Of a stretch of DNA of 64,000 nucleotides, positions 1 through 64,000 are shown in pieces. Below the pieces are notes generated by a model. The model was given only the letters and a program-made list of their open reading frames with translations, had not been told where the DNA came from and searched no databases. Each line of letters opens with the position of its first letter. Position 1 is the stretch's first letter. The stretch lies in assembly GCA_009992215.1 (NCBI GenBank), contig JAACWB010000005.1, positions 16,676 through 80,675 on the forward strand, in the 5' to 3' direction. The position numbers and the translations under genes are program-made. The stretch comes from an archaeon. Lineage in GTDB: Archaea; Nanobdellota; Nanobdellia; Pacearchaeales; GW2011-AR1.

Positions 1-979
1 CTAAAATGTTTGTTGAACCAAACCAGAATGCCAAACCTGAAATTGCTTGACCATTTACAAAGTGTCCTAGCCAAGTCGGGTGTCCTAGCCAATTTTCTAA
101 AAGTCCACCAAATAATTGTAAGTTTGCAATTAATGCCGCTGATAAAATTACTGGAATAACTGAAGCGTAGAAAAATGACAATGGCCATTTAACTCCGTAC
201 CCTCTTACTCTACCATAAGATAAAGGAATTTCAACTTTAAGAGATTGTGCCCAAACTACTGCTAAGAAAATTAAAACTGTTACAACTAATGCTGCTAGAG
301 CTGAAACGAATTCTATTGGGTACCTGCTAATAATTGATTGTAATAAAACTAAAATTTTACCTGAACAAGGGGTGTTTGCAAAATCAACTAAACAACTTTT
401 TCCTTGAACATCTACAAATTGGAATGCTGCTGTGAATAATCTCCACGAAACTCCTGCTGCAATAAATAAACTTACTCCTGAACCGAATCCCCATTTTTCA
501 CAGAGTTCATTCATGTAATAAATTGCAAGTCCACCAAGAATTAATTGGATTACAACAATTCCTGTGTAACCGGGCATTGCTTGAAGTCCATTCATTAAAA
601 CATAAACTAATGCTTCGAAAATAATAAAGAAGAAAACTAATAATTTTTGCAATCCTTGGAAGAATTTTTTACCTTCAACAGTTGATGTATCAATTTTAAT
701 AATTTCTGCACCAGTTAATAATTGTAAAATAATTGAGGCCATTACGATTGGACCAATACCAAGGGAAATTATTGAACCAAAATCTGTACCCATAATAATT
801 GCTAGATATTTGAATCTTTCAAGAGTGTTTGAAGCAAGGCCATATAAGGAGATATTTGCTAGAATAAAAAATGCTGCTAGAACAATTAAAGTCCATTTCA
901 ATTTAACGTTAAAACTAAGCTTTTTCTCTTCAGGCTTTGTTACCTCTGGAATAAAACTAAATATATCTCTTACTGCCAT
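1..979 (-). CDS. secY: Preprotein translocase subunit SecY (N-terminal part; C-terminus lies beyond the left window edge)
   Basis: Own translation from ATG at 979: MAVRDIFSFIPEVTKPEEKKLSFNVKLKWTLIVLAAFFILANISLYGL...FGSIISLGIGPIVMASIILQLLTGAEII, with the SecY TM2 signature GIGPIxxASIILQLL. The translated stretches (about the first 110 codons and the last 20 in-window) have no stop; the middle was not checked. Absent from the ORF track because it has no in-window stop. Confidence 0.85.
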   Translation of the reverse strand, partial: MAVRDIFSFIPEVTKPEEKKLSFNVKLKWTLIVLAAFFILANISLYGLASNTLERFKYLAIIMGTDFGSIISLGIGPIVMASIILQLLTGAEIIKIDTSTVEGKKFFQGLQKLLVFFFIIFEALVYVLMNGLQAMPGYTGIVVIQLILGGLAIYYMNELCEKWGFGSGVSLFIAAGVSWRLFTAAFQFVDVQGKSCLVDFANTPCSGKILVLLQSIISRYPIEFVSALAALVVTVLIFLAVVWAQSLKVEIPLSYGRVRGYGVKWPLSFFYASVIPVILSAALIANLQLFGGLLENWLGHPTWLGHFVNGQAISGLAFWFGSTNIL

Positions 980-1025
980 AACCAGTAAAAAGGATTTTAC
1001 TTTTTAAAGGTTACTCGTATGTTGA

Positions 1026-1625
1026 TTATTCGAAAAATTTGTTGAAAAAATCATCGAGGTTTCTTGTTTTAAGAGGCATTTGTGAATTTGTTAAAAAAAC
1101 TACTTTATTTGGGAAAATAGTATATTGTTCTCTCATCCTAGCCCAAGTATTTAATGAAATTTGTTTTATTGGTACTATCTTTCTTGCCGTCGTATTTTCT
1201 TTTATTTCAGAAATAGCATTCGATAAACACAATCCATTATACATCCCTCCAACAAAAATGTTTTTGTTTGAAAAATAATTTAATTCTTGTTTTTTGTAAG
1301 GGTCACCACAAGAACCATTTGTAAAAATTACTTTATCAAAGAAATGTTTCTCAACTAATTCTGAAGTTAATTTTGCGTAGTGACTTGGCTCTTCGTATAA
1401 AACGATAGACAAATTTTTTCTTTTTGAGTTGTAAATTTTATCTAAATTTGCAGAATACGTTTCAAATTCATCTACTTTTGACATATATTCTCCATTTAGT
1501 TTGCAAAAATAAGGATGAACAAGAACCAAGCAATTTTTTGAATTTGAATCTGTGCAATTTTCTTTTGCATGTTCTTCTAAGAGCGGAATATTTGAATAAT
1601 ATTCTTGTTTATTAAAAGGCAACAT
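1026..1625 (-). CDS. Hypothetical protein (199 aa) inserted between rpl15 and secY
   Basis: Complete ORF. TATA-like ATCTTTTATAACTT on the minus strand (1643-1656) about 20-30 nt upstream of the ATG. IFVGGMYNGLCLSNAI vaguely recalls isochorismatase-like hydrolases but is not diagnostic. Confidence 0.5.
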   Translation of the reverse strand: MLPFNKQEYYSNIPLLEEHAKENCTDSNSKNCLVLVHPYFCKLNGEYMSKVDEFETYSANLDKIYNSKRKNLSIVLYEEPSHYAKLTSELVEKHFFDKVIFTNGSCGDPYKKQELNYFSNKNIFVGGMYNGLCLSNAISEIKENTTARKIVPIKQISLNTWARMREQYTIFPNKVVFLTNSQMPLKTRNLDDFFNKFFE

Positions 1626-1707
1626 AAGATTGTCTTGGAATTAAGTTATAAAAGATTATTGGTGTTCAAAACAATAAAATATTAAAGCCCCAAATCCATA
1701 AACTAAT

Positions 1708-1965
1708 ATGATTAAAAAAATAGCGAATAACATTTATTTGAAATTACAAAATTTTTTTCAAATTTCAACACCTTGCACAACTTATGAATCGGATTTATTG
1801 ATAAAAACACTTGGAGGATTTCCAAGACAAGAAGATATTGATGGAATTAATTATTTAGTTTTAGGGAATACTTATTATATTCCACAATTTGGAGAAAAAA
1901 ATCAAAGTTATAAAATTATGAAAGAAGGTAAACTCATAGATTTAATTGACGAAAACAAAAAATAA
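1708..1965 (+). CDS. Hypothetical small protein (85 aa)
   Basis: ORF divergent from 1026-1625 and converging on the rpl15 stop with a 2-nt gap. No recognisable motif. Confidence 0.35.
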   Translation: MIKKIANNIYLKLQNFFQISTPCTTYESDLLIKTLGGFPRQEDIDGINYLVLGNTYYIPQFGEKNQSYKIMKEGKLIDLIDENKK

Positions 1966-1967
1966 AG

Positions 1968-2459
1968 TTATTCTTTCTTTTTCTTAGGGTGTTCAACCAA
2001 AGGAGTTATGATTTCTTTAACTTCTTTAACTGTCACACTTCCACCAGCAGCTTCAATCTTTTCTATTGCTACTTTTGATGCTTCAAGACAGTTTACAGTT
2101 AATTTTTCTTTTACTTCTCCAGTTCCTAAAATTTTATATTTAGGTAAATTAATTTCGTAACCGTCTTTAGTTTTTTTAGCATATTTGTCTAAGTGATTCA
2201 TCAAGTCGAATAAATTGATTCTAAGTCTTGTGTCTCTTTTTGTTCCACGAGAAGTTACTCCTTGTTTACCGAAGTAATCGTGTCCGTACAAATTTAAGAT
2301 TAAAGTTTTTTTATGATCTGCTCTCTTACCAGTACCACTCATACCAATTCCACCTTTGTGTCCTGATTTTTTTCTTTTCTTTCTAGCTCCTCCACCGTGA
2401 GTTCCCATTCCTCTTCCGTGCATTCTACTAGCTTTTTTTCTTTTTACTAATCTTGTCAT
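1968..2459 (-). CDS. rpl15: 50S ribosomal protein uL15
   Basis: Gly/Lys-rich N-terminus RMHGRGMGTHGGGARKKRKKSGHKGG. Canonical position after L30. Confidence 0.9.
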   Translation of the reverse strand: MTRLVKRKKASRMHGRGMGTHGGGARKKRKKSGHKGGIGMSGTGKRADHKKTLILNLYGHDYFGKQGVTSRGTKRDTRLRINLFDLMNHLDKYAKKTKDGYEINLPKYKILGTGEVKEKLTVNCLEASKVAIEKIEAAGGSVTVKEVKEIITPLVEHPKKKKE

Positions 2460-2460
2460 T

Positions 2461-2814
2461 TTATAACATCCTTAAAATTAATTCATTTATTTCTTTGTTT
2501 TCTCCCAAAATACCTTTTGGATAATGGAATTTAGTATTAGCTCCGCCTCTTGGAGGGTGTAATCTAAAGAAAGGTTTTAAATTTCCTTGAGTATCTTTTT
2601 TTCCTCTTTCTTTTACTAATTTTTCATAAGTTTCTTTTGAAATTTCACCGTATGAAATAAAGTTTCTCATTTTTTTAATCATTCCAAGTTGTGCTTCATT
2701 TGGATTTTCAAGAACAACACAAGCATATTTTTTTCTAAGTCTTAATCTTGATAAAGTTTCAACTACTTCTTTGTTCAAATTGATTTGTCCTCTAATTCTT
2801 ATTGCTGCTATCAT
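2461..2814 (-). CDS. rpl30: 50S ribosomal protein uL30
   Basis: MIAAIRIRGQINLNKEVVETLSRLRLRKK matches the L30 N-terminus. Synteny S5-L30-L15. Confidence 0.85.
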   Translation of the reverse strand: MIAAIRIRGQINLNKEVVETLSRLRLRKKYACVVLENPNEAQLGMIKKMRNFISYGEISKETYEKLVKERGKKDTQGNLKPFFRLHPPRGGANTKFHYPKGILGENKEINELILRML

Positions 2815-3650
2815 TTTCTATTTGTCTCCTTTAATGCTTCAATACAAGCTTTAGCCAAGTTGAAAGTTGTTCTAACTTTACCACTTGTTTTTGAATAAAC
2901 ATCTTTGATTCCTGCCATTTTTAAAATCTTTTGTAATTCTCTAGCACAAACTAAACCAGTACCTTGTGGAGCAGGAATTAATTCTACTGTAACACTTCCT
3001 GATTTTCCTTTTACAACGAATGGAACAGTGTGTTTTTCAGAACAGTTGCAATCAAAAGCTGCGCATCCTCTTGATACTTTAATTACACTTAATTTTGCTT
3101 TTCTTGTTGCTTTATCTCTTGCAGGCAGAGTTTCTCCTGATTTTCCAACACCAATTCCAACATGACCATTTTCGTCTCCAGCTACAGCCATTGCTGAAAA
3201 AGTTAAAACTCCTCCTTCTTGAGTAATTCTTTGAGTTTGTCTCCAGGCTCTTCTTTTTCCACCACCAAACTTACCTTTAGCTTGACCTTGTGCAATTAAA
3301 TCTACTTTTGGTGAAATTAATTTGTCAACAATTTCAGATTCAAGAATCTTTTGATCATTATCTAAAATTTCATCAATGCTTTTTATTTTTCCTGATTTAA
3401 CATCTTTACCTAATTTTGTTTTTGGTTCCCAAGCTAAAACAATTTCTTCAGTAGTTGGTTCGTATCTTCCTCTTCTTTGAGGAACTTTTTTTTCAACTTT
3501 TTCTTCAACTATTTCGTCGATTGATTCAATTTCTTCAACGGCATCTAATAATTCTTCAGTTACTTCTTTAACTTTCTCTGCTTTTTTTAGAGCTTTTTCA
3601 ACTGAAACTGTTCCGTGCGCTTTTGCTGTTTTTTTAATATCTTCTTTCAT
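2811..3650 (-). CDS. rps5: 30S ribosomal protein uS5 with an acidic N-terminal extension
   Basis: Core FSAMAVAGDENGHVGIGVGKSGETLPARDKATRKAK. About 70 aa of Glu/Lys-rich sequence precede it. Confidence 0.9.
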   Translation of the reverse strand: MKEDIKKTAKAHGTVSVEKALKKAEKVKEVTEELLDAVEEIESIDEIVEEKVEKKVPQRRGRYEPTTEEIVLAWEPKTKLGKDVKSGKIKSIDEILDNDQKILESEIVDKLISPKVDLIAQGQAKGKFGGGKRRAWRQTQRITQEGGVLTFSAMAVAGDENGHVGIGVGKSGETLPARDKATRKAKLSVIKVSRGCAAFDCNCSEKHTVPFVVKGKSGSVTVELIPAPQGTGLVCARELQKILKMAGIKDVYSKTSGKVRTTFNLAKACIEALKETNRK

Positions 3651-3651
3651 T

Positions 3652-4155
3652 TTATTCTTTATCTATACTTGATTTAATTTTGTCGAACGTTTTTGTAAAA
3701 TCTTCCTTTAAGTGTTCACCTTTGATTCTTTCTTCTTCAGGGAAAGCTTCCTCTTGACAAGCAATATCTAAACCTGAATCGATTGCTCCTTTAAGGAAAG
3801 CGAATAATTTTGTTTTATGTAAAACTCTTAACATTCCAAAGTCTACAATCGGATTTTCTAATTTTTGTTTTTGAATTTGTTTACCCATCAAATATCCAGT
3901 TAAGTATGAAGCTGTTAATGACTTTAAACTTCCTTTCATTTTTTCAGGCCAACCGAATTTTAACAATTTTTTTGATGTGATTCCAATTACAATTTTATCT
4001 TTTGCTTCGTCACTTACAACATATTGTGCAATTATTGAAGTGTTAGTTTTTCTAAAAACTAATCTTGGTTTTTCACTTTTCAGTAATTTTAATCTGTGTA
4101 AATAGTCAGTTTTACATTCTTTTCTTCTTCTTCTAATAGTTTTTTTCATTCTCAT
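3652..4155 (-). CDS. rpl18: 50S ribosomal protein uL18
   Basis: RRRRKECKTDYLHRLKLLKSEKPRLVFRKTNTSIIAQ; synteny. Confidence 0.9.
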   Translation of the reverse strand: MRMKKTIRRRRKECKTDYLHRLKLLKSEKPRLVFRKTNTSIIAQYVVSDEAKDKIVIGITSKKLLKFGWPEKMKGSLKSLTASYLTGYLMGKQIQKQKLENPIVDFGMLRVLHKTKLFAFLKGAIDSGLDIACQEEAFPEEERIKGEHLKEDFTKTFDKIKSSIDKE

Positions 4156-4559
4156 TTTCTAAGTCCCTCGATATAAAGTTTTAAATTTGCTTTACTTTTG
4201 AATGCTCTGTTTCTAATTCTTTTTCTAATTTCAGTAACTTCCTCACTTGAAAGTTTACCTTGCTTTTTTAATTCTGAAACAAAAGCTCTTAATTTTCTTG
4301 TTATAATAACATATTCTTGTTTTCTTTTATTAACCTTTAGTTTTACTTTTCCTGTTCCTCTTCTATTTTTTCTTGAAACATTTGTTTTTCTTCCTTTAAC
4401 ATCTTTAATTACAATAGCTCCTGCTGTTTGTAAATCTCTTAAATCTTGTTTTGTGATTGCTTCTTTTATTTCATTTACTCTTTCAGGCACAAAATTTATT
4501 TTTTCTTTTCCTACTTTGAAAGTTTTACTTGCTAATTCTTTTTTCTTTGATAAGTTCAT
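4152..4559 (-). CDS. rpl19e: 50S ribosomal protein eL19
   Basis: Lys/Arg-rich archaeal L19e pattern. 4-nt overlaps with both neighbours. Archaeal synteny L32e-L19e-L18. Confidence 0.9.
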   Translation of the reverse strand: MNLSKKKELASKTFKVGKEKINFVPERVNEIKEAITKQDLRDLQTAGAIVIKDVKGRKTNVSRKNRRGTGKVKLKVNKRKQEYVIITRKLRAFVSELKKQGKLSSEEVTEIRKRIRNRAFKSKANLKLYIEGLRK

Positions 4560-4957
4560 TCTTTCTTCTCCTTAGTTTTTAATGATTTCAAAAATGAATC
4601 AACGTTAATATTTTTTAATTCAATTTTTAATTCTTTAGCTTTTTTTGCAATTTCAATTTTTTTCTTTTGTCCAACTCTTGCAACAAAACCAATTTGTCCT
4701 TCTCCAACATTTTGTAGGTCTGCCACGTTGTTTATTACAACTGGTTCTTTCTCGTTAAGTAATCCACGAACTTTCTTGTCAGTAGAATAACCAATTGAAA
4801 CAACTGCTCCGTATCCACGTTTCTTTTCTCTTAATTTGTTGTGTCTACCTGTTGGTTTTCTCCACTTTGCTTTTTTTCCAATAGCATTCCCAAATTTTGA
4901 GTATCTTCTACATTCTCTTCGTAAAAATTTTACCATTTTTTTAAATCTCCTTTCCAT
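4556..4957 (-). CDS. rpl32e: 50S ribosomal protein eL32 (start may be the second ATG at 4936)
   Basis: KWRKPTGRHNKLREKKRGYGAVVSIGY. The ATG at 4936 would remove the overlap with rpl6. Confidence 0.85.
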   Translation of the reverse strand: MERRFKKMVKFLRRECRRYSKFGNAIGKKAKWRKPTGRHNKLREKKRGYGAVVSIGYSTDKKVRGLLNEKEPVVINNVADLQNVGEGQIGFVARVGQKKKIEIAKKAKELKIELKNINVDSFLKSLKTKEKKE

Positions 4958-5483
4958 TCTTTTTAATTATATAAATTCCATCTTGAAAGATTCTTTTATC
5001 TCTTCCTCGAATTTTTGTTGCTGCTTCAAATTTTGCAGAACAGTTTCCTGCAAGTTCTTTATTTACAGATTTTACAAAAATCATGTTTTTGTCAATTTCA
5101 ACATCTGTACCGGCAGTTAAATTAACAACTCTATCAACTTTTTCACCAAGGAAATTTTTTATGATTGCTTTGTTTCCTTCTTTCTTTACAGTGAAAGGGA
5201 AGTGTCCAAAACAAATTTTTAATTCATAAACAAATTTTTCTTGTACTCCTTTAATCATGTTTTCAATGTGAGCTGCGATTGTGTTCATTAATTTTTTTTC
5301 AGTTTTAGTTGATTTTTCATTTCCTAAAGTTAATTTGTTTCCAACTAAAGTTGCATTAACTCTACCAAACTTGAATCTTCTAGTAATTTCTCCTTCTTTT
5401 CCTTTTATTGTTAATGTGTCACCTTCTAAGTTAGCACTAACACCTTCGGGAATTTCAATTGTTACGTTTAAATCTTTTTTCAT
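4941..5483 (-). CDS. rpl6: 50S ribosomal protein uL6
   Basis: IEIPEGVSANLEGDTLTIKGKEGEITRRF; synteny S8-L6. Confidence 0.9.
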   Translation of the reverse strand: MKKDLNVTIEIPEGVSANLEGDTLTIKGKEGEITRRFKFGRVNATLVGNKLTLGNEKSTKTEKKLMNTIAAHIENMIKGVQEKFVYELKICFGHFPFTVKKEGNKAIIKNFLGEKVDRVVNLTAGTDVEIDKNMIFVKSVNKELAGNCSAKFEAATKIRGRDKRIFQDGIYIIKKNGKEI

Positions 5484-5484
5484 T

Positions 5485-5865
5485 TTAGTAAAAGTATGCT
5501 ACTAAGCAACCTCCAATTTGTTCTTCTTGTGCTTCTTTATGTGTCATTAAACCTTTGTTTGTTGAAAGAATCACAATACCTAAATTTCTTGCAGGAAGAT
5601 ATCTTCTCCTATATTTTTCAATTTGAGATTTGTCACAACTAAATCTTGGTTTAATTGCTTTACATTCAGTTAAATCTCCGATTGTTATTTCTAAAGTTTT
5701 TTCCTTTGAATCTATTTTATATTTTTTAATTGCTCCTTCTTGCTTCATAATTTTTAATACTTCGATTAACAAATTTGAAATTATTTTTACTTTTACAACT
5801 TCTTTGTTTGCTTTCTTAGCATTTCTTATCATGTTTAGTGCATCAGCAACTATATCGTGTGACAT
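5485..5865 (-). CDS. rps8: 30S ribosomal protein uS8
   Basis: DIVADALNMIRNAKKANKEVV and the C-terminal GGCLVAYFY. Confidence 0.9.
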   Translation of the reverse strand: MSHDIVADALNMIRNAKKANKEVVKVKIISNLLIEVLKIMKQEGAIKKYKIDSKEKTLEITIGDLTECKAIKPRFSCDKSQIEKYRRRYLPARNLGIVILSTNKGLMTHKEAQEEQIGGCLVAYFY

Positions 5866-5877
5866 TTTATTTTCCTC

Positions 5878-6108
5878 CTATGAATATTTTTTGAAACCAA
5901 TTTCTTCAGCTACTTCTCTGAAGCAGTGTCTACAAAGGTTAATTCCATATGATTTTATGTGGGCACCATATCTGCCGCATCTTTCACATTTCTTCGCTGC
6001 AATACCAATTTTTCTTTCTTTTGGTTTACAGTGTTTTAGGAATTTTTCCTTCACAGCTGGTTTTGCGTTTAATTGTTTAAAGTAGTTTTCCCAATTACTT
6101 GCTGTCAT
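5878..6108 (-). CDS. rps14: 30S ribosomal protein uS14 (zinc-binding type)
   Basis: [25 protein letters not shown] gives a CxxC...CxxC pattern. Located between L5 and S8. Confidence 0.85.
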
Positions 6109-6109
6109 T

Positions 6110-6619
6110 TTATATGAATTGTGTTTGGAAGTGTTCTTCCATGAATTTAATTATTTCTTCACGAGTTATAACTTGTCTTTTTGGGATTTTCCCTTGTTTT
6201 ATTTTTCTTAATCTTACTCTTCTTCCTGCTCTTTTGAAAACAATTGTTACATCAAAACCCATAATACCAATATCTCTTTGATATTCAACACCTGGAATTT
6301 CAATATATTCTTTTACACCGAATGAAAAATTATTTTCACTCACTTGTTTTCTTTTGATTGTGTTGTTAATTGCAAGTAAACATCTTTTTATCATGTCTTC
6401 AGGATTGTTTCTTATTGTTATTACTGAACCAATTTCTAAACCCGGTCTAACTCCTAGTGAAGGAATTCTTTTTCTTGATTTTGTTTTTGCTGGTTTACCT
6501 TCAGTTAAAAATTTTAATAATCTATGTCCTCTCTCTAAGTATTCTCCTGTTCCACCTATACTTAAAACAACTTTCTCAATTTTTATTTCCCTCATTGGAT
6601 TAATTTTTTGTTCTTTCAT
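6110..6619 (-). CDS. rpl5: 50S ribosomal protein uL5
   Basis: [20 protein letters not shown]; synteny. Confidence 0.9.
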
Positions 6620-6620
6620 T

Positions 6621-7265
6621 TTATTCTGTTACCATTAATTGTTTAATTAAAACTTTGAAACTTTGATCTTTTGTGGCTAGTTCAACCATTTGTTTATCTT
6701 CTAACATACTTGTAATAACACCTTTTGAACCAGCGTGCTTTCCCCCGATAATTAAAGCATTTGCTTTTTCTTTTAGAGGTAAAACTTTTGAAATTTCATT
6801 TTTTTCTAAGTCGATTAAAACTGAATCATTAACTTTGCAATCAACTGTTGATAAGTAGTTTCTACCGTCGTATAAGTTCAATTGTGTTTTCTTTCCTTTC
6901 ATTGATTTCTTTCCAATGATTTTTGAAACTTTGAATTTTGCTTCTTTATCAGTTATTTCATCAATTGCATATTTTCCTTTTTCATTTAGTACTAATCTAT
7001 ATGATTTTTTTTCTGGAATTATTGTTAAAGTGTCGAACAATTCAAGACTCTTTTTTTCATCATTAACTAATTTAGTTCCGATAACTAAGTTTTTTTCGTG
7101 AATTGCTAATTTTACTTCTTTTCTTGTTTGTGCCAATTTCATCATGTCTCTAAGTACAACTAAAATTGGAACACCATTTCCGTTTTTCTTTATTACAAAA
7201 GTTGTTCCTTTTCTTGGAATTGGCCAAGTTTTTGGTGCTGAATTTCTTTTTTGATGAGTTTTCAT
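6621..7265 (-). CDS. rps4e: 30S ribosomal protein eS4
   Basis: HQKRNSAPKTWPIPRKGTTFV; archaeal synteny L24-S4e-L5. Confidence 0.9.
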   Translation of the reverse strand: MKTHQKRNSAPKTWPIPRKGTTFVIKKNGNGVPILVVLRDMMKLAQTRKEVKLAIHEKNLVIGTKLVNDEKKSLELFDTLTIIPEKKSYRLVLNEKGKYAIDEITDKEAKFKVSKIIGKKSMKGKKTQLNLYDGRNYLSTVDCKVNDSVLIDLEKNEISKVLPLKEKANALIIGGKHAGSKGVITSMLEDKQMVELATKDQSFKVLIKQLMVTE

Positions 7266-7693
7266 TCTGTCTTTTCTCCTTCCTTATTTATTGGTTTAGT
7301 TTCCTTTTTAGGTGTTTTGGTTGTGATTGATTTGAATCTCTTTTTGTCGTCAAGATTCAATTCAATTATTTGTAAATTCGACGATCTTACAGGTACATCT
7401 ACCATTGAACCATCTTGTTTTTTTGTTTGAATTCCTTCAATATAAATTTTTTGTAATTTGATTAACACTTTCGTTACTTTACCTTCTTTGCCTTTGAATT
7501 TTCCTCGCATAATTTTAACTTTATCTCCTTTTCTAACTACAATATTTCTTGTAGAATATTTTTCTCTAAGAGCCTTGATTAAATTTACACTTAGGAATTT
7601 TCTTTTTTTGTGAATTGGTGCGTTAGCTAAATATTTTCTCTGTTTTCTTGGTTTACTACTTCCAACCCATTTGTTTGAATATGCTTTTTTCAT
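7262..7693 (-). CDS. rpl24: 50S ribosomal protein uL24
   Basis: KOW motif VRKGDKVKIMRGKFKGKEGKV. Confidence 0.9.
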   Translation of the reverse strand: MKKAYSNKWVGSSKPRKQRKYLANAPIHKKRKFLSVNLIKALREKYSTRNIVVRKGDKVKIMRGKFKGKEGKVTKVLIKLQKIYIEGIQTKKQDGSMVDVPVRSSNLQIIELNLDDKKRFKSITTKTPKKETKPINKEGEKTE

Positions 7694-7694
7694 T

Positions 7695-8096
7695 TTAATA
7701 CATCATTGAAGCGATTTTTGCTACTTGTGGCCATCGCTCTAAAACCTCCTTTGATACTGGTCCTTTAATTTGAGTTCCTTTTGGATTTCCTTTTTCATCT
7801 TTAAGTAAAGCTACTGCGTTGTCTTCGAAAGCTACTCTTTCTCCAGTTAGTCTTCTCCAAGATTTTTTTTGTCTAATTAAAATTGCGTCAAAAACTTTTC
7901 CTTTCATATCTGGATTTCCCTTCTTTACAGCTACTTTAACCCAGTCTCCAACTTTTGCACATTGTTGTTTTCCTTTTCTTCCTTTTCCTCTTTTAACTGA
8001 AACTATTCTTACAATTTTAGCTCCAGAATTATCTGCTGCAATCATTTTTGCACCGATGTTAATTCCTGCTGTTGTTCTTGAACTTACTGCTTTCAT
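7695..8096 (-). CDS. rpl14: 50S ribosomal protein uL14
   Basis: ADNSGAKIVRIVSVK...GDWVKVAVKKG; synteny. Confidence 0.95.
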   Translation of the reverse strand: MKAVSSRTTAGINIGAKMIAADNSGAKIVRIVSVKRGKGRKGKQQCAKVGDWVKVAVKKGNPDMKGKVFDAILIRQKKSWRRLTGERVAFEDNAVALLKDEKGNPKGTQIKGPVSKEVLERWPQVAKIASMMY

Positions 8097-8097
8097 T

Positions 8098-8454
8098 TTA
8101 TTTTTTTAATTCCTCCGCACTTTTCAATTTTTCAACAACCACGAAGTGAATAATTTTACTTAATGGTCTACATTCTCTGATTTTTATCAAATCTCCCAAG
8201 TTAACTTCTTTTTCCATACATACTGGAAGTCTTGCGTGCATCTTAGTTTTTGATTTTGTATATCTTTCGTATTTCTTTACATAGATCATTCTATCAAATT
8301 CAATTGCAATTCTTTTATCGTGTTTTGATACTACAGTTCCCTTGAAAGTTCTACCTCTAGTTTTCAAGTGCCCGTGAATTGGACAATCTTTGTCAGTGCA
8401 TACTACGTTTGTTTTTTCTTCTTTCATTTTTTTTGTTTCCTTTGTTTTTGTCAT
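8098..8454 (-). CDS. rps17: 30S ribosomal protein uS17 (start placed at the internal ATG at 8454)
   Basis: CPIHGHLKTRGRTFKGTVVSKHDKRIAIEFDRMIYVKKYERY. The longer track ORF (to 8568) overlaps the SUI1 gene by more than 100 nt. The ATG at 8454 sits 1 nt after the SUI1 stop. Confidence 0.85.
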   Translation of the reverse strand: MTKTKETKKMKEEKTNVVCTDKDCPIHGHLKTRGRTFKGTVVSKHDKRIAIEFDRMIYVKKYERYTKSKTKMHARLPVCMEKEVNLGDLIKIRECRPLSKIIHFVVVEKLKSAEELKK

Positions 8455-8455
8455 T

Positions 8456-8752
8456 TTATTCAATTGATTCTTCGTCAAACCCAAGTTTAACGAGGATTGA
8501 TTTTGTTCGTTTTGTGTGGTCTCCTTGTAATTCAATGATGTTATCCTTACTTGTTCCTCCGCAAGCAAGCTCGTTTTTTAGCTCCTTTGCGATTTTTTTA
8601 ACATCGATTGTGTTATCGAAACCTGTGATCACAGTAACAACCTTCCCGTATCTTTTTTTGTCTGTTGTTACCCTTATTCTTTGTGAACTTTTTGTGATTT
8701 GTTCACAAACACATGCTGGAGTTGGTAATCCGCATTTTGGACATATTTCCAT
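8456..8752 (-). CDS. Translation initiation factor SUI1/aIF1
   Basis: N-terminal Zn knuckle CPKCGLPTPACVCE, then RIRVTTDKKRYGKVVTVITGF...LKNELACGGT (SUI1 fold pattern). Confidence 0.85.
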   Translation of the reverse strand: MEICPKCGLPTPACVCEQITKSSQRIRVTTDKKRYGKVVTVITGFDNTIDVKKIAKELKNELACGGTSKDNIIELQGDHTKRTKSILVKLGFDEESIE

Positions 8753-8754
8753 AG

Positions 8755-8925
8755 TTAATTTATTGTGTGTAGCCTTGCGATGGCTTTTTTAATTTCTTTT
8801 GCTTTTGAACTTCCTTGGCCAGTTTTAGCTTTAGCCTTTACTAATTCCAATTTTAGTTCTTTTAATTTCTTTTCTTTTTCTTCCTTTTTCATGTCTTTAA
8901 TTTGTTTTGCTTTTAATATTGCCAT
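8755..8925 (-). CDS. rpl29: 50S ribosomal protein uL29 (56 aa, below the ORF-track cutoff)
   Basis: Own translation: MAILKAKQIKDMKKEEKEKKLKELKLELVKAKAKTGQGSSKAKEIKKAIARLHTIN. Fits the L29 pattern and the slot directly after rps3. Confidence 0.75.
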   Translation of the reverse strand: MAILKAKQIKDMKKEEKEKKLKELKLELVKAKAKTGQGSSKAKEIKKAIARLHTIN

Positions 8926-8926
8926 T

Positions 8927-9598
8927 TTATTTCTTTGCTATTTTTTTAGTTGATTTAATTGGTTTTTTAGCTTTCTCTTCGTTTTCTTTTAATTTTGCAA
9001 TTAAAGAATCTGCTAATTTAATTCTATCTTTTAATACTGCTTCTGGAGGCATGATTGAAACTTTTACACCAACAATTCCTGGTTTTGTTCCGGCAACTGC
9101 TTGTGCTTTATCAACTGCTTTTGATGAGTCACCTGTTTTCTTCAAGTAACCTTGAGCGAAACGCCATGTTTTTGCTCTCGATGAAGGTAATTTTCCACTT
9201 AATCTAATTTCACAACCAAGTGCTCCAGCTTTCATGATTTTTTGAAGAGCTTTGTAAGCTAATACTTTGAATTTCATTGGTCCAAATCTTTCAAGACCAA
9301 GTGCAATATCATCAGCTACTAATTGTGAATCAAATTCTGGTTTTTTAATTTCATCTATTTCAATATGAGGATTTTCTAATTTAAAATCTCTTTTTAACAT
9401 CATAGTTAATTCTTCAATTTTTTCTCCACCACGACCAATAACTAATCCTGGTTTATTTGTTGAAACAATAATTTTTTCACCAACAGGAGTGTATTCGATT
9501 CTTACTTTAGAAACTTTACCTTTTCCAATTTCTAATTTGATTCTTTCTCTTACTTCGAATTCATCTTTCTTGAATTTAACTGTATTTTTTTCTTCCAT
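8927..9598 (-). CDS. rps3: 30S ribosomal protein uS3
   Basis: KH-domain pattern VSTNKPGLVIGRGGEKIEELT; synteny L22-S3-L29. Confidence 0.9.
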   Translation of the reverse strand: MEEKNTVKFKKDEFEVRERIKLEIGKGKVSKVRIEYTPVGEKIIVSTNKPGLVIGRGGEKIEELTMMLKRDFKLENPHIEIDEIKKPEFDSQLVADDIALGLERFGPMKFKVLAYKALQKIMKAGALGCEIRLSGKLPSSRAKTWRFAQGYLKKTGDSSKAVDKAQAVAGTKPGIVGVKVSIMPPEAVLKDRIKLADSLIAKLKENEEKAKKPIKSTKKIAKK

Positions 9599-9599
9599 T

Positions 9600-10175
9600 T
9601 TATTGTTTTTTCTTTTCTTGTTTAATTAATTTTTTTTCTTTCGCAACAATTACGATGTGTGTTCTTTTCTTTCTTGCTCGTCCACCTTTTGCGTAAGTTG
9701 TTGTTCCTTTGTTTGCAATTGCTTCACAAATAACTGCTTCTTCTAAGTCGTGTTGGTTTGCGTTTCCTTGCAAGTTTCGAATTAAAACTATGAATTCTTT
9801 AGCTGCACGTTCAGGAAATCTTCCTGCCATAATTTTACCTTTTCTATGTGGAATTTCTCCTTTCATTGGTACGGCTTTTTTTAGTTTTGTTACTTCGATT
9901 AAATCATCAATTGCTTTTTGTATTTTTTTGTTTTTGATGAATTTGCAAATTGAAACTGCAGTTTTTGTTGAAACAGGCATTCCAAGGTTAACTGCCTTTA
10001 CTTCATTTCTCTTAACTTTTTTTATTTCAACTTTTTTCTTTTCAGCTTTTGTTTCTTTTTTTGTTTCAGTTTTTACAGGAGCTTTTTCAACAGCTTGTTT
10101 TGTTTCTTTTACAACTGGCGCTGTCTTTTTCTTTTCTGCTTTACTTGTTGGTTTTTCAGTATTTGTTCCTGCCAT
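9600..10175 (-). CDS. rpl22: 50S ribosomal protein uL22 with a Lys/Thr/Glu-rich N-terminal extension
   Basis: Core MPVSTKTAVSICKFIKNKKIQKAIDDLIEV...AGRFPERAAKEF. About 60 aa of low-complexity sequence precede it. Confidence 0.85.
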   Translation of the reverse strand: MAGTNTEKPTSKAEKKKTAPVVKETKQAVEKAPVKTETKKETKAEKKKVEIKKVKRNEVKAVNLGMPVSTKTAVSICKFIKNKKIQKAIDDLIEVTKLKKAVPMKGEIPHRKGKIMAGRFPERAAKEFIVLIRNLQGNANQHDLEEAVICEAIANKGTTTYAKGGRARKKRTHIVIVAKEKKLIKQEKKKQ

Positions 10176-10176
10176 T

Positions 10177-10557
10177 TTATTTCTTCTTCACCTTTTCATC
10201 TTTATTGTGTCTTGCTCTTACTCTTGTTGGTGCAAATTCACCAAACTTGTGACCAAGCATTTCCATTGTAATTTCTACTGGAACGAAATCTTTACCGTTG
10301 TAGATTTGTAATTTTATTCCAATTAATCCTGGAACGATTATCAATGTTCTATTGTGAGTTCTAACTGCTCTTTTTCCTTTAGCCAATTGATTGTTTGCTC
10401 TTTTTACAAAGTTTTCATGTTCTTGGAAATTTCTAAGTACAGTTCTTCTTTGTCTTGAACGTAGTAATTTAGCGAACTCTCTTACGTCTAAAGTTTTCAA
10501 CTCTTCTAGAGTTTTACCCTTGAACTTCAATTCTTTTTTCTTTACTTCCATTTCCAT
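10177..10557 (-). CDS. rps19: 30S ribosomal protein uS19
   Basis: IVPGLIGIKLQIYNGKDFVPVEITMEMLGHKFGEFAPTR. Confidence 0.9.
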   Translation of the reverse strand: MEMEVKKKELKFKGKTLEELKTLDVREFAKLLRSRQRRTVLRNFQEHENFVKRANNQLAKGKRAVRTHNRTLIIVPGLIGIKLQIYNGKDFVPVEITMEMLGHKFGEFAPTRVRARHNKDEKVKKK

Positions 10558-10558
10558 T

Positions 10559-11257
10559 TTATTTTCTCTTTCCTGTTTGTCTTGGCCTGATTAAACCTAC
10601 TCTTGCACCTGCCGGAGCATTTCTCTTTGCAATCTTACTCTTAGGGTTCTTTCCTCTACCTGAACCGAATGGGTGATCAATTGCGTTAACCTTTAGAGCA
10701 CTTGTTCTTGGCCATAATTTACTTTTTGTTTTCTTAATGAAATATTGTTTACCCGCTTTAACAATTGGTTTGTCTACTCTTCCTGCACCAGCAATAACTC
10801 CAACGATAGCTTTACAATCTCCGTTGAATTTCTTTTCCTTTTTTGAAGGCATGATTAAGTAAACATCATTACCCATTACTCTATTTACTACTGCTGTATT
10901 TCCACCTGCTTTAATGAATTTTCCTCCATCTCCAGGTCTTGATTCAACACAGTAAACTTTTGTCTTTACAGGCATATCTTTTAATTTTAAAATGTTACCG
11001 TTTTTAATTTCTTTGCCTTCGAAAGAAATTTTTTCTCCTTCAAACATGTTTTTGAAAGCTGGAATATAAAATGATCCTTTTTCTGAATTAACTTTTGCTA
11101 AAGGGCAAGTGTGTGCTCCTGAGTTGAAAAGTTTTGTAACTTCTCCAACACCAGTTAAGTTTGATGCGAATTGTAATTTGTATCTGAAAGCTTTCTTACT
11201 TACTCTATAAGTTGAACTTCCTTTTCCTCTAGCTTGTTGAATAATTCTCTTTCCCAT
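10559..11257 (-). CDS. rpl2: 50S ribosomal protein uL2
   Basis: NAIDHPFGSGRGKNPKSKIAKRNAPAGARVG. Confidence 0.95.
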   Translation of the reverse strand: MGKRIIQQARGKGSSTYRVSKKAFRYKLQFASNLTGVGEVTKLFNSGAHTCPLAKVNSEKGSFYIPAFKNMFEGEKISFEGKEIKNGNILKLKDMPVKTKVYCVESRPGDGGKFIKAGGNTAVVNRVMGNDVYLIMPSKKEKKFNGDCKAIVGVIAGAGRVDKPIVKAGKQYFIKKTKSKLWPRTSALKVNAIDHPFGSGRGKNPKSKIAKRNAPAGARVGLIRPRQTGKRK

Positions 11258-11258
11258 T

Positions 11259-11495
11259 TTACATTAATCCTAATTTAGTTGCAATGTCAATTGCCAAAGT
11301 GTCTCCTTTTAATTTAACATATACATATTTTTTGTTATTCTTAATTAAAGTTCTAATTTTTTCAACTTCTACTTCGAATAATTCTTTAATTTCATTTTTA
11401 ATTTGTTCTTTAGTTTCACGCATTCCTGTTTCGAATGTTAATGTGTTACTTGTTTCAATCATCATTACAGCTTTTTCTGTTAATACTGGCCTCAT
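11259..11495 (-). CDS. rpl23: 50S ribosomal protein uL23
   Basis: LTEKAVMMIETSNTLTFETGMRETKEQIKNEIKELFEVEVEKI. Confidence 0.9.
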   Translation of the reverse strand: MRPVLTEKAVMMIETSNTLTFETGMRETKEQIKNEIKELFEVEVEKIRTLIKNNKKYVYVKLKGDTLAIDIATKLGLM

Positions 11496-12289
11496 TTGAA
11501 TTTTTCTCCTAATTCTTTAATTGCAGTTTCTGTATAAAGAGTTAATCTTCCTACTCCACCGTTAGCTAAGTCATTTACTCCTAATTTTTGAGTAGTTTGA
11601 ACATCGAATGCAGTTGTTTTTATTTTTTCTTCATTTCCAACAACAAGTAGTAAACCTAGAGTTGATTTATATTTTCTTCCTCGAAGTTTTCCAAGTCCGC
11701 TTCTAATTGATTTCTTTTGAATTGCTACTTCATATAAGTTTTCACCTAAAATAGCTTTAAGACTTTGTAACATTTCTTTTGCTTTTAATTCAGTGAATTT
11801 TGATTCAACTACAAATGGAACATTTTCAATTTTTTGTCCATTTAATCTAGCATATCTTTTTGCAATCAAGTCGCCAATTGTTGTAGCTGTTAATGCTGAT
11901 TTTAAGGCTATAGTTAATTCTTTTTTGTTTATACTTGGTAATCCAATCATTGAAGCTACTTTTGGAGGATGTGCTCTTCTACCACCACGAGTGTTTGGTA
12001 CAGTTGCACCAACCCATTGGAATTGAGAACCTCTTCTTGACATTTGTTTACGTGGAATTCTTGACATTCCCCTACCATATTGTGATTTCCAAACTTTTCT
12101 ATGATGTTTTAACACACCGCTAGCTGAAGCTTGATTTCCTGCCATTGGCCCTGGACCGTATGGTTGTTTTACTTTTTTAGCTTCGATTATTTTTTGAATT
12201 AAATCTGTTCTAATTGATTCAGTAAAGCAATTTGGTAGAGCCAAATCCTTTACTTTTTTTCCTTGTACGTCTAATAATTTTGTTTTCAT
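11492..12289 (-). CDS. rpl4: 50S ribosomal protein uL4
   Basis: GRGMSRIPRKQMSRRGSQFQWVGATVPNTRGGRRAHPPK. Confidence 0.9.
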   Translation of the reverse strand: MKTKLLDVQGKKVKDLALPNCFTESIRTDLIQKIIEAKKVKQPYGPGPMAGNQASASGVLKHHRKVWKSQYGRGMSRIPRKQMSRRGSQFQWVGATVPNTRGGRRAHPPKVASMIGLPSINKKELTIALKSALTATTIGDLIAKRYARLNGQKIENVPFVVESKFTELKAKEMLQSLKAILGENLYEVAIQKKSIRSGLGKLRGRKYKSTLGLLLVVGNEEKIKTTAFDVQTTQKLGVNDLANGGVGRLTLYTETAIKELGEKFK

Positions 12290-12290
12290 T

Positions 12291-13229
12291 TTATCTTAAT
12301 TCAATTAATTCATGTTTTTTCTTTAATTGCTTTTTAGTTGGTCTAAGAGCTTGTGTTAAAACAATTTGTCTTTTTGCTGGCCCTTGAACTGAACCTTCTA
12401 AAATAATGTAATCAGTTTTAATGTCTCCGTAATTCTTGATTCCTTTGAATTTGTCTTCTGCTTTTCCTAAATCTAAAACTTTGTTATTGTAAACTACTCT
12501 TGTAAACATTCCTAATTGTCCTGCTTGAGGTACTCTAAAAGTAACTCTTGCTGGATGCCATGGTCCAAGTGAACCTGGTCTTCTTCGTCCTTTTTCTGAT
12601 TTTTGATTCTTTAATTGAATACCAAATCTTTTTACTGGACCTTGAAGTCCTTTTCCTTTAGTTACTCCTCGTAAATCTACTAATTGTCCTGATTCAAATA
12701 CATCAGCAACAGTAATTTCTTTTCCAATTTTTTCTTTTGCAAAAGCTAATTTATCTTCGTAAGTTCCGTTCAAACCTAATTCAGTAATGTCTGGAGTTTT
12801 TTTGAGTCCAGTCTTTTTTACTTGAGAATATGCAATGATTCTAACATCGTCGTATTCTTCAGGTTTAATTGAATCTAATTTCTTTTGAGTTTTTGGTAAT
12901 TTTACTAATTTTTTTAATTCCTTATCTAAACCTTCACCTAAAATTTCTGTTTTTACAATTCCGTCTTTGTATAAACGTACTGAGAAAATTTTCATTGATG
13001 GACATTCAAGAATTGTTACTGGAAAAACTTTCTTTTTTCCTTTAGTCATTGAGTGTTCAGTTGAATCATCAAGGTAAGCTGATTTCATTCCTGCCTTGTA
13101 TGCGATAAATCCCTTTAATGTTTTTTCAGATTTAATAGCATCCCAATTAATTGTTGGTAGAATTTTTGCTGCTCGCTTTCTTGGCCAGAATTGTAGGCTT
13201 CCTTTTCTTGGTGATTTTCTTGTTACCAT
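12291..13229 (-). CDS. rpl3: 50S ribosomal protein uL3 (first gene of the superoperon)
   Basis: RKGSLQFWPRKRA...GVTKGKGLQGPVKRFG...GQLGMFTRV. Confidence 0.95.
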   Translation of the reverse strand: MVTRKSPRKGSLQFWPRKRAAKILPTINWDAIKSEKTLKGFIAYKAGMKSAYLDDSTEHSMTKGKKKVFPVTILECPSMKIFSVRLYKDGIVKTEILGEGLDKELKKLVKLPKTQKKLDSIKPEEYDDVRIIAYSQVKKTGLKKTPDITELGLNGTYEDKLAFAKEKIGKEITVADVFESGQLVDLRGVTKGKGLQGPVKRFGIQLKNQKSEKGRRRPGSLGPWHPARVTFRVPQAGQLGMFTRVVYNNKVLDLGKAEDKFKGIKNYGDIKTDYIILEGSVQGPAKRQIVLTQALRPTKKQLKKKHELIELR

Positions 13230-13370
13230 TTTGTTTTAATATTGACATAATCACAAGTGAGAAATAAGTTCAACTGAGTTGAAGGATTATTTTTACACTC
13301 ATAGATTTCAGAGTCAATCCGTGTTTACAAGTAAACTAAAATTTAGTTTACAATAATTTAGATAAAATTA

Positions 13371-13387
13371 GGTTTATAAAAGTTTCG
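13371..13387 (-). promoter_or_regulatory. Candidate BRE/TATA promoter of the L3-L15 ribosomal operon
   Basis: Minus strand reads CGAAACTTTTATAAACC. A near-identical element lies upstream of rpl1 (24707-24724). It sits about 145 nt upstream of the rpl3 ATG, implying a long leader. Confidence 0.45.
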
Positions 13388-13460
13388 TACACAAAACTTT
13401 AGCTGGAAGCTTGAAGAAAAGAGAAAAAATAAAAAGTTGATTTTTTATTCATATATTATA

Positions 13461-13868
13461 ATGAAAAAATCAAACAATCTTGAAAAAGTTATTTTGCTGA
13501 ATTGGCGTGGAGCTGAAAATGCATATGAGATATACCCTGATGAATATTCCTTGCATCTCAACGAAAATTTGATGATGGAATATATTAAAGAAGAAATGAT
13601 GAAATGTGATTTTGATAATATGTTTTGGTGGATGATATCAAAACTTCCAAAACAAAAATCAGACGTATTTTCAAAAGAGTATTATGATCCAACGGAAGAA
13701 AAAGAACTTGATTTGGAATTACTTGATTATACTTTTGTCAACGTGAATCAAGAGTTATACAAGAAAATTCAAAATTCAGGAAAAGGGCTTTATACTAAAA
13801 ATATAGAATTTAGTGACAATGTCGTTAATCTTTCTTCTGTGATGAATAAACCGTATTATGTTAGATAA
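13461..13868 (+). CDS. Hypothetical protein (start moved to the first ATG, MKKSNNLEK...)
   Basis: The track ORF starts at a TTG (13437); the first ATG is at 13461. No recognisable domain. Confidence 0.45.
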   Translation: MKKSNNLEKVILLNWRGAENAYEIYPDEYSLHLNENLMMEYIKEEMMKCDFDNMFWWMISKLPKQKSDVFSKEYYDPTEEKELDLELLDYTFVNVNQELYKKIQNSGKGLYTKNIEFSDNVVNLSSVMNKPYYVR

Positions 13869-13888
13869 GTTTATTATCTATAAACCTT

Positions 13889-14335
13889 TTATTTTTTAAG
13901 GGTCTTTAATTCTAATTCTCCAATTGATTCTACTAATTTCTTATTTTCTCCTCTTGGAATTTTTTTATAAACTTCTTTTATTCTATTCCAAAAAGTTTTT
14001 CCCAAATCTAAATCCTGTTCAAAAGAATTTTCTTTCAACCAACTTTGCAAACGATCTAATTCGTAAACCTCGCTTGTAAACTGAAAATCATCAACTTTAT
14101 CCAAATTATGGCTGTATGTGAAGAAAACTAAATACATATTTTGGTGTTTGTAATCAAATTCTTTTTCATTAACAAGAACTAAATAGGTACGCCCATAATT
14201 CTGAAAAAATAATCCCTGATATTCATTTGAAATTTTTTTTGGTCTAAGCTCATGGATTTTTGCTCTTTTTAGATTATCAAAACCTTCACCACAAATATCA
14301 CAATAATGTTTAGTTTCAGTTTTTACCATTAACAA
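13889..14335 (-). CDS. Hypothetical protein with an N-terminal C2H-type zinc-finger-like motif
   Basis: YCDICGEGFDNLKRAKIHE gives CxxC-x12-H, but no second His at the canonical spacing. Confidence 0.45.
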   Translation of the reverse strand: MLMVKTETKHYCDICGEGFDNLKRAKIHELRPKKISNEYQGLFFQNYGRTYLVLVNEKEFDYKHQNMYLVFFTYSHNLDKVDDFQFTSEVYELDRLQSWLKENSFEQDLDLGKTFWNRIKEVYKKIPRGENKKLVESIGELELKTLKK

Positions 14336-14369
14336 ATCAAAGTTTTAATCTTTTTAAGAATTATTGTGT

Positions 14370-15071
14370 TCAAGCAGTAAAAGGATATTCTTTTTCTGAC
14401 TTAACATCATCAATGTTTGTTATTCTGACAATCTTTCCTTGTCTTTTTGCCATTTCTCTAATCTTTGCAAAATCTTTTTCATCAGTCTTTGGAAGAATTA
14501 TACTTTCAATTACAAAGTTGTGTTTTATTTCTGCTTTTTTAAAATCGTCTTTTTCAAATACGAACGATTTTCCAATTTCTTTGTCATTTGTGATTAATTT
14601 ACAGAAGTCTGCTTTTGGTTCTTCATCTCCTTTTCCTGGTTTACCTGACTTTGGAGCTTTGTCTTTAATTTTTAGAGTATTATTTTCATCAACATTGAAT
14701 GTTAATCCAAAAAAGGATTTTGGAAATTCGTTAAGTAAAGAAACTAATTCATCACCAGACATTTCTTTATTTATCATATATCTTTTAACTCCTTGAAATT
14801 GTTTTAAATCTTCAAAGTCTAATCTTGTCTTTAAATCAGAAGTGGAAACAATTGCTCCAGTTACTTTAGTTTTTGTGCTTCCTAGTTTTTTTGCCATCAT
14901 CAAAACTAATTCATTACCAAATTCTGAAGAAGTATTAATTGTGTATTTGTCTTTTGTTTTTTTTGCCTTAACTACACCTCTGTCCTTGAAAAGGCCTTTT
15001 GAAAATTTTTGAAATTGAATGTGTGTAAATTCATCCATATTTCCTTCAATTGCTTTTTTTATGAAATTCAT
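14370..15071 (-). CDS. Hypothetical protein (233 aa), Lys-rich, unassigned
   Basis: Complete ORF. TATA-like AAAAGTTTATAAGAC on the minus strand (15093-15107) about 25 nt upstream of the ATG, suggesting a leaderless transcript. Confidence 0.5.
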   Translation of the reverse strand: MNFIKKAIEGNMDEFTHIQFQKFSKGLFKDRGVVKAKKTKDKYTINTSSEFGNELVLMMAKKLGSTKTKVTGAIVSTSDLKTRLDFEDLKQFQGVKRYMINKEMSGDELVSLLNEFPKSFFGLTFNVDENNTLKIKDKAPKSGKPGKGDEEPKADFCKLITNDKEIGKSFVFEKDDFKKAEIKHNFVIESIILPKTDEKDFAKIREMAKRQGKIVRITNIDDVKSEKEYPFTA

Positions 15072-15175
15072 GTAATAGAGAAATTATTTTGTCTTATAAA
15101 CTTTTCTTGAATTTTTTTGCAAAAACATAAGTAACCTTTATTAAGAAAAAATTGTTTTATATAATAGGTGTAAAT

Positions 15176-16249
15176 ATGGCAATGGATAAAAGTTATTTGA
15201 GAAAGGTTACGTCTCTTGTAATTCTTGCAGTATTAATTGTTCTTTCTTATTTTTTACTTAAACCTATTTTAATGTCAATAATTACAGGAATTATCCTTGC
15301 ATTTATTTTCTTACCCGTATTTCAAAAAATAAATAAAAAAATTCCCTCAAGAAACGTCTCGGTTACCATAGTTTGTATTCTTTTAATTTTACTAATTGTA
15401 ATTCCTGTTTGGTTTTTGACACCAGTTTTACTTAATCAGTCAATTGAAATTTTCCTAGCTTCACAAAAAATTGATTTTGTGACTCCCCTACAAAATGCTT
15501 TTCCAAAATTATTTTCAATTGGAACATTTTCAAATGAAATCACTTCGGTAGTTTATAGTTTTATTACAAAAATTACTAATGGTGCAATGAATATGATTTC
15601 AAAGGTTCTTTTGAATTTTCCAACTTTATTTTTACAATTTCTTGTAACTTTTTTCACCTTTTTCTTTGTTCTTAGAGACAGCGAGAAATTTGTAGAGTAC
15701 ATTCAAAGTTTACTTCCTTTCCCAAAAGAAATTGAAACTAAATTGTTTAAGTCTTCTCGTGACATTACATTTTCCGTTTTATATGGTCAAGTAATTATTG
15801 GTATTTTGCAAGGTATTTTTGCTGGAATTTCCTTTTTCTTATTTGGTGTTGGAAATGCTTTGTTCTTGACATTACTTGCAATTATTGCTGGAATTTTCCC
15901 AATCATTGGTACAACTGTTGTTTGGATTCCTGTGGCTATTTATTTATTTGTTAACGGACAACTTTGGCCTGCAATAGGAGTTACATTCTTTGGATTAATT
16001 GCTTCCTTTTTTGAAAATGCCGTTAAACCGGTATTTGTTTCAAAGAGAACAAATGTTCACTCGAGTATAATTTTACTTGGAATGGTTGGAGGATTATTTA
16101 TGTTTGGAATTTTAGGTGTAATTTTAGGTCCACTTATCCTTGCTTATCTGTTAATTGTTCTTGAAATTTATAGAGACAAGAGAACTCCGAGTTATTTAAT
16201 ACAAAATCCAGAAGATCAAGAGATAGATATAAAAATGGGTTATTTCTAA
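15176..16249 (+). CDS. AI-2E family transporter (PerM/UPF0118-like membrane protein)
   Basis: Multi-TM protein with LTLLAIIAGIFPIIGTTVVWIPVAIYLF, typical of the AI-2E family. ATG at 15176 is preceded by AGGTG. Confidence 0.75.
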   Translation: MAMDKSYLRKVTSLVILAVLIVLSYFLLKPILMSIITGIILAFIFLPVFQKINKKIPSRNVSVTIVCILLILLIVIPVWFLTPVLLNQSIEIFLASQKIDFVTPLQNAFPKLFSIGTFSNEITSVVYSFITKITNGAMNMISKVLLNFPTLFLQFLVTFFTFFFVLRDSEKFVEYIQSLLPFPKEIETKLFKSSRDITFSVLYGQVIIGILQGIFAGISFFLFGVGNALFLTLLAIIAGIFPIIGTTVVWIPVAIYLFVNGQLWPAIGVTFFGLIASFFENAVKPVFVSKRTNVHSSIILLGMVGGLFMFGILGVILGPLILAYLLIVLEIYRDKRTPSYLIQNPEDQEIDIKMGYF

Positions 16250-16268
16250 GTATAATTAGAGGTGAAAA

Positions 16269-17744
16269 ATGCAATTAAAGATTAAGACATCCGAATGGGC
16301 TGCAGGAATTCCTGTTTCCATGTTGAATCACAAGACAGCACAAAAGTTAGGTGTTCATGCAGGGGACAGAATAACAATTAAAACTATTTCTAAAAATTCT
16401 AAACAAATGACAACAATTGTTGACACTGTTGATAAATTAGTTGGGGCAAACCATATTGCTGTTTCTGAAGAAGTAAAAAAAATATTATCTTTAAGAGAAG
16501 AACAGACTGTGGATGTTTCTTTTATGGATGCTCCTGAAAGTGTTAATTACATAAAGAAAAAATTAGTTGGAGAGGAATTGACTCATGATGAAGTAAAATC
16601 AATTATTGCAGATGTTGTAAATAATACGCTATCCGAACCAGAAGTTAGTGTTTTTGTTTCTGCAATGTATAAAAATGGTATGACTTTCAAAGAAACTGTT
16701 GCTTTAGTTGATGCCATTTTGTCTTCGGGAAAAACACTTTCTTTTAGAAATAAATATGTTGTTGACAAACATTGTATCGGGGGAATTGCTGGAAACAGAA
16801 CTACACCAATAGTTGTTTCAATTTGTGCAGCTGCTGGTCTTACTTTTCCTAAAACTTCTTCAAGGGCAATAACATCTGCTGCTGGAACTGCTGATTGTAT
16901 TGAAGTTTTGAGTCCCGTTGAATTTAGTATGGATGAATTAAAAAAAATAGTCCAAAAAACTGGGGCTTGTCTCACTTGGGGAGGAGCGCTTGGAATGGTT
17001 CCTGCCGATTCAAAAATAATTAAAGTTGAAAAAATGTTAAAGCTTGACCCTGCTGCACAACTTTTGGCTTCAATTATGTCAAAGAAACTCGCTGCTGGAA
17101 GTAAATATATTTTAATTGATATTCCTTATGGAAAAAAAGCAAAGGTTTCTTTAGCGAAAGGAAAAATGCTAAAGAGAAAATTTGAACAATTAGCAAGACA
17201 CTTCAAAGTCAAGATTAAAGTTATTTTGACAAAAGCTACAGAACCAATTGGGAATGGTGTTGGTCCTGCTCTTGAAATCCGTGATGTTATGAATGTTTTA
17301 AATCCAAAAAAAGAAGGACCTCAAGACTTAGAAAAAAAGGCAATTTATTTGGCTTCTGAAATTTTTGAGATGACTATTTCAAAAAAAGGAAAAGGAAAAG
17401 CTTTAGCAAGAGAGATGCTTGAAAGCGGAAAAGCGTGGAAAAAGTTTCAAGAAATAATAAAAGCACAGAATGGAAGAGTGAAAGAAATTATTCCTTCAAA
17501 AATTTCTCATACTGTTTGTTCTCCGAAAAAAGGAAAAATAAAAGATATTGATAATCATTTAATTAATTATCTTGCAAGAGTTGCGGGTTGTCCGATGGAT
17601 AAATATTCAGGAGTTTATTTGCATCACCACATCGGAGACAAAGTTAAACACAATGAACCATTACTTACAATTTATGCTGAATCTAAACCAAGACTTAAGG
17701 AAGCACTAAAGTATTATGAAAATAAAAAACCAATAAGGATTTGA
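16269..17744 (+). CDS. deoA: AMP phosphorylase (archaeal thymidine-phosphorylase-family DeoA)
   Basis: About 490 aa. N-terminal extra domain MQLKIKTSEWAAGIPVSMLNHKTAQKLGVHAGDRITIKT, then VDKHCIGGIAGNRTTPIVV (glycosyl-transferase family 3 core). This is the archaeal AMP phosphorylase architecture. Confidence 0.8.
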   Translation: MQLKIKTSEWAAGIPVSMLNHKTAQKLGVHAGDRITIKTISKNSKQMTTIVDTVDKLVGANHIAVSEEVKKILSLREEQTVDVSFMDAPESVNYIKKKLVGEELTHDEVKSIIADVVNNTLSEPEVSVFVSAMYKNGMTFKETVALVDAILSSGKTLSFRNKYVVDKHCIGGIAGNRTTPIVVSICAAAGLTFPKTSSRAITSAAGTADCIEVLSPVEFSMDELKKIVQKTGACLTWGGALGMVPADSKIIKVEKMLKLDPAAQLLASIMSKKLAAGSKYILIDIPYGKKAKVSLAKGKMLKRKFEQLARHFKVKIKVILTKATEPIGNGVGPALEIRDVMNVLNPKKEGPQDLEKKAIYLASEIFEMTISKKGKGKALAREMLESGKAWKKFQEIIKAQNGRVKEIIPSKISHTVCSPKKGKIKDIDNHLINYLARVAGCPMDKYSGVYLHHHIGDKVKHNEPLLTIYAESKPRLKEALKYYENKKPIRI

Positions 17745-17780
17745 GGTAATTTTTTTAAAGTAGCTTTCTTTTAATTTTAC

Positions 17781-18074
17781 ATGCGTAGATTAGATTACAA
17801 ACATCAATTAGTAGATTACTTCAAAAGAAATCTTGCAAAAAAGTATAATCATGATACTCTAAAGTTTGCATTGATTAGTCAAGGTTACTCGAGAGTTGCG
17901 GTTCTCCAAGCTTACGAAGAAGCAATAAAACAAATGAGTGAAGATGCTCCAGTTCTAAAAGAAAAACCAATTATTAGACATGAAATTTATGACATGAATA
18001 ATAAATTGATTCATCCTGAACCGATGGGGCATTGGGAGAAGTTCTGGCTTAGACTTAAGGGGAATAGGATATAG
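17781..18074 (+). CDS. Hypothetical protein (97 aa)
   Basis: ORF only; no motif recognised. Confidence 0.35.
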   Translation: MRRLDYKHQLVDYFKRNLAKKYNHDTLKFALISQGYSRVAVLQAYEEAIKQMSEDAPVLKEKPIIRHEIYDMNNKLIHPEPMGHWEKFWLRLKGNRI

Positions 18075-18155
18075 TTGGTAGTTTGAAATGAATAGCTAGA
18101 AGAATTTTTGAAGAAGAAATGTTTTGGGTTAAGGAAAAAAATAGATAAGTAATGT

Positions 18156-18455
18156 TTAGAAATTTTTATCAATAACTTTGTTTCTTAAATCAAATAAATT
18201 ATCAATTGTTTTTCTTATCTTGTTTGAAAATTTTGTTGGATGTGGAGAAAGATGAGGCAGATAATTATATTCAATGTCTCCTAGTGATTGCTCTGAATTA
18301 AGTAAGAAGGATAAATAATAAACAAGGTCTTCATCATCTTTTATTAACCTTATTGAATTTATTCCAGGGATATTATGTGATAAATTATATTTCACACCTT
18401 CATTTTTAGAATTCCAATAAATTCCAATTTTTCTAATTTCTTTTTCTTCAGACAT
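18156..18455 (-). CDS. Hypothetical protein (99 aa)
   Basis: ORF only; no motif recognised. Confidence 0.35.
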   Translation of the reverse strand: MSEEKEIRKIGIYWNSKNEGVKYNLSHNIPGINSIRLIKDDEDLVYYLSFLLNSEQSLGDIEYNYLPHLSPHPTKFSNKIRKTIDNLFDLRNKVIDKNF

Positions 18456-18543
18456 GATAATATGCTCAATTAATTATTTTTAATTATTTGTATTATGTGA
18501 ATAGACAACTTTTTAAACAAAAACCATTTCAAATTAATTGTAT

Positions 18544-18623
18544 GCCTCCATCGCATAGTGGTATTGCACCGGACTTGAGATCCGGGCCCTTTGGGCTCGC
18601 AGGTTCGATTCCTGCTGGGGGCG
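18544..18623 (+). tRNA. tRNA-Ser (anticodon TGA), class II with long variable arm, no encoded CCA
   Basis: Hand fold: acceptor GCCTCCA/TGGGGGC, D arm GCA-TAGTGGTAT-TGC, anticodon arm CCGGA-CTTGAGA-TCCGG, variable arm GCCCTTTGGGCTC, T arm GCAGG-TTCGATT-CCTGC, discriminator G. Confidence 0.85.
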
Positions 18624-18737
18624 CTAAAAGAAGGGTTCTTCGGAGCCCTTTTTTTATTTTATTTTCTTTTAGCTTTCCACTGGTCCTCGCTTCGCTGTGG
18701 TTTCTCATATTTTTCAAATATTCCAAAAGGGGGCGCT
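18617..18737 (+). repeat. Direct repeat GGGGGCGCT (tRNA-Ser 3' end) at 18617-18625 and 18729-18737
   Basis: Exact 9-mer copies 112 nt apart, each followed by a UUCG-capped hairpin and a T tract. Confidence 0.9.
18631..18657 (+). terminator. Hairpin plus T tract after tRNA-Ser
   Basis: AAGGGTTC-TTCG-GAGCCCTT followed by TTTTTTT. Confidence 0.6.
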
Positions 18738-18741
18738 GAAT

Positions 18742-18770
18742 AAGGAACTCTTCGGAGTTCCTTTTTCTTT
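18742..18770 (+). terminator. Second UUCG hairpin plus T tract after the duplicated tRNA-Ser 3' end
   Basis: AAGGAACTC-TTCG-GAGTTCCTT followed by a T-rich run. Confidence 0.55.
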
Positions 18771-18809
18771 TTACTTAAAACTTAAAAATATCTTATTCAT
18801 AATTATAGG

Positions 18810-19490
18810 ATGAGGCGATTTAGGAGAAAAGATTATTTTGCAATGTTTTTGCTTTTGAGTTTGGGAATTCTAATATTTTGGATGATAAAATCTTATATTT
18901 CACATAATTTTATTTATGATTTATTTCAGAATAATACTCTAGAAATTACTGAAGACATACAAAATTATGGAAACATTTCATATCTTGTTTTTGTCTTTTT
19001 AATTTTTCTTGAATGTATTTTTGCTCCGTTTCCGCCACTTATTTTATACATTGCGGGAGGAACTCTTTTTGGAGGACTCTTTGGGGGATTTCTTGCTTTA
19101 ATTGGAAATTTCTTGGGTGCGGCGGTTGCATTTAAAATTTCATACTATTATGGAAAAGAAAAAATTTTACCTAGAATCCCAAAAAAAATAAGAGAGAAAT
19201 TTGATAAATATTCAAAAAAATATGGTCCAGCTTCTGTTTTTTTCTTAAGAATTAATCCCCTTACTTCTTCAGATATTTTTAGTTATCTTGCTGGATTAAC
19301 GAATATGAGTTTTTGGAAATTTTTAGCTGGAACAACTCTTGGTCTTTTACCAATTGTGTTTTTACAAACTTACTTGGGAGAAACAATTCAACAACATCCG
19401 CTTGTAACAAAAATTTCAATTATTGTCGGAGCACTTTACGTTTTAGTTTTCTTTGTAATTTACTTTTGGATTAGAAAGAAGAGAAAATAA
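18810..19490 (+). CDS. DedA/TVP38-TMEM64 family membrane protein
   Basis: FAPFPPLILYIAGGTLFGGLFGGFLALIGNFLGAAVAFKISYYYGKE matches the SNARE-associated/DedA core. Confidence 0.75.
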   Translation: MRRFRRKDYFAMFLLLSLGILIFWMIKSYISHNFIYDLFQNNTLEITEDIQNYGNISYLVFVFLIFLECIFAPFPPLILYIAGGTLFGGLFGGFLALIGNFLGAAVAFKISYYYGKEKILPRIPKKIREKFDKYSKKYGPASVFFLRINPLTSSDIFSYLAGLTNMSFWKFLAGTTLGLLPIVFLQTYLGETIQQHPLVTKISIIVGALYVLVFFVIYFWIRKKRK

Positions 19491-19537
19491 TATTTGATTA
19501 CAATAATGTTTATTAAGAAAGTTGAATTTTAGTATAA

Positions 19538-19900
19538 ATGAAAAATACATTAACAAATACTTTTGGTCTTAAATTAAATAAAAATCAATCGTTTGGAGAT
19601 TTGAAACATGATTTTATGAAGGTCTTTGAATTATACGATGCGGCAGATAAAACAATTTTTTATGGTAATTTGAATTTAAAAGAAGAAGAAAATAGAAAAC
19701 AATATTTAATTGAAATAAAAAATGAAGGAGCGATTTTTGCAGATTTGAATTCTAATAATAATTTAAAATACTCTACAGGAGATAATCTTTCTGGTTTAAT
19801 AAAATTGGTTGGATTTGATTGGGATTCTAAAATATTTGAAGAATTAAATGACAAATTTTATGATTTAGTAAAAAAATATAATCCTTTTAATTTAGATTAA
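19538..19900 (+). CDS. Hypothetical protein (120 aa)
   Basis: ORF only. Confidence 0.35.
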   Translation: MKNTLTNTFGLKLNKNQSFGDLKHDFMKVFELYDAADKTIFYGNLNLKEEENRKQYLIEIKNEGAIFADLNSNNNLKYSTGDNLSGLIKLVGFDWDSKIFEELNDKFYDLVKKYNPFNLD

Positions 19901-21850
19901 TTAACTAAAATTCTCTTTATATTCTGTTTCAACTAAATCTAATACTCTCTCATCTGGACTTAATAATTCTACGTGGTCTGTTTTGAAACGAAGCCCACGA
20001 TAAATTTTTTGCAAAAATTCACGACGAGCTTTGTCTTTATAGAATGCCCAATAATATCCTGGTTTTGTTTTCATTAATATTTTCCAGAAGGGGTCACTAA
20101 CGTTTGGATTTGGATATTTTGTAAAAACAATTGATTTACATTCTTTTCCTGGAAAGTCAACTCCCCTTGAATCTCTTGTTGAAAACAAGATGTCTCTTTT
20201 TCCTTCTTTGAATTCCTTAATTAAATTTCCTTCGTTGTCTTCGGTTTGCATTTCTCTTAACTTTTCACGAGATATTAAATTTTTCAGGGAATATTCTTTT
20301 AGTTCATCTTCACTTGGAATATCTAAAAAAGCATTAACGTGAACAAGTGTTGGTCTCTTTGCTAGTCCAACTGATTCGTCTAAGGCTTTTAGGTAATCCT
20401 CACGAGAAAATGTTTTATCTGAAAAATTAGAGTATTTACAATCCATTTCAGTCCCTGTTCTTTTTATTTCAATTGTTCCTTGGTCTTTTGTTTCTGCCTC
20501 GATAATTTCAAAATCTTCTAAACCAAAAATTGTTAAGAGAACTTCTTTTGAATGGAGTGTCCCAGACATTAAAACTAAAACGTTATTTTTATCAACAAAT
20601 TCTTTTAGTTTTTTTGCCAAGTTAATTGTTACAATTGAAATAGAAAAAATATTTTCTTTTTTTGTTACGGTTACATAACTTTCATTTAGAAATTCTTTAA
20701 ACATTTTTGCCGTTTCTAAAACGTCGAATAAATAACTTTCATCGTCAATATCTTTTAGCCAATCTTCTTTTAAGAAAATTTTTAAAATGTCATAAAGAGC
20801 TGTGAACTTTAAATCTAGAATCTCTCCAGATGTTCCTGCCTTTAAAATTTTTTCATCTTTTTTTAGATATTTGATTAATTCTAAAACTTCTTCAATCTTG
20901 TCTTCGTCGCCTTCACCTGAACCTAGTGCTTGAATCAATGAAGAGAGTAACCTTTCAATATTAATTGATCTTTGATTTGACAAGCTGTCTAAAAATTCAT
21001 CACATTCATCAATTATTTCAATTTCTGTTTTTGGTTTTCTGTTTAGTGCAGTTTCTAATTTGTATTTTAATGAATTAAAAACTATTACATCTGAATCTAT
21101 GTATGAATTGAACTGTTCATAAAATGGGCAACCTGGTTTTCTTTTGTATTGAATGTATTCTGTGTCTCCTAATCCTAAATAACGACGCTGTTTTGCATCT
21201 TTAAGAGATTTTAAATCAAATTTATCTGGGTAAACTGGACTCCAATATGGACAAACTGGCGCAACTGACAAACGTTTTACATCAGAAATCTTTGAAAAAT
21301 TTCTAACATCAACATTTTTGTTTTGTCTAATATATTCTTTTAATTTATTCCAGTTTCCTTCCCTGATTTCTATTTTACACGGAAGTTCTTTATTGTCTGC
21401 AGAAAAATCATTTCCATAAGAATCTTCAAACTCTTCTTTTTTTCCTGCAAAAATATCATATAGGCTAGAATTTATTTCTTTTTTTATTCTTGGGATTGCT
21501 TCTTTATTATCTTCTAAAAATTTACAAGGATGATTTTTTCGTCCAGTTATAATTGAAATTTTTAATTTTTCTTTATTGTCTTTTAACAAAAATTTATTTC
21601 CTTCATAGTCTCGTTTATATTGTGCTTGCAAATTTTTTCCGGGTACAACAATTGAAGCTTTTCCTAATTCTCTTGCTAAGTTTAGGGCGATTGCTGACTT
21701 TCCAGTCCCACAAACACCATGAATAAAAATTATTTTTTTTCCTTCTTTTATTTTTCCTAAAACTTCTTCTACCACATCGGCTTGGCTTTTGCCATTAGAA
21801 AAACAAAGTGGTGTAAGAAATTTCTCTTTATCATATAAATTCCATTCCAT
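19901..21850 (-). CDS. XPD/Rad3/DinG-like superfamily 2 helicase
   Basis: Walker A HGVCGTGKSAIAL; DExD-like IIDECDEFLD; C-terminal SRGVDFPGKECKSIVFTKYPNPNVSDPF (Helicase_C_2-like). Four Cys lie between Walker A and B (HPCK, LPCK, VCPYW, GCPFY), where XPD carries its 4Fe-4S domain. Confidence 0.7.
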   Translation of the reverse strand: MEWNLYDKEKFLTPLCFSNGKSQADVVEEVLGKIKEGKKIIFIHGVCGTGKSAIALNLARELGKASIVVPGKNLQAQYKRDYEGNKFLLKDNKEKLKISIITGRKNHPCKFLEDNKEAIPRIKKEINSSLYDIFAGKKEEFEDSYGNDFSADNKELPCKIEIREGNWNKLKEYIRQNKNVDVRNFSKISDVKRLSVAPVCPYWSPVYPDKFDLKSLKDAKQRRYLGLGDTEYIQYKRKPGCPFYEQFNSYIDSDVIVFNSLKYKLETALNRKPKTEIEIIDECDEFLDSLSNQRSINIERLLSSLIQALGSGEGDEDKIEEVLELIKYLKKDEKILKAGTSGEILDLKFTALYDILKIFLKEDWLKDIDDESYLFDVLETAKMFKEFLNESYVTVTKKENIFSISIVTINLAKKLKEFVDKNNVLVLMSGTLHSKEVLLTIFGLEDFEIIEAETKDQGTIEIKRTGTEMDCKYSNFSDKTFSREDYLKALDESVGLAKRPTLVHVNAFLDIPSEDELKEYSLKNLISREKLREMQTEDNEGNLIKEFKEGKRDILFSTRDSRGVDFPGKECKSIVFTKYPNPNVSDPFWKILMKTKPGYYWAFYKDKARREFLQKIYRGLRFKTDHVELLSPDERVLDLVETEYKENFS

Positions 21851-21903
21851 AACAAAAGTAAAAAATAATTTATTATAAAGATTTAGGATTAGTTAGAAGT
21901 TAA

Positions 21904-22272
21904 TTAAAACGGAAGAGGCTCATTGGCTTCATCTATCTCTTCTTGAGTCATTGGCCAGCGAATTAATTTTTTATACATAGGGTCTCCATCTGGCAGAGGT
22001 TCATCTTTGAAATACAAAAATCCTTTTCCATCGAAAGGACAAAATAATCCATAACCATTTAATAGTGCATCTGATCCATCATCAACTTTTTTGTTTGTTT
22101 TGACTAATGCATATGGTTGCCCATATAAAATTTTTCTTTCAACAACCACTCCCTCCCACGTGCTTTCATTAAAAGATACATTAACTGAATCTCCTTTTTG
22201 AAAATTTCTTCTAACAAAATGAGACTCAAAAACTCCTTCATCCGGAATAGCCACAATTTCAAATAATCCCAT
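21904..22272 (-). CDS. Hypothetical protein (122 aa) directly upstream of the helicase
   Basis: ORF only. Confidence 0.4.
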   Translation of the reverse strand: MGLFEIVAIPDEGVFESHFVRRNFQKGDSVNVSFNESTWEGVVVERKILYGQPYALVKTNKKVDDGSDALLNGYGLFCPFDGKGFLYFKDEPLPDGDPMYKKLIRWPMTQEEIDEANEPLPF

Positions 22273-22320
22273 AAAAAATAATTCTTACTTGAGTTTATAA
22301 GAATTTATATTCAATTTTTG

Positions 22321-22626
22321 TTAATCTTTCAAAAGATATTTTTTGATTGCCCAAAGGATTAAAGATACAATTGATAGCGTTAAAAACCATTTGAAATAAG
22401 TTGAGCCAATCACAGTTAAAAACATTAATATCAAAAATATTATGGCCAAATATTTCCACGAATCCACATTTCCAAATGTTTTGAAAATCCAGATTGCTAA
22501 AAGAGTAAATGCCAAGAATAAAATTAAAATCCAAGCATCATTTTCTATTGGTAAAAATAAAGATAAAAAGACTAGACCAAAAGCAAAATACTTGTATAAA
22601 TCTATATTCATAAAATGAATATTCAA
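22321..22626 (-). CDS. Small membrane protein (about 3 TM)
   Basis: Hydrophobic segments throughout. Preferred over the overlapping 22295-22534 frame. Confidence 0.4.
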   Translation of the reverse strand: MNIHFMNIDLYKYFAFGLVFLSLFLPIENDAWILILFLAFTLLAIWIFKTFGNVDSWKYLAIIFLILMFLTVIGSTYFKWFLTLSIVSLILWAIKKYLLKD

Positions 22627-22660
22627 TAATTATTTATATTTTTATGCATCGGAGAAAAAG

Positions 22661-22691
22661 CTAAACTTCTGTTCTAACTAGAGAAGTTTAG
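22661..22691 (-). terminator. Hairpin terminator downstream of the L1-P0-P1 operon
   Basis: CTAAACTTCT-(11 nt)-AGAAGTTTAG, a 10-bp stem. On the minus strand a T-rich run (CTTTTTCTCC) follows it, about 35 nt after the P1 stop. Confidence 0.55.
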
Positions 22692-22724
22692 GGATTGACC
22701 CTTCGGAAAAATAATTTAACAAAA

Positions 22725-23012
22725 TTATCCGAATAATGAGGCCAATCCTTCTGCTGCAGCTTCTTTCTTTTCTTCTTTAGGTGCTTCTTCCTTTGGTGCT
22801 GCTGCTGGAGCCGCTGCCGCTGGAGCCGCTGAAACTAAACTAGCATTTGCTAATTCAGAAGCAATGTCTACACCGTTCAAGCTTGCAACTAATGACTTAA
22901 TTTTTGAATCGTCAACAGTTGCACCTGTAGCTGCAATTACAGCTTTCAAGCTGTCTTCTGTAACTTCTTTTTCAAGTTTGTGCAACAAAAGTGCCGCATA
23001 TATGTATTCCAT
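22725..23012 (-). CDS. rpl12: 50S ribosomal stalk protein P1 (aL12)
   Basis: MEYIYAALLLHKLEKEVTEDSLKAVIAATG..., Ala/Pro hinge, and C-terminal EEKKEAAAEGLASLFG. Confidence 0.9.
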   Translation of the reverse strand: MEYIYAALLLHKLEKEVTEDSLKAVIAATGATVDDSKIKSLVASLNGVDIASELANASLVSAAPAAAAPAAAPKEEAPKEEKKEAAAEGLASLFG

Positions 23013-23041
23013 GTTTTTCCTCCGTGGTTTAATTTTGAATA

Positions 23042-23920
23042 TTAAAAGAATGAAGCTGCAAAGTCTGCCTTTGGTTCTTCTTTCTTCTCTTCTTGTTTAA
23101 TTTCTTCAACTGGTGCTTCTTTGACAATCACTTCGTCTGGTTCACCAGTAATAACTTTAACTAATCTTCTTTCTTGTCTTGCTGCTTTACCAATCATAAC
23201 TTTAACAGTTTCATTAGTTAAGTAGCCAATTTCAACTGCAAAAGGTAATGCTCTAGCATAAGCGTCAAGTAATGAAGCAAGTGTTCCTTCTGTATCAATT
23301 TTAATATCTACATAAATTGTATTTGTTTGTGAATCATAAGCTGAAAGTGGTTTAAAACCAATTGTGAAAGGTAAAATGTTTAATTTTCCTAACATGTCAG
23401 CAGCATTTTGTTTTATTGGTTCTCCAGATTTTGCAACAATTTTTGGTGCTTTAATTTCAATTTTTCCACCTTGAATCATAATTTGAATTCCAAGTGCACC
23501 TAATTCTGAAATTGCTGGACCAGGAGTTAAATCAGTTGGACCTGCTGGAACTTCGATATCAAAAGGAGCAATTTGCCCAGTCTTTGCTTTTGCTGCACTT
23601 TTATTTTTTAATAATTCAGCTGCTAATTCATATGAATCTAAGTTTGAAAATAAAACAGCAACTGCTCCATCAATTTGATCTTTTAATCCCAAAGCTTCTT
23701 TTTTACCAGCTTGTTCTACAGCTCTAAAAAATAAATTTCTTTTTGGAACTTTAACAATTGCTTTTCCTCTTAACTTTTTTGAAATTGATTGAAATTGTGA
23801 ACCTGGAATACTTCCTATGTCAGCTACTAAAATTGTTTTATGTGAAGAAATTAATTCAATTAATTCTTTTACTGCATTCAATTTTTTCTTTGGAATGTTT
23901 TCAACAACTTGTTTTGCCAT
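23042..23920 (-). CDS. rpl10: 50S ribosomal protein uL10 (P0)
   Basis: Synteny L1-P0-P1. Acidic C-terminal tail ending DFAASFF, the stalk consensus. Confidence 0.9.
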   Translation of the reverse strand: MAKQVVENIPKKKLNAVKELIELISSHKTILVADIGSIPGSQFQSISKKLRGKAIVKVPKRNLFFRAVEQAGKKEALGLKDQIDGAVAVLFSNLDSYELAAELLKNKSAAKAKTGQIAPFDIEVPAGPTDLTPGPAISELGALGIQIMIQGGKIEIKAPKIVAKSGEPIKQNAADMLGKLNILPFTIGFKPLSAYDSQTNTIYVDIKIDTEGTLASLLDAYARALPFAVEIGYLTNETVKVMIGKAARQERRLVKVITGEPDEVIVKEAPVEEIKQEEKKEEPKADFAASFF

Positions 23921-23921
23921 T

Positions 23922-24551
23922 TTATCTTACGTGAATTTTAATTGGTTTAGTCATAGTGAATTTAACTTCGATATTTTTTATGTTTTCTTTATCTCTAGGT
24001 AAATTCTTTAATAACTCAATATAAATTGCATTAATGTTTTCCATTATGTCTTCGTCTTTCATTGATTGTTTACCTACTGGAACCTTAACTGATGATTCTT
24101 TAACTCTAATTTTTACTGAAGTGTTAATTTTATCTTTTAATTCAGAAATTGTTTTTTCATCTGCGTTAAGAATAATTCCTAATTGTGGAGAAGGCATTTT
24201 TCCTGCTGGACCTAAAACTCTACCAAAAACAGTTGCTACTTTTGGCATTATTTTACCTTGAGCAATAAAGAAGTCATATTTGTCAACTAATTTCTTTAAT
24301 GCTTTTTTATCATTATATTTATTGAATTCGTTTAAAGTAATTGTATCAATTAATTCTGAATCAGCTTCCAAAAATGCAGCAACTTTTTTGTCCTTTGCTT
24401 TGTGTGGAACATTTACAAATAAATTAATTGGGTTTTTCTTTACTGAATATTTTTGTAAATTAATAATTAAGTCTACAGTTTGGTCAAACTTTCGTTCTTT
24501 ACCTTCTCTTAGAGTTTCTAATGCTTTTTTTATTTGTTCGTCGTATTCCAT
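23922..24551 (-). CDS. rpl1: 50S ribosomal protein uL1 (start at the first ATG, MEYDEQIKKALE)
   Basis: FDQTVDLIINLQ...FFIAQGKIMPKVATVFGRVLGPAGKMP. The track ORF begins at a TTG at 24575. Confidence 0.9.
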   Translation of the reverse strand: MEYDEQIKKALETLREGKERKFDQTVDLIINLQKYSVKKNPINLFVNVPHKAKDKKVAAFLEADSELIDTITLNEFNKYNDKKALKKLVDKYDFFIAQGKIMPKVATVFGRVLGPAGKMPSPQLGIILNADEKTISELKDKINTSVKIRVKESSVKVPVGKQSMKDEDIMENINAIYIELLKNLPRDKENIKNIEVKFTMTKPIKIHVR

Positions 24552-24706
24552 CGTATTTTTACTCCCAATCCGCAATTTCCTTTAAACAGTTACCTTCGAA
24601 ATAAGGGAAATTGGAATGTGTTCGCCTCCTACGCGTAAGCTCATGAAACAAGAATTGTCTGTTTCATCAGTTGTAGTTTATGGCTATGATTATTTTGGGA
24701 TACTTT

Positions 24707-24724
24707 GGTTTATAAAAGTTTCCG
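24707..24724 (-). promoter_or_regulatory. Candidate BRE/TATA promoter of the L1 operon
   Basis: Minus strand reads CGGAAACTTTTATAAACC. It shares 16 identical nt with the element at 13371-13387. Confidence 0.45.
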
Positions 24725-24733
24725 TGATTAGTT

Positions 24734-25483
24734 TTATGAATAATTTATTGAAAAAACATGCTTGGTTAAAATATTTGCTAATTCTTTTGAATCAAAACAG
24801 GCACTCACTCCTTTAATTTTAACTAATTCATTTAATTTTTTATATTGTTCTATTACTTTTTTAAAATCAGTTCCATCTTTTTGGTATGAATAAGAAAGAG
24901 CGTCTAAAGGAGATTTATGTCCTGAAATAAAATCTCCAAACCAAAAAGCATAAGCCTCATTGGATTCATTACTAACTGATTCAGGCAACATCCAAAAAAT
25001 ATTACTATAACTAAAATCTTTTTTCATATTTATTCCCACATCTCTTTCTAAAAATTCATGAAATATTATGTGGCCATATTCATGAGAAATTATTAACTTA
25101 AAATTTTCTTCTGGAGAGATTCTTTTTTCAAGACCTTTTTCATTTAAAACTGTTCCAGGTTCCTGAAGATTTCCAACATAAAAATTTGTTAAGGGATGCC
25201 AAACTCCTTTTTTATCTCTTGTTGTAGCTCCTTGTGCTTCAATATTCCAAGAATAATAAATATTTCTTTTATCTAATTTAATTGGAGTCTTTTTGTTTAT
25301 TTTTTTGATAATTTCATTGTTAATTTCTTCTCCTCTTCCTTCAACTAAAGTTGAATTATCAAACCTTTCCTTTATTAAATATTGAATTAATTTTCTATCT
25401 TTCTCCATATCTTCTGAAAATTTAATTGGTTTCGGAGGATAAATTGAATTTTCTAAATTTAATTTATATTTTGATTTTGTCAT
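24734..25483 (-). CDS. Putative zinc metalloprotease-like protein (HExxH)
   Basis: Single HEYGH motif (LIISHEYGHIIFHEF). No further family assignment possible. Confidence 0.45.
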   Translation of the reverse strand: MTKSKYKLNLENSIYPPKPIKFSEDMEKDRKLIQYLIKERFDNSTLVEGRGEEINNEIIKKINKKTPIKLDKRNIYYSWNIEAQGATTRDKKGVWHPLTNFYVGNLQEPGTVLNEKGLEKRISPEENFKLIISHEYGHIIFHEFLERDVGINMKKDFSYSNIFWMLPESVSNESNEAYAFWFGDFISGHKSPLDALSYSYQKDGTDFKKVIEQYKKLNELVKIKGVSACFDSKELANILTKHVFSINYS

Positions 25484-25500
25484 AACTTTTACATGGTAAC

Positions 25501-25513
25501 AACTTTTATAAAG
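25501..25513 (+). promoter_or_regulatory. Candidate TATA box for the structured RNA gene
   Basis: AACTTTTATAAAG about 25-30 nt upstream of 25534. Same AACTTTTATAAA core as the r-protein promoters. Confidence 0.45.
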
Positions 25514-25533
25514 TTACTTATACTAAATTAGTT

Positions 25534-25930
25534 ACAAGTCAAGGAGCTAACTTTCGAGAGTCTGGCATTAAATTGTCGAGTGTTTGAAATGTGAACATTG
25601 ATTCTTGAGGAAGGTCCGCGCACCCCGAGTTTCCGTTATGGACTCTTAGGACAAAATCATCGAGGAAATCTCGAGCGTTGTGAAGCGCAGCTCTGGTACA
25701 GAAACGACACAGCTCATTTGGAGTTATGACTCTTGCGATGAACGGCGAAGAATGAGATTTGATGAAACGAGCATCTTGATTGGTGCAAGGGTAACAGTTA
25801 GTTTATAGTAAGTGATTGTTAGTTTTTAGCAAACACAGAAAAAATTAATGAAGTACGCCCGCTTAGTTGGATGTTAGCACATTTGGTCTGAATACAGCAA
25901 ATGACAGAACGTGGCCTAACCTTGACTTGT
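25534..25930 (+). ncRNA. rnpB: Structured ncRNA, probably RNase P RNA (core about 25543-25882; maximal span closed by an 11-bp terminal helix)
   Basis: ORF-free and visibly GC-richer than its flanks. CR-I-like GAGGAAGGTCCGCGCACCCC at about 25607-25626; GGTACAGAAACG; GGTGCAAGGGTAACAG; CR-V-like ACAGAA...CCCGCTTAG at about 25825-25865. AGCTAAC (25545-25551) pairs with GTTAGC (25873-25878). ACAAGTCAAGG (25534-25544) pairs with CCTTGACTTGT (25920-25930). I could not recover a clean P4 pairing by eye. Confidence 0.5.
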
Positions 25931-26037
25931 ATTTCTTTTCCACGTTCTTACAAAACGACCGGCAAATCAGGGATTTACCCATCGGACATAAAAGCTCACT
26001 TCATTCGGTTTCATGTCAGTGGACTACCTTGACTTGT
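25920..26037 (+). repeat. Direct repeat CCTTGACTTGT at 25920-25930 and 26027-26037; inverted copy at 25534-25544
   Basis: Exact 11-mers 107 nt apart. Extended similarity GGCCTAACCTTGACTTGT versus GGACTACCTTGACTTGT. Confidence 0.9.
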
Positions 26038-26047
26038 TTATTTTTAA

Positions 26048-26371
26048 TTAAAGAAAATTTTCTTCAAAATATAGTTTAGAATAATTTGGATGTCCTTCTT
26101 TCAAATCGTCTAAAAAACCCCACATGGATTTTGTTTGCATCCTACGATAACACCAAATTTCAGGGTTTATTTTTTCTTTCATTGGGTGCTCTGCATAAGG
26201 AATATTCGACCAATTTTTTTTATCTATTTCAATATATCCTCTTCCGTTTGTAACAATTCCTTCTATTAATTCATCAAGAGAACGCTCTTGTAAAAAAAAT
26301 TTTCCTTTTTTGTCTTCATATATTTTTCCAAGTACGGAATTTCCTGTTTCTTTACCTGCTGGAATTATCAT
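26048..26371 (-). CDS. Hypothetical protein (107 aa)
   Basis: ORF only. Confidence 0.4.
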   Translation of the reverse strand: MIIPAGKETGNSVLGKIYEDKKGKFFLQERSLDELIEGIVTNGRGYIEIDKKNWSNIPYAEHPMKEKINPEIWCYRRMQTKSMWGFLDDLKEGHPNYSKLYFEENFL

Positions 26372-26426
26372 AGTTGAAAAATAATATATTAGTTTTTAAC
26401 TATTTCTATTTAATAAAAAAGAAAAA

Positions 26427-26498
26427 TGGGAAGAGAGGGAGTCGAACCCTCGACTCCATGATCTTCAGTCATGTGCTCTCCCGCTGAGCTACCTTCCC
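26427..26498 (-). tRNA. tRNA-Phe (anticodon GAA)
   Basis: Minus strand: GGGAAGG-TA-GCTC-AGCGGGAGA-GAGC-A-CATGA-CTGAAGA-TCATG-GAGTC-GAGGG-TTCGACT-CCCTC-TCTTCCC-A. Confidence 0.9.
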
Positions 26499-26599
26499 AT
26501 GTTATATAATAGAACAGTTTTCTTTTTTAAAGTTTGTTAATTCCTTTTATCAGAACTTTTATAAATAAGTGTGAATATAATTTATTATTGAGGTTGATT

Positions 26600-26896
26600 A
26601 TGGTATCTAAAAAAACTGTAAAAAAAGAAAGTGAAGGTTTGAAGGAAAATTCAAACTATGGACTTATTTCTTATATTTTGGCTATTGTTGCAATTGTAGA
26701 AGCAATTATTTCACCTATGGCCGGGATTATTTTAGGAATTATTGGGCTTAGTTTTTCTGTTAAAGAAAAAAGTAAACTTGCTTTGAAATCAAAAAAACTT
26801 AATATTATTGCAATTGTTTTAGGAGTGTTATTATTTGTTGCTATTTTAGCTTCATCTGTTTTACTTCCTTCAAGCATTTATGGAGGAACACAATGA
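26600..26896 (+). CDS. Small membrane protein (2-3 TM; start at MVSKK, preceded by GAGGT)
   Basis: TATA-like GAACTTTTATAAATAAG at 26551-26567. Its stop overlaps the next ATG (ATGA). Confidence 0.45.
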   Translation: MVSKKTVKKESEGLKENSNYGLISYILAIVAIVEAIISPMAGIILGIIGLSFSVKEKSKLALKSKKLNIIAIVLGVLLFVAILASSVLLPSSIYGGTQ

Positions 26897-27435
26897 AATC
26901 TAAACAAGGTGCAATGGAGATGAGTGTTGGAACAATTGTTACAATTGTTTTACTTATGAGTGTTTTAGTTTTAGGTTTATTTTTGGTAAAAAATATTTTT
27001 TCAAGTGCGAAGGGTGCAGTTGATTTAACTGATCAACAATTAACAAAAGAAATTCAAAAACTTTTCAGTGAAGATTCAAAAGTTGTTATTTATCCTACTA
27101 CAAGATATGTTGAAATAAAAGCAGGAAAAAGCGAAGATGTTGCAATTGGAATTAAGAACACTGGAAAAACAAGTAGTTCAGCAACAAGTTTTTCTTATAC
27201 TGTTACTGCTGGAGAAAATGATTGTGGAATAAGTCCGCAGGAACAATTAAGTTGGATTAGACTTGGAAAAGAAAAAACAAATATTCCTATTGCAATTGGA
27301 GACACTGAAGGATTAAGAGTAAGATTACAAATTCCTGAAGGGACTCCTTTATGTTTAGCTAGTTTTGATGTTACTGTCCAAGCTGGAGGATCAAGTTATG
27401 ACAGAGATTACTTTGATATTCAAGTAACTGCATAA
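26893..27435 (+). CDS. Archaeal type IV pilin-like protein (class III signal peptide)
   Basis: N-terminus MKSKQGAMEMSVGTIVTIVLLMSVLVLGLFLV: short charged leader, G/A cleavage context, conserved Glu, then a hydrophobic helix. Confidence 0.6.
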   Translation: MKSKQGAMEMSVGTIVTIVLLMSVLVLGLFLVKNIFSSAKGAVDLTDQQLTKEIQKLFSEDSKVVIYPTTRYVEIKAGKSEDVAIGIKNTGKTSSSATSFSYTVTAGENDCGISPQEQLSWIRLGKEKTNIPIAIGDTEGLRVRLQIPEGTPLCLASFDVTVQAGGSSYDRDYFDIQVTA

Positions 27436-27473
27436 TCCCTAATTTTTTAAATAAAAGAAGTTTAGAATTCTTG

Positions 27474-28811
27474 ATGAGTTTAGAAATATATAATACATTT
27501 AGTAAAAAGAAAGAAATCTTTAAACCAATTAATGAAAACGAAGTTAGAATGTATGTTTGTGGTCCAACGGTTAATGGAGTTCCTCATTTGGGTCATGCAA
27601 GAATGCAAATAGTTTTTGATGTATTTAGGAAATATTTGAAATTCTTAAATTACAAGGTAAAATTTGTTTCTAATGTAACTGATATTGAAGACAAAATAAT
27701 TTCTAAGGCAAAAGAAGAAGGAATTAGTATTGAAGAATTGACAAGAAAAAATTTGAAGGAACACATGGAAGATTACAAAGCAATTGGGATTTTAGAACCA
27801 GATGTTCAACCAAAGGCAACAGAGTATGTCCCAGAAATGATTGATTTAATTAAAAGGTTGGAAGAAAAAGGTTACACTTACATAATTCCGGAAGACGGAG
27901 TTTATTATAATGTTAGTAAGTTTCCTGATTATGGAAAATTGTCGGGTATTGATTTAACTGAACTTAGAAGTTCTCGTGAATTAAAGGATTTGACAAAGGG
28001 ACAAGAAAAAAGAGATTCAAAAGATTTTGTTTTGTGGAAATTTTCTAAAGCTGATGAACCAAGTTGGGATTCTCCTTGGGGCAAAGGGCGACCTGGTTGG
28101 CATATTGAATGTAGCGCAATGAATCATGCGATTTTAGGACTTCCAATAGATATTCATGCAGGAGGACAAGATTTGATTTTTCCCCACCACGAAGATGAAA
28201 TTGCTCAAGCAGAAGCAGGCTATGGAGAAAAATTTTGTAATTATTGGATGCATAACGGAATGGTTAATATTGAAAAAGTAAAAATGTCAAAGTCACTTGG
28301 AAATTTTACTACTATAAAAGATTTATTGAAAGAGTATCCTGGCGAAGTTATTAGATATTTTATAATTTCTGTTCATTATAGAAAACCTGTTGACTTTTCA
28401 AAAGAAAAACTTGACGAAGCTAAAATTTCTTATGAAAGACTGAAAAGATTGGTTTTGGATTTAGAGGATGATAAAAAAATAAATGAAAAATATTTGGAAG
28501 AATTTAAGGAAAACATGAATGAAGATTTGAATACTGCAGGGGGACTTCAAATTTTATGGAAAATTGTTCGTGACGATAAAGCAGAAGGTAGAGTAAACAC
28601 AATAAAAGAAATAGATAAAGTTTTTTCACTTAATTTATTTCAGAGAAAAGAAATTGAACTTCCAATTGCTGTTTCAGAATTATTAGATGAAAGAAAAAAA
28701 GTAAGAGAAGAAAAAAATTGGGCTTTAGCGGATGAACTTCGAGATAAAATAAAAGAATTAGGATTTTTGGTTAAAGATTCAAAAGAAGGTCAAGAAGTTT
28801 TGAAATTATAA
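27474..28811 (+). CDS. cysS: Cysteine--tRNA ligase
   Basis: HLGHAR (HIGH motif), KMSKSLGN (KMSKS motif), and WHIECSAM. Confidence 0.95.
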   Translation: MSLEIYNTFSKKKEIFKPINENEVRMYVCGPTVNGVPHLGHARMQIVFDVFRKYLKFLNYKVKFVSNVTDIEDKIISKAKEEGISIEELTRKNLKEHMEDYKAIGILEPDVQPKATEYVPEMIDLIKRLEEKGYTYIIPEDGVYYNVSKFPDYGKLSGIDLTELRSSRELKDLTKGQEKRDSKDFVLWKFSKADEPSWDSPWGKGRPGWHIECSAMNHAILGLPIDIHAGGQDLIFPHHEDEIAQAEAGYGEKFCNYWMHNGMVNIEKVKMSKSLGNFTTIKDLLKEYPGEVIRYFIISVHYRKPVDFSKEKLDEAKISYERLKRLVLDLEDDKKINEKYLEEFKENMNEDLNTAGGLQILWKIVRDDKAEGRVNTIKEIDKVFSLNLFQRKEIELPIAVSELLDERKKVREEKNWALADELRDKIKELGFLVKDSKEGQEVLKL

Positions 28812-28887
28812 CAATAAATATTTAGAAGATAAAATTTAAGCAATAATTATATAAATAAAAATAAATTGTTTAATATAGAGGTGAAAA

Positions 28888-30372
28888 ATGAAAAAATATC
28901 CTAAACAAATTCAGGAAATGTATGATTCTTTAAATGAAAAACAGCGAAGATATACAAATTTGGAATTAGCTAATCCAAAGAATGGAGAATATATGCTTGC
29001 AGTTTATCACCTTATTCCAGGTGGAGATTTAAACATGTTACAAGCCGCTGCTGAAGTTGCTGCTGAATCTTCTACGGGTACAAATTTTACAGTAAAAACT
29101 GAAACTGATTTTTCACATGAGATGAATGCCTTAACTTACAAAGTTGATTTGAAAAATAATTTAGTTTGGATGGCTTTTCCTTGGAGACTTTTTGATAGAG
29201 GAGGAAATATCCAAAATATTTTAACATATATCGTTGGAAATGTCCTTGGAATGAAAGAAATTAATGCATTAAAACTTCTTGATCTTTGGTTTCCACCTTC
29301 AATGCTTGAACAATATGATGGGCCAAGTTATACGCTTGAAGATATGAAAAAATATCTTGGAATATCAAAGAAGAAAGATAGACCTGTACTTGGAACAATT
29401 ATTAAACCAAAAATGGGATTAACGTCTTCAGAATATGCAGAAGTATGTTATGACTTTTGGAAAGGCGGAGGAGATTTTGTAAAAAATGATGAGCCTCAAG
29501 CTAATCAAGATTTTTGCCCTTATGACAAAATGGTCAAATATGTAAAAGAAGCAATGGACAAAGCCGTTAAAGAAACAGGGAACAAAAAAGTTCACTCATT
29601 TAATGTTTCGGCTTCTGATTATGATACTATGATTGAAAGATGTGAGATGATTCGTGCTGCCGGATTTGAACCTGGAAGTTATGCATTTTTAATTGATGGA
29701 CTTACTGCTGGATGGATGGCAGTTCAAACTCTAAGACGTAAATATCCTGATGTGTTTATTCATTTTCATAGAGCAATGCATGGTGCATTTACTCGTCCTG
29801 AAAATCCAATTGGATTTAGTGTTTTAATTCTTTCAAAGTTTGCAAGACTTGCAGGAGTAAGTGGTATTCATACAGGAACTGCAGGGGTTGGAAAAATGAA
29901 AGGAAATGCAAACGATGATATAATTCCCGCACATAATATTTTGTCTCTTATCGGAGAGGGATATTTCTTTGAACAATCATGGGCAAGAGTACCAAAAACT
30001 GACAAAGATGTTATACGATTAGCAAAGGAAGACCATCTTCACCACGTGATTTTGAGTGATGATTCATGGAGAGGAATGAAAAAGTGTGCGCCTATAATTT
30101 CTGGTGGCCTTAATCCAACTAAATTAAAGCCGTTTATTGATTTGATGAAGAGTACTGACTTTATTACTACAATGGGTGCTGGAGTTCATGCTCATCCTGA
30201 TGGTACTCAAGCTGGTGCAAAAGCATTAGTTCAAGCGATGGAAGCATATAACAAAAATATTTCCATAGATGTTTATGCAAAGACACATCCTGAACTAAAA
30301 AAGGCGATTGAATTTTTTACAAAACCAAAGAAAGAAGTTAAAGCGGAAGAATCTGTTGAGAAAGCAGCTTGA
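28888..30372 (+). CDS. rbcL: RuBisCO large subunit, form II/III-like
   Basis: GTIIKPKMGL; GGGDFVKNDEPQANQDFCP (form II-type KNDE, carbamyl-Lys and metal ligands intact); HFHRAMHGA; SGIHTGTAGVGKMKG. Confidence 0.9.
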   Translation: MKKYPKQIQEMYDSLNEKQRRYTNLELANPKNGEYMLAVYHLIPGGDLNMLQAAAEVAAESSTGTNFTVKTETDFSHEMNALTYKVDLKNNLVWMAFPWRLFDRGGNIQNILTYIVGNVLGMKEINALKLLDLWFPPSMLEQYDGPSYTLEDMKKYLGISKKKDRPVLGTIIKPKMGLTSSEYAEVCYDFWKGGGDFVKNDEPQANQDFCPYDKMVKYVKEAMDKAVKETGNKKVHSFNVSASDYDTMIERCEMIRAAGFEPGSYAFLIDGLTAGWMAVQTLRRKYPDVFIHFHRAMHGAFTRPENPIGFSVLILSKFARLAGVSGIHTGTAGVGKMKGNANDDIIPAHNILSLIGEGYFFEQSWARVPKTDKDVIRLAKEDHLHHVILSDDSWRGMKKCAPIISGGLNPTKLKPFIDLMKSTDFITTMGAGVHAHPDGTQAGAKALVQAMEAYNKNISIDVYAKTHPELKKAIEFFTKPKKEVKAEESVEKAA

Positions 30373-30381
30373 TATTTTAAA

Positions 30382-30840
30382 ATGATATTTCAAAATAAAA
30401 AATATCGTTCGGGAGTTTTTTTTGTTGTTTACAAAATTGAAAAAGGTAAACCTATATTTTTGATTCAAAAAAGAAAACTTCATTGGAAAGGTTATGAATT
30501 TCCAAAGGCAGGAATTGAAAAAGGAGAAAGACCAATTAATACAGTTAGAAGAGAAGTTTTTGAAGAAACTGGTTTAGCGATAAAAAAAATAAAGAATCAT
30601 CATAAGAGAGGAAAATATTTTTATAAAAAAATCTTTGAAGATAGACCAAAAATTATTGGACAAACTTGGAAACTTTATTCGGTTGAAGTTTTGGATGGTA
30701 AAATAAAAATTGATGAGAAAGAACATTATTCTGCACAGTGGTTAGATTACAAAGAGGCTAGAAAAAAAATTAGTTTTGAAAACCAAAAAGAGTGTTTAGA
30801 TATTGTTTACAATTGGTTAATGAAAAAGCTTAAATATTAA
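30382..30840 (+). CDS. NUDIX hydrolase
   Basis: Nudix box GIEKGERPINTVRREVFEETGL. Starts 9 nt after the rbcL stop. Confidence 0.8.
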   Translation: MIFQNKKYRSGVFFVVYKIEKGKPIFLIQKRKLHWKGYEFPKAGIEKGERPINTVRREVFEETGLAIKKIKNHHKRGKYFYKKIFEDRPKIIGQTWKLYSVEVLDGKIKIDEKEHYSAQWLDYKEARKKISFENQKECLDIVYNWLMKKLKY

Positions 30841-30858
30841 TTAATACCAATAAATATC

Positions 30859-31101
30859 ATGACAGAACAGATTAATTTGAGGCTTTCAGATGAAATTATT
30901 TCAAGAGCGAAAAAATTCGCAGAGAAAAATGGTTTTAGTAATATTCAGGAACTCATTAAAGAAACCCTAAGAGAAAAATTATTTGAGAAAGAAAATATTG
31001 GGGGAATTTTTACCTATTCTGCCTCTGAAAAGTCACTTTCAAAATATTGGATGACTAAAGAGGAGGACAGTGCATGGAATCATTTGCAAAAGGAGATGTA
31101 G
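30859..31101 (+). CDS. Putative antitoxin (small, ribbon-helix-helix-like) of the MazF pair
   Basis: 80 aa, overlaps the toxin ORF by 28 nt. N-terminus INLRLSDEIISRAKKFAEKNG is RHH-like. Confidence 0.5.
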   Translation: MTEQINLRLSDEIISRAKKFAEKNGFSNIQELIKETLREKLFEKENIGGIFTYSASEKSLSKYWMTKEEDSAWNHLQKEM

Positions 31102-31412
31102 TCTTGTTTCCTTTTCCATTTACAAACTTAACAAATAGAAAATTAAGGCCTTCACTTGTTTTATCTGACGAAATGGATGAAGACATTATTTTATGTCAAA
31201 TAACTTCAAAATATACCCGAAAAGATAAATTCTCAATTTTACTTAATAAAAATGAAACATTAAATGGGAGTTTGATGATTGACAGCCTTATTAGAACTAA
31301 TATGTTATTTACTGCTTCAAAAAATCAAATTGTAAAAAAAGTCTGTAAACTTGACAAAGATAAATATAACTTGGTTGTTGAGAAGATTTATCAAATAATC
31401 AAAGTTCTTTGA
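31074..31412 (+). CDS. mazF: PemK/MazF family toxin (mRNA interferase)
   Basis: GDVVLFPFPFTNLTNRKLRPSLVLSDE...IILCQITSK matches the PemK N-terminal SH3-like core. Confidence 0.75.
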   Translation: MESFAKGDVVLFPFPFTNLTNRKLRPSLVLSDEMDEDIILCQITSKYTRKDKFSILLNKNETLNGSLMIDSLIRTNMLFTASKNQIVKKVCKLDKDKYNLVVEKIYQIIKVL

Positions 31413-31457
31413 TAGTTTAATGAAAGCCCTTAAAAAATAAAGAATCTTGTTTTTATT

Positions 31458-32834
31458 ATGAATTTTGGAGAAGAAATTAGAGAGGAAGAGAATTTGGTAA
31501 AGACTGTTTTTAGAAAATTTAAGACAAAAGATTTTTCTGGTACGACTGGTCAAGCGATGAAAAATTCAACTTATCAATTAACTCAAAACATAATTTTTAA
31601 ATTTGGAAGTTTGGCGTTTACAATTATTATTGCTAGATTACTTCTTCCGGATAGGATGGGGTTATATAATTTGGCTCTTGCAACAATTGTTTTGTTTTCT
31701 AGTTTTAGTGACCTTGGAATTAGTTCGGCGTTAATTACTTTTGGTGCGAAAATGGTTGGACTCAAAAGACAAGGAAAAGCTAAAGGATATTTGAAAAAAT
31801 TATTCAAATGGAAACTAAGGTTAGTGTTTATTACATCAGGAATATTAATCGCTTCTGCTTATTTTATTAGTGAATATTATTATCAAAAGCCAATTTTTTA
31901 TGCACTGTTGGTTGGTGCACTCTATATACCAATTGTTGGATTAATTGGATTTATTGAACAAATATTTAAAGTTGAAGAAAACTTTAGAGTTCCTTTGTAT
32001 AAAGAAATCCTTTTTCAAATTTCAAGATTAATTATTGTTCCTGCGGGAATTTTGTTTTTCTTAAAATTTGGACTCTCAGAGAGAGGAATGGTTTTTATGA
32101 CCCTCCTTTTATTTGTGTCAGCTTATGCTGTAACTTTGTTATTCCTTGCCATTAAAGGTAGAAAGCAAATTAGATTTTTAGATGCTAAAACTGAAGAGCT
32201 TGAATTTGGTGAAATTGTTGATTTGAAAAAATTTATTTATCCTTTAACTGCGACGGCGATGGCTGGATTATTTTTTGGGTACATTGATACTTTGATGCTT
32301 GGGCATTTTGTTAGTGGGAGTTTTATTGCTTATTATGGTGCAGCGTTTAGTCTTGTTGGAGGAGCAAGTGCAATTATTGGTTTTATTTCTCTCGCGGTTT
32401 TACCAATTTTTGCAAAGAAGAATGGAAAAGCTCTTGAGGGAATTTTTAGAAAAAGTCGGGATATGACAATTTTTCTTTCTTTACTTGCTGGAGTTTTCAC
32501 TTATTTTGTTGCTTATTACGTTGTTAAATTTGCATATGGAGTAGAATATTTGAATACTGTTCCAATTCTTAAATATTTTAGTATACTTGTTGTTTTACTT
32601 CCGATAATTGGAATTTATGAAGGATATTTTACTACGCAAAAGAAAACTAAAAAACTGGCAACCCTTCTTGTTACTAGTGCTATTTTAAATATTATTTTTA
32701 ACGTTTTTGGAATACTTTACGGACTCAAAGTTGCTGGAGAAATGGGTGCTGTATTTGGTGCTGTATTTGCAACAATTCTTAGCAGATTTATTTATTTGGT
32801 TGGACTCGTGAGGTTTAGACGTAAGGGCGTGTAA
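31458..32834 (+). CDS. Oligosaccharide flippase (Wzx/MOP superfamily)
   Basis: 458 aa, about 12-14 TM, in a polysaccharide-biosynthesis context. Confidence 0.7.
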   Translation: MNFGEEIREEENLVKTVFRKFKTKDFSGTTGQAMKNSTYQLTQNIIFKFGSLAFTIIIARLLLPDRMGLYNLALATIVLFSSFSDLGISSALITFGAKMVGLKRQGKAKGYLKKLFKWKLRLVFITSGILIASAYFISEYYYQKPIFYALLVGALYIPIVGLIGFIEQIFKVEENFRVPLYKEILFQISRLIIVPAGILFFLKFGLSERGMVFMTLLLFVSAYAVTLLFLAIKGRKQIRFLDAKTEELEFGEIVDLKKFIYPLTATAMAGLFFGYIDTLMLGHFVSGSFIAYYGAAFSLVGGASAIIGFISLAVLPIFAKKNGKALEGIFRKSRDMTIFLSLLAGVFTYFVAYYVVKFAYGVEYLNTVPILKYFSILVVLLPIIGIYEGYFTTQKKTKKLATLLVTSAILNIIFNVFGILYGLKVAGEMGAVFGAVFATILSRFIYLVGLVRFRRKGV

Positions 32835-32837
32835 AAG

Positions 32838-33503
32838 TTATTTAGATAAGGGATTATTTTTTGATAGGAAGAAAAATCCATTTCCCTTCTCATAATGTGC
32901 CCAATTATCTTTCATGCCATTTACTAAATAAGAAAACCTATCTACTTTCCAATTTTCACTTTCAAATTTATTCTCCCACCATTCTCTTGGTTCTCTTAAA
33001 ACATGAGTTACATCATCTTCATATTGTGGGACAATATATTTTTTTCCATCACCAAGGGGAACAACAACAAATATATTTTCCGCTTTTTCTTTAGCATCTC
33101 TCAAAACTTTTTCAAGTTGATTTTCTGACAAATGTTCAAAGACATCTTTGGCAACAATCCATTTAAATTTAAAATTATAAGGAATTTTTCCATCTTCCAT
33201 TAATGAACAATATTCCTTTACTTCTTTATCAACATTATCAATTGCGTACTTTGATATATCACAACCCCAAGCATCAATATCTAAAATTCTAAAAGCTTTT
33301 GTCACAAAGCCTTTTGCACATCCATAATCCAAAATTTTGTCCCCTTCTCTTAAATTTAGTTCTTTAATAATTTTGTGTGCAAATTTTATTGTTCTCTCTG
33401 GCATCCAATGATAATCTTGATATCCCGATTTTCCTGAAGATATTCCTCTTTCAAAATATTCTTCATCATACTCTTCTGGATTAACCCTTTTATTCTTTGT
33501 CAT
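32838..33503 (-). CDS. Class I SAM-dependent methyltransferase
   Basis: Motif I ILDYGCAKG. Starts 1 nt after the stop of the radical SAM gene. Confidence 0.7.
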   Translation of the reverse strand: MTKNKRVNPEEYDEEYFERGISSGKSGYQDYHWMPERTIKFAHKIIKELNLREGDKILDYGCAKGFVTKAFRILDIDAWGCDISKYAIDNVDKEVKEYCSLMEDGKIPYNFKFKWIVAKDVFEHLSENQLEKVLRDAKEKAENIFVVVPLGDGKKYIVPQYEDDVTHVLREPREWWENKFESENWKVDRFSYLVNGMKDNWAHYEKGNGFFFLSKNNPLSK

Positions 33504-33504
33504 T

Positions 33505-34497
33505 TTATATAAAATTTTTGTGAATTATTTCTCCACTATTAAAATTTTTAATTTTTCCATCTAAGATATTTTCCAAAAGATTGTTTTGCCTTTCAAACAC
33601 GCAATTTGGACAAGAAACTTTTGGATTTACCAAAGAATAGACTGGTTTCTCATATAGTTTTCCTATGTCTTTTGCTGAAGAAATTATAAATTCTTTTTTG
33701 AATTGTTGATTTTCATGGTCATTTAAAACTAAAGAATCACAAGGATAAACATTTCCATCACAATACAAAACAGGATGGAAAAAGCCAAGATAACAATTTT
33801 TTGGAGAAGATGGAACTTTGTATTGATGAAAAAGAGGTTGACCTAACTCTTCGACCAATTTATTTACTTTTATATGATCTTCTTCTAACTTATCCCCTGG
33901 CTGAGCACAATCTGGAAGAACCCTTACATATTTTATATTATTTTTTATTGCTAAATCTTTTATCTCTTCTAAAGACTCTTTTGTTGTTAATGGGTTTGTT
34001 ACATAACTAAATCCAATAATTGGATTTTTTGCTTTAGGAATAATCACCTTCCCCCCATTTTCCAAAGAATTTATAGATATTCTTATCCAAGAAAAATTTT
34101 CATAAAATTCATCTGGAAATTTTTTAAGGAGCGTCCCATTAGTAATCATGCCTATTTCTAAATTTTTTGAACTAAGATAATTTATTAGAGGTTCAAATTC
34201 TTTATATATCATAGGTTCTCCCCCGCCACTTAATATTATAGATTTTAATCCTTTCTTAGATAATTCATCTACAACGGGTTTAATTTCTCCTTCTAAACTT
34301 AGGTTCTCATGATTCTCCCTATCTTTAACCGAGCAAAAATTACATCTTAAATTACAATTACTTGTTGGCATAATATGCATAACTATTGGAGTTGCAATTC
34401 CTGTTTCTTGAAATTTCTTCATGGCTTCTGGGTGATACAATAACTTCTCTCCCGTTGAAGTGAAAACTCTTTCTTTATCGGATAGATTGTGTTTCAT
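33505..34497 (-). CDS. Radical SAM protein with a Cys-rich (SPASM/twitch-like) C-terminus
   Basis: CNLRCNFCS (CxxxCxxC); ILSGGGEP; C-terminal NCYLGFFHPVLYCDGNVYPCD and SCPNCVFE. Confidence 0.8.
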   Translation of the reverse strand: MKHNLSDKERVFTSTGEKLLYHPEAMKKFQETGIATPIVMHIMPTSNCNLRCNFCSVKDRENHENLSLEGEIKPVVDELSKKGLKSIILSGGGEPMIYKEFEPLINYLSSKNLEIGMITNGTLLKKFPDEFYENFSWIRISINSLENGGKVIIPKAKNPIIGFSYVTNPLTTKESLEEIKDLAIKNNIKYVRVLPDCAQPGDKLEEDHIKVNKLVEELGQPLFHQYKVPSSPKNCYLGFFHPVLYCDGNVYPCDSLVLNDHENQQFKKEFIISSAKDIGKLYEKPVYSLVNPKVSCPNCVFERQNNLLENILDGKIKNFNSGEIIHKNFI

Positions 34498-34571
34498 GAA
34501 AAAGGAACAATTAATTCCTTTATATTGTTTATTATAATCAAATTAATAAAAGAAAAATTCATTAAATCCAT

Positions 34572-35432
34572 ATGAAACGAGGAATCTCCGCTATAATGAT
34601 TTTATACAATGATGGAGAAATAGTCAGAAAGGCTTTGGAAAGCATAAAGGATATTGCAAATGAAATCCTGATTGTTCACGATGGCCAATGTAAAAATAAT
34701 ACTTTAGAGATTTGTAAAGAATATACCGAAAAAATATTTATTCGGGAACATAAAGGCTGTTGTGAATTTCATCAAGCTTTTTTATATAGAAAAAGCCAAT
34801 ATGAATGGATACTAAAAATTGATGCAGACGAATATCTTCCAGAAGATTTACAAAAAAATATTAAAAAATTAATAAAAGATAAAAATATAGATGGATATTC
34901 TTTTCTTTGGCCTTATTGGGAGAAAGGCGTATATTTAACAAAAAAATGGCCAAGAAAAATGAATCTTTACAGAAAATCAAAAATATCTTATCTTGGTTTT
35001 CCAAATTGGGGAGAACCAAAAGTCAGGGGAAAAATTGCCCTTTCTAACTTCAGGCTCGGACATCATCACCATAGTGGAGATCCTACTAAATGGAAAACAT
35101 TCATAAATAAGGATATAAAATGGATTACTTTTTTACAAGCGGAAAATTATTTAAAGAAATTTAATGAATTTGATAACTTTCAATATCATGAAAATGAATT
35201 TCCAAAATATGTGCAAATAAGAAATAAATATCCTTTATTAACGTCCCCTTTATTTTCTATTGTTGCTTTATTGGGTTCTCTTGCTTCGATAAATTCAAAA
35301 GATATCAAAGTTATTTTAAAATCAGCTATACTCAATTTTGTTAGGTATTTTTATTTAGGATACTATTTATATAAATTAAAAAATAATAAAAACTTTGTCC
35401 CTTCAAAAACATCTTGTTCGATTAATCATTAA
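34572..35432 (+). CDS. Glycosyltransferase family 2-like
   Basis: ISAIMILYNDGE...ILIVHDGQCKNNT...KIDADEY (DxD-type). Confidence 0.65.
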   Translation: MKRGISAIMILYNDGEIVRKALESIKDIANEILIVHDGQCKNNTLEICKEYTEKIFIREHKGCCEFHQAFLYRKSQYEWILKIDADEYLPEDLQKNIKKLIKDKNIDGYSFLWPYWEKGVYLTKKWPRKMNLYRKSKISYLGFPNWGEPKVRGKIALSNFRLGHHHHSGDPTKWKTFINKDIKWITFLQAENYLKKFNEFDNFQYHENEFPKYVQIRNKYPLLTSPLFSIVALLGSLASINSKDIKVILKSAILNFVRYFYLGYYLYKLKNNKNFVPSKTSCSINH

Positions 35433-35488
35433 AAACACTTATTGTGTAAACTAAAAATCTTTATAACCTCCCAACCTCTAAAATTTTA

Positions 35489-36442
35489 ATGATTTGCCCC
35501 ATATGCGAAAATACAAAAATATATTTGAAAGGAAAAGATTTCCCTGGATTTATTGAAAACAATAAATTCGATATCTTTGAATGCGACAAATGCAATACCT
35601 CATTTATAGACCCAACAAAAATTGATAAAAAAGTTTACGATATAATTTATAATAATAAAAAATCTCCTGGATATGATAGATATCTCAATTATCTCGAAAG
35701 AATAAAAAAAGAAAAAAATCCCTTAAAATTTTTAGCAAATCAAGAACCTTCATATTTTCCAATATATGATTTTATAAAAAATATAAAAAAAGAGTTAGAT
35801 ATTTTGGAAATCGGATGCGGATATGGATATACCTCTTATGCCCTATCTAAATTTAAACATAATATTACCGCAATAGATTTATCTAAAAATGCTATAGAAT
35901 TGGCAAAAAAACATTTTAAAAATATAAAATTTCTAAATGTGGACATATTGAAAATTAAACATCAAAAAAAATATGATTTAATCATTGCTACAGAATTAAT
36001 AGAACACTTAGAAGATGTTCCTTCCTTTATAAAAAAATGTTCCACTTTGTTAAAAAACAAGGGATATATAATTTTAAGCACCCCAAACAAGGATTTTTGG
36101 AAAAATAAAATATGGCAAACTGACCTTCCCCCAGTACATGCCACTTGGCTATCAAAAAAAACTTTTTACACTTTGGCAAAAAATAATAATTTAAGAGTTA
36201 AATTCACTTCCTTTAATCAATATTATGGTAGAGAAATTGATAAATTTCTCTCAATCTTTATCAAAACCAAAAATCCCAACTCTATATTAAAAAATAATGG
36301 GGATCCAATTTATATTAATAAAAAAAGTTCAAAAATTTTAAAAGAGATACTATTGTTTTTCCCTTTGAGATTTCTATTAAAAAAGATTGCAAATTTAATA
36401 AAAAAAGAAGATCAAATCCTCGGAATAATACTAAAAAAATAA
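35489..36442 (+). CDS. SAM-dependent methyltransferase with an N-terminal zinc ribbon
   Basis: CPICEN...CDKCNT, then motif I ILEIGCGYGY and IATELIEHLED. Confidence 0.75.
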   Translation: MICPICENTKIYLKGKDFPGFIENNKFDIFECDKCNTSFIDPTKIDKKVYDIIYNNKKSPGYDRYLNYLERIKKEKNPLKFLANQEPSYFPIYDFIKNIKKELDILEIGCGYGYTSYALSKFKHNITAIDLSKNAIELAKKHFKNIKFLNVDILKIKHQKKYDLIIATELIEHLEDVPSFIKKCSTLLKNKGYIILSTPNKDFWKNKIWQTDLPPVHATWLSKKTFYTLAKNNNLRVKFTSFNQYYGREIDKFLSIFIKTKNPNSILKNNGDPIYINKKSSKILKEILLFFPLRFLLKKIANLIKKEDQILGIILKK

Positions 36443-37057
36443 TTAATCCTTTCTTATCTCCATTACCAAAGTTTGATTAAAAAAACTTTTATTTTTGAAT
36501 GGAAAATAATTTGCCCACCTAAATTCGGGAAAATCTGTAACGTATGAAATCCTATTTATCTTCACCCCAAAGGGAATTACTTTACTAAAAGATTTTAATG
36601 TCCAATGGTGCAAATGTGGCGTCAATTCAATTGGGGGATTTTCTAATTTTGGAAAAAGTTTGTAAAGAAAAAAATTAAGATTTGGAATTGAAATAATACA
36701 TTTATCAGTATGTTTAAATGCTTGATTAAGAATTTCTTTTGGATTTTCTAAATGTTCAATTACATCTGCAAAAATTATATAATCAAATTTTTCTTTGAAA
36801 GGAAAATTATTTTTTCCAGGACTAACCTTTACATAATTAAAATTTTTATGTTTTAATTTAGAATCTTCAATTAAATCACAACCTGTAACCAAAGCATTAC
36901 TTTTTTCAATTAATATTTTTGATAAATCTCCTTGCCAACAACCAAAATCTAAAACCTTCTTATTTTTTTCTAACATCTCTGCAATTTTATAATATTTAGG
37001 CAAAGGTTTAGTGTTATCAATTAATTTTCTTCTAATGTTTCTTAATAATTTTTTCAT
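36443..37057 (-). CDS. Class I SAM-dependent methyltransferase
   Basis: VLDFGCWQGD and IIFADVIEHLENP. Confidence 0.7.
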   Translation of the reverse strand: MKKLLRNIRRKLIDNTKPLPKYYKIAEMLEKNKKVLDFGCWQGDLSKILIEKSNALVTGCDLIEDSKLKHKNFNYVKVSPGKNNFPFKEKFDYIIFADVIEHLENPKEILNQAFKHTDKCIISIPNLNFFLYKLFPKLENPPIELTPHLHHWTLKSFSKVIPFGVKINRISYVTDFPEFRWANYFPFKNKSFFNQTLVMEIRKD

Positions 37058-37737
37058 TCTTTTCTCCGATATTTTTGTTTTCCACTAAAAAAAGCTTTTA
37101 GAAAATATTTTCCATAAGATAAAGGATATCTAAAGCACATTAAGATTGCTTTAAACCACTTCGGGTTTTTAATTCCCCACACTCTAAATAAAGTCCCATT
37201 TATACTCCCATTTTGTTTTCTTTTTTCTATACTGAAACTTCCTTTATAGAAAGGATGAGAATGTAAAAAAAGTGTATTTACTGGAAGAACTTTACCAATT
37301 TTTTTTAATTTCAACCAAATATCAATATCCTCTCCTCCAGTAAAAAAAGTTTTTTCATCAAACATTCCGACTTTTTTTAAAGCAGATTTTCTGAACGCGG
37401 TAAATTTTCCGTCTGGAACATGGGGATAAAATAATTCTTTTGTATCTTCTTGTAATATTTTAGAATATGTCATAACCACTTTTTCCTCTTTAAAAGGTTT
37501 AACCAATTTTTTTATCGAATCTTTTTCAAGAGGAATACAATCTTGGTGGATAGTAATAAGAATTTCTCCCCTAGATTTTTTTATTCCTTCATTGTATGCA
37601 TTTGCTAAACCCTTTGTTCCTTCAATTTCAATTATTTCAATTGCCTTCGCATTTTCCTTAATATATTCTTTTAATCTATCAAATATTTCTTTATTTGGTT
37701 TATATTTTGGAATTATTATTGATATTTTCTTCATCAT
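37054..37737 (-). CDS. Glycosyltransferase family 2
   Basis: KISIIIPKYKPN...ILITIHQDCIP...GGEDIDIW. Start set at MMKKIS. Confidence 0.75.
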   Translation of the reverse strand: MMKKISIIIPKYKPNKEIFDRLKEYIKENAKAIEIIEIEGTKGLANAYNEGIKKSRGEILITIHQDCIPLEKDSIKKLVKPFKEEKVVMTYSKILQEDTKELFYPHVPDGKFTAFRKSALKKVGMFDEKTFFTGGEDIDIWLKLKKIGKVLPVNTLFLHSHPFYKGSFSIEKRKQNGSINGTLFRVWGIKNPKWFKAILMCFRYPLSYGKYFLKAFFSGKQKYRRKE

Positions 37738-38507
37738 AAAATCTCCCCACACAATAATGTTTTTTTATTATTTACTATCTTAATTACTTCTTCAAGTAAT
37801 TTAATTCCCTTAATTCCTTCAAAATCAGAATGAAAATATAAATTCACATATTCTTTTTTCATTTCTTTTTCATATATATTTAAAATTTCTTCTTTATTTT
37901 TACCATCATTCAATAATTCTTCAATAGTTTTGTTAAACGAAAGGGGAATTATCTTCAAGCCATACTCAAAATAAACTTTATTTTTTGGTCCAGAAATTGA
38001 AATATACTCAAACCCTTCTTTTTTTAAGATATTAATAATTTTACTATTATATTTCCATGTCGGTGGGGCAAATCCAATTGGATTTTTGTTAAAAATTTTA
38101 AAATAAGCTTTTTTCATTTTTAATATTTCTTTTGTGTGATTAATATTTTCAAAATTCTTTGACCACAATAAATGGCTCCAACAATGAGGTTCCACTTCAT
38201 GCCCCCTAATTTTTATATCTTTTAAAATTCTTGAATATTTGTTTCCCAATTTTCTATTCAAAAAAAGAATTTCAATTAATTGCCTTTTATTATATCTGGA
38301 AAAAATTTTTGAATCAGTTTTCGAAATTTTATTTTTTTTTCTATATTTTAAAATTTGAAAAAGATTTGCTTCTTTACCCATGTTTACAAAAAAAGTTGCT
38401 TTAATACCATAATTATCAAAAAGATTTAATAAATTTGGTACTCCTTTCACCAATCCATAATACCCGTCCACATGTATTGAAATACTAAAAGTCATCTTCT
38501 TCTCCAA
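37734..38507 (-). CDS. Polysaccharide deacetylase (CE4-like)
   Basis: FSISIHVDGYYG...ATFFVNMG...GHEVEPHCWSH, the NodB-type His/Asp pattern. Confidence 0.6.
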   Translation of the reverse strand: MEKKMTFSISIHVDGYYGLVKGVPNLLNLFDNYGIKATFFVNMGKEANLFQILKYRKKNKISKTDSKIFSRYNKRQLIEILFLNRKLGNKYSRILKDIKIRGHEVEPHCWSHLLWSKNFENINHTKEILKMKKAYFKIFNKNPIGFAPPTWKYNSKIINILKKEGFEYISISGPKNKVYFEYGLKIIPLSFNKTIEELLNDGKNKEEILNIYEKEMKKEYVNLYFHSDFEGIKGIKLLEEVIKIVNNKKTLLCGEIL

Positions 38508-39124
38508 ATTTTCACAAATTTAGCCCAATATCTTTTCAGTTTAGGAGATCTTTTGCAAAGGAGTTCAACATTTCCCATTTGCAAAGCAGCTTTAATGTCT
38601 TCTATGTTTTTTGATTTTGAATCTATTAGGGTGATTCCATTTCCTATCTCAAAAAGAAAATGTGCGTCACTTCCAGCGATTCCAGGTTTTTTTATTTTAT
38701 TTGCTAACATTTTTGCCATTTCATTTCCTGAATTTCCCACTCTAGAATTAAAAATTTCAATCAAATCTATAGAGTTTAATACTTCATCAGTCAAAATATG
38801 ATGTATAGAGGGATGAGGAATTACTGCAATGCCTTTTTGTTTTTTTATCTCTTTTATTACTTCAAAAAATTTTTTTGTCTCAATTTTTTTTGTCAAAAAA
38901 AGACCAATTATATCTCCATATTCTGTGTCAATTTCCTCTCCACAAATGACAATTAACTCCTTGGATAAATTTTTTAGTTTTTCTCCCCCAAGAAATTCCT
39001 CGTGATCAGTAATTGCTAAAATATCTATTTTTTCTTTTTTAGCTTTTTTTAGAATTTTATTTATTTTTGATTTTGAATCAAATGAAAATTCTGAATGTAC
39101 ATGTAAATCTGCTCTTAATTTCAT
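38492..39124 (-). CDS. PHP-domain metal-dependent phosphoesterase
   Basis: ADLHVHSEFSFDS...LAITDHE...IPHP...GSDAH. Confidence 0.75.
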   Translation of the reverse strand: MKLRADLHVHSEFSFDSKSKINKILKKAKKEKIDILAITDHEEFLGGEKLKNLSKELIVICGEEIDTEYGDIIGLFLTKKIETKKFFEVIKEIKKQKGIAVIPHPSIHHILTDEVLNSIDLIEIFNSRVGNSGNEMAKMLANKIKKPGIAGSDAHFLFEIGNGITLIDSKSKNIEDIKAALQMGNVELLCKRSPKLKRYWAKFVKIWRRR

Positions 39125-40239
39125 TTTTTAAAAAAATATTTCCAAATTGTTGAAAATATCCTAATCAAAGTAGGTAGAGGGTCATTAAAAAGATATTGTA
39201 TGTCTTTACCAATTGATCTATCTAATAAATCCCTTTTCCATTCTTTTTTTGCAAGTGATTTTTTTTTACTTGTTTTTATCCGAAGTGTATCTTCAGGTAG
39301 AATCCATTGAAATTTCTTTCCCAAAGGATATTTTTTGTTTTTTATTTTCTTACCTTTTATCAAATCAAAGGGAATTTTTCCAAAATTTAATCCACAAAAA
39401 ATAGATAAATCATAAGACCCCCAAAATTTTGCATTCATTTCTATAAAATAATATTTCCTTTTTTCCTGATTATAAATATACTCGAGCATAACTGGTCCTG
39501 TCCAATTCAATTTTTTTAAAAAACCTTTTGAAATTTTTTCTAATGTTTTATCATAAATACTCTCTGCACATGAACTTACTCCCCCTGATTCTGGGTATTG
39601 CCTAATCCTTTTATGTTGAAAAGTTTGTAGACAAGTTCCTTTGTAACAAAATGCAAAAAATCCTCTCCCTTCTCCAGAAATATGTTCTTGAACAATTTGT
39701 GTTCCAAAACTTAATCTATTAGATAAAAATTTTTTTAATTCTTTATTAGAACTTGCGTATTCTACTTTTTTTCCTTTTTCTTCTAAAGCGGACTTTATTA
39801 CAAAATTTTTCCCTTTAATTTTTTCAACATCAGAAACTCTTTTTATTATCCATGTTTTTGGGTACAACATTTTGAATTTATTTAATACTTTTTTAAGATA
39901 ATCTTTTCTTGAAATGGAATTAATCAAATGAAAATCAGATAAAATTATCTTTGAATTATTTTCAATTTCTTTCTTTATTTTAGAACATTCTTTATTGGTA
40001 AAATATCCAACGGGTAAAACCAAAGAGACATCATTTTTATTTAAAAAATTTAATAATTTATTTTGAAAATTTTTACGAGTATATTTAAATGATTTTTTTG
40101 AATATTTTGAAAATCGGGTTGGACTAAAACCTTCTGAACAAGTTGCAATACGCAATCCTTCTTTTCCCAAGCCCCTAACTATAGACAACGCATGTTTGTA
40201 ACGAGAATCGGTAACTAAAATATCATAATGTCTTTTCAT
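39121..40239 (-). CDS. ATP-grasp domain protein
   Basis: Carbamoyl-phosphate-synthase-like ATP-grasp pattern: FVIKSALEEKGKKV...IVQEHISGEGRGFFAF...GPVMLEYIY...YFIEMNAKFWGS. Confidence 0.65.
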   Translation of the reverse strand: MKRHYDILVTDSRYKHALSIVRGLGKEGLRIATCSEGFSPTRFSKYSKKSFKYTRKNFQNKLLNFLNKNDVSLVLPVGYFTNKECSKIKKEIENNSKIILSDFHLINSISRKDYLKKVLNKFKMLYPKTWIIKRVSDVEKIKGKNFVIKSALEEKGKKVEYASSNKELKKFLSNRLSFGTQIVQEHISGEGRGFFAFCYKGTCLQTFQHKRIRQYPESGGVSSCAESIYDKTLEKISKGFLKKLNWTGPVMLEYIYNQEKRKYYFIEMNAKFWGSYDLSIFCGLNFGKIPFDLIKGKKIKNKKYPLGKKFQWILPEDTLRIKTSKKKSLAKKEWKRDLLDRSIGKDIQYLFNDPLPTLIRIFSTIWKYFFKK

Positions 40240-40790
40240 TTTAACAGATTTTCAAAACCATTTAGGTTATTTAAAATTATGTGGTCTTTATTTATTTCCT
40301 CGAGTAAATTTTTATTTTTAGTTAAATCTCCAGAGAGAATATTAATTTTTTCATCAATTTCTTCAATTTCTTTTTTATGTTCTTTTAGAGAAGAATTAAT
40401 ATACATATCTATATCACTTTCTTTTGTTTCGAGATTTTTTGCATATGAACCAAATAAAACGATTACTAAATCAGAAGGTAATTCATTATCAAGAATTTTT
40501 TTATTTATTTCATTTATAATTTTTCTTATCTTGGGTTTTTCTATTATTTTCATCAGCTTGTATATCTCAACAAACTTTGAGTAAATTTTTCCTTCAAGTG
40601 AATCTTTGATAAAATAAATTTTACTTTTTCCTATCTCTTTTTTATCAACGATATTTTCTGATTCTAGAGAAATCAAGGTCCTACGTATGTTAGTTTGATT
40701 AACTCTTAAGATTCTTTCTAATTCTCTTTGATGTAATTCTTTTTTTCTTAGAAGAATAAAAATTTCTTCTTTGATGCTTTTTTGTTTCAT
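40236..40790 (-). CDS. Winged-helix DNA-binding domain fused to a Pol-beta-type nucleotidyltransferase (MNT-like)
   Basis: N-terminus ELERILRVNQTNIRRTLISLESENIV; NTase motif VLFGSYAKNLETKESDIDMYI. Confidence 0.7.
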   Translation of the reverse strand: MKQKSIKEEIFILLRKKELHQRELERILRVNQTNIRRTLISLESENIVDKKEIGKSKIYFIKDSLEGKIYSKFVEIYKLMKIIEKPKIRKIINEINKKILDNELPSDLVIVLFGSYAKNLETKESDIDMYINSSLKEHKKEIEEIDEKINILSGDLTKNKNLLEEINKDHIILNNLNGFENLLK

Positions 40791-40828
40791 ATGATGCTAA
40801 AATAAATCAAACTTATAAACTTTTTCTT

Positions 40829-41926
40829 TTAATTTTTTATTGCGTTCTCATAAATTTTTCTTAATTTTTTATTTCGTTCTTTAATAGAAAATTTTCCATC
40901 TTTAATCATTTTTATACATTCTTTTGACATTTTATCTCGGATGTTTTTATTTTCTATTAATCTTGATGTATTTTCTACTAATTTTTCAATAACTTTTTCT
41001 TCAGCCTCTTCAATTTTATTAAAAGAAAGTTTTTTTGTAACATCAAAAATTATTCCTGTTTTTTCATTTTCGATTATTTCGTTACGAGACTTTGTCCAAG
41101 TTGTGTTTATGGTGATTATTGGTAGTCCAAAAGCCATTGCTTCTAAGAGGGAAAACCCAAAAGTATCTAATGAGCCCGGATACAAAAATAAATCTGAATT
41201 TTCTAATAATTTGCATACTTCTTTATGAGGCATTAAATCATAAATTTTAATTTTAGAATATTTTTTCTTTAAAACATCTGAAACATTTGAAATGACAATT
41301 CCCGTAATTCCATATTTTTGTCTTAATCTTTCCAAAACTTCTAGGGCAATTAATCCTCCCTTAATATCAAAATATCTTGCAACAAAAATTATTTTTAATT
41401 TTTTATTCTTCGGTTTTTTTAAATTTTTGATTTCTGGTACTGCGGGGTAAACAACTTCAACTTTGTTTTTTATTTCTGGATATATCTTTAGAATATCTTC
41501 TTTGATTGATTCTGCCCAAGGAAGAATTTTCTTACAATTTTTTCTTAATAAAATTTTTCTTATTTTATTTTGTCCTTTTTTTTTGTCCCAGCCAGATATT
41601 GCAAAAGAAGGAGTCATTTCAATGTCTGCAACCCAAGGCTTATCCTTATTCTTACTTAGACAATGTGCGCAATGAATTAAATCATAATTTCCTTTTGGAC
41701 TTAAGTGAGCATTTGGGATATTCAAATTTAATTTATCTGAATATCTACGAATGTTTCGTTTTAAAAAATTAGAAAACCAAAAAAATCTTTTGCTTGTAAT
41801 TACCCCTTTTTGTTTTTCCACATTTTGGTAAACTATCCCCTCGGGAACATCTTGAATTAAATATTTGTAATAAGGGCTATCTGGAAATTTCCAAGGGTAT
41901 TGAAGATAAACTTTTATTTTATTCAT
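40829..41926 (-). CDS. Glycosyltransferase family 4 (GT-B)
   Basis: C-terminal FLYPGSLDTFGFSLLEAMAFGLPIITINT...TGIIF, the EX7E-type GT4 signature. Confidence 0.75.
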   Translation of the reverse strand: MNKIKVYLQYPWKFPDSPYYKYLIQDVPEGIVYQNVEKQKGVITSKRFFWFSNFLKRNIRRYSDKLNLNIPNAHLSPKGNYDLIHCAHCLSKNKDKPWVADIEMTPSFAISGWDKKKGQNKIRKILLRKNCKKILPWAESIKEDILKIYPEIKNKVEVVYPAVPEIKNLKKPKNKKLKIIFVARYFDIKGGLIALEVLERLRQKYGITGIVISNVSDVLKKKYSKIKIYDLMPHKEVCKLLENSDLFLYPGSLDTFGFSLLEAMAFGLPIITINTTWTKSRNEIIENEKTGIIFDVTKKLSFNKIEEAEEKVIEKLVENTSRLIENKNIRDKMSKECIKMIKDGKFSIKERNKKLRKIYENAIKN

Positions 41927-41927
41927 T

Positions 41928-42455
41928 TTATTTTTTTACAACTAATTCAAACTGAATTTCTGCAGCAGGAAAAATCCATGCAAAAAACCTACAATAAATT
42001 TTATGACTTAAATTTAGAAGAGGATTAAATAACCAATTTAATTTTGATGAATTTCCAACTCCAAAATTGATTTTCACTTTTTTTACTTGAAACATATCTT
42101 TATTTGCGCTGACCTCATGAGAATAATTTCCTTTTTGAAAATATCCAAAAGTGAAAGGAGTAAAAAATCTAACGTGAGTTGGATCATTATATTGCCCCCA
42201 AGATGAATAAAATGGAACCTTTATTTTTATTATCGCTTCGTCTTTACAAATACGATAAATTTCATGCATGAGAGGAATGAAATTGTTTACATGTTCAAAA
42301 ACATGATTTGCAATAATTTCACTTACTGAATTATCTTTAAACATTACTAATGGTTCTTCTAAATTAATTACTTTGTCTGGATTAACTTCTTTTGAAATAT
42401 CACAATTTACATACCCTTTTTTATAATCATTTCCGCAACCTAAATGTAATTTCAT
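41928..42455 (-). CDS. Methyltransferase (type 11-like)
   Basis: MKLHLGCGNDYKKGYVNCD...IIANHVFEHV. Confidence 0.6.
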   Translation of the reverse strand: MKLHLGCGNDYKKGYVNCDISKEVNPDKVINLEEPLVMFKDNSVSEIIANHVFEHVNNFIPLMHEIYRICKDEAIIKIKVPFYSSWGQYNDPTHVRFFTPFTFGYFQKGNYSHEVSANKDMFQVKKVKINFGVGNSSKLNWLFNPLLNLSHKIYCRFFAWIFPAAEIQFELVVKK

Positions 42456-43582
42456 TTCTTCAAAACCTCAACAATTTTTTTACTAACTCCTTTTTCTCCG
42501 TAGGGGTTTTTATGATTTTTTATTTTAAAATTTGGAGATAAGTATTCGTCTATTTTTTCTTTTGTCTTTTCTAAATTAAATTTTGATAAGAACTGATAAT
42601 TTGTTTCTAATCCCTCTGGCCTCTCTGTTGTATTTCTCATTATTATACAAGGTTTCTTAAACACAAGTGATTCTTCTTGCATTGACCCTCCATCACAGAA
42701 AACAAGAGCTGACTTTTCAAAGTGATGTAAAAATGTTGGATAATCTAAAGGAGACAACAGTTCAATATTTTTATTTTTTTGTATTCTCTCAAGCAAATTG
42801 AATCTTGATAAAACCCTCTTAGTATTTTCATGCAATGGCCAATACACTGGAATTTTAAAATATTCTATTAATTCTATAATCTTTTTCATTCTATCAAGAT
42901 TTTTTAAATTTTCATACCTATGAATAGAAATCAACACAAATTTTTTGTGTTTGAAATTAGAAACTTTATTTCTTTTTGAGATTTTTTTTGCTAAGTTTAC
43001 TGAATCTATAATTGTGTTTCCTGTATGAATTACTTTTCCTTTAACAAAATTAATACTTTTCTCGAGATTTTGCTTTGCCACTAACGATGGCACCAATGAA
43101 ATGTCTGTAAATAATCCAACAACCCTTCTTGTAAACTCTTCTGGCATTGGCTCTTTGATTGACCCACTTCTAAGTCCTCCTTCTAAATGAACGTTTTTCC
43201 AACTTTTCTTAAATGGATTTAGTACTATACTTGAGGCCCCTAATGCCATTGCAGTATTCATAGTATCTCCATGATAAAGAACATACTTTAAATTTAATTT
43301 CTTTATTAATTTCCTTATTGCAAACATTGTTTTTACATTCCAAAAAAATACTCTTAAATTAATTTTTGACCAAAATTTTAAATTCTTTTTTGTTTCTTTG
43401 CTCATAAAAAAATCAGGATTTTTTATTTCGAATAAATCGCAATAATTATTAATTGAGTGTTGTCCAGTGTGTATAAAATAATAAGGAATTCCTTGTTTTT
43501 TTAATTCAAGCATTACCGGAGCACATTTAATTAATTCAGCATTTGTCCCAAGGATTATTGCTATTTTTGAATTCTTTTGCAT
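42452..43582 (-). CDS. wecB: UDP-N-acetylglucosamine 2-epimerase
   Basis: IAIILGTNAELIKCAPV...HTGQH...HGDT...HLEGGLRS, the epimerase_2 pattern. Confidence 0.8.
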   Translation of the reverse strand: MQKNSKIAIILGTNAELIKCAPVMLELKKQGIPYYFIHTGQHSINNYCDLFEIKNPDFFMSKETKKNLKFWSKINLRVFFWNVKTMFAIRKLIKKLNLKYVLYHGDTMNTAMALGASSIVLNPFKKSWKNVHLEGGLRSGSIKEPMPEEFTRRVVGLFTDISLVPSLVAKQNLEKSINFVKGKVIHTGNTIIDSVNLAKKISKRNKVSNFKHKKFVLISIHRYENLKNLDRMKKIIELIEYFKIPVYWPLHENTKRVLSRFNLLERIQKNKNIELLSPLDYPTFLHHFEKSALVFCDGGSMQEESLVFKKPCIIMRNTTERPEGLETNYQFLSKFNLEKTKEKIDEYLSPNFKIKNHKNPYGEKGVSKKIVEVLKK

Positions 43583-43624
43583 TGTAAAATTTTTAAGAAA
43601 ATTGTTTATTTAAAGATATGGATA

Positions 43625-46261
43625 TTAATTTTTAATGAATTGTAAATCGTCTAATTCACCATATTCTCCATCAACAGCTTTGAATTCTTCGTGTGTTAAA
43701 ATATTATCCATTTCTTCAGTGTGAACTTTGTATATTTTAATTGGGCCACTGAATCCGCCATAATAAAATGTAAGGGGGTATTGACTTTCTTCGTGCACTA
43801 ATTCTAATTCAGAATATCTGTTTTCAGGGTCATTCATGACATATAATTGTGCTATCAAAGAATCCTGTGTTTTTTCAGAAAAGTACATTAGGGCCCCCTC
43901 AGAATCAATTTTTTGACCTCCAGCAGAACTGTACACATTAGGATAAATATGAACTGTTCCTTCTATTCCTTCATTGAACTCATAATACTTATCCATTGTT
44001 GAAAGTTTCTTTAGAGGAATTCTATATTGTTTATTATTATATCCAAAAACACCAATTGGTTGTGAATAAACTCCATCCTTTGACTTAGTTAAAATAACTC
44101 CTAAAATTGCTGCTTTTCCTTTTGGTAAGAAAATATCTGTTCCATTTTCTTTGTAACGAATGTCTGAATCAATATAAGTTCCACCTTGATAAATCCTAAT
44201 TGTTTCTGTTCTTGTTTCTTGAGTTTGTGATATATCTGAAACAAAAGTTGGTAGCCAAGAAGCTCTGTCTGAAATTTCTAAGTCGTCAGCAATTGAAGAA
44301 AATGCAGAATATTTTCCAATGTCTGTTGGATCAATTAACAAATAAGAAATATTTTGTGTTTTCATGAATGACTTTGCTGTTTCAGGATATGGTGTAGTTA
44401 AAACATAACGTCCAACCAAGTGATCCCAATATCCATTGAAGTGTCCACCATCAGTTAGTGTTGGCCTTTCTCCGCCTGTTTGAACCCAATAACCATAATC
44501 CCACCAATGTAGGAAAATTGCATTTTGTTGTGTATTTGCTCTAACCCAAGACATTGCATTTTGCCAATCTGTATTATATGAAGGTGTTTGAACTTTTGCT
44601 TGATATACGTCTGACTTGTAAAACCCAACTGAAACGAAGATTAACATTACTGTTACAAATAAAACTAAAATAATTGAAAATGTCTTTAGTAAATCATCTT
44701 TATTTTTTCTTCCCCATTTAGCTGTTTCAAAAATTGCAATTGGCACCATCATTGAAATAAAAGGAACAATTGCAAAGAAAACTCTAATTGCTGAACGAAC
44801 GGAAAGTAACATTGGAATCATCCATGCTGCGATAAATACCCAACGCATGTCAACTGTCCAATCTGATTTACGATAAATGTAAACTGAAGAAATTGCAATA
44901 GCTAAAAATGAAAGGAAAAATAATGCCTTTGAGATAAAATTTTCTCCATTAAAAATTGAAGTGTCTGAAGTTCTTGAAGCCAAAATTCCTATAATAAAAA
45001 ATGCAAATGAAGCCGTGAATAAATAACGATATTTTTTATTTCTAATTCCATTGGCCAATTTTCCTCCAACAATAAAACATCCAATTAAGAAAGTGTAAAA
45101 TACTGTCTTTCCGACTTGACCTATTAATTCGGTTAAATATGGTTGTTTATTTTCTGCAACTGTTAATCCAACTCTTCCTGTTCCAAAAGGATATAGAAGA
45201 GAATTTAGTAAACTACCAATCATGTGAAAAACATTTCCTACAACTATTTGATAAAATATTCCTCCAATAAGAGTTACTAAAATAAATGAACTAATTTCTT
45301 TTTTTTCTTGAATTATTTTTGGTGTTAATTTTGACTTTAAGATAATTGTTTCAATTAAAGAATATCCCAATACAAATAAAGTTAAAATTCCTGCCAAGTT
45401 TAACATGTATGACTTTAATATATTCAAAATACTATAACCAAATAAAGGTGTAAAAATTAATACTCCAAAAACCCATGTCCCGTAAAACAAAGTCCTATTC
45501 CAAAGTGATTTGTTATCTTTTATGAACCAGATTACAATATAAGCTAAAGGAAAAATCATGAATAAAAATTTTGCTCCTCCTCCCCATGCAGCTATTGCAA
45601 AGATTGTCATGAATCCTGCAATTAACCCATACAGGCCGGATTTAACATAAGTTTTCTTTTTTTTCTCCAAGTAAACCATTCCCCAAGCAAAAGAAATTAA
45701 TGCTAAGAAAAATGCAAACATCCCTATTGCCTCGTGGTCTGAAAAACCTGCAAGTGTACGATATAAGTACGGAGGGATTATTGTTAAAATAAAAGAAGAA
45801 ATTGTTGCAATCCATTTATTTTTTGTTATTAATAGAACTAAAAAGAAAAATACGATTAAACCCAATGCAAAGAATATTACTGGATTTAGTACGTTTGCAA
45901 ATCTAATTGTTGAATCTGGAGAGATTACTGAAATTATTTTATGTAAAAATAGTGTTGATTGTGGAAGAATTTCATCTGTCCACGTTGAATTTAATGCTTG
46001 ATAACGCATTGTGTCTACTGCTGGCAGAACGCCATTATTGTCATGGAGGGTTTCAGAAACTCGTAGAAAATAGTAAGGGTCTAAAGCTAGAGGAGTATAA
46101 TCTCCTGTTGTTTTATCAATTAAATTTGGTAAGTCTTGTGTTCTTATATTTATTCCAATAAAAAGTGTTGCTAAAAATAAAATTACTACAATTATGTTTT
46201 GTACTCTTTTATCTTTAAGAAATTCTAAAGCAGGTTTTATAGTCTCCTTAAATTTGTTCAT
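43625..46261 (-). CDS. aglB: Archaeal oligosaccharyltransferase AglB (STT3 family)
   Basis: 13-TM-type N-terminal half, catalytic HWWDYGYWVQ (WWDYG), large C-terminal soluble domain. Confidence 0.9.
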   Translation of the reverse strand: MNKFKETIKPALEFLKDKRVQNIIVVILFLATLFIGINIRTQDLPNLIDKTTGDYTPLALDPYYFLRVSETLHDNNGVLPAVDTMRYQALNSTWTDEILPQSTLFLHKIISVISPDSTIRFANVLNPVIFFALGLIVFFFLVLLITKNKWIATISSFILTIIPPYLYRTLAGFSDHEAIGMFAFFLALISFAWGMVYLEKKKKTYVKSGLYGLIAGFMTIFAIAAWGGGAKFLFMIFPLAYIVIWFIKDNKSLWNRTLFYGTWVFGVLIFTPLFGYSILNILKSYMLNLAGILTLFVLGYSLIETIILKSKLTPKIIQEKKEISSFILVTLIGGIFYQIVVGNVFHMIGSLLNSLLYPFGTGRVGLTVAENKQPYLTELIGQVGKTVFYTFLIGCFIVGGKLANGIRNKKYRYLFTASFAFFIIGILASRTSDTSIFNGENFISKALFFLSFLAIAISSVYIYRKSDWTVDMRWVFIAAWMIPMLLSVRSAIRVFFAIVPFISMMVPIAIFETAKWGRKNKDDLLKTFSIILVLFVTVMLIFVSVGFYKSDVYQAKVQTPSYNTDWQNAMSWVRANTQQNAIFLHWWDYGYWVQTGGERPTLTDGGHFNGYWDHLVGRYVLTTPYPETAKSFMKTQNISYLLIDPTDIGKYSAFSSIADDLEISDRASWLPTFVSDISQTQETRTETIRIYQGGTYIDSDIRYKENGTDIFLPKGKAAILGVILTKSKDGVYSQPIGVFGYNNKQYRIPLKKLSTMDKYYEFNEGIEGTVHIYPNVYSSAGGQKIDSEGALMYFSEKTQDSLIAQLYVMNDPENRYSELELVHEESQYPLTFYYGGFSGPIKIYKVHTEEMDNILTHEEFKAVDGEYGELDDLQFIKN

Positions 46262-46285
46262 AAGTTTCTTAGTAGAAATTTGTTT

Positions 46286-46750
46286 TTAAAGTTTACTTGG
46301 AACTTCCCTAAATTTTTTACTTACAATTAAGTCATAAAATATTGAAACTTTTGTTGGAGGATGAAAATTTCTAAATTTTTCTATATAATCTAAAATTAAA
46401 TGAAAAACAATTCCAAGTCCAACAAAATAAAATCCTTCCCAAAGCAGTCCAAGAAAAAAAGAAATTATAATTGTTTCAACTCCATGAAAAATGAATATTC
46501 CGGAGGTATAATTTCTTCTTTCGTTTTTGTTAAGAATATTAAAAAATTTAGAATTTTTTCTAAATAGTTTATATGCACTCATTAAATTATAATTTTTATA
46601 TTTGTAAATATAATACAAATAGTGGTCAAAATCTATCAAGAAAGTTGATAAGAAAAAAATGAAGAGATAAATTAAATTTAATTCTGGAAAGAGTAAATAA
46701 ATTAATCCACTAAAAATTAATCCCGCTAGAAAATGTGTTTTTGGTAACAT
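46286..46750 (-). CDS. Membrane protein, possibly a YdjM/DUF457-like metal-dependent hydrolase
   Basis: MLPKTHFLAGL... start, plus His/Asp in TM segments (IDFDHY, FHGVE, FHLILD). Confidence 0.35.
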   Translation of the reverse strand: MLPKTHFLAGLIFSGLIYLLFPELNLIYLFIFFLSTFLIDFDHYLYYIYKYKNYNLMSAYKLFRKNSKFFNILNKNERRNYTSGIFIFHGVETIIISFFLGLLWEGFYFVGLGIVFHLILDYIEKFRNFHPPTKVSIFYDLIVSKKFREVPSKL

Positions 46751-46751
46751 T

Positions 46752-48278
46752 TTAATTCTTGAATTGTCTTACCAAGTCCCCAAATGCTGGTCTTGTTATG
46801 AAAACACCAACGGAGATACCAATAATTGTTGTTATTGCAAATCCTTTCAATAAACCTGCTCCTGCCCACATTAAAGGAAGAAGAGAAACTAATGTTGTAA
46901 AATATGCTCCCATAATAATTGTAAATGCTCTCTTTAATCTTTGTTTCAAACTAAGAGTTATTGTATTTGTTGATTCATCCATAATTACAATTAAATCATC
47001 AACTCCAGTACCAATCGTTGCCAATATTCCTGCAATACCTGGTAAATCTAAATTCCATTTAATTAACGCTGCAATTCCAAGAACGATTATTACTTCTGAA
47101 ACTGTTGTTACAATTAAGGCCATTGATGACCTCCAGCTTCTGTATCTAATGAAAATAATTAATGAAACAACCAAAACTGCAATTAAACCTACAAATAAAA
47201 TCGAATTGATGAATTCGTCTCCTAATGTCGGTGAAATTGTGTCTAATTTAACAACTTCTAATTTGTAAGGTAGACTCCCAGTCATTAAAATTGTTTGAAG
47301 CTTTTTCATTTGTGCTTTTGCATCTTCATAAGCTTCTTCTTGTGAAGGTCCTGTTCCTGAACCTGAAATAGAAATTTGAGTTGTTACTCTTCCTTTCAAA
47401 CTTTCTCCAATCAGTAAACTGTCAACTAATTGATCATCTAAAACTAAATCTAATTTTTGTGATAAGTAATTTCCTTGTGCAGTTACATTAACTTCTAATT
47501 TATCAGTCATTTCTGCGTGTCTCTCAGCTGCAGCTCCACTTAAAGTTACAGCAAAAGAAAACCTACAAACATATCCGTCTCCCCCTTCGCTACATCCTTC
47601 AATTCTTGCATTTTGAGCGTCACGTCCAACTGAAGCGATATCTCTATTTCCTCCAATAAAAACTGTTTCATTCCCAATTTTAGCTTCAAATTTACCTTGT
47701 TCAGAAATTAATTTTTTCAAATCTTTTGGTGTTGCTCCTGCAATTTCAATTAACATAAAATTATTTCCACTCAAATCTGAAACAGGCATAACTTTCAAAT
47801 CTGTTAAACCAAATGCGTTTAATCTGTTTGAAGTAATATCAACTAAATCATTAATTTGGTCCGTTGTTAAAGTCATATTTTCTGCTTTGATTAATGCTCT
47901 TGAACCACCGGACAAATCTAATCCTAATTCAAGATTTGTTTTTTTCAAATTTCTAACTGTTACATCTGGAAATTCCGAGGCATAAAAAATAAATTCATTA
48001 TTGTCTGCAACTATTGTTGTTTTTTCTTCACCATTCAAATATTTTGTTTGGAGTATTTGGGAAAATGAAATTAAATCAGTTACTTCCTTTCCATCTACTG
48101 AAGTAATAACCATTCCTTGACGTAAACCTTGATCATAAAGTGAATTGTTTGCGCTTTCAATAGAACTAACAACAACCCCTGTTTGCATAAATTTTAGAGG
48201 TAAGCCAAAAATTGCAATTAGTGAAAAAGCTAAAAATATAATTAATAACCAAATTTTGAAAGTTAATTTTATTTTCAT
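46752..48278 (-). CDS. secD: Protein-export membrane protein SecD with an N-terminal PDZ-like insertion
   Basis: LGLDLSGGSRA start of the SecD head; C-terminal 6-TM block GILATIGTGVDDLIVIMDE. Residues about 35-100 show GLRQGMVITSVDGKEVTDLISF (PDZ-like). Confidence 0.85.
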   Translation of the reverse strand: MKIKLTFKIWLLIIFLAFSLIAIFGLPLKFMQTGVVVSSIESANNSLYDQGLRQGMVITSVDGKEVTDLISFSQILQTKYLNGEEKTTIVADNNEFIFYASEFPDVTVRNLKKTNLELGLDLSGGSRALIKAENMTLTTDQINDLVDITSNRLNAFGLTDLKVMPVSDLSGNNFMLIEIAGATPKDLKKLISEQGKFEAKIGNETVFIGGNRDIASVGRDAQNARIEGCSEGGDGYVCRFSFAVTLSGAAAERHAEMTDKLEVNVTAQGNYLSQKLDLVLDDQLVDSLLIGESLKGRVTTQISISGSGTGPSQEEAYEDAKAQMKKLQTILMTGSLPYKLEVVKLDTISPTLGDEFINSILFVGLIAVLVVSLIIFIRYRSWRSSMALIVTTVSEVIIVLGIAALIKWNLDLPGIAGILATIGTGVDDLIVIMDESTNTITLSLKQRLKRAFTIIMGAYFTTLVSLLPLMWAGAGLLKGFAITTIIGISVGVFITRPAFGDLVRQFKN

Positions 48279-49147
48279 TTTTTAGCCTCCACATACCATT
48301 TCAATATTGAAACATTTGTTACCCAAGTGTTTAGTAAATCAAAAGCTAAACCAATTACTAAGATTGTGAAAATTTGAGTTAATACAATTGAGAAAGACCT
48401 AACAACAAAAAGTGCAACTAAAAATGCGAAAAAGGATGTTAATGTCATTGTCATACCTGTTTTCATTGAACCAAAGATTCTGCTATTTAATGAACCTTCA
48501 CTTCTTTTTAGCATTCTTGTAGTAAGTAAAATATCTGTATCTACTGAATAACCAATAAGCATAAGGAATGCTACAATTCCTGCAGTTGACATCTTCATTC
48601 CAAAAAGATTGAATGTTACTAGTGTCATTAAAATATCTGCAAAAGCGGAAATAATTACTGCTGTTGAAGGAACAACTGTTTTGAAAAGTATGAAAACAAC
48701 AATTGCCATAAATGCAAATGCTATTAATATAGCTAAAAGTAATTGTTTGTAAAATGCTTCACTTAAAATTGAACCTGTGAATTCAAAATCTGAATTCTCT
48801 CCTTCAACTAAAGAATAACCAACATATTCTTCAACTATATTTTTTGCTGAATCTCCATCAAGAGTCGTCTCTATTATTACTGCTTTTTGTTCTCCGGTTG
48901 TTATTTCATAAATTTCTCTTACATTTAAGTCGGGTAATTTATCAGCTAAGGAATTTTGCAAATCTAAAACATCAATTTTATCATAAACTGTTATTGAAGT
49001 TCCACCTGTCAAGGAAATATCTTTTTTTACAAAATCCCCTGTTGTTGAATTAAAATAAATTAAGTAACCTATTGAAAAAAGTAGTAAAACTAACGGAAGT
49101 AGTAATAATTTCTTGTAATTTCTATCGTGCCAATTACGGTTTTCCAT
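48275..49147 (-). CDS. secF: Protein-export membrane protein SecF
   Basis: AGIVAFLMLIGYSVDTDILLTTRMLKR. 4-nt overlap with secD. First ATG at 49147 (the track starts at a TTG at 49153). Confidence 0.85.
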   Translation of the reverse strand: MENRNWHDRNYKKLLLLPLVLLLFSIGYLIYFNSTTGDFVKKDISLTGGTSITVYDKIDVLDLQNSLADKLPDLNVREIYEITTGEQKAVIIETTLDGDSAKNIVEEYVGYSLVEGENSDFEFTGSILSEAFYKQLLLAILIAFAFMAIVVFILFKTVVPSTAVIISAFADILMTLVTFNLFGMKMSTAGIVAFLMLIGYSVDTDILLTTRMLKRSEGSLNSRIFGSMKTGMTMTLTSFFAFLVALFVVRSFSIVLTQIFTILVIGLAFDLLNTWVTNVSILKWYVEAKK

Positions 49148-49212
49148 TATCAAAAGAAAAACTCTCTATATATAAAGGTTATTGGATTAGAAATTATTCT
49201 CATTTTTTAATT

Positions 49213-49336
49213 AATAAAAAAGAAAATGAAACGCTCAAATTTCTTTCTTTGAAATTTGGCAAAAACAAGCTTAGACTTCGCTTAAATCTTGTTTTGACGA
49301 CTTGTCGTCTTTTAATGAATAAAAAAGAAAATGAAA
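49213..49336 (-). repeat. Direct repeat AATAAAAAAGAAAATGAAA at 49213-49231 and 49318-49336 (5S trailer)
   Basis: Exact 19-mers 105 nt apart. Extends to 27 nt with one mismatch when the flanks are included. Confidence 0.9.
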
Positions 49337-49446
49337 GACGACTTGAACAGTTCGCGTCTTGCGGGACACTACCATGGACAACGTAGGAAGCTTAACTTCT
49401 GTGTTCGGAAAGGGAACAGGTGTTTCCAACCTACTATGGCCGTCTT
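49335..49446 (-). rRNA. rrf: 5S ribosomal RNA
   Basis: Minus strand: AAGACGGCCATAGTAGGTTGGAAACACCTGTTCCCTTTCCGAACACAGAAGTTAAGCTTCCTACGTTGTCCATGGTAGTGTCCCGCAAGACGCGAACTGTTCAAGTCGTCTT. Contains the CCGAAC...GAAGTTAAGC core, and the ends pair (helix I). Confidence 0.85.
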
Positions 49447-49466
49447 CAAATTTAGAGAAGCAATTG

Positions 49467-49490
49467 GGTTTATAAAGTTTTTTATAGGGG
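49467..49490. promoter_or_regulatory. Divergent TATA pair for 5S rRNA (minus) and tRNA-Leu (plus)
   Basis: GGGTTTATAAAGTT (minus reads AACTTTATAAACCC, about 27 nt from the 5S 5' end). TTTTTTATAGGGG lies about 26 nt upstream of tRNA-Leu. Confidence 0.45.
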
Positions 49491-49509
49491 TAATTTCTGT
49501 AAATATTAT

Positions 49510-49592
49510 GCAGGAGTGCCAGAGTGGTCAAATGGGCTAGATTAAGGATCTAGTGGTGTATTCCTACGCAGGTTCGAATCCTGTCTCTTGCA
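49510..49592 (+). tRNA. tRNA-Leu, anticodon read as AAG (class II)
   Basis: GCAGGAG-TG-CCAG-AGTGGTCAA-ATGG-G-CTAGA-TTAAGGA-TCTAG-(14-nt variable)-GCAGG-TTCGAAT-CCTGT-CTCTTGC-A. Confidence 0.8.
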
Positions 49593-49667
49593 TTATTTGT
49601 CTGGGTAACTCGGCTCGCAAGCTTAATTGCAGTTAAGTTACTCTAGACAATGAAAGCAATTAAACAT

Positions 49668-49743
49668 GCCTGGGTAACTCAGTCTGGATTAGAGTGCCAC
49701 CCTCCTAAGGTGGAAGTCGCAGGTTCAAATCCTGCCTCGGGCG
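49668..49743 (+). tRNA. tRNA-Arg (anticodon CCT)
   Basis: GCCTGGG-TA-ACTC-AGTCTGGATTA-GAGT-G-CCACC-CTCCTAA-GGTGG-AAGTC-GCAGG-TTCAAAT-CCTGC-CTCGGGC-G. Confidence 0.9.
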
Positions 49744-49850
49744 TTTTAATTTGAACCAAGACGTCGCAGGCTAACAACTTTGAAATTTTAATAAATGAAT
49801 ATAATGAATTTAAGAAATTTCACAAGTTGATAGTAAAATCCTGCCTCGGG
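49727..49850 (+). repeat. Direct repeat AAATCCTGCCTCGGG (tRNA-Arg 3' end) at 49727-49741 and 49836-49850
   Basis: Exact 15-mers 109 nt apart. Confidence 0.9.
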
Positions 49851-49854
49851 AGTT

Positions 49855-50328
49855 TTATGCTATAAAGGTTAAGATTATTGCAACATAAAAAAGAGTTATC
49901 AGCTGTGTTGTTATAAAATATTTTGCTGAAATTTCATAATTATTCTTTAATTTGAAAGTTACATAAATAAAAATTATCCATTCTAAAAATAATACATGAA
50001 AATAAATAAAAAATTGATTAAAAAAAGTTATTGCAAGTGTTCTAACTCCTGCGATAATAACAAAAGACAAAACCATGTTGAATAAAAATATAGAAAAATA
50101 TTCTTTTCTTCTTTCTATTGCCCCAATTCTAATTTTTCTTGTTAATTTTTTTGAAAATTCTGAAAAGACAAAACCAAAACTAAGCCCAATAAACCAAGAG
50201 ATATATGGCTTAATATATGTAAAAATTGTCTCGAAGATGTTAAAATAATATAACTCAAAAAAAGTTATAATTCCCATTAAAAAAAATAAAGAAAATTCCA
50301 ATAAAAAGAAATTTTTCTTTTCACTCAT
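49855..50328 (-). CDS. Hypothetical polytopic membrane protein (157 aa)
   Basis: Four to five hydrophobic segments; no motif recognised. Confidence 0.4.
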   Translation of the reverse strand: MSEKKNFFLLEFSLFFLMGIITFFELYYFNIFETIFTYIKPYISWFIGLSFGFVFSEFSKKLTRKIRIGAIERRKEYFSIFLFNMVLSFVIIAGVRTLAITFFNQFFIYFHVLFLEWIIFIYVTFKLKNNYEISAKYFITTQLITLFYVAIILTFIA

Positions 50329-50411
50329 TGAAAGAATAGGAAAATTAAATTTAATAACTTATTTACTAAATCGTAAGATTTATTAAACCAAAATGTAAAA
50401 TATACTTGTAA

Positions 50412-50482
50412 GCGTGGATAGTTCAGTGGCAGAATCTCTGGCTTCCAACCAGATGACCTGGGTTCGAATCCCAGTCCGCGCA
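50412..50482 (+). tRNA. tRNA-Gly (anticodon TCC)
   Basis: GCGTGGA-TA-GTTC-AGTGGCA-GAAT-C-TCTGG-CTTCCAA-CCAGA-TGAC-CTGGG-TTCGAAT-CCCAG-TCCGCGC-A. Confidence 0.9.
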
Positions 50483-50609
50483 TATTCTTACTGGTCTTCG
50501 AACGAGACGTCATATTTTGGGTCGATTGGAAAACGACTCATCCAAAATATTCCATCAAGCCAATTATTCTTTCAGAAAAATCGACTTATCCCAAGTCCGC
50601 GCATATTCT
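50473..50609 (+). repeat. Direct repeat AGTCCGCGCATATTCT (tRNA-Gly 3' end plus 6 nt of trailer) at 50473-50488 and 50594-50609
   Basis: Exact 16-mers 121 nt apart. Confidence 0.9.
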
Positions 50610-50643
50610 AAATTTTTATTAATCTAAACTAGTTCTTGTAATA

Positions 50644-50904
50644 ATGAAAGAGAAAATTTCTAAAACTGAAGCAAAAGAGAAGATTAAAGAATTTTTTGAT
50701 AAAATTAAATCAAAGAGTCCAAAAGAAGTTTTGAAAATAAAAAAATTATCCATGAAAAATAGAATTCCATTGGGTATAAATAAAAAACTTTTTTGTTCTG
50801 ATTGCTTTGAACCCTACTTGGGAAATGAAAAAATTAGAATAACCAAAGGATTCAAAACAGTTACTTGTGAAAAATGTGGAAAAGTTAAAAAAATTAAATT
50901 ATAA
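50644..50904 (+). CDS. rnp4: RNase P protein component 4 (Rpp21/Rpr2-like)
   Basis: Helical Lys-rich N-terminus, then zinc ribbon FCSDCFEPYLGNEKIRITKGFKTVTCEKCGKVKKI. Confidence 0.65.
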   Translation: MKEKISKTEAKEKIKEFFDKIKSKSPKEVLKIKKLSMKNRIPLGINKKLFCSDCFEPYLGNEKIRITKGFKTVTCEKCGKVKKIKL

Positions 50905-50949
50905 AATATTCGTAATAATTTAAATAAAGTAAAAAAGCAAATACAATTT

Positions 50950-51120
50950 ATGATCACACAAATTAGGCTTTTTGGATTTATCAGCTTTTTTTTATTATTG
51001 ACAACAATAACTATGGGTATCCTTCTACATAAAGGTAAAATTAATTTTAAAATTCACCTTCTCTTTGCCCTGACAACATTACTCGTTACAATAATTCATT
51101 TCATATTGTATTATTTTTAG
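50950..51120 (+). CDS. Possible small membrane protein (56 aa, below the ORF-track cutoff)
   Basis: Own translation: MITQIRLFGFISFFLLLTTITMGILLHKGKINFKIHLLFALTTLLVTIIHFILYYF. Two hydrophobic helices. Confidence 0.3.
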   Translation: MITQIRLFGFISFFLLLTTITMGILLHKGKINFKIHLLFALTTLLVTIIHFILYYF

Positions 51121-51121
51121 A

Positions 51122-51802
51122 ATGAAAATAAACGCGACAATAAATTATTTGAAAAAGAAGAAAAAGATTTTATTTTTGACAACTTCTAATAGATGGGAAA
51201 AGGGAAGAGAAAAACCAAAGAGTACTGAACTTGCATTACTTCTTGCAAAAAAACTTGGAAAAAAAGTGAGGGTAATTGATGTATCAAAGATAAAAATTTA
51301 TCCTTGCGAGGGAAATGTTTCTTCAAAGAAAGGAAATTATTGTGGAGTTAAAGGAGCATTACTAAAAGACAAGAGAAAAAATCCAAGTCAAAATCACAGA
51401 TGTTGGGCATCAATAAATAACAAAGATGATGAACTTTGGAAAATCACAAAAAAATTATTTGATTCTGACGTTATTTTATTTTTTGGTTCTGTTCGTTGGG
51501 GAAATATGGATTCTATTTATCAAAGATTAATTGAGAGACTTACATTTATTGAAAATAGACATTCAACGCTTAAAGGAGAAAATATTCTCAAGGGAAAAGA
51601 AGTTGGAGTTATTGCTATTGGGCACAACTGGAACGGAGAAAATGTGATTAAAACACAAAAAAAAGTGTTAAAATTTTTCGGATTTGATACTCCAAAAGAA
51701 TTATCTTGGAATTGGCAATACACAGAAAATGAAAATGATGAGAGTCAAGAAAATTATAAAAAAGCTTATTTGAAATTTGAAAAAGAATTAAATTCTAAGT
51801 GA
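51122..51802 (+). CDS. Flavodoxin-like fold protein (NAD(P)H-dependent FMN reductase family, tentative)
   Basis: KKILFLTTSNRWEK...DVILFFGSVRWGNMDSIYQRLIERL resembles the FMN_red/flavodoxin_2 layout. Confidence 0.4.
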   Translation: MKINATINYLKKKKKILFLTTSNRWEKGREKPKSTELALLLAKKLGKKVRVIDVSKIKIYPCEGNVSSKKGNYCGVKGALLKDKRKNPSQNHRCWASINNKDDELWKITKKLFDSDVILFFGSVRWGNMDSIYQRLIERLTFIENRHSTLKGENILKGKEVGVIAIGHNWNGENVIKTQKKVLKFFGFDTPKELSWNWQYTENENDESQENYKKAYLKFEKELNSK

Positions 51803-52526
51803 ATTTATTGAGTACATCCATATATTTTTTGTTTAATCCTCCTAAACGAAATATCACTACTTTTTTGAATCCCTTGTTTTTTACAAATTCTAAATCTTTT
51901 TCCAAATTTTTTGGAGAAAGTATTGGCTCATTTCCCAAAATTCCAATTGCGATTGTTCCGAGGGAAATTGAGTAATTGTCTTTGTTACTTATTTTATTCA
52001 AATTTCTTTTAATTATTTTATTTACTTTTAGTTTCATCATACTTGAATACCACATAATACTTCGTTCATAATCTATATTATAATTAAGTCCTAGAAGTTT
52101 CATGAAATTTGAAATAAATGCAAAAGGATATTCTGCAGTTGTTACTCTTTCTTTATTCTTTTCTAAAAAATTCTTTATTAATTTTTTATTTTTTCTGAAG
52201 GAGAAAATATTTTTGAAATACATTTTCCATCTTGATTTAAGTGGAAGCTCCAAATCAATTAAAAGAGGATTTTTTATTTTATCTAATTCTGTGAATAACT
52301 CTATCAAATCTTTTTTGTTTGCAAAAGGGGAAATCCAATAAGAATTTTTTACAACTGGCCAATATGCAATATCTAAATCTTTTTTGTATTTTCTTGCAAG
52401 AGATTCATATTTTTTGAATTCTTTTATGGATTTACTTGCAATGAATATTTTAGTTGGAAATTTGACTAATTTTAATTTAGATAAATTTTCTTCATTTGGA
52501 AATTCTTCATAAAATTCTATTTTCAT
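51795..52526 (-). CDS. Hypothetical protein (243 aa)
   Basis: ORF with a 4-nt overlap to the upstream hydrolase gene. Confidence 0.4.
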   Translation of the reverse strand: MKIEFYEEFPNEENLSKLKLVKFPTKIFIASKSIKEFKKYESLARKYKKDLDIAYWPVVKNSYWISPFANKKDLIELFTELDKIKNPLLIDLELPLKSRWKMYFKNIFSFRKNKKLIKNFLEKNKERVTTAEYPFAFISNFMKLLGLNYNIDYERSIMWYSSMMKLKVNKIIKRNLNKISNKDNYSISLGTIAIGILGNEPILSPKNLEKDLEFVKNKGFKKVVIFRLGGLNKKYMDVLNKFT

Positions 52527-53080
52527 TCTTCAAAAAACCTCTTTATTTTTTTAAAAATTTGTTTATCTTCTTGTATAGTGAAATGAAAAAAGTTCCAAAT
52601 AGTTCTAGGATTTTCTCCTTTTCCAGATTTTCCCGGAACTAAAATATCAAAAGGACAATAAAAATTAATTATTTTATTTTTACCTAATCTTTTTGATTTT
52701 ATTTTATTCAATAATTTTGAATCTTTAGATAATTGTTTTAATCCTTTCAAATTTTTAGAATAAAATTTAGTAATATATGTTCCATTTAAGGGGGAACAAA
52801 CTGTTGCTATTTTGTTTATTTTTTTTGAATTTTCAAATTTTGAATAATATTCTGCAATAATTCCCCCTGCGCTTATTCCAATAAGGTTAACAGTTTCTTT
52901 TGATTCCGTATTTTTTATTATAAATTTGTCTAGATCCTTTGCAATTTCTTCGATTGTTTGTGTTAAACTAGAATTATATTCAAAACATAAAACAGGTGTT
53001 CTCAAAATTTGCTTTGCTATTCTGGATTGAGCAATATAACCTTTAAACCCATAAATAAAAATAGTCTTTTTCATAAACAA
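52523..53080 (-). CDS. Alpha/beta hydrolase (lipase/esterase-like)
   Basis: Nucleophile elbow NLIGISAGG (GxSxG). Confidence 0.55.
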   Translation of the reverse strand: MFMKKTIFIYGFKGYIAQSRIAKQILRTPVLCFEYNSSLTQTIEEIAKDLDKFIIKNTESKETVNLIGISAGGIIAEYYSKFENSKKINKIATVCSPLNGTYITKFYSKNLKGLKQLSKDSKLLNKIKSKRLGKNKIINFYCPFDILVPGKSGKGENPRTIWNFFHFTIQEDKQIFKKIKRFFEE

Positions 53081-53098
53081 CCAAATAAAAAAATATAT

Positions 53099-53296
53099 TT
53101 AAGCTTTCTTGAAGTTAGAAACTAATTCAATTGTGTCTGCTTGACCAAGGAATTGTTTTCTACAACAGTATCTTTCAACACCTAATTCTTCTAAAACCTT
53201 TTTTTTGTCTTCACCATCAGCTACTCTACGCTTGTATTCTTCCCACAAGTGTCCGATTGGCTTTCCGCATGAAAAACATCTAACTGGAATTATCAT
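53099..53296 (-). CDS. rpoN: DNA-directed RNA polymerase subunit N (Rpo10)
   Basis: MIIPVRCFSCGKPIGHLWEEY...RYCCRKQFL. Confidence 0.9.
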   Translation of the reverse strand: MIIPVRCFSCGKPIGHLWEEYKRRVADGEDKKKVLEELGVERYCCRKQFLGQADTIELVSNFKKA

Positions 53297-53429
53297 ATTA
53301 ATATTCGCATCTTTTGGTTTTTAAAGGTTACGATTAAAATTAATTGTATATTTTCTAAGAAGATAAATGTTTAAAAAGTAAAAAGTTTTTTTGACTAAAG
53401 TAAAGGAGAATCGCCTAGCGAAAAAGAGG

Positions 53430-53597
53430 ATGACAAGAAAATGCATTTATTGTAACCAAGCAGTTTCTGATGATAGTGTAATAGACTTTTGTGATTCTTG
53501 TGGTATTCGTGTTTGGGGAGACAAAATGTTTAGAACAATCAAAGAAAGTATGGAAGGAGCAAGAGCAAACGGTACACTTTGTAATTCAGAATTATAG
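53430..53597 (+). CDS. Small zinc-ribbon protein (55 aa from the first ATG)
   Basis: CIYCNQ...CDSCG. The ATG at 53430 is preceded by AAAGAGG; the track starts at a TTG at 53391. Confidence 0.45.
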   Translation: MTRKCIYCNQAVSDDSVIDFCDSCGIRVWGDKMFRTIKESMEGARANGTLCNSEL

Positions 53598-53674
53598 AGA
53601 GTAACTAATTCTAAAATTGATATCTCTTGTCTAGAAGGACAAGGTTTTTAAAGGGAAATTTTCTCAACTAGATT

Positions 53675-53944
53675 ATGGTAAGAAGAAAAGAAATAAGGAC
53701 TAGAGGAAAATTTTCCTTTTCGAGGTATTTTCAAAGATTCAAAGAAGGAGATAATGTAGCAGTTGTTAGAGAAGTTTCTCTAGTTGCAAGTTTCCCAAAA
53801 AGATTACAAGGTCGAACTGGAGTAGTTATTGGAAAACGAGGAAAATCATACATTGTTAAAATTAAAGATCAAGCAAAACCGAAGGATTATTTGATTGCAC
53901 CAGTACATTTAAAAAAGATAAAACAAATTGAGAAAGTACAATGA
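53675..53944 (+). CDS. rpl21e: 50S ribosomal protein eL21
   Basis: RTRGKFSFSRYFQRFKEGDNVAVV...LQGRTGVVIGKRGKSYIV. Confidence 0.9.
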   Translation: MVRRKEIRTRGKFSFSRYFQRFKEGDNVAVVREVSLVASFPKRLQGRTGVVIGKRGKSYIVKIKDQAKPKDYLIAPVHLKKIKQIEKVQ

Positions 53945-54237
53945 TTAAAGGAAATAAAGCACTAAGTATGGCAGAAGCACAAGAATATATTAGTGAAAAT
54001 AATCCTGAAATTAATGCATTTGTAAAAAATTTTACAAAATTAACATTCGAGCAAGGAAAGGAAATGAGAGAAAAATTACTTTCACTTGATTTAATTAAAC
54101 TAAACGAAAAACACATTTCAAAAATAATTGATGTGCTACCAGAAGACAAAGACGAATTGAATAAGGTTTTGTCTGATGTAAACTTTGACGAAAATGAGAT
54201 TAATAACATATTATCAACAATTAAAGAATTCAAATAG
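53941..54237 (+). CDS. rpoF: RNA polymerase subunit F (Rpo4)
   Basis: Conserved archaeal synteny L21e-RpoF-DUF655, size, helical pattern, and a 4-nt overlap with rpl21e. Confidence 0.6.
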   Translation: MIKGNKALSMAEAQEYISENNPEINAFVKNFTKLTFEQGKEMREKLLSLDLIKLNEKHISKIIDVLPEDKDELNKVLSDVNFDENEINNILSTIKEFK

Positions 54238-54242
54238 AGAAA

Positions 54243-54776
54243 ATGAGAGAAGACAATGCAATTATACTAGAATATTTACCAAACGGTTATCCGTTGGAAA
54301 AGAAAATGATGCCAATAGCTCAAGCTATCGGAGAAAATAATTTCACTCTTCTAGAATTAGTTCCTAGGAGAGGAGTACCACTCGAGATTGGAGAGAAAGT
54401 CTACATTGGAGAAGGTAAACGAGATAAAGTTTATTATATCCTTGGAAGACTTAAGAGAGAAAAGTTAACAGAATCTGCTAAAGTTCAACTTCAAGAGACA
54501 ATTAAAGAAGCTGTGAAATTGAATGAAGCAAAATTCGTTAAGTTTTTTAATGAAGCTCCCGCAATCAATAAGAGACTGCATCAAATTGAACTTTTGCCTG
54601 GCCTAGGTAAAAAACATATGCAGGAAATAATCAAGCAAAGAGAAGAGAAGGAATTTGAATCTTTTGCTGAGATGAAAAAAAGGGTTCCGAATCTACCTGA
54701 TCCTGAAAAGGCAGTAGAGAAAAGAATCTTTCAAGAACTAACAAACATAGAAAGGTACAACCTTTTCACACAATAA
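54243..54776 (+). CDS. DUF655 family protein (OB fold plus helix-hairpin-helix)
   Basis: EDNAIILEYLPNGYP...IELLPGLGKKHMQEIIKQRE. Confidence 0.7.
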   Translation: MREDNAIILEYLPNGYPLEKKMMPIAQAIGENNFTLLELVPRRGVPLEIGEKVYIGEGKRDKVYYILGRLKREKLTESAKVQLQETIKEAVKLNEAKFVKFFNEAPAINKRLHQIELLPGLGKKHMQEIIKQREEKEFESFAEMKKRVPNLPDPEKAVEKRIFQELTNIERYNLFTQ

Positions 54777-54777
54777 A

Positions 54778-55236
54778 ATGGCACAAGAAAGCAGAGAAAA
54801 CAGAGTAGTAAGAATCTTATCAAAAGATATTGAAGGTAAAATGAAATTATATCCTGGATTAACAAAAATCAAGGGAGTTTCATGGGCACTTTCAAATGCA
54901 GTTTGTCAAATTTTAAATTTAGACAAAGCAATGAAGATTGGTCAATTAACTGAAGAACAAATTAAAAAAGTTGAAGCTTTTTTGAAAAATCCTGAAGTTC
55001 CTGAATATATTTTGAATAGAAGAAATGATTTTGAATCTGGAATCAATAAACATTTAATTGGTACTGATTTAGAATTAACTGTTGAATTTGATATTAAAAG
55101 ACTTAAGAAAATTAAATCTTACAGAGGATACAGACATATGGCTGGACTTCCAATGAGAGGTCAAAGAACTAAGTCAAACTTCAGAAGATTTAGAAGAAAA
55201 GGTGCTGGAATTAAGAAGAAAGGAGAAAAGAAATAA
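54778..55236 (+). CDS. rps13: 30S ribosomal protein uS13
   Basis: RILSKDIEGKMKLYPGLTKIKGV...YRGYRHMAGLPMRGQRTKSN. Confidence 0.9.
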   Translation: MAQESRENRVVRILSKDIEGKMKLYPGLTKIKGVSWALSNAVCQILNLDKAMKIGQLTEEQIKKVEAFLKNPEVPEYILNRRNDFESGINKHLIGTDLELTVEFDIKRLKKIKSYRGYRHMAGLPMRGQRTKSNFRRFRRKGAGIKKKGEKK

Positions 55237-55244
55237 AATAGAAA

Positions 55245-55739
55245 ATGAAGAGAAGACATAAAATTTATTCAAGACCAAAAAGACCTTTTGACAAGGCTAG
55301 AATCGAAGAAGAAGTAGTTATTGTTAAGGAATATGGTTTGAAAAATAAAAGAGAAATTTGGAAAGCAGAAGCGAAAATTCGTTCAATGAGACAAAAGGCA
55401 AAGAAATTAATTACTGCCTCAGCTGAAGAACAAGAAGCATTATTTGCAAGATTGAAAAAAATTGGAATGAATGTTAATACAATTGCTGATATTTTAGGAT
55501 TAGACAAAACAGATTATTTGAATAGAAGACTTCAAACAATTGTTGCAGTAAAAGGACTTGCTACAACTCCAAAAACAGCAAGACAAATGATTACTCATAA
55601 AAAAATACTAGTGAATGGAAATGTTGTTGATACACCTTCATATATTGTTCCAGTTGAATTTGAAAGTACAATTGAAATTAAACAAAAAACTAAAAAACCA
55701 GTTTCAGAAAAGAAAGAAGAAACTGTAGAACAAGAATAA
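55245..55739 (+). CDS. rps4: 30S ribosomal protein uS4
   Basis: YSRPKRPFDKARIEEE...YGLKNKREIWK...RLQTIV (S4 domain). Confidence 0.9.
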   Translation: MKRRHKIYSRPKRPFDKARIEEEVVIVKEYGLKNKREIWKAEAKIRSMRQKAKKLITASAEEQEALFARLKKIGMNVNTIADILGLDKTDYLNRRLQTIVAVKGLATTPKTARQMITHKKILVNGNVVDTPSYIVPVEFESTIEIKQKTKKPVSEKKEETVEQE

Positions 55740-55740
55740 A

Positions 55741-56241
55741 ATGACAAAGAAAGAAATTATTGACGAAGAAAAAATTGAACTTCCAGAAATGGAAGAGGAT
55801 ACTGATGAAGAACTTGAAGTTAAAGAAGAATTTAAAGTTGAAGGTCCAAAGAAAGTTACTGTTTGTAAAGAATCAGAAGCTGTAATTAACATTTATACTT
55901 CTTTTAACAACACAATTGTTCATGTAACTGACATGAGTGGAAAAACAATTTCAAAAGTTACTGGTGGAATGGTTACAAAACATAATCGTCTTAAAGCTAA
56001 CCCAACAATTGCTATGTTTATTTCAAAAAGAATTGCTGAAGAAGTTAAAGATTTAGGAATCAAATCATTTTACGTTAGAATTAGAGCAAAAACAAGAAAT
56101 CCTGCTCCAGGACCTGGTGCACATACAATTGTTAAATCATTAACAAGAGAAGGATTTAAGATTTTGAATATTTTAGACACAACTAGAAATCCTAGAGGTG
56201 GACCTAAGAAGAAAGGTGGACGTAGAGGTCGTAGACCATAA
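55741..56241 (+). CDS. rps11: 30S ribosomal protein uS11 with an acidic N-terminal extension
   Basis: INIYTSFNNTIVHVTDMSGKTISKVTGGM...PGPGAHTIVKSL. About 40 aa of Glu/Asp-rich sequence precede it. Confidence 0.9.
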   Translation: MTKKEIIDEEKIELPEMEEDTDEELEVKEEFKVEGPKKVTVCKESEAVINIYTSFNNTIVHVTDMSGKTISKVTGGMVTKHNRLKANPTIAMFISKRIAEEVKDLGIKSFYVRIRAKTRNPAPGPGAHTIVKSLTREGFKILNILDTTRNPRGGPKKKGGRRGRRP

Positions 56242-56284
56242 GTCTTAAAAATTAAATTAGATAACTAAAAATATATATTAGAAA

Positions 56285-56992
56285 ATGCAAATTATAAAAA
56301 AATCAGACGAAAAATTGGTATTTACTGCACAAGTGACTGAAAGTTTAGCTAATTCAATTAGAAGAAGTGTTGGTTTAATTCCAGTTATGGCAATTGATGA
56401 ATTAGAAATTGCAAAAAACGATTCTGCTTTATACGATGAAACATTAGCTCACAGAGTTGGGCTTGTTCCTTTGAAAATGTCTAAAGATATCAAAGAAGAT
56501 ACTGTTTTGAAATTAAAATTGAACAAGAAAGGTCCAGGATATGTTTATTCAAAAGATCTTAATGGTGATTGCGACGTTGTTTATTCAGAAATTCCTTTAA
56601 CTTTGCTTAAGGAAGGTCAAGAAGTTAAAATTACTGCTATAACTAAAGTTGGTTATGGAAAGGATCATGCTAAATTTGCTCCAGGATTATTAGTTTATAG
56701 AAACGCTTGTGAAATCACATTACCAAAAAAACATAAAGAAATTATTTCAAAAACATTTCCAGAAAATACAATTAAGGAAAAAGGCGAAAATATTATTATA
56801 AAAGACGACAAGGAAAAATCATTGATTGATTTTTGCGAGGGACTTTGTAAGAAAGATGATGACAATTGTGAAGTGAAAGACACAAGTGAATTGGTTTTTA
56901 CAATTGAATCTTTTGGTCAAATTAGTGCAAGTGAAATTTTCAAGCAAGCAATTGAGGGTTTGAAAAAAGAATTGAAATCTTTGAAATTGTAA
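56285..56992 (+). CDS. rpoD: DNA-directed RNA polymerase subunit D (Rpo3)
   Basis: SLANSIRRSVGLIPVMAIDELEIAKNDSALYDETLAHRVGLVPL; synteny S13-S4-S11-RpoD. Confidence 0.85.
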   Translation: MQIIKKSDEKLVFTAQVTESLANSIRRSVGLIPVMAIDELEIAKNDSALYDETLAHRVGLVPLKMSKDIKEDTVLKLKLNKKGPGYVYSKDLNGDCDVVYSEIPLTLLKEGQEVKITAITKVGYGKDHAKFAPGLLVYRNACEITLPKKHKEIISKTFPENTIKEKGENIIIKDDKEKSLIDFCEGLCKKDDDNCEVKDTSELVFTIESFGQISASEIFKQAIEGLKKELKSLKL

Positions 56993-57063
56993 GAAGGTTT
57001 TTTTATTTAAATTCTAAATTTTTTTATATAAATTAATATAAACGAAGATTATTTTTTTTATTT

Positions 57064-57540
57064 ATGAGAATTTTGTCAAGAGAAGAAGCAAATTTTTTTA
57101 TTAAAGAGTGTATTTCTGTTGCAAAGAAAGCAACTTGCTCTCGTTTTAAATGTGGAAGTATAATTGTTAAGGACGGAAAAATAATAGGAAGTGGTTTTAA
57201 TTCTCCGCCAAAGGACCTAGAGAGTCAAAGAAGGTGTTTTAATTCTAAGGCTGATTATGATGTGAAAGTTACGGATAAAACTTGTTGTGTTCACGCTGAA
57301 CAAAGGGCGATGTTTGATTCTCTACGAAGGAACCCTAAAAAAATTAAAGGAAGTACCTTATATTTTGTTAGAATTAATGAAGAAGGTGAAGTTCTTTTTG
57401 CGGGAAAACCTTATTGTACTATTTGTTCAAAGATGGCACTTGACATTGGAATAAAAGAGTTTGTTTTATTTCACGAAGACAAAGCAATAGCTTATGAAGT
57501 GGAAGAATATAATAATTTTAGTTATGGGTATTTCAGTTAA
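57064..57540 (+). CDS. dCMP deaminase (cytidine/deoxycytidylate deaminase family)
   Basis: Zinc motifs CVHAEQRA (HAE) and PYCTICSKM (PCxxC). Confidence 0.85.
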   Translation: MRILSREEANFFIKECISVAKKATCSRFKCGSIIVKDGKIIGSGFNSPPKDLESQRRCFNSKADYDVKVTDKTCCVHAEQRAMFDSLRRNPKKIKGSTLYFVRINEEGEVLFAGKPYCTICSKMALDIGIKEFVLFHEDKAIAYEVEEYNNFSYGYFS

Positions 57541-57588
57541 TTTTACAAAAAAATTTGGCAGGGTTTTTCAGAAAATTTTGCAAAAAAA

Positions 57589-57610
57589 AGGACAACTGTT
57601 AAGCTGTCCT
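57589..57610. terminator. Bidirectional hairpin between convergent genes
   Basis: AGGACA-(10 nt)-TGTCCT, flanked by an A tract (57582-57588) and a T tract (57611-57617). Confidence 0.45.
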
Positions 57611-57626
57611 TTTTTTAATTTGTTAA

Positions 57627-58064
57627 TTATTTTATTACCCAAATAAAATCCATCTGGGTAAAGTAAATTATTATCCAAAGAAAAAGTGTGTAGATTACTG
57701 AAAAATATAATCCTTTTATCACGCCTTCTTTTTTGTCAACTTCCCGATAAGTTTTTACTGAACCAACAATAAAAACTGCAAGAAGCGTTAATGCAATTCC
57801 CCGGCATAAATCAACATTTTTAATTCCAAGGTCATTAATCCATGCAAGGAACCACAGCAAACCAGAATAAATCCAAATTGCATGCAAATTTTTCTTGTTA
57901 CTAAAAAAGGATTTTAATGAGTAAAGAATAAATCCCCCTAACATTAATTTTGAAAGAAGACTTATTTCACGAGGAATTTCTTTTGAGCTATTCAAGAAGA
58001 TATATACCAAAGCGAAAGCTCCAAGAATAACAAAAAATTTGTCAATGATTTTTTCTGTTTTCAT
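57627..58064 (-). CDS. Hypothetical 4-TM membrane protein
   Basis: ORF with four hydrophobic segments. Last gene of the tightly packed minus-strand block. Confidence 0.45.
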   Translation of the reverse strand: MKTEKIIDKFFVILGAFALVYIFLNSSKEIPREISLLSKLMLGGFILYSLKSFFSNKKNLHAIWIYSGLLWFLAWINDLGIKNVDLCRGIALTLLAVFIVGSVKTYREVDKKEGVIKGLYFSVIYTLFLWIIIYFTQMDFIWVIK

Positions 58065-58067
58065 TTA

Positions 58068-58559
58068 TTATTTTTTAGATTTGTTAATTAATTGCTCTAA
58101 CCAGTTTTTCAGAAAATTGAATTCTGGATTTCTTTCAAGATTGTTTAAAACAAATTCATGACGATGAATCAATTCCTCAAAAGGAATTTCTTCTCCTTTA
58201 TTGTAAGATGCTTTAATTGAATCCAAAACTAGCCGAGCATAATGGTTTGACATTTTTTCTACTTCTTTTTCTAAATCGGTTTCTTTGGAATAGTTTACAG
58301 AAGGAAGATTTAGTTGAAACAAAAAACTTTCTGAATATAAATAACATTTATATCTACTTTGAATAAAATATTCCGAATTTCCTTCAGAAGGATTTTTGTA
58401 TTTTTCTATTAAATCAAAAATTCTATCTAAAGAAAGAGGAGGAATATTTTTCTGTCCGTTATTTGTTTTAACTTCAAGTGAATTTTCTAATACCCTTTCA
58501 AATAAATCAATCATTAAAGGGGCTGAACCAATTCTTTCATTTAATATTTTGTTTGGCAT
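58068..58559 (-). CDS. Hypothetical soluble protein (163 aa)
   Basis: ORF; 1-nt gap to the upstream gene. Confidence 0.45.
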   Translation of the reverse strand: MPNKILNERIGSAPLMIDLFERVLENSLEVKTNNGQKNIPPLSLDRIFDLIEKYKNPSEGNSEYFIQSRYKCYLYSESFLFQLNLPSVNYSKETDLEKEVEKMSNHYARLVLDSIKASYNKGEEIPFEELIHRHEFVLNNLERNPEFNFLKNWLEQLINKSKK

Positions 58560-58560
58560 T

Positions 58561-59196
58561 TTATTTAATTTTAAAAAGTTGAATATTTAATCCAGCAGAA
58601 AGAGAAAGAACACCAAAATCAATTTTGTCTTTGAATTTATTTTCACCTTCGATTATGTAATAATCATAATCTAGTAGTATGAACAATTCAAATGGCTGGC
58701 AACAAAAATTTGCTCCGATTCCGATTCCAAGTAATGAACCTGCACCTTTTGATTCGGTAAACAATTCTTTATTTGATGGGACTTCTCTTGCTTTTGTATA
58801 TCCCCCTCTTAAAGAAAGGAAAGGATAGACTTCAGAGAGAACAGGTTTTTTTGAAACTATTTTTGATTCAAGCCCATATGTATTGAAAGATAAATCAAAA
58901 GTTTCTTCGCTGAATCCATATTCTTCTTCAAGCCAAAGATAATCTGTTACATAAGAAAAATTATAGAACGCGAATATTTCTAAATTGTCAAGTCTTACAC
59001 CGCCCCTTAAACTCAAAGTTGCTGGATACAATTCATACTGTTCGGCTAATTTTCCAGAGAGTATTTTAGAAGAACCAAATTCTCCTCCCACAACAAAAGA
59101 TAATTTTGTTGTGTCTTTTAATTCAGTATTAAAACACTGAGAAAAAGAAGGGAGGGAGAACATAATAACAATTGAAATTAAAATTAATTTTTTCAT
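58561..59196 (-). CDS. Secreted beta-rich protein, small beta-barrel/porin-like (tentative)
   Basis: Signal peptide MKKLILISIVIMFSLPSFSQ. Alternating hydrophobic pattern, Gly/aromatic-rich, ending LSAGLNIQLFKIK. Confidence 0.5.
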   Translation of the reverse strand: MKKLILISIVIMFSLPSFSQCFNTELKDTTKLSFVVGGEFGSSKILSGKLAEQYELYPATLSLRGGVRLDNLEIFAFYNFSYVTDYLWLEEEYGFSEETFDLSFNTYGLESKIVSKKPVLSEVYPFLSLRGGYTKAREVPSNKELFTESKGAGSLLGIGIGANFCCQPFELFILLDYDYYIIEGENKFKDKIDFGVLSLSAGLNIQLFKIK

Positions 59197-59198
59197 AA

Positions 59199-60272
59199 TT
59201 ATTTGTTTTTTATAAGAACTCTTGCTTGCGTGGCATATGTTGAAATTATTCGTCCAGGATTATAGAATATCTTTTCTTTAGGAAAAGAAACATCTACTGA
59301 ATTGTTTGAGAGATTGATTAATCGTGCCAAATATTTCCCTTTTAATTTTATTTCTTTAAAATTGTTTTGTGTTTTATTAAAAAAATATTCTACCAATTCT
59401 TCATCACTTGCATTTTCAAAAAATTCTTCCTCTTTCTTTTCTTGTTTTCTTTTAAAATAATATCTTATTTCTGCAATAATAAAAGAAATTGCATAAGAAA
59501 ATAATGTCCATAAATAAAATTGTAATAAGTATTCATTTGGAATTTTACTTCCAAGAGGACTAATTTTTTGTAAAAGATATAATGCAATAAAGAAAAGAGG
59601 TATCAGTAAAATAGAAAAAACAGTGAAAGATTTAATTATCTTTTCTGAATTAGAGAGAATAACTAAAAACACTATTCCTACAAATATCAAGGAAAATTCT
59701 ATTGTTATTACAAATACTTCAATTGTAATTGAATTTGATAAATAGAAAAAGAAAGATACAATCAAAATTGATATTCCCTCAAACAAATAAAAGAATTTTT
59801 TTCTTCTGAATAATGGGCGACTCTCCCATACGCTGTTTAAAGAAAAATTGTACCAAAAGCCTTTATTGAATCCTAAAGACAGAACAAACACAAGGAAAAA
59901 CGAAAGCCACAGTTCAGAATATTTCCAGTTAGAGGAAAAGGGTTTATCTACAACAGAATAACCGTCTTTTTCATTGTAATAAAATTTTGTGATTACTCCT
60001 TGTGAAATTATTCTTGAAGGAAAAAAAGATTGAATAAAAGTTGTATCAGTTTCTTTTTTCTCCAAGTAACCAATTTTAAACAAACGCACTGTTTCATATT
60101 TGTCTAAACAGAAGGGGTAAATTTCAAGAGTATCAAGGGTTTCTGTTTTAATTGTTTTTCTCACAAGAACCATATTTTTTTGACATAATGTGTCAAATAA
60201 GATTATGTCTTCTTGACTGAAAACCAAAAATCCTGAAACCAATAAATAAATTAAAATAATTAGTTTTTTCAT
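59199..60272 (-). CDS. Hypothetical membrane protein: signal peptide, extracytoplasmic domain, about 6 TM, charged C-terminal domain
   Basis: MKKLIILIYLLVSGFLVFSQ, hydrophobic core at residues about 125-265, then KRKQEKKEEEFFENASDEE. Confidence 0.5.
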   Translation of the reverse strand: MKKLIILIYLLVSGFLVFSQEDIILFDTLCQKNMVLVRKTIKTETLDTLEIYPFCLDKYETVRLFKIGYLEKKETDTTFIQSFFPSRIISQGVITKFYYNEKDGYSVVDKPFSSNWKYSELWLSFFLVFVLSLGFNKGFWYNFSLNSVWESRPLFRRKKFFYLFEGISILIVSFFFYLSNSITIEVFVITIEFSLIFVGIVFLVILSNSEKIIKSFTVFSILLIPLFFIALYLLQKISPLGSKIPNEYLLQFYLWTLFSYAISFIIAEIRYYFKRKQEKKEEEFFENASDEELVEYFFNKTQNNFKEIKLKGKYLARLINLSNNSVDVSFPKEKIFYNPGRIISTYATQARVLIKNK

Positions 60273-60294
60273 AACGATAAAAGTTTTTAGTTAG

Positions 60295-60765
60295 TTATTT
60301 TAATTTTATTTGAACCACTTCCAAATCAATTATATTCTCTGAGGGTCCAGATTTTTCAATAATAAAATAATATTCACTTTGTTTTTCATTCCATTCTTTT
60401 TCAAATTGAGTGGAAGTTTTTTTCCATTCTCTTTCAAAGTTAAATATCGCCATTAATTTGTCTATTGTTGGCGCAGATTCTGAATCTGAATATTTATCTA
60501 TTTTTAATTTAACTTGAAAAAGGGTGGGACTTTTTTCATATTTATTTTCTTTAATCATAGAAATAAATCCTCTACGAGGAACAAGCAATTTTACTTCTTT
60601 TGGAACATCTTTACTTTCAAATATATTTACATAATCTGAAAAAGAAATGATCCCTTCAAAAGAACTAATGTGTTTTTTGAAATTTTCTTCTGTTGCTTGA
60701 ATTAAGCCTTCATGTACTTTTCTTGCAAAATACAAAACGGTCAAGTAATAATTTGTTGTTTTCAT
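60295..60765 (-). CDS. Hypothetical soluble protein (156 aa)
   Basis: ORF only. Confidence 0.45.
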   Translation of the reverse strand: MKTTNYYLTVLYFARKVHEGLIQATEENFKKHISSFEGIISFSDYVNIFESKDVPKEVKLLVPRRGFISMIKENKYEKSPTLFQVKLKIDKYSDSESAPTIDKLMAIFNFEREWKKTSTQFEKEWNEKQSEYYFIIEKSGPSENIIDLEVVQIKLK

Positions 60766-60794
60766 AATTTTAGATTTATTTTAGTTAATGTTAA

Positions 60795-61250
60795 TTAATT
60801 TAAATTTATTGATAATCCTAATTTTATCTCGGGATAATTTCCAATTTTGTTAAAACAGTATCTTGGTAGAATTAAAATTCTCGTTCTGTTATTTATCGGC
60901 ATCCCTATTTTGATATAGGTTGCATTCGATAATTCTCCTCCACCAATTCCAAATTTTATTCCTGGTTCAAGAAGCAAATTTGAAGAAGTGATATATTCAT
61001 AACCCAGCCCAAACATAAAATTATCAAAATTTTTGTAATGCTCGTAAGAAAAATTTAAGACAAAATCTTTTGCCCAATAAACAAAATAATTTTTTGTTTT
61101 AAATTCTCTTAATGTTATTGAGAGATTTGTTTCATAATCTGTTATGAATTGAGGGATATTTGTTGTTAAGTCCAATCTTTTAATAGATTGAGAATTTGAA
61201 GTTATGTTTATTCCTAGAACAAACATGAAAATTAAAATTGCTTTTTTCAT
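60795..61250 (-). CDS. Secreted beta-rich protein (tentative small beta-barrel)
   Basis: Signal peptide MKKAILIFMFVLGINITSNSQ; ends EIKLGLSINLN. Confidence 0.5.
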   Translation of the reverse strand: MKKAILIFMFVLGINITSNSQSIKRLDLTTNIPQFITDYETNLSITLREFKTKNYFVYWAKDFVLNFSYEHYKNFDNFMFGLGYEYITSSNLLLEPGIKFGIGGGELSNATYIKIGMPINNRTRILILPRYCFNKIGNYPEIKLGLSINLN

Positions 61251-61280
61251 TAAATTTTGTTTTTAGTTAATATTAATTTA

Positions 61281-62081
61281 TTATTCATTTTTAATTTCTG
61301 AACATTCAAAATATTTATTATACTCTTTGAAAATTAAATTATTTGATTTTTTAGAAATTTCACAGGCATTTTCTAATCTTTCTTTTGTTGTTTCACTTGT
61401 TTTTCCCCAATAAATTGAAGCTCGCAAAACATTTGATTTATCTTCCATAACCCCTTCAAATGAGCAATTTCCACCAAACCAGGGAGTTTGTATACGATAA
61501 AAATCTTCCCCTGATATTGGATGAGAATGAATTGCAATTAATTGATTTTCAAATTTGTAAATAAAATATCCAGAGGAATCAATTATTTCCAATTTGTATG
61601 CTTTTTCAAATTTTATTTTTAACCCAAAATTATTTGCAATTACTGTGTCTTTTGTCGAGGTTAAATATACTCCATAATTTATTTCTCCTTGTTTATGAAC
61701 TAAATCGTCATCATGAGTATACGGACAAATGTAGAGGGTTGAATCATAATATTTGAAAGCCCATCTTCCTGAATTTTTCATGTGACTTCCCAAAACTTCA
61801 CTTGTTAATCCTCCAATTTTATTCCAATCTCCATTACATCCTTCAATTAATTCTTCATGTTTATGATTCTTGTCAATTAAAACATAATAGGACCAAACAG
61901 AAGAACTTTGTATTGAAAAAGGTGTTTTCATTCCATCTGAAGTTTCTATTCTATATTCATGATTTCCCACTTCAACTGTAAACTTTGAAATATCTGAAAA
62001 ATCGTAATCAAACAATTCCAAAATTTCTTCACAAGAAAAAAATAATAAAGTTGAAATTAAAATTAAAAATAATTTTTTCAT
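61281..62081 (-). CDS. Putative lipoprotein (266 aa)
   Basis: MKKLFLILISTLLFFSCEE, a lipobox-like L-F-F-S-C. Confidence 0.5.
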   Translation of the reverse strand: MKKLFLILISTLLFFSCEEILELFDYDFSDISKFTVEVGNHEYRIETSDGMKTPFSIQSSSVWSYYVLIDKNHKHEELIEGCNGDWNKIGGLTSEVLGSHMKNSGRWAFKYYDSTLYICPYTHDDDLVHKQGEINYGVYLTSTKDTVIANNFGLKIKFEKAYKLEIIDSSGYFIYKFENQLIAIHSHPISGEDFYRIQTPWFGGNCSFEGVMEDKSNVLRASIYWGKTSETTKERLENACEISKKSNNLIFKEYNKYFECSEIKNE

Positions 62082-62154
62082 TGTTATTTTTTTAGTTAGT
62101 TAATGTTAATTGAGTTTATTTTGTTACAATTTAATGTATAATTATTTTCAAAAG

Positions 62155-62184
62155 AAAAAAGCTTCTCTAGAAGAGAAGCTTTTG
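62155..62184 (-). terminator. Hairpin terminator after thyA
   Basis: A tract, GCTTCTC-TAGAA-GAGAAGC, T tract. Lies 6 nt beyond the thyA stop. Confidence 0.55.
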
Positions 62185-62189
62185 ATTAA

Positions 62190-62984
62190 TTAAACTGATA
62201 TCTCTCCTTTAATATTTGGATGAGGATTATATCCTTCCAATTGAAAATCATCAAATTCGAATGAAAAAATATCTTTTTTATTCGGATTGATTTTTAGTAT
62301 CGGCAACTCTCTTGGTTCTCTTGACAATTGCAATTTTACTTGTTCGTAATGATTTTTGTAAATATGTGCATCACCCAAAGTATGAATAAATTCGTATGGC
62401 TCCAGTCCTGTAGCTTGTGCAATCATCTTTAATAAAATAGCATACGAAGCTATGTTAAACGGAACTCCTAAAAATATATCGGCACTTCGCTGGTATAATT
62501 GACAAGATAGTTTTCCATCAGCAACATAGAATTGAAAAAGAATGTGACATGGAGGAAGTGCCATATTTTTTATATCAGCAACATTCCACGCACTTACAAT
62601 ATGCCGACGTGAATCAGGATTATTTTTAATTGAGTGAATAATTTCAGAAATTTGGTCTATATGTTGTCCATTTGGTGCTGGCCATGAACGCCATTGATAT
62701 CCATAAATATTTCCAAGGTCTCCGTCTTCATTTGCCCACTCATCCCAAATCTTTACACCATGATCATTTAGATACTTAATATTTGTATCTCCTTTCAAGA
62801 ACCAAAGAAGTTCATAAATTATTGATTTTAAGTGTAGCTTTTTTGTTGTGAGTAAGGGAAACCCGTTTTGTAAATTAAAACGCATTTGATAACCAAAAGT
62901 ACTTTTTGTTCCAGTTCCTGTTCTATCACTTTTTTCTATGCCATTTTTCATGACATGGTCAAGCAAGCCTAAGTATTGTTTCAT
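62190..62984 (-). CDS. thyA: Thymidylate synthase ThyA
   Basis: [36 protein letters not shown]...[12 protein letters not shown]...[14 protein letters not shown], the classical ThyA motifs. Confidence 0.95.
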
Positions 62985-63053
62985 AAGATTTTTGTTTACA
63001 AAAATCTAGCTGGAATCTAGAAGCTGGAAGCTTGAAGTCCAGGCTAGACTTGG

Positions 63054-63263
63054 TTAAAAATTATTTTTATTTATTCTTTCATTTAGTGCTTCTTTGAAGT
63101 CTGGATGAATCTCTTGTGAATTTATACATTCTTCTAGTTCTTCTTTATTTTCACATAAAGAGATTTCGTTTAAAATTAGTACAAATTCATCGTCATCAAT
63201 CATTCCTTTTTCTCTTAATTTTGAATAATTGACTAAATTTTCAAAAAAGTTTTCTTTTTTCAT
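63054..63263 (-). CDS. Hypothetical small acidic protein (69 aa)
   Basis: ORF only. Confidence 0.35.
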   Translation of the reverse strand: MKKENFFENLVNYSKLREKGMIDDDEFVLILNEISLCENKEELEECINSQEIHPDFKEALNERINKNNF

Positions 63264-63280
63264 AATTTTAATTTTAAAAA

Positions 63281-63304
63281 AACTTCTCCAGTTAAGGAGA
63301 AGTT
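63281..63304 (-). terminator. Hairpin between the lipoprotein gene and the 69-aa ORF
   Basis: AACTTCTCC-AGTTAA-GGAGAAGTT with flanking A and T tracts. Confidence 0.5.
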
Positions 63305-63324
63305 TTTGGTTAAATTAAATTGAT

Positions 63325-64000
63325 TTATTTAGAAACGATTTTTTTATTAAGAAGAGCCTTTATTTTTCTTGCCGCTTCTGACTGTTCGCGATTCAACCAA
63401 GGTTCGTATTGATTGTTATACATCCAGTAATCTTTGCCATCAGTTACGAAAAATCTTGGCCCTTCGTTTAAGTAAATTGTATCTGAATTAAGAGCAAATT
63501 CTTTAAAATATTCAAGACTGCTGTTTAGGGGATATTTAACTTTTCCCTTTAGTAAAACATATGGATCTAATTCAGACGCTTCAATCCAGGGCATTAATCC
63601 TGCCTTTGAATAAAACTCTTTTTTTCCTTCAATCGTAAATTTTTTCGTGAAAAATTTAATCCCTTTTGTTTCTATATATCCATTTCTTGTTTGGATTTTC
63701 TTTCCCTCCAAGGTTCCAGGCAAAGATTTGTTAAGAGATAATTTGTATGATTTTTCTTTGTACACATAGGTTATTTTTTCACCAGCTGGAATCACCGATG
63801 AAATTATCTCTTTTGGGGAATTTTCCTTGTTTACAAAAATACAGCTGTCAACATAATTCTTATCAACAACAATTCCAACAATGGAATTAATAGCTGCATC
63901 TGTTTCAATCTTTGCCTTTTCGGCCGCTTCTTTTTGTTTTTTCTTACCACAACTTAATGTGAACAATAAAGAAACAATTACTAAATAAAATAATACTTTT
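63325..64000 (-). CDS. Putative lipoprotein (N-terminal Met lies beyond the right window edge)
   Basis: The frame stays open upstream of the track start: ...KVLFYLVIVSLLFTLSCGKKKQ, a signal peptide plus lipobox. The track start at 63966 is a TTG inside the signal peptide. Confidence 0.5.
   Translation of the reverse strand, partial: KVLFYLVIVSLLFTLSCGKKKQKEAAEKAKIETDAAINSIVGIVVDKNYVDSCIFVNKENSPKEIISSVIPAGEKITYVYKEKSYKLSLNKSLPGTLEGKKIQTRNGYIETKGIKFFTKKFTIEGKKEFYSKAGLMPWIEASELDPYVLLKGKVKYPLNSSLEYFKEFALNSDTIYLNEGPRFFVTDGKDYWMYNNQYEPWLNREQSEAARKIKALLNKKIVSK

Follow-up and report, generated by a model that had tools for sequence, protein, structure and literature searches.

The direct repeat at the 3' end of a tRNA-Gly gene in this archaeon is genuine, and the same scar is common beside stable-RNA genes in this group of tiny archaea. 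In the window (here, the whole 64,000-nt stretch of DNA analysed), the 16-mer AGTCCGCGCATATTCT, comprising 10 nt of tRNA-Gly and 6 nt of trailer, is present at 50473-50488 and again at 50594-50609, i.e., 121 nt start to start, exactly as reported in a preliminary description, and repeats of this kind seldom arise in shuffled sequence. The two contexts, CCCAGTCC and CCCAAGTCC, are one extra A apart; with one indel allowed the repeat lengthens to 21-22 nt, and the block is thereby extended to ATCCCA(A)GTCCGCGCATATTCT, whose proximal copy includes the last 10-15 nt of the tRNA gene. Reckoned from the exact 16-mers, the intervening insert spans 105 nt (50489-50593) and contains no ORF. The locus is organized as follows:

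50412-50482, plus strand: tRNA-Gly(TCC), complete and intron-less (ARAGORN; Rfam RF00005, 69.1 bits)
50468-50488, plus strand: proximal block ATCCCAGTCCGCGCATATTCT, from T-loop A59 to the 3' end plus 6 nt of trailer (repeat search, chance test)
50489-50588, plus strand: insert of ~100 nt (sequence, fold)
50589-50610, plus strand: distal block ATCCCAAGTCCGCGCATATTCT, a displaced pseudo-3' end (repeat search, chance test)
50644-50904, plus strand: downstream gene for an 86-aa Zn-ribbon protein (ORF)

The gene-proximal end of the insert is a T-arm-like segment, CTGGTCTTCGAAC, with a small hairpin; its centre forms a hairpin with 9-bp and 4-bp stems (50513-50551), and its distal part is a degenerate T-arm remnant. 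The 105-nt insert and the 9-bp/4-bp hairpin had both been described earlier, and the latter is present in the MFE fold; its portrayal as a notable long structure did not hold up, as the fold is no better than those of shuffles (z -0.1 to -0.3, the lowest value being -0.33). In the distal block, the extra A disrupts the T-stem. Beyond the block come a T/A-rich stretch and what is presumably the promoter of the downstream gene; the putative TATA-like sequence, AAATTTTTATTAATC, lies immediately 3' of the block. The Zn-ribbon protein encoded there has no match in Pfam or NCBIfam; its gene has an ortholog 3' of the tRNA cluster in a relative (L030), and its CxxC...CxxC pattern suggests that it is possibly the RNase P protein Rpp21. 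No second copy of the Gly insert was recovered in the 64-kb window by blastn-short, blastn or a covariance model, and it belongs to no detected family; blastn-short and blastn likewise returned no further copies of the Gly and tRNA-Ser inserts in the window or in 80 related loci. By inspection of the sequences, the Gly insert looks orthologous to inserts in two relatives (L006 and L002).

The repeat is not an assembly artefact, because eight same-species contigs from other samples (Logan, JGI, ENA) that reach the Gly locus match the window exactly wherever they overlap it. Four of the eight cover tRNA-Gly and the entire insert, and four contigs terminate within the insert, at about 50500. Samples in which the species occurs include SRR29616066 and JGI 3300007986, 3300008085, 3300004210 and 3300025158. 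In the whole window, exact direct repeats of 16 nt or longer with a spacing of 20-200 nt number only two, namely the Gly 16-mer and a 19-mer after the 5S rRNA gene, both at stable-RNA gene 3' ends; block-wise dinucleotide shuffles yield a mean of 0.17 such repeats, with 10% of shuffles having any. A chance origin is rejected.

Could the distal copy be the true 3' exon of an intron-containing or split tRNA, the archaeal splicing endonuclease excising the 121 nt that separate the two copies? The insert positions (T-loop, D-loop) coincide with those of known non-canonical introns, which would favour such splicing. So would the broad-specificity splicing endonucleases reported for DPANN archaea (PMC3239211). 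Yet the upstream tRNA-Gly is already complete, the distal copies would disrupt T-stem or acceptor pairing, no hBHBh' motif was found at the junctions in a scan of six test transcripts, and the tandem arrays seen in relatives would be senseless as introns. With the complete upstream gene, the disabled distal copies and the negative motif scan, a BHB intron or split tRNA is largely refuted, and we consider it highly improbable.

Counterparts at other stable-RNA genes of the window

The repeats likewise reported at tRNA-Ser, tRNA-Arg, 5S rRNA and RNase P RNA are real, with periods of 112, 109, 105 and 107 nt, respectively, as compared with 121 nt at tRNA-Gly:

49727-49857, plus strand: tRNA-Arg(CCT) scar, with blocks AAATCCTGCCTCGGG(C/A)GTTTTA at 49727-49748 and 49836-49857 (repeat search)
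49594-49680, plus strand: 5'-end version at tRNA-Arg, in the Leu-Arg spacer (sequence, fold)
49197-49336, minus strand: 5S rRNA scar, the gene lying at 49333-49447, minus strand (Rfam, repeat search, chance test)
25919-26045, plus strand: RNase P RNA scar (repeat search, Rfam)
18608-18776, plus strand: tRNA-Ser(TGA) scar, the gene lying at 18544-18623 (repeat search, fold)

The 87-nt Arg insert ('family C') opens with ATTTGAACC, the T-loop in antisense, after which comes a T-stem strand in sense orientation, GTCGCAGG; its fold has a z of -3.1, and the distal copy carries a C72 to A change. Homologs occur in L006 (76% over 112 nt) and L051 (87% over 53 nt), so that this insert is 76-87% identical across genomes whose SecF proteins are 67-73% identical. 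In the adjacent Leu-Arg spacer, a sense copy, GTCTGGGTAACTC (49600), and an antisense copy, AGTTACTCTAGAC, form a 13-bp hairpin upstream of the real tRNA-Arg 5' end, GCCTGGGTAACTC (49668), with a fold z of -5.6, and analogous 5' duplications occur in relatives, including L006. The 5S block is 19 nt exact, consisting of the last 4 nt of 5S and a T-rich trailer, and recurs 105 nt downstream, extending to 35 nt at 89%. Its insert (fold z -3.9) starts with AAAAGACGAC-AA-GTCGTC, an antisense and then a sense copy of the 5S 3' end. Set against 27 relatives with a 5S gene, this scar is restricted to the window, and the empty site is seen in L002, L030 and L067. The RNase P RNA gene was located by a match to Rfam RF00373 at 25571-25930 (83.6 bits, E 2e-23) that narrowly misses the gathering score of 84, and the 5' strand of P1 probably starts at 25535. 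Its block, ACCTTGACTTGT plus a T-rich trailer, has a second copy 107 nt downstream, and at the start of the insert stands CCACGTTC, the antisense counterpart of GAACGTGG in the gene itself. Finally, the tRNA-Ser repeat, ATTCC....GGGGGCGCT, has a period of 112, and both copies are followed by a terminator-like hairpin and a T-run, the hairpin stems carrying compensatory differences.

No pairwise similarity among the five window inserts was significant by local alignment, and their being one sequence family is not supported; the earlier proposal of a ~100-nt family at stable-RNA ends survives as a lineage-wide class of scars (see below). Homology of the Ser and Gly inserts had been put forward on three motifs shared in the same order. 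This chain reaches p ~0.001-0.003 against shuffles, or up to 0.03 with the harshest gap cost, but it is equalled or bettered in 0.4-5% of comparisons with real window segments, and the proposed homology is borderline and suggestive only. The inserts have no match in Rfam 15: a scan at gathering scores gave nothing for them, and E-value scans, run on the window region and on L038, produced weak chance matches only. We also rejected several other identities. Inserts derived from a decayed whole-gene tandem duplicate are contradicted by their dissimilarity to the tRNA body (4/39 at p<0.05) and by periods shorter than the 5S and RNase P genes; by inspection, C/D or H/ACA boxes do not occur in the right order, and GAUGAG variants resembling a hammerhead core have no GAAA after stem II.

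Survey of related loci and insert family A1

Of 149 tRNAs drawn from the window and from 80 related loci of Pacearchaeota/Woesearchaeota type, 42 are followed by a copy of their own 3' portion, as against 1/149 in the upstream control. All 27 copies of the last 19 nt of a tRNA lie downstream on the gene strand, 26-375 nt distant; the one copy listed as opposite-strand belongs to a neighbouring tRNA-Leu. The blocks begin 19-20 nt before the tRNA 3' end, in the T-loop, and stop just past the gene, mostly 0-2 nt beyond it (median length 20 nt, mean 19.7 nt, median trailer included 2 nt), and the tRNA and trailer parts of a block are weakly correlated in a ruler test (rho -0.25, p 0.22). The inserts of this class, tied to stable-RNA 3' ends, are ~50-110 nt long. 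The 105-121 nt spacing singled out previously is particular to this genome and its nearest relative; across relatives the spacing runs from about 45 to 146 nt.

Orthologous empty sites are available for tRNA-Arg, tRNA-Gly and 5S, and uphold the logic of a target-site duplication: the extra DNA was inserted, and the block was duplicated with it. Most orthologous tRNAs carry no insert at all. The distal copies are degenerate, as in the extra A at Gly, the C72 to A change at Arg and the Gly copy of L006. The junction on the gene-proximal side varies from scar to scar and contains 2-11 nt of filler. In L051 the arrangement is serial, the newer insert adjoining the gene, and the unit is amplified into tandem arrays in L030, L041, L053 and L059. 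L041 has two identical proximal copies and a divergent distal one, and in L006 the distal copy agrees with the other tRNA-Gly allele. N-runs are present at scars in L002 and L059. In 20/152 tRNAs the 45 nt that follow the gene contain an antisense T-loop 7-mer (upstream, 4/152), which covaries weakly with the host T-loop (p 0.05).

One group of these inserts, A1, has spread across tRNA kinds. A single 45-nt core, inserted exactly between T55 and C56, adjoins at least seven kinds on different contigs (Thr, Val, Lys, Leu(TAA), Gly, Arg and an unidentified intron-containing tRNA). Its distal junction reads ...GACCCA|C56 in every locus with a mappable proximal copy, and the duplication is 19 or 21 nt in eight of these ten loci. 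Each A1 locus duplicates the end of its own tRNA; therefore, the block originates in the target and not in the element. A covariance model of family A (R1) detects 22 matches in 14 of the 80 relatives, including tandem arrays, and none in the window at E <=1; by this measure the window inserts fall outside family A. The idea that A1 flanks are fitted to each host T-arm was rejected, since the difference between the own T-arm (8.8 matches of 11) and others (8.1) was not significant, and only a weak A57/G57 covariation with the host is seen (p 0.05).

The structure and conservation of certain inserts might point to selection on the trailer itself, such that insert and second terminator would be co-transcribed and kept, whether as an sRNA made by read-through, as an aid to processing or termination, or as a spacer for a promoter; the duplicated 3' end would then serve as a decoy or second terminator. 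The Ser hairpins do stay paired via compensatory changes, with a T-run in both copies; the window, L006 and L002 all seem to have kept the Gly insert, whose two hairpins match in position and differ in sequence; the Arg insert is conserved at 76-87% across distant genomes; and in the predicted read-through RNA, pairing is possible between the 5' acceptor strand and the distal copy (z -3.1). Streamlined genomes rarely retain junk DNA, which also speaks for a retained function. These points have to be weighed against the lack of an insert at most orthologous tRNAs, the unrelatedness of inserts at different genes of one genome, the disabling changes accumulating in distal copies and the absence of an Rfam family match, and we regard selection as an improbable account.

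Proposed origin of the scars

We tentatively favour, at a little under an even chance, the view that the Gly repeat records the entry of a small piece of DNA at the gene 3' end, made in a transposition-like manner through staggered breaks, with modules mobilized in trans. Under this proposal, ~100 bp of foreign or newly made DNA would have entered tRNA-Gly at the T-loop, and the ~20-bp block that begins in the T-loop and stops a few bases beyond the gene would have been duplicated on either side of it. The upstream copy would rebuild an intact tRNA because the block extends to the gene end, and the downstream copy would become a displaced, decaying pseudo-3' end, still with its original T-rich trailer and directly adjoining the presumed promoter of the gene that follows. 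The duplication might result from gap filling after two strand breaks staggered by ~19-22 bp and anchored on the T-arm palindrome or, in 5S and RNase P RNA, on the terminal helix. The inserts would be short non-autonomous modules moved in trans, and fold-back DNA synthesis at the gene-proximal junction could leave the inverted target micro-copies found there.

In favour of insertion, the events are non-random, end-specific and directional, and the same architecture recurs at 5S and RNase P RNA with target-specific inverted micro-copies. The block geometry, the filled and empty orthologous sites, the spread of A1 and its covariance matches in relatives, the degenerate distal copies and the serial and tandem units count in its favour too. 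Such micro-copies are, on the other hand, unexpected from plain transposition; the gene-proximal junction is variable, the weak correlation (rho -0.25, p 0.22) does not establish a fixed-length ruler, and the Gly insert is single-copy in the window. Pfam identified none of the 63 window ORFs as an integrase, a transposase, Cas1, a reverse transcriptase or a homing endonuclease, at a cut-off that also missed the HNH genes of relatives and that small homing endonucleases could escape. The long-distance conservation of some inserts, such as that at Arg, could instead mean function.

The inverted-then-sense micro-copies at proximal insert ends, target-specific at 5S and RNase P RNA, would be accommodated by break repair without any mobile element. 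Here a nick or double-strand break in the T-arm palindrome or terminal helix of a stable-RNA gene under heavy transcription, with template switching and snap-back synthesis, would give a partial duplication and a filler of direct and inverted flank copies; a homing endonuclease or a replication-transcription conflict might cause the break. The downstream excess of the antisense T-loop 7-mer (20/152 versus 4/152) with its weak covariation (p 0.05), the strong hairpins of several inserts (z -3.1 to -5.6) and the mutual unrelatedness of the window inserts fit such repair. It also has a precedent in SegB, where T-loop cleavage is followed by tandem amplification (PMC13096335), and relatives have HNH and LAGLIDADG genes within this very tRNA cluster. 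De novo filler cannot, however, explain a near-identical A1 core at no fewer than seven tRNA kinds with a base-exact junction, and the Gly insert is not unusually structured (z -0.33). An HNH homing endonuclease as the general cause was discarded: the relatives' gene (phrog_3106, E 2e-24) is restricted to the Arg-Gly spacer in every context examined, loci with intact copies lack the duplication, and neither Pfam, which missed the relatives' HNH, nor phmmer with the relatives' HNH finds one in the window. We judge repair of this kind to be rather unlikely.

A more specific form of the insertion proposal, which we hold to be possible although doubtful, is that Pacearchaeota-like DPANN archaea host undescribed miniature modules devoid of terminal inverted repeats (TIRs) at stable-RNA ends, where the T-loop, the D-loop and, in 5S and RNase P RNA, the terminal helix would be safe places to land. 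A trans-acting ruler-type integrase, Cas1-like or other, would rebuild the gene through the ~20-bp duplication, and the arrays would be a natural analogue of the leader-repeat-spacer unit.

Comparison with known systems

No description of a scar class adjoining stable-RNA genes was found in the literature searched. One close precedent is provided by elements integrated in tRNA genes, which leave one complete and one partial tRNA copy; the repeat begins in a loop, frequently the T-loop, and reaches the 3' end, and the gene remains functional (PMC9897764; PMC3293823); in integrase-type elements, 44-bp repeats surround elements of 9-23 kb (PMC9897764). The inserts might accordingly be remnants or tiny att-flanked derivatives of tyrosine-recombinase elements whose attP, bearing the segment from T-loop to 3' end, was integrated, and which were then mostly deleted or mobilized in trans. 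The loop-to-end repeats, ending 0-2 nt past the gene like att identity blocks, the complete-plus-partial outcome that is classic for integration (PMC9897764), and the identical proximal and divergent distal copies of L041 and the allele match of L006 would all suit this. But proviruses, plasmids and genomic islands with tyrosine integrases measure 2-120 kb, encode the integrase and bring the repeat themselves as attP, whereas these inserts are 50-110 nt, contain no ORF, duplicate target-derived sequence and also hit 5S and RNase P RNA. Among ~100 loci no kb-scale element lies between the repeats, all spacings being 26-375 nt; no integrase was seen in the window; and A1, next to many tRNA kinds each with its own end, would need a fresh attP every time. 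A virus-borne attP as the source was dismissed, the A1 core having no match in the viral contig collection. Excision of circles of 70-120 bp is also physically implausible. An integrase origin is not supported, and we deem it very improbable.

The geometry proposed for insertion resembles casposon or Cas1-type integration beside tRNA genes. The casposase depends on the T-psi-C loop and produces a 15-bp target-site duplication (TSD) that overlaps the 3' end of tRNA-Pro (PMC5137440), and casposons and CRISPR spacer integration share with the scars, as we propose them to have arisen, a staggered integration, a long duplication at a tRNA 3' end, a T-psi-C-loop palindrome in the target and the topology of gene ('leader'), repeat, insert and repeat (PMC5137440). 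Casposons differ in their 15-bp TSD with 5 bp of tRNA overlap, their TIRs, their multi-kb size and their Cas1 and PolB; here, the block is ~20 bp and mostly inside the gene, the A1 junction is exact at T55|C56, no TIRs were evident on inspection, and no Cas1 was detected in the window. SegB of phages T4/T6, a free-standing homing endonuclease that serves as a further precedent for the insertion proposal, cuts the tRNA T-loop motif RAWTSGAAC and drives tandem segmental amplification (PMC13096335). It is a phage GIY-YIG enzyme whose recombination-dependent 718-bp unit comprises a whole tRNA and segB, as opposed to units of ~70-146 nt with a 3' fragment only in these archaea, where the relatives' HNH gene sits in one spacer, unlinked to the scars.

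The scars share with MITEs a small, non-coding nature, target duplications, multiple copies (A1, across contigs) and, as we propose, mobilization in trans; of the Gly insert, one copy was found in the 64 kb. A MITE is bounded by terminal inverted repeats, its TSD is only 2-10 bp long, and targeting precise to a single base within an RNA gene is rare for it. In contrast, visual inspection revealed no TIRs at the ends of the Gly, Arg and A1 inserts, the duplication is ~20 bp (19 or 21 nt in A1), and the gene-proximal junction is ragged. Intron transposition in Thermoproteales has placed related short sequences at the same loop position of different tRNAs. Such non-canonical archaeal introns interrupt a functional gene and are BHB-spliced, while here the gene is uninterrupted and no BHB is found. 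[quoted passage not shown] Altogether, with no Rfam match, no BHB intron, no integrase in the window and no TIRs by eye, the initial impression that the inserts match no described MITE, intron or att class is upheld.

Scars of this type can mislead tRNA annotation in DPANN genomes, and their pseudo-3' ends and tandem arrays break metagenome assemblies, as in the N-runs of L002 and L059 and the four contigs ending in the Gly insert. They also mark places where stable-RNA transcripts may read through into structured trailers. If they do reflect target-duplicating mini-elements, they would represent a new way for selfish DNA to inhabit essential RNA genes without killing them, and would offer a compact natural system for long-ruler integration beside tRNA genes, with a geometry like that of casposons and CRISPR adaptation.

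Duplicated ends of the stable-RNA genes in the window

The window (GC ~29%), which derives from a DPANN-type archaeon, encodes a ribosomal-protein operon, SecD/SecF, RNA polymerase subunits N and D, L21e and a form III RuBisCO, together with seven stable-RNA genes:

18544-18623, +, tRNA-Ser
~25535-25931, +, RNase P RNA (RF00373, 83.6 bits, E 2e-23)
26427-26498, -, tRNA-Phe
49333-49447, -, 5S rRNA
49510-49592, +, tRNA-Leu
49668-49743, +, tRNA-Arg
50412-50482, +, tRNA-Gly

The archaeal RNase P RNA scores 0.4 bits below the gathering cut-off of RF00373 and is therefore missed by a default Rfam scan; its P1 helix (ACAAGTCAAGG / CCTTGACTTGT) suggests that the gene begins ~36 nt before the Rfam match. 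Among the protein-coding genes, the form III RuBisCO large subunit (28888-30372, +) lies ~11 kb from an AMP-phosphorylase-like protein (Glycos_trans_3N / PYNP_C; 16269-17744, +), both being components of the archaeal nucleotide-salvage pathway. Just 3' of a NUDIX gene is a type II toxin-antitoxin pair (30859-31412, +), in which a small antitoxin-like ORF (DUF6364, score under the Pfam cut-off) overlaps a MazF/PemK toxin gene.

End duplications touch six of the seven stable-RNA genes, with tRNA-Leu counted via a tRNA-Arg 5' copy in its downstream spacer and tRNA-Phe the sole exception. In these, a block (the duplicated gene end) occurs as a proximal copy completing the gene and a displaced distal copy, separated by an insert; the period is the start-to-start distance. 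For tRNA-Gly, AGTCCGCGCATATTCT, comprising the last 10 nt of the gene and 6 nt of trailer, is found again 121 nt downstream, with coordinates and sequences exactly as in the preliminary description; allowing one extra A, the block becomes ATCCCA(A)GTCCGCGCATATTCT and extends from A59 of the T-loop to +6. The 64 kb contain just two exact direct repeats that reach 16 nt and are spaced 20-200 nt apart, namely this one and a 19-mer just past the 5S gene (mean of 0.17 expected from block-wise dinucleotide shuffles). The companion repeats cited earlier at other stable-RNA genes, listed here together with that of tRNA-Gly, are equally real:

18608/18720, tRNA-Ser repeat, period 112
25919/26026, RNase P RNA repeat, period 107
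49197/49302, 5S repeat, period 105
49727/49836, tRNA-Arg repeat, period 109
50470/50591, tRNA-Gly repeat, period 121

These periods are tight (105-121 nt) despite five unrelated inserts; they are ~100-118 nt in the relative L006 and ~45 to 146 nt across relatives. The first 13 nt of tRNA-Arg are also copied in the Leu-Arg spacer (49594-49680, +), forming with an antisense copy a very stable hairpin (fold z -5.6), and this structure is the 5'-end counterpart of the 3' scars. A similar structure is seen at tRNA-Leu of L006, with a 23-nt 5' block ~110 nt upstream.

Eight same-species contigs from independent assemblies cover the Gly locus and are identical to the window where they overlap it, four of them spanning tRNA-Gly and the whole insert. 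Four of the eight assemblies (L082, L085, L086, L088) stop within 5 nt of each other (~50500-50505), inside the insert and right after a T-arm-like segment, a possible sign of a heterogeneous population or of a repeat at this position. The "long hairpin" originally attributed to this insert has a central hairpin as its real part, but the fold of the insert as a whole is no more stable than that of shuffled sequences (z -0.1 to -0.3). The proposal of an element family at stable-RNA 3' ends was right in kind but wrong in detail as regards the hairpin and homology among the window inserts; pairwise local alignment of the five finds no similarity (all p>0.1). The chain of three motifs shared by the Ser and Gly inserts is significant against shuffles (p ~0.001-0.003; <=0.03 at the harshest gap cost), but real window segments equal or beat it in 0.4-5% of cases, leaving a borderline sequence similarity.

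End duplications and empty sites in relatives

A SecF query recovered 80 syntenic loci from Pacearchaeota/Woesearchaeota/Nanoarchaeota MAGs (55-74% amino-acid identity), most with the Leu-Arg-Gly tRNA cluster. With neighbouring tRNAs masked and direct copies scored within 300 nt (score 13 or more), 42 of 149 tRNAs have their own 3' part copied downstream as against 1/149 upstream; 5'-end copies upstream are seen for 7 tRNAs (control: 2). The last 19 nt of a tRNA recur in 27 cases, always 26-375 nt downstream and on the same strand as the gene, the one copy listed as opposite-strand belonging to a neighbouring tRNA-Leu; at these spacings no repeat pair encloses a kb-scale element. The block starts 19-20 nt from the tRNA 3' end, in the T-loop, and has a median length of 20 nt (mean 19.7, sd 4.0), to which the trailer contributes 2 nt (median). 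A fixed-length ruler is at most a candidate: most blocks stop 0-2 nt past the gene, and their tRNA and trailer parts correlate only weakly. The median period is 93.5 nt (IQR 76-110).

The logic of target-site duplication, raised in the preliminary description, is borne out by abundant empty orthologous sites at tRNA-Arg, tRNA-Gly and 5S. Empty tRNA-Arg sites have ~40 nt downstream holding the tRNA-Gly promoter, and in most relatives the next gene lies directly 3' of tRNA-Gly. The 5S duplication is present in the window and in none of the 27 relatives compared; in three of these (L002, L030, L067) the 5S trailer is undisturbed and continues as far as the conserved SecF promoter. Many distal copies are defective, with an extra A in the T-stem (window Gly), C72 -> A (window Arg) or the acceptor strand of the other allele (L006 Gly). 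The Gly inserts of the window, L006 and L002 each have two hairpins of different sequence at matching positions, and they share a degenerate remnant of a T-arm ahead of the distal block. From these features they look orthologous, in which case the insertion event would be old.

Tandem arrays of insert plus block occur in L030, L041, L053, L059 and L089. N runs (scaffold gaps) are found in insert arrays 3' of tRNA-Gly and tRNA-Leu (L002 ~5080-5180, L059 6145-6245), and such arrays evidently break or collapse assemblies.

Insert families and endonuclease genes

There are multiple insert sequence families, of which the best defined, A1, was surveyed by a metagenome scan with its core, yielding 13 loci. 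In all loci whose contig includes the upstream sequence, the core is found just 3' of a complete tRNA: Thr, Val, Lys, Leu(TAA), Gly, an unidentified intron-containing tRNA, or Arg (L038). The layout is constant, with the tRNA followed by 2-11 nt of filler, a T-arm-like antisense/sense hairpin, the 45-nt core (TCGTTCG-loop-CGGACGA CGGAGAGCRAAGCGACCCA) and a copy of the host's own tRNA that begins at C56 and stops 1-3 nt beyond the gene. All loci with a mappable proximal copy share the distal junction ...GACCCA/C56, and in 8 of these 10 the block measures 19 or 21 nt. As each A1 locus repeats the end of its own tRNA, the block derives from the target. An A1 covariance model gives 22 matches, in 14/80 relatives, and zero in the window. 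The window Arg insert belongs to another family (C), with homologues among the inserts of L006 (76% over 112 nt) and of L051 (87% over 53 nt).

Two types of endonuclease genes occur at these loci:

L036 5527-5886, HNH gene, intact
L030 5050-5403, -, HNH gene, intact
L102 1501-1830, HNH gene
L006 ~4990-5600, shown on - strand, LAGLIDADG-type gene, apparently interrupted
L106 447-1100, LAGLIDADG-type gene
L107 71-724, LAGLIDADG-type gene

Some relatives carry the LAGLIDADG-type gene in the interval from SecF to 5S. The phage-type HNH gene (phrog_3106, E 2e-24; 109-119 aa) occupies the tRNA-Arg/tRNA-Gly spacer of many Pacearchaeota, and all four clusters checked among the 105 homolog clusters of its family are in this spacer next to SecF. 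Its intact and decayed copies (remnants in L019, L045, L051) look like a homing-endonuclease cycle of gain and decay. We rejected it as the general cause of the duplications because it is confined to one spacer in the contexts checked and because L102, inspected over its full locus, has the gene without a tRNA-end duplication beside it; in our reading it is a selfish gene specific to this locus.

Origin of the duplications

Introns or split tRNAs were rejected, as the gene is complete, distal copies are defective and the junctions have no hBHBh' motif; so was a decayed whole-gene duplicate, the inserts being unlike the tRNA body. No insert matches a known Rfam family. Integrase-type integration is likewise rejected: there is no cargo, no integrase in the window and no match to the A1 core in viral sequences, and one core is found at many tRNAs. 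The comparisons establish insertion with a target-derived duplication, anchored at the T-loop, or at the terminal helix for 5S and RNase P RNA; the upstream copy restores the gene, and the downstream copy is left as a stranded pseudo-end.

We propose that a transposition-like integration would make strand breaks ~20 bp apart, whose fill-in would yield the duplication. The closest precedent is the casposase, which requires the T-psi-C loop and makes a duplication overlapping the tRNA-Pro 3' end (PMC5137440), although of 15 bp rather than the ~20 bp here. At the gene-proximal junction, which is ragged, micro-copies of the target appear first inverted and then in sense orientation, including target-specific ones at 5S (AAAAGACGAC-AA-GTCGTC) and RNase P (CCACGTTC); the distal junction, by contrast, is clean. 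The pattern suggests fold-back synthesis, which may have accompanied closure of the proximal side. Micro-copies of this kind also fit the main rival explanation, a pure break-repair origin with no element, which has a precedent in SegB, an enzyme that cuts at a motif in the T-loop and induces tandem amplification (PMC13096335).

It is also possible that selection retains the insert or trailer for a function. Bacterial-style terminator motifs (hairpin plus T-run) follow both tRNA-Ser copies (18626-18655 and 18738-18767, +), and their stems, GGGTTC-TTCG-GAGCCC and GGAACTC-TTCG-GAGTTCC, stay paired through compensatory differences. Conservation of the Arg insert is unusually high, and in read-through RNA the 5' acceptor strand is predicted to pair with the distal copy (z -3.1).

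A literature search returned as analogues only large elements, the casposon, SegB and introns, and did not find the end-insert pattern itself. The duplication of stable-RNA ends is thus apparently undescribed so far, and the tRNA-Gly repeat is a real instance of this lineage-wide pattern.

Follow-up and report, generated by a model that had tools for sequence, protein, structure and literature searches.

Gene structure of the block

The window analysed here is a stretch of 64,000 nucleotides from a DPANN archaeon. Towards its end seven tightly packed ORFs lie on the minus strand, separated by 3, 1, 2, 22, 29 and 30 nt (Table 1), as proposed in the first-pass annotation, which had placed seven genes here with spacers of 1-30 nt. 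The hairpin at the island edge, which had been described as bidirectional, is present as well and is likely a bidirectional terminator. The last gene before the island encodes a dCMP/cytidine deaminase and is convergent with the island.

Table 1. Features at the island edge and in the adjoining flank. Slashes mark predicted signal peptide cleavage.
Feature	Position	Strand	Basis and remarks
dCMP/cytidine deaminase	57064..57540	+	PF00383; weak ComEB-like NCBIfam match
Hairpin A8-GGACA...TGTCC-T7	~57589..57610		Read in sequence
145-aa polytopic membrane protein	57627..58064	-	3-4 TM segments (hydropathy scan)
163-aa protein without signal peptide	58068..58559	-	ORF and profile searches
211-aa secreted beta-rich protein	58561..59196	-	Predicted cleavage PSFS/Q; resembles 8-stranded OMP beta-barrels
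357-aa protein	59199..60272	-	Signal peptide LVFS/Q, 5 TM, charged tail
156-aa protein without signal peptide	60295..60765	-	No family match
151-aa secreted beta-rich protein	60795..61250	-	Signal SNS/Q; no Pfam match
266-aa lipobox protein	61281..62081	-	LLFFS/C; predicted ConA-like lectin/glucanase jelly roll
TTAACTAACTAA motif	62092..62103	-	Stops in three frames, then A-run
Terminator-like hairpin AAAAGCTTCTCT...AGAGAAGCTTTT	62157..62183	-	Downstream of thyA
Thymidylate synthase ThyA, bacterial-type	62190..62984	-	Pfam E 9e-130
16-mer AGCTGGAAGCTTGAAG	63022..63037		Upstream of thyA; exact copy upstream of rpl3 (13401-13416)
69-aa acidic protein	63054..63263	-	No family match
AACTTCT...AGAAGTT hairpin	63281..63304		Same stem as hairpin after the L12 gene
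226-aa lipobox protein	63325..64000	-	FTLS/CGKKK; first 5 bases past window end

None of the seven proteins reached a curated Pfam or NCBIfam threshold, in line with the earlier impression that no family could be named for them. Global protein databases were searched with the 211-aa and 266-aa proteins, profile libraries and related loci with the other five, and IMG/VR additionally with the 357-aa protein; in none of these searches did any of the seven proteins yield a bacterial homologue. The 145-aa protein had no family and no homologue among the related loci compared, the profile libraries yielded no family for the 163-aa and 357-aa proteins, and the latter had no relative in IMG/VR.

The hydropathy scan gave three to four TM segments for the 145-aa protein, annotated before as a 4-TM protein. 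For the 357-aa protein, described as having a signal peptide, about six TM segments and a charged tail, we found the signal peptide, five TM segments and the tail. A predicted exported domain of ~95 aa lies between the signal peptide and the TM segments, and the last 90 residues contain 18 Lys and Arg and 13 Asp and Glu residues (hydropathy/composition scan); the tail is predicted to be cytoplasmic. The N-termini MKK...PSFS/Q, ...LVFS/Q, ...SNS/Q and LLFFS/C likewise agree with the MKK...SQ signal peptides and the LLFFSC lipobox noted in the first pass.

The block is one end of a larger island

Whereas the seven ORFs were recovered, the limits of the block as a unit were not, as island-type genes go on past 62081 and thyA, reach the window end and continue for another 10 kb or more. 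With ~31 co-oriented minus-strand genes the island measures at least 16 kb, and the seven genes lie at its rpoD-proximal end. Among the ~31 genes, which are covered by L017 (positions 1-15637), only ThyA and SiaC gave a Pfam match. The predicted products are almost exclusively Sec-exported, lipid-anchored and polytopic membrane proteins. Of the machinery for export and glycosylation, SecD/F and AglB are encoded in the window, and SecY just upstream of it.

The S13-S4-S11-RpoD operon has the island immediately downstream, and the same locus is occupied by different sets of secreted proteins in two related Nanoarchaeota genomes. In L011 (Nanoarchaeota GH57; RpoD 60% identical) rps13-rps4-rps11-rpoD is followed by a 9.4 kb island, whose secreted proteins with MKK...SQ/AQ signals are unlike the set in the window, and then by thyA. 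In L025 (RpoD 66% identical) the island sits between rpoD and rpl18e-rpl13-rps9, splitting the S13-S4-S11-RpoD/L18e-L13-S9 operon. Three genes are kept in relatives, the 226-aa gene upstream of the 266-aa gene and the 151-aa gene directly downstream of it, with 151-aa homologues sharing 40-48% identity (L025/L024, L015 and L016). Core proteins of the window and L025 are 66-85% identical, as compared with 32%, 65% and 48% for this conserved triad (226, 266 and 151 aa), and L025 has no counterpart of the other island genes. As judged from these comparisons, turnover of the island content appears to be much faster than that of the core genes on its flank, and a conserved hot spot downstream of the S13-S4-S11-RpoD operon is the best explanation for the site.

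The L025 island also includes a HerA/DUF87 ATPase, with a fragment of a tyrosine integrase and a protein with a Recombinase domain nearby, which, together with the split ribosomal operon, is compatible with an integrated mobile element. According to this explanation a provirus or plasmid remnant was inserted downstream of rpoD, the ORFan membrane proteins being element genes and thyA, which is embedded in the island, and the adjoining dCMP deaminase gene being auxiliary nucleotide-metabolism genes. The ~31 small co-oriented ORFans with their 1-30 nt spacers would fit, as would several short contigs that stop at 57537 or 57762, where there is no repeat. However, ten island proteins gave no PHROG match, the two proteins searched had no IMG/VR relative, and the 16 kb of island sequence covered lacks genes for capsid, terminase, replication and integrase; neither a long att-like direct repeat nor a flanking tRNA was found. 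Moreover, the composition is indistinguishable from that of the host and the surface-protein triad is syntenic in relatives, rendering such an origin improbable.

The junction is contiguous and of native composition

The abrupt change of gene content and a Logan contig (L003) that stops at 57537 would be in accordance with an assembly or binning chimera, in which an archaeal contig is fused with bacterial DNA at ~57.5 kb, an option the first-pass annotation had already doubted. The junction was, however, crossed at 100% identity with 0 mismatches in four assemblies that had been made independently of one another, with different samples and assemblers (98 kb from ENA, 86 kb from JGI, an 11.9-kb Logan contig and the NCBI MAG contig), and we rejected the chimera, which is also contradicted by the same arrangement in related archaea and by composition and motifs common to core genome and island, leaving it practically no chance. 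In NCBI the protein 'GW932_01405 [archaeon]' is located on a 111-kb contig.

That the block is as AT-rich as its surroundings is borne out by its GC content (0.26-0.30 vs 0.25-0.32 elsewhere in the window), and the suggested tetranucleotide comparison between the block and the remaining window gave r = 0.981, within the range of other 4.5-kb chunks (0.947 to 0.989). Both proposed shared motifs were recovered: the 16-mer upstream of thyA is identical to that upstream of rpl3, and the AACTTCT...AGAAGTT hairpin shared with the L12 terminator occurs at exactly two sites (22664-22688 and 63281-63304), where 0.04 are expected by chance. TTAACTAACTAA sits just upstream of the 266-aa gene and is repeated before several island genes. 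The best reading is that all seven ORFs are real genes and native to this DPANN archaeon (GTDB Nanoarchaeota).

The 266-aa protein models as a ConA-like jelly roll

The AF2 model of the 266-aa protein had a pLDDT of 72 and a pTM of 0.73, with one of five models being confident. Foldseek matched it to GH16, PL7, CBM66 and galectin structures in the PDB and to ConA-like/LamG proteins in the viral library, with probabilities of ~1.0, TM-scores of 0.3-0.46 and sequence identities of 5-15%. The predicted fold is thus a jelly roll of the ConA-like lectin/glucanase type, sharing the all-beta architecture of that superfamily (GH16 laminarinases/porphyranases, PL7 alginate lyases, galectins, CBM66, LamG) and differing from it in its low identity and TM-scores. 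As the GH16 ExDxxE and PL7 QIH catalytic motifs are absent, a binding role is as likely as a catalytic one.

In the family, which has 15 members, the lipobox Cys is invariant and most proteins carry Tat signals; one member (L027) neighbours archaeal-type TrpRS, DTD2 and a KaiC-like ATPase. A lipobox does not mark a protein as bacterial, because lipoproteins are reported to be prevalent in DPANN, where AliA is also reported (PMC12462473). Archaeal lipobox lipoproteins (Haloferax volcanii Sec/Tat; AliA/AliB pathway, PMC12462473) have an invariant Cys after a small residue, like the 266-aa protein, and haloarchaeal ones combine a twin-arginine signal with an LLSSC-type lipobox, as do most 266-aa relatives. 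In contrast to these, the window protein has non-canonical residues at -3 and -2 (F, F), and its lipidation is predicted.

The 211-aa protein resembles outer membrane beta-barrels

The 211-aa protein aligned with positions 15-173 of the 175 of PF13505 (OMP_b-brl) with an E-value of 6.2e-5 and 23.7 bits, below the cut-off of 28.7. The match depends on residue order, since nine shuffles and one reversal gave 0 matches. With its signal peptide, a mature part of ~190 residues, the near-full profile alignment and its richness in Gly and aromatic residues the protein resembles 8-stranded OMP beta-barrels and is a candidate OMP-like beta-barrel. It differs from the family in scoring under the gathering threshold and in its archaeal host, in which neither an outer membrane nor BAM machinery is known or was seen. 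When 1.84 billion representatives were searched in full with HMMER, a single remote homologue emerged, P0003 (33% identity, E 3e-8), and no bacterial one. P0003 is encoded on a 3-kb contig, ends in ...LIRIF and does not match PF13505. No PDB relative of the 211-aa protein was found and structure prediction gave no confident model. For two further proteins on archaeal contigs PF13505 was the sole match.

Signal peptides with Gln at +1 and the origin of the island

Among the 21 predicted signal-peptidase-I substrates of the islands 16 have Gln at +1, against a Gln background of 2.4%. Most island type-I signals share the MKK n-region, hydrophobic core, small residue at -1 and Gln at +1 with Bacteroidetes Q-rule substrates (PMC5837995, PMC10653852). 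The Q-rule is described as Bacteroidetes-specific (PMC5837995), whereas the host here is an archaeon, in which no glutaminyl cyclase was identified. The few secreted candidates seen outside the islands lack Gln at +1, so the trait may be confined to the island and not extend to the whole genome, a pattern that would point to a foreign origin. Both Gln at +1 and the OMP_b-brl likeness are unexpected for an archaeal envelope. The island ThyA is 63% identical to E. coli ThyA without gaps, and its best PDB matches are to ThyA chains in the 264-aa length class, probably those of the E. coli enzyme.

These observations, including the order-dependent PF13505 match and the two further archaeal-contig proteins, speak for an ancient inter-domain transfer of the exported proteins, including those with Gln +1 signals, the OMP-like barrel and the lipoproteins, from a diderm bacterium such as Bacteroidota, the genes having since gained host-like composition, diverged beyond recognition and been kept as a host-interaction module. 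Transfer had been among the options of the first-pass annotation; it found no direct support for the seven proteins themselves, and the bacterial-type thyA, Gln at +1 and the OMP_b-brl likeness keep it as a minority view. Against it stand the lone remote homologue of the 211-aa protein on its 3-kb contig, 266-aa relatives in archaeal contexts, native composition and regulatory motifs, lipoboxes that are normal in DPANN (PMC12462473) and the fact that three archaeal genomes differing by 34-40% in RpoD have comparable islands at this locus. Altogether, we consider inter-domain transfer unlikely.

Discussion

We favour, with a probability of roughly 0.6, a native, lineage-specific envelope and host-interaction island, one end of which is formed by the seven ORFs. 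This reading builds on the gene structure, contiguity, locus conservation, family relations and one protein's fold class established above. Of the origins put forward initially, an archaeal envelope system agrees best with the same-locus islands in Nanoarchaeota and with the 266-aa family in archaeal contexts. Part of the report by Castelle et al. (2021, PMC8204110) describes DPANN lineage-specific families as mostly membrane-bound or extracellular. Such families and variable surface-protein islands resemble the one found here in being unannotatable, confined to a narrow clade, predicted to be exported or membrane-bound and encoded in a small genome, whereas that part of the report describes no rpoD-operon hot spot, Gln +1 signals or OMP_b-brl-like protein.

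We infer that the island proteins are exported, processed and lipidated, lie at the surface and interact with a host. They would be exported by the archaeon's own Sec system, cleavage of the type-I signals would expose an N-terminal Gln, and the 266-aa and 226-aa proteins would be lipid-anchored at the lipobox Cys, so that the products jointly decorate the cell envelope. There, the 266-aa protein might act as a surface-tethered ConA-like module that binds or cleaves glycans, with the two small beta-rich secreted proteins, one of 151 aa and the OMP-barrel-like one of 211 aa, as putative partners. The 357-aa membrane protein, its head exported and its charged tail in the cytoplasm, may be receptor-like. 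The island would probably serve in attachment to a host cell surface or in scavenging from it.

Continuity of the assembly at the island edge

The seven minus-strand ORFs described in the first-pass annotation are present and as tightly packed as claimed, with spacers of 3, 1, 2, 22, 29 and 30 nt, and the reported hairpin near the edge of the block was found as an A-run/hairpin/T-run at ~57589-57610. An assembly chimera, which would make the joining of these ORFs to archaeal core genes an artefact, had been disfavoured from the start, and rightly so. Three assemblies independent of the NCBI MAG cross the junction at 57.5 kb with zero mismatches to the window, linking the block to the dCMP deaminase gene, rpoD, rps11, rps4 and rps13, and 18 contigs drawn from Logan, ENA, JGI and NCBI encode the exact 211-aa protein. 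With four concordant assemblies against it, the NCBI MAG contig included, the probability of a chimera is vanishingly small, and the locus provides a worked example of an apparent inter-domain chimera that is real genome structure.

Some contigs stop at the island's proximal edge: L003 at 57537, and L005, L008 and L009, produced by different assemblers, all at exactly 57762. As no repeats that would explain these ends were found at either position, strain-level variation at this edge is possible. At the other end of the block, contig L020 (JGI 3300008085; window 61522-64000) carries one mismatch to the window. It coincides with a split of the 266-aa ORF, which is called there as two shorter genes of 62 and 86 aa, and could reflect either a nonsense variant or an error of sequencing.

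In composition the block resembles the rest of the window, as had been stated (tetranucleotide r = 0.981, with values of 0.947 to 0.989 for other 4.5-kb chunks of the window), and a compositional anomaly was rejected. Two shared elements put forward earlier were also recovered, namely an exact 16-mer upstream of both rpl3 and thyA and the L12-type terminator stem, an AACTTCT...AGAAGTT hairpin with only two occurrences (0.04 expected), one following the L12 gene and one at 63281-63304. The 16-mer may be a promoter or regulator site common to rpl3 and thyA; at thyA a degenerate tandem copy stands before AGCTGGAAGCTTGAAG.

Positions of the features discussed (window coordinates unless a contig is named)
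Feature	Position	Remarks
Seven minus-strand ORFs (145, 163, 211, 357, 156, 151 and 266 aa)	57627-58064, 58068-58559, 58561-59196, 59199-60272, 60295-60765, 60795-61250, 61281-62081	block
thyA, bacterial-type thymidylate synthase	62190-62984	embedded among surface-protein genes
16-mer AGCTGGAAGCTTGAAG	13401-13416 (upstream of rpl3) and in 63008-63037 (upstream of thyA)	sequence identity
Short intergenic motif TTAACTAACTAAAAA	62092-62103, 60287-60298; L017 3032, 4268, 5498	
180-aa protein, starts MKSKQGAMEMSVGTIVTIVLL	26893-27435	no further export signal in the 57 kb ahead of the island
SiaC-family regulatory phosphoprotein homologue	L017 1227-1607 (beyond window end)	PF09345, E 2e-16
L025 island	L025 2420-14663	splits the S13-S4-S11-RpoD / L18e-L13-S9 gene order
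MFS transporter, 195-aa Tat-lipobox ConA-like protein and ~196-aa secreted protein	L027 6496-9180; L032 3489-6189	conserved trio
L017, ENA k141_559424		97,969 bp; crosses junction
L018, JGI Ga0100403_1000079		86,251 bp; crosses junction
L001, Logan SRR6053076		11,876 bp; crosses junction

Extent and gene content of the island

Contrary to what had been proposed, the block is not a seven-gene unit. Small genes on the same strand continue past 62081 with thyA, a 69-aa ORF and the gene for a 226-aa lipobox protein, and past the window end with at least 20 further genes coding mostly for polytopic membrane proteins, so that the unit is an island of some 31 genes spanning no less than 16 kb; its distal end would lie roughly 7-8 kb further along the ENA contig. 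Two more proteins past the window end bear signals (ISA/Q and TRG/Q, the slash marking the predicted cut), and the SiaC homologue is the sole Pfam match among the genes there. Its gene is surrounded by ORFan membrane-protein genes of the island.

Hydropathy scans gave 3-4 TM segments for the 145-aa protein and five for the 357-aa protein, in which the predicted signal peptide and charged tail were both found. In three proteins of the block an MKK start leads into a hydrophobic core, after which come a small residue and Gln (PSFS/Q, LVFS/Q and SNS/Q), and the 266-aa protein carries the lipobox LLFFS/C, all in agreement with the first-pass annotation. So is the lack of a nameable family: none of the seven proteins has a significant match in Pfam, NCBIfam, PHROG or PADLOC, the one sub-threshold exception being the 211-aa protein with PF13505. 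For the 145-, 163-, 357- and 156-aa proteins no counterpart was found among the related loci compared. Before the island, the 57 kb of the window contain no MKK...SQ-type signals, and the 10 kb upstream of the window hold core genes only. The 180-aa protein (no Pfam match) starts with what looks, from its residues, like an archaeal class III (pilin-type) signal, a class different from the signals with Gln after the cut.

We considered whether the island might be a degraded integrated element. No PHROG match at E <= 0.01 for ten island proteins, no IMG/VR match for the two proteins searched there and no long direct repeats were found, the nearest tRNA is 7 kb away, and the island, over the at least 16 kb seen, holds no integrase, structural or replication hallmark, which makes this origin distinctly unlikely. 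A provirus or defence island was likewise rejected, with PHROGs, PADLOC and IMG/VR giving nothing for the block, and so were att-like repeats, the search for which returned only the short recurring intergenic motif TTAACTAACTAA. The motif TTAACTAACTAAAAA places a stop codon in each of the three frames ahead of an A-run, lies 5' of the start codon in at least five island genes and occurs once in the rest of the window, with one mismatch.

The same locus in related archaea

In Nanoarchaeota archaeon GH57, the closest GTDB genome (contig L011; RpoD 60% identical), rps13-rps4-rps11-rpoD is followed by a 9.4-kb stretch in which minus-strand genes encode secreted proteins unrelated to those of the window, with the signals LISEA/Q, NAYS/Q and SAFS/Q, and then by a thyA 70% identical to that of the window. 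The order S13-S4-S11-RpoD-L18e-L13-S9 is widely conserved across archaea. In L025, a 111,667-bp JGI contig of a related archaeon (RpoD 66% identical), an island lies between rpoD and rpl18e-rpl13-rps9. It encodes a 668-aa HerA/DUF87 ATPase and four more signal, lipobox or TM proteins, keeps homologues of the 226-, 266- and 151-aa proteins in unchanged order, and has neither thyA nor deaminase. The same triad also occurs on two short contigs (L015 and L016). Core proteins of the window and L025 share 66-85% identity, compared with 32%, 65% and 48% for the triad (226, 266 and 151 aa). The locus is conserved; the content of the island is not. Just beyond rps9, L025 carries a tyrosine-integrase fragment and a Recombinase-domain protein (189-864).

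The window thyA product is 63% identical to E. coli ThyA, gap-free over all 264 residues, and in the PDB it best matches ThyA chains that fall into the same 264-aa length class and are read here as the E. coli enzyme. As thyA is bacterial-type and present in the window and GH57 and absent from the L025 island, the locus accepts transferred genes. The deaminase is weakly ComEB-like.

Predicted export signals with Gln at +1

Signal candidates were selected by a basic n-region, an uncharged hydrophobic core, the absence of a lipobox and the absence of a later TM segment, with the 357-aa protein as the one exception to the last rule. Across the islands covered (window/L017, L025, L011, L014, L015 and L016), 16 of the 21 predicted SPase-I candidates have Gln at +1 with a small residue at -1, including all five in the island of the window, against a Gln background of 2.4% in these proteomes. 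A binomial test still gives P below 1e-12 when the background is raised to 10%, for cases that are not all independent, the 151-aa family being counted three times. Judged from these predicted cuts, Gln would thus occupy +1 in most type-I signals of the islands, as in the Q-rule of Bacteroidetes. Unlike there, the organism is not a member of the Bacteroidetes: the flanks are archaeal, with RpoD (subunit D), S13/S4/S11 and L21e, and with AglB encoded in the window and SecY immediately before its start. Secreted candidates outside the islands are few and include a GH3-like protein in L011 without the Gln pattern. On an unrelated Euryarchaeota contig one protein shows it.

One rival reading is that the exported proteins were acquired long ago from a diderm bacterium. 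The lipobox is no sign of a bacterial origin, since lipoproteins are reported to be prevalent in DPANN, as is AliA, the candidate enzyme for their lipidation (PMC12462473). We consider the transfer unlikely.

The 266-aa lipobox protein

A profile search with the 266-aa protein yielded 14 relatives, giving a 15-member family in which the lipobox Cys is invariant (15/15), as is a second pair of Cys. Most relatives are 195 aa long and combine a twin-arginine signal with an LLSSC-type lipobox. At the end of the signal peptide, for which the lipobox pattern is [LVI][ASTVI][GAS]C, relatives read LLSSC, LLQAC and PLAGC; the window protein has LFFSC, with Ser at -1, and the 226-aa protein TLSC. Both the 266-aa and the 226-aa protein are predicted lipobox lipoproteins. 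In both 195-aa contexts examined (L027 and L032) and in L026 an MFS transporter gene precedes the family gene, and the L027 neighbours include an archaeal-type TrpRS, an archaeal D-aminoacyl-tRNA deacylase and a KaiC-like ATPase.

AF2, supplied with the 15-sequence alignment, produced one good model of the 266-aa protein and four poor ones, the good model being all-beta with a pLDDT of 72 and a pTM of 0.73. Foldseek returned 78 PDB matches at E <= 1e-3, the best 50 of 78 being nearly all ConA-like (GH16 porphyranase and laminarinase, PL7 and PL36 alginate lyases, CBM66 and galectins), with E values down to 4e-5 and TM scores of only 0.3-0.46. In the viral library the model matched ConA-like and LamG proteins and tail-fibre domains. 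The modelled fold is thus predicted to be the jelly-roll beta-sandwich of the ConA-like superfamily. Unlike GH16 and PL7 enzymes, the window protein lacks their catalytic motifs, E-x-D-x(x)-E and Q(I/V)H, in a regex search, and on the strength of the model it reads as a lipid-anchored glycan-binding module that possibly also cleaves glycans. QIH is a signature of PL7 alginate lyases. A stretch SQIHP, usually within DSQIHPP, is found in 11 (P0006-P0015, P0017) of the 12 relatives of 188 to 197 aa and is not conserved in the window protein.

Putative barrel-like secreted proteins

The first-pass annotation had also proposed two mini-barrels. Of these, the 211-aa protein has a sub-threshold, order-dependent match to PF13505 (OMP_b-brl), and the 151-aa protein has no Pfam match. 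The 211-aa protein aligns to profile positions 15-173 of 175 at 23.7 bits (E 6.2e-5), short of the curated gathering threshold of 28.7 bits. Nine composition-preserving shuffles with the signal peptide kept, and the reversed sequence, gave no Pfam match at E <= 1, so that it is the order of the residues that produces the match. Searched in full with HMMER, 1.84 billion representatives yielded a single true homologue, P0003 (192 aa; 33% identity; E 3e-8; C-terminus ...GGVLIRIF), whose gene lies on a 3-kb contig with three more ...SQ/AQ-signal proteins; P0003 itself does not match PF13505 at E <= 1, nor was a PF13505 match found for the 151-aa and 172-aa proteins. Sequence and profile searches of the PDB with the 211-aa family matched nothing, and single-sequence AF2 of the 211-aa protein was unusable (pLDDT 29).

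Alternating hydrophobicity gave z-scores of 2.4 (211 aa) and 2.1 (151 aa), compared with 1.7 for OmpX, 3.5 for OmpA and -2.1 to 1.2 for non-barrels; this global score is compatible with barrels, barely discriminating and weakly supportive. A count of amphipathic-strand segments was dropped, as barrels and soluble controls came out alike. The ~90 kb of the genome covered showed no BamA-like gene. Paralogy of the 211-, 151- and 172-aa proteins and the 196-aa protein of L027 was rejected: BLASTP and hhalign find similarity in the signal peptide only, so that they are not one expanded family.

In L027 and L032, contigs of other DPANN-like archaea, the gene for the ~196-aa protein (TVSKA/Q) lies directly 3' of the ConA-like lipoprotein gene, a pairing that mirrors the 266-aa/151-aa pair of the window, and the sole Pfam match of the two ~196-aa proteins is again PF13505 (E 0.015 and 0.006). 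OMP-like barrels are plausible, though unproven, and soluble 8-stranded binders are an equally good alternative.

Discussion

The reading we favour, with a probability of about 0.6, sees here a native island for the envelope or for host interaction, specific to the lineage and located at a recombination hot spot downstream of rpoD. For export its products would use the Sec machinery of the cell itself (SecD/F in the window, SecY just upstream). This reading agrees with PMC8204110, in which DPANN lineage-specific families are described as mostly membrane-bound or extracellular.

A bolder proposal, to which we give little credence, is a DPANN clade with true OMP-type 8-stranded beta-barrels, lectin-like lipoprotein partners and Bacteroidetes-style Gln+1 export. 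If true, it would imply an unrecognised outer envelope layer or effectors inserting into the outer membrane of a diderm host, possibly one of the Bacteroidota, and barrels acting as effectors in such a host would be the first molecular handle on a DPANN-bacterium symbiosis. A Bacteroidetes-like Gln+1 rule and OMP-barrel-like secreted proteins adjoining lipoproteins would, if confirmed, be new for Archaea, and both bear on bacterial hosts for some DPANN, a question posed as open in PMC8204110.

What raises the island above routine DPANN hypotheticals is the combination of a fixed address, Gln+1 signals and a recurring lipoprotein/OMP_b-brl-like pairing in archaeal contigs. DPANN archaea depend on host cells, and the molecules of their contact surface are, to our knowledge, mostly unknown. 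The island, rapidly changing in itself, gathers the exported and membrane proteins of the clade at one fixed genomic address and is therefore a tractable place to search for host-recognition genes.
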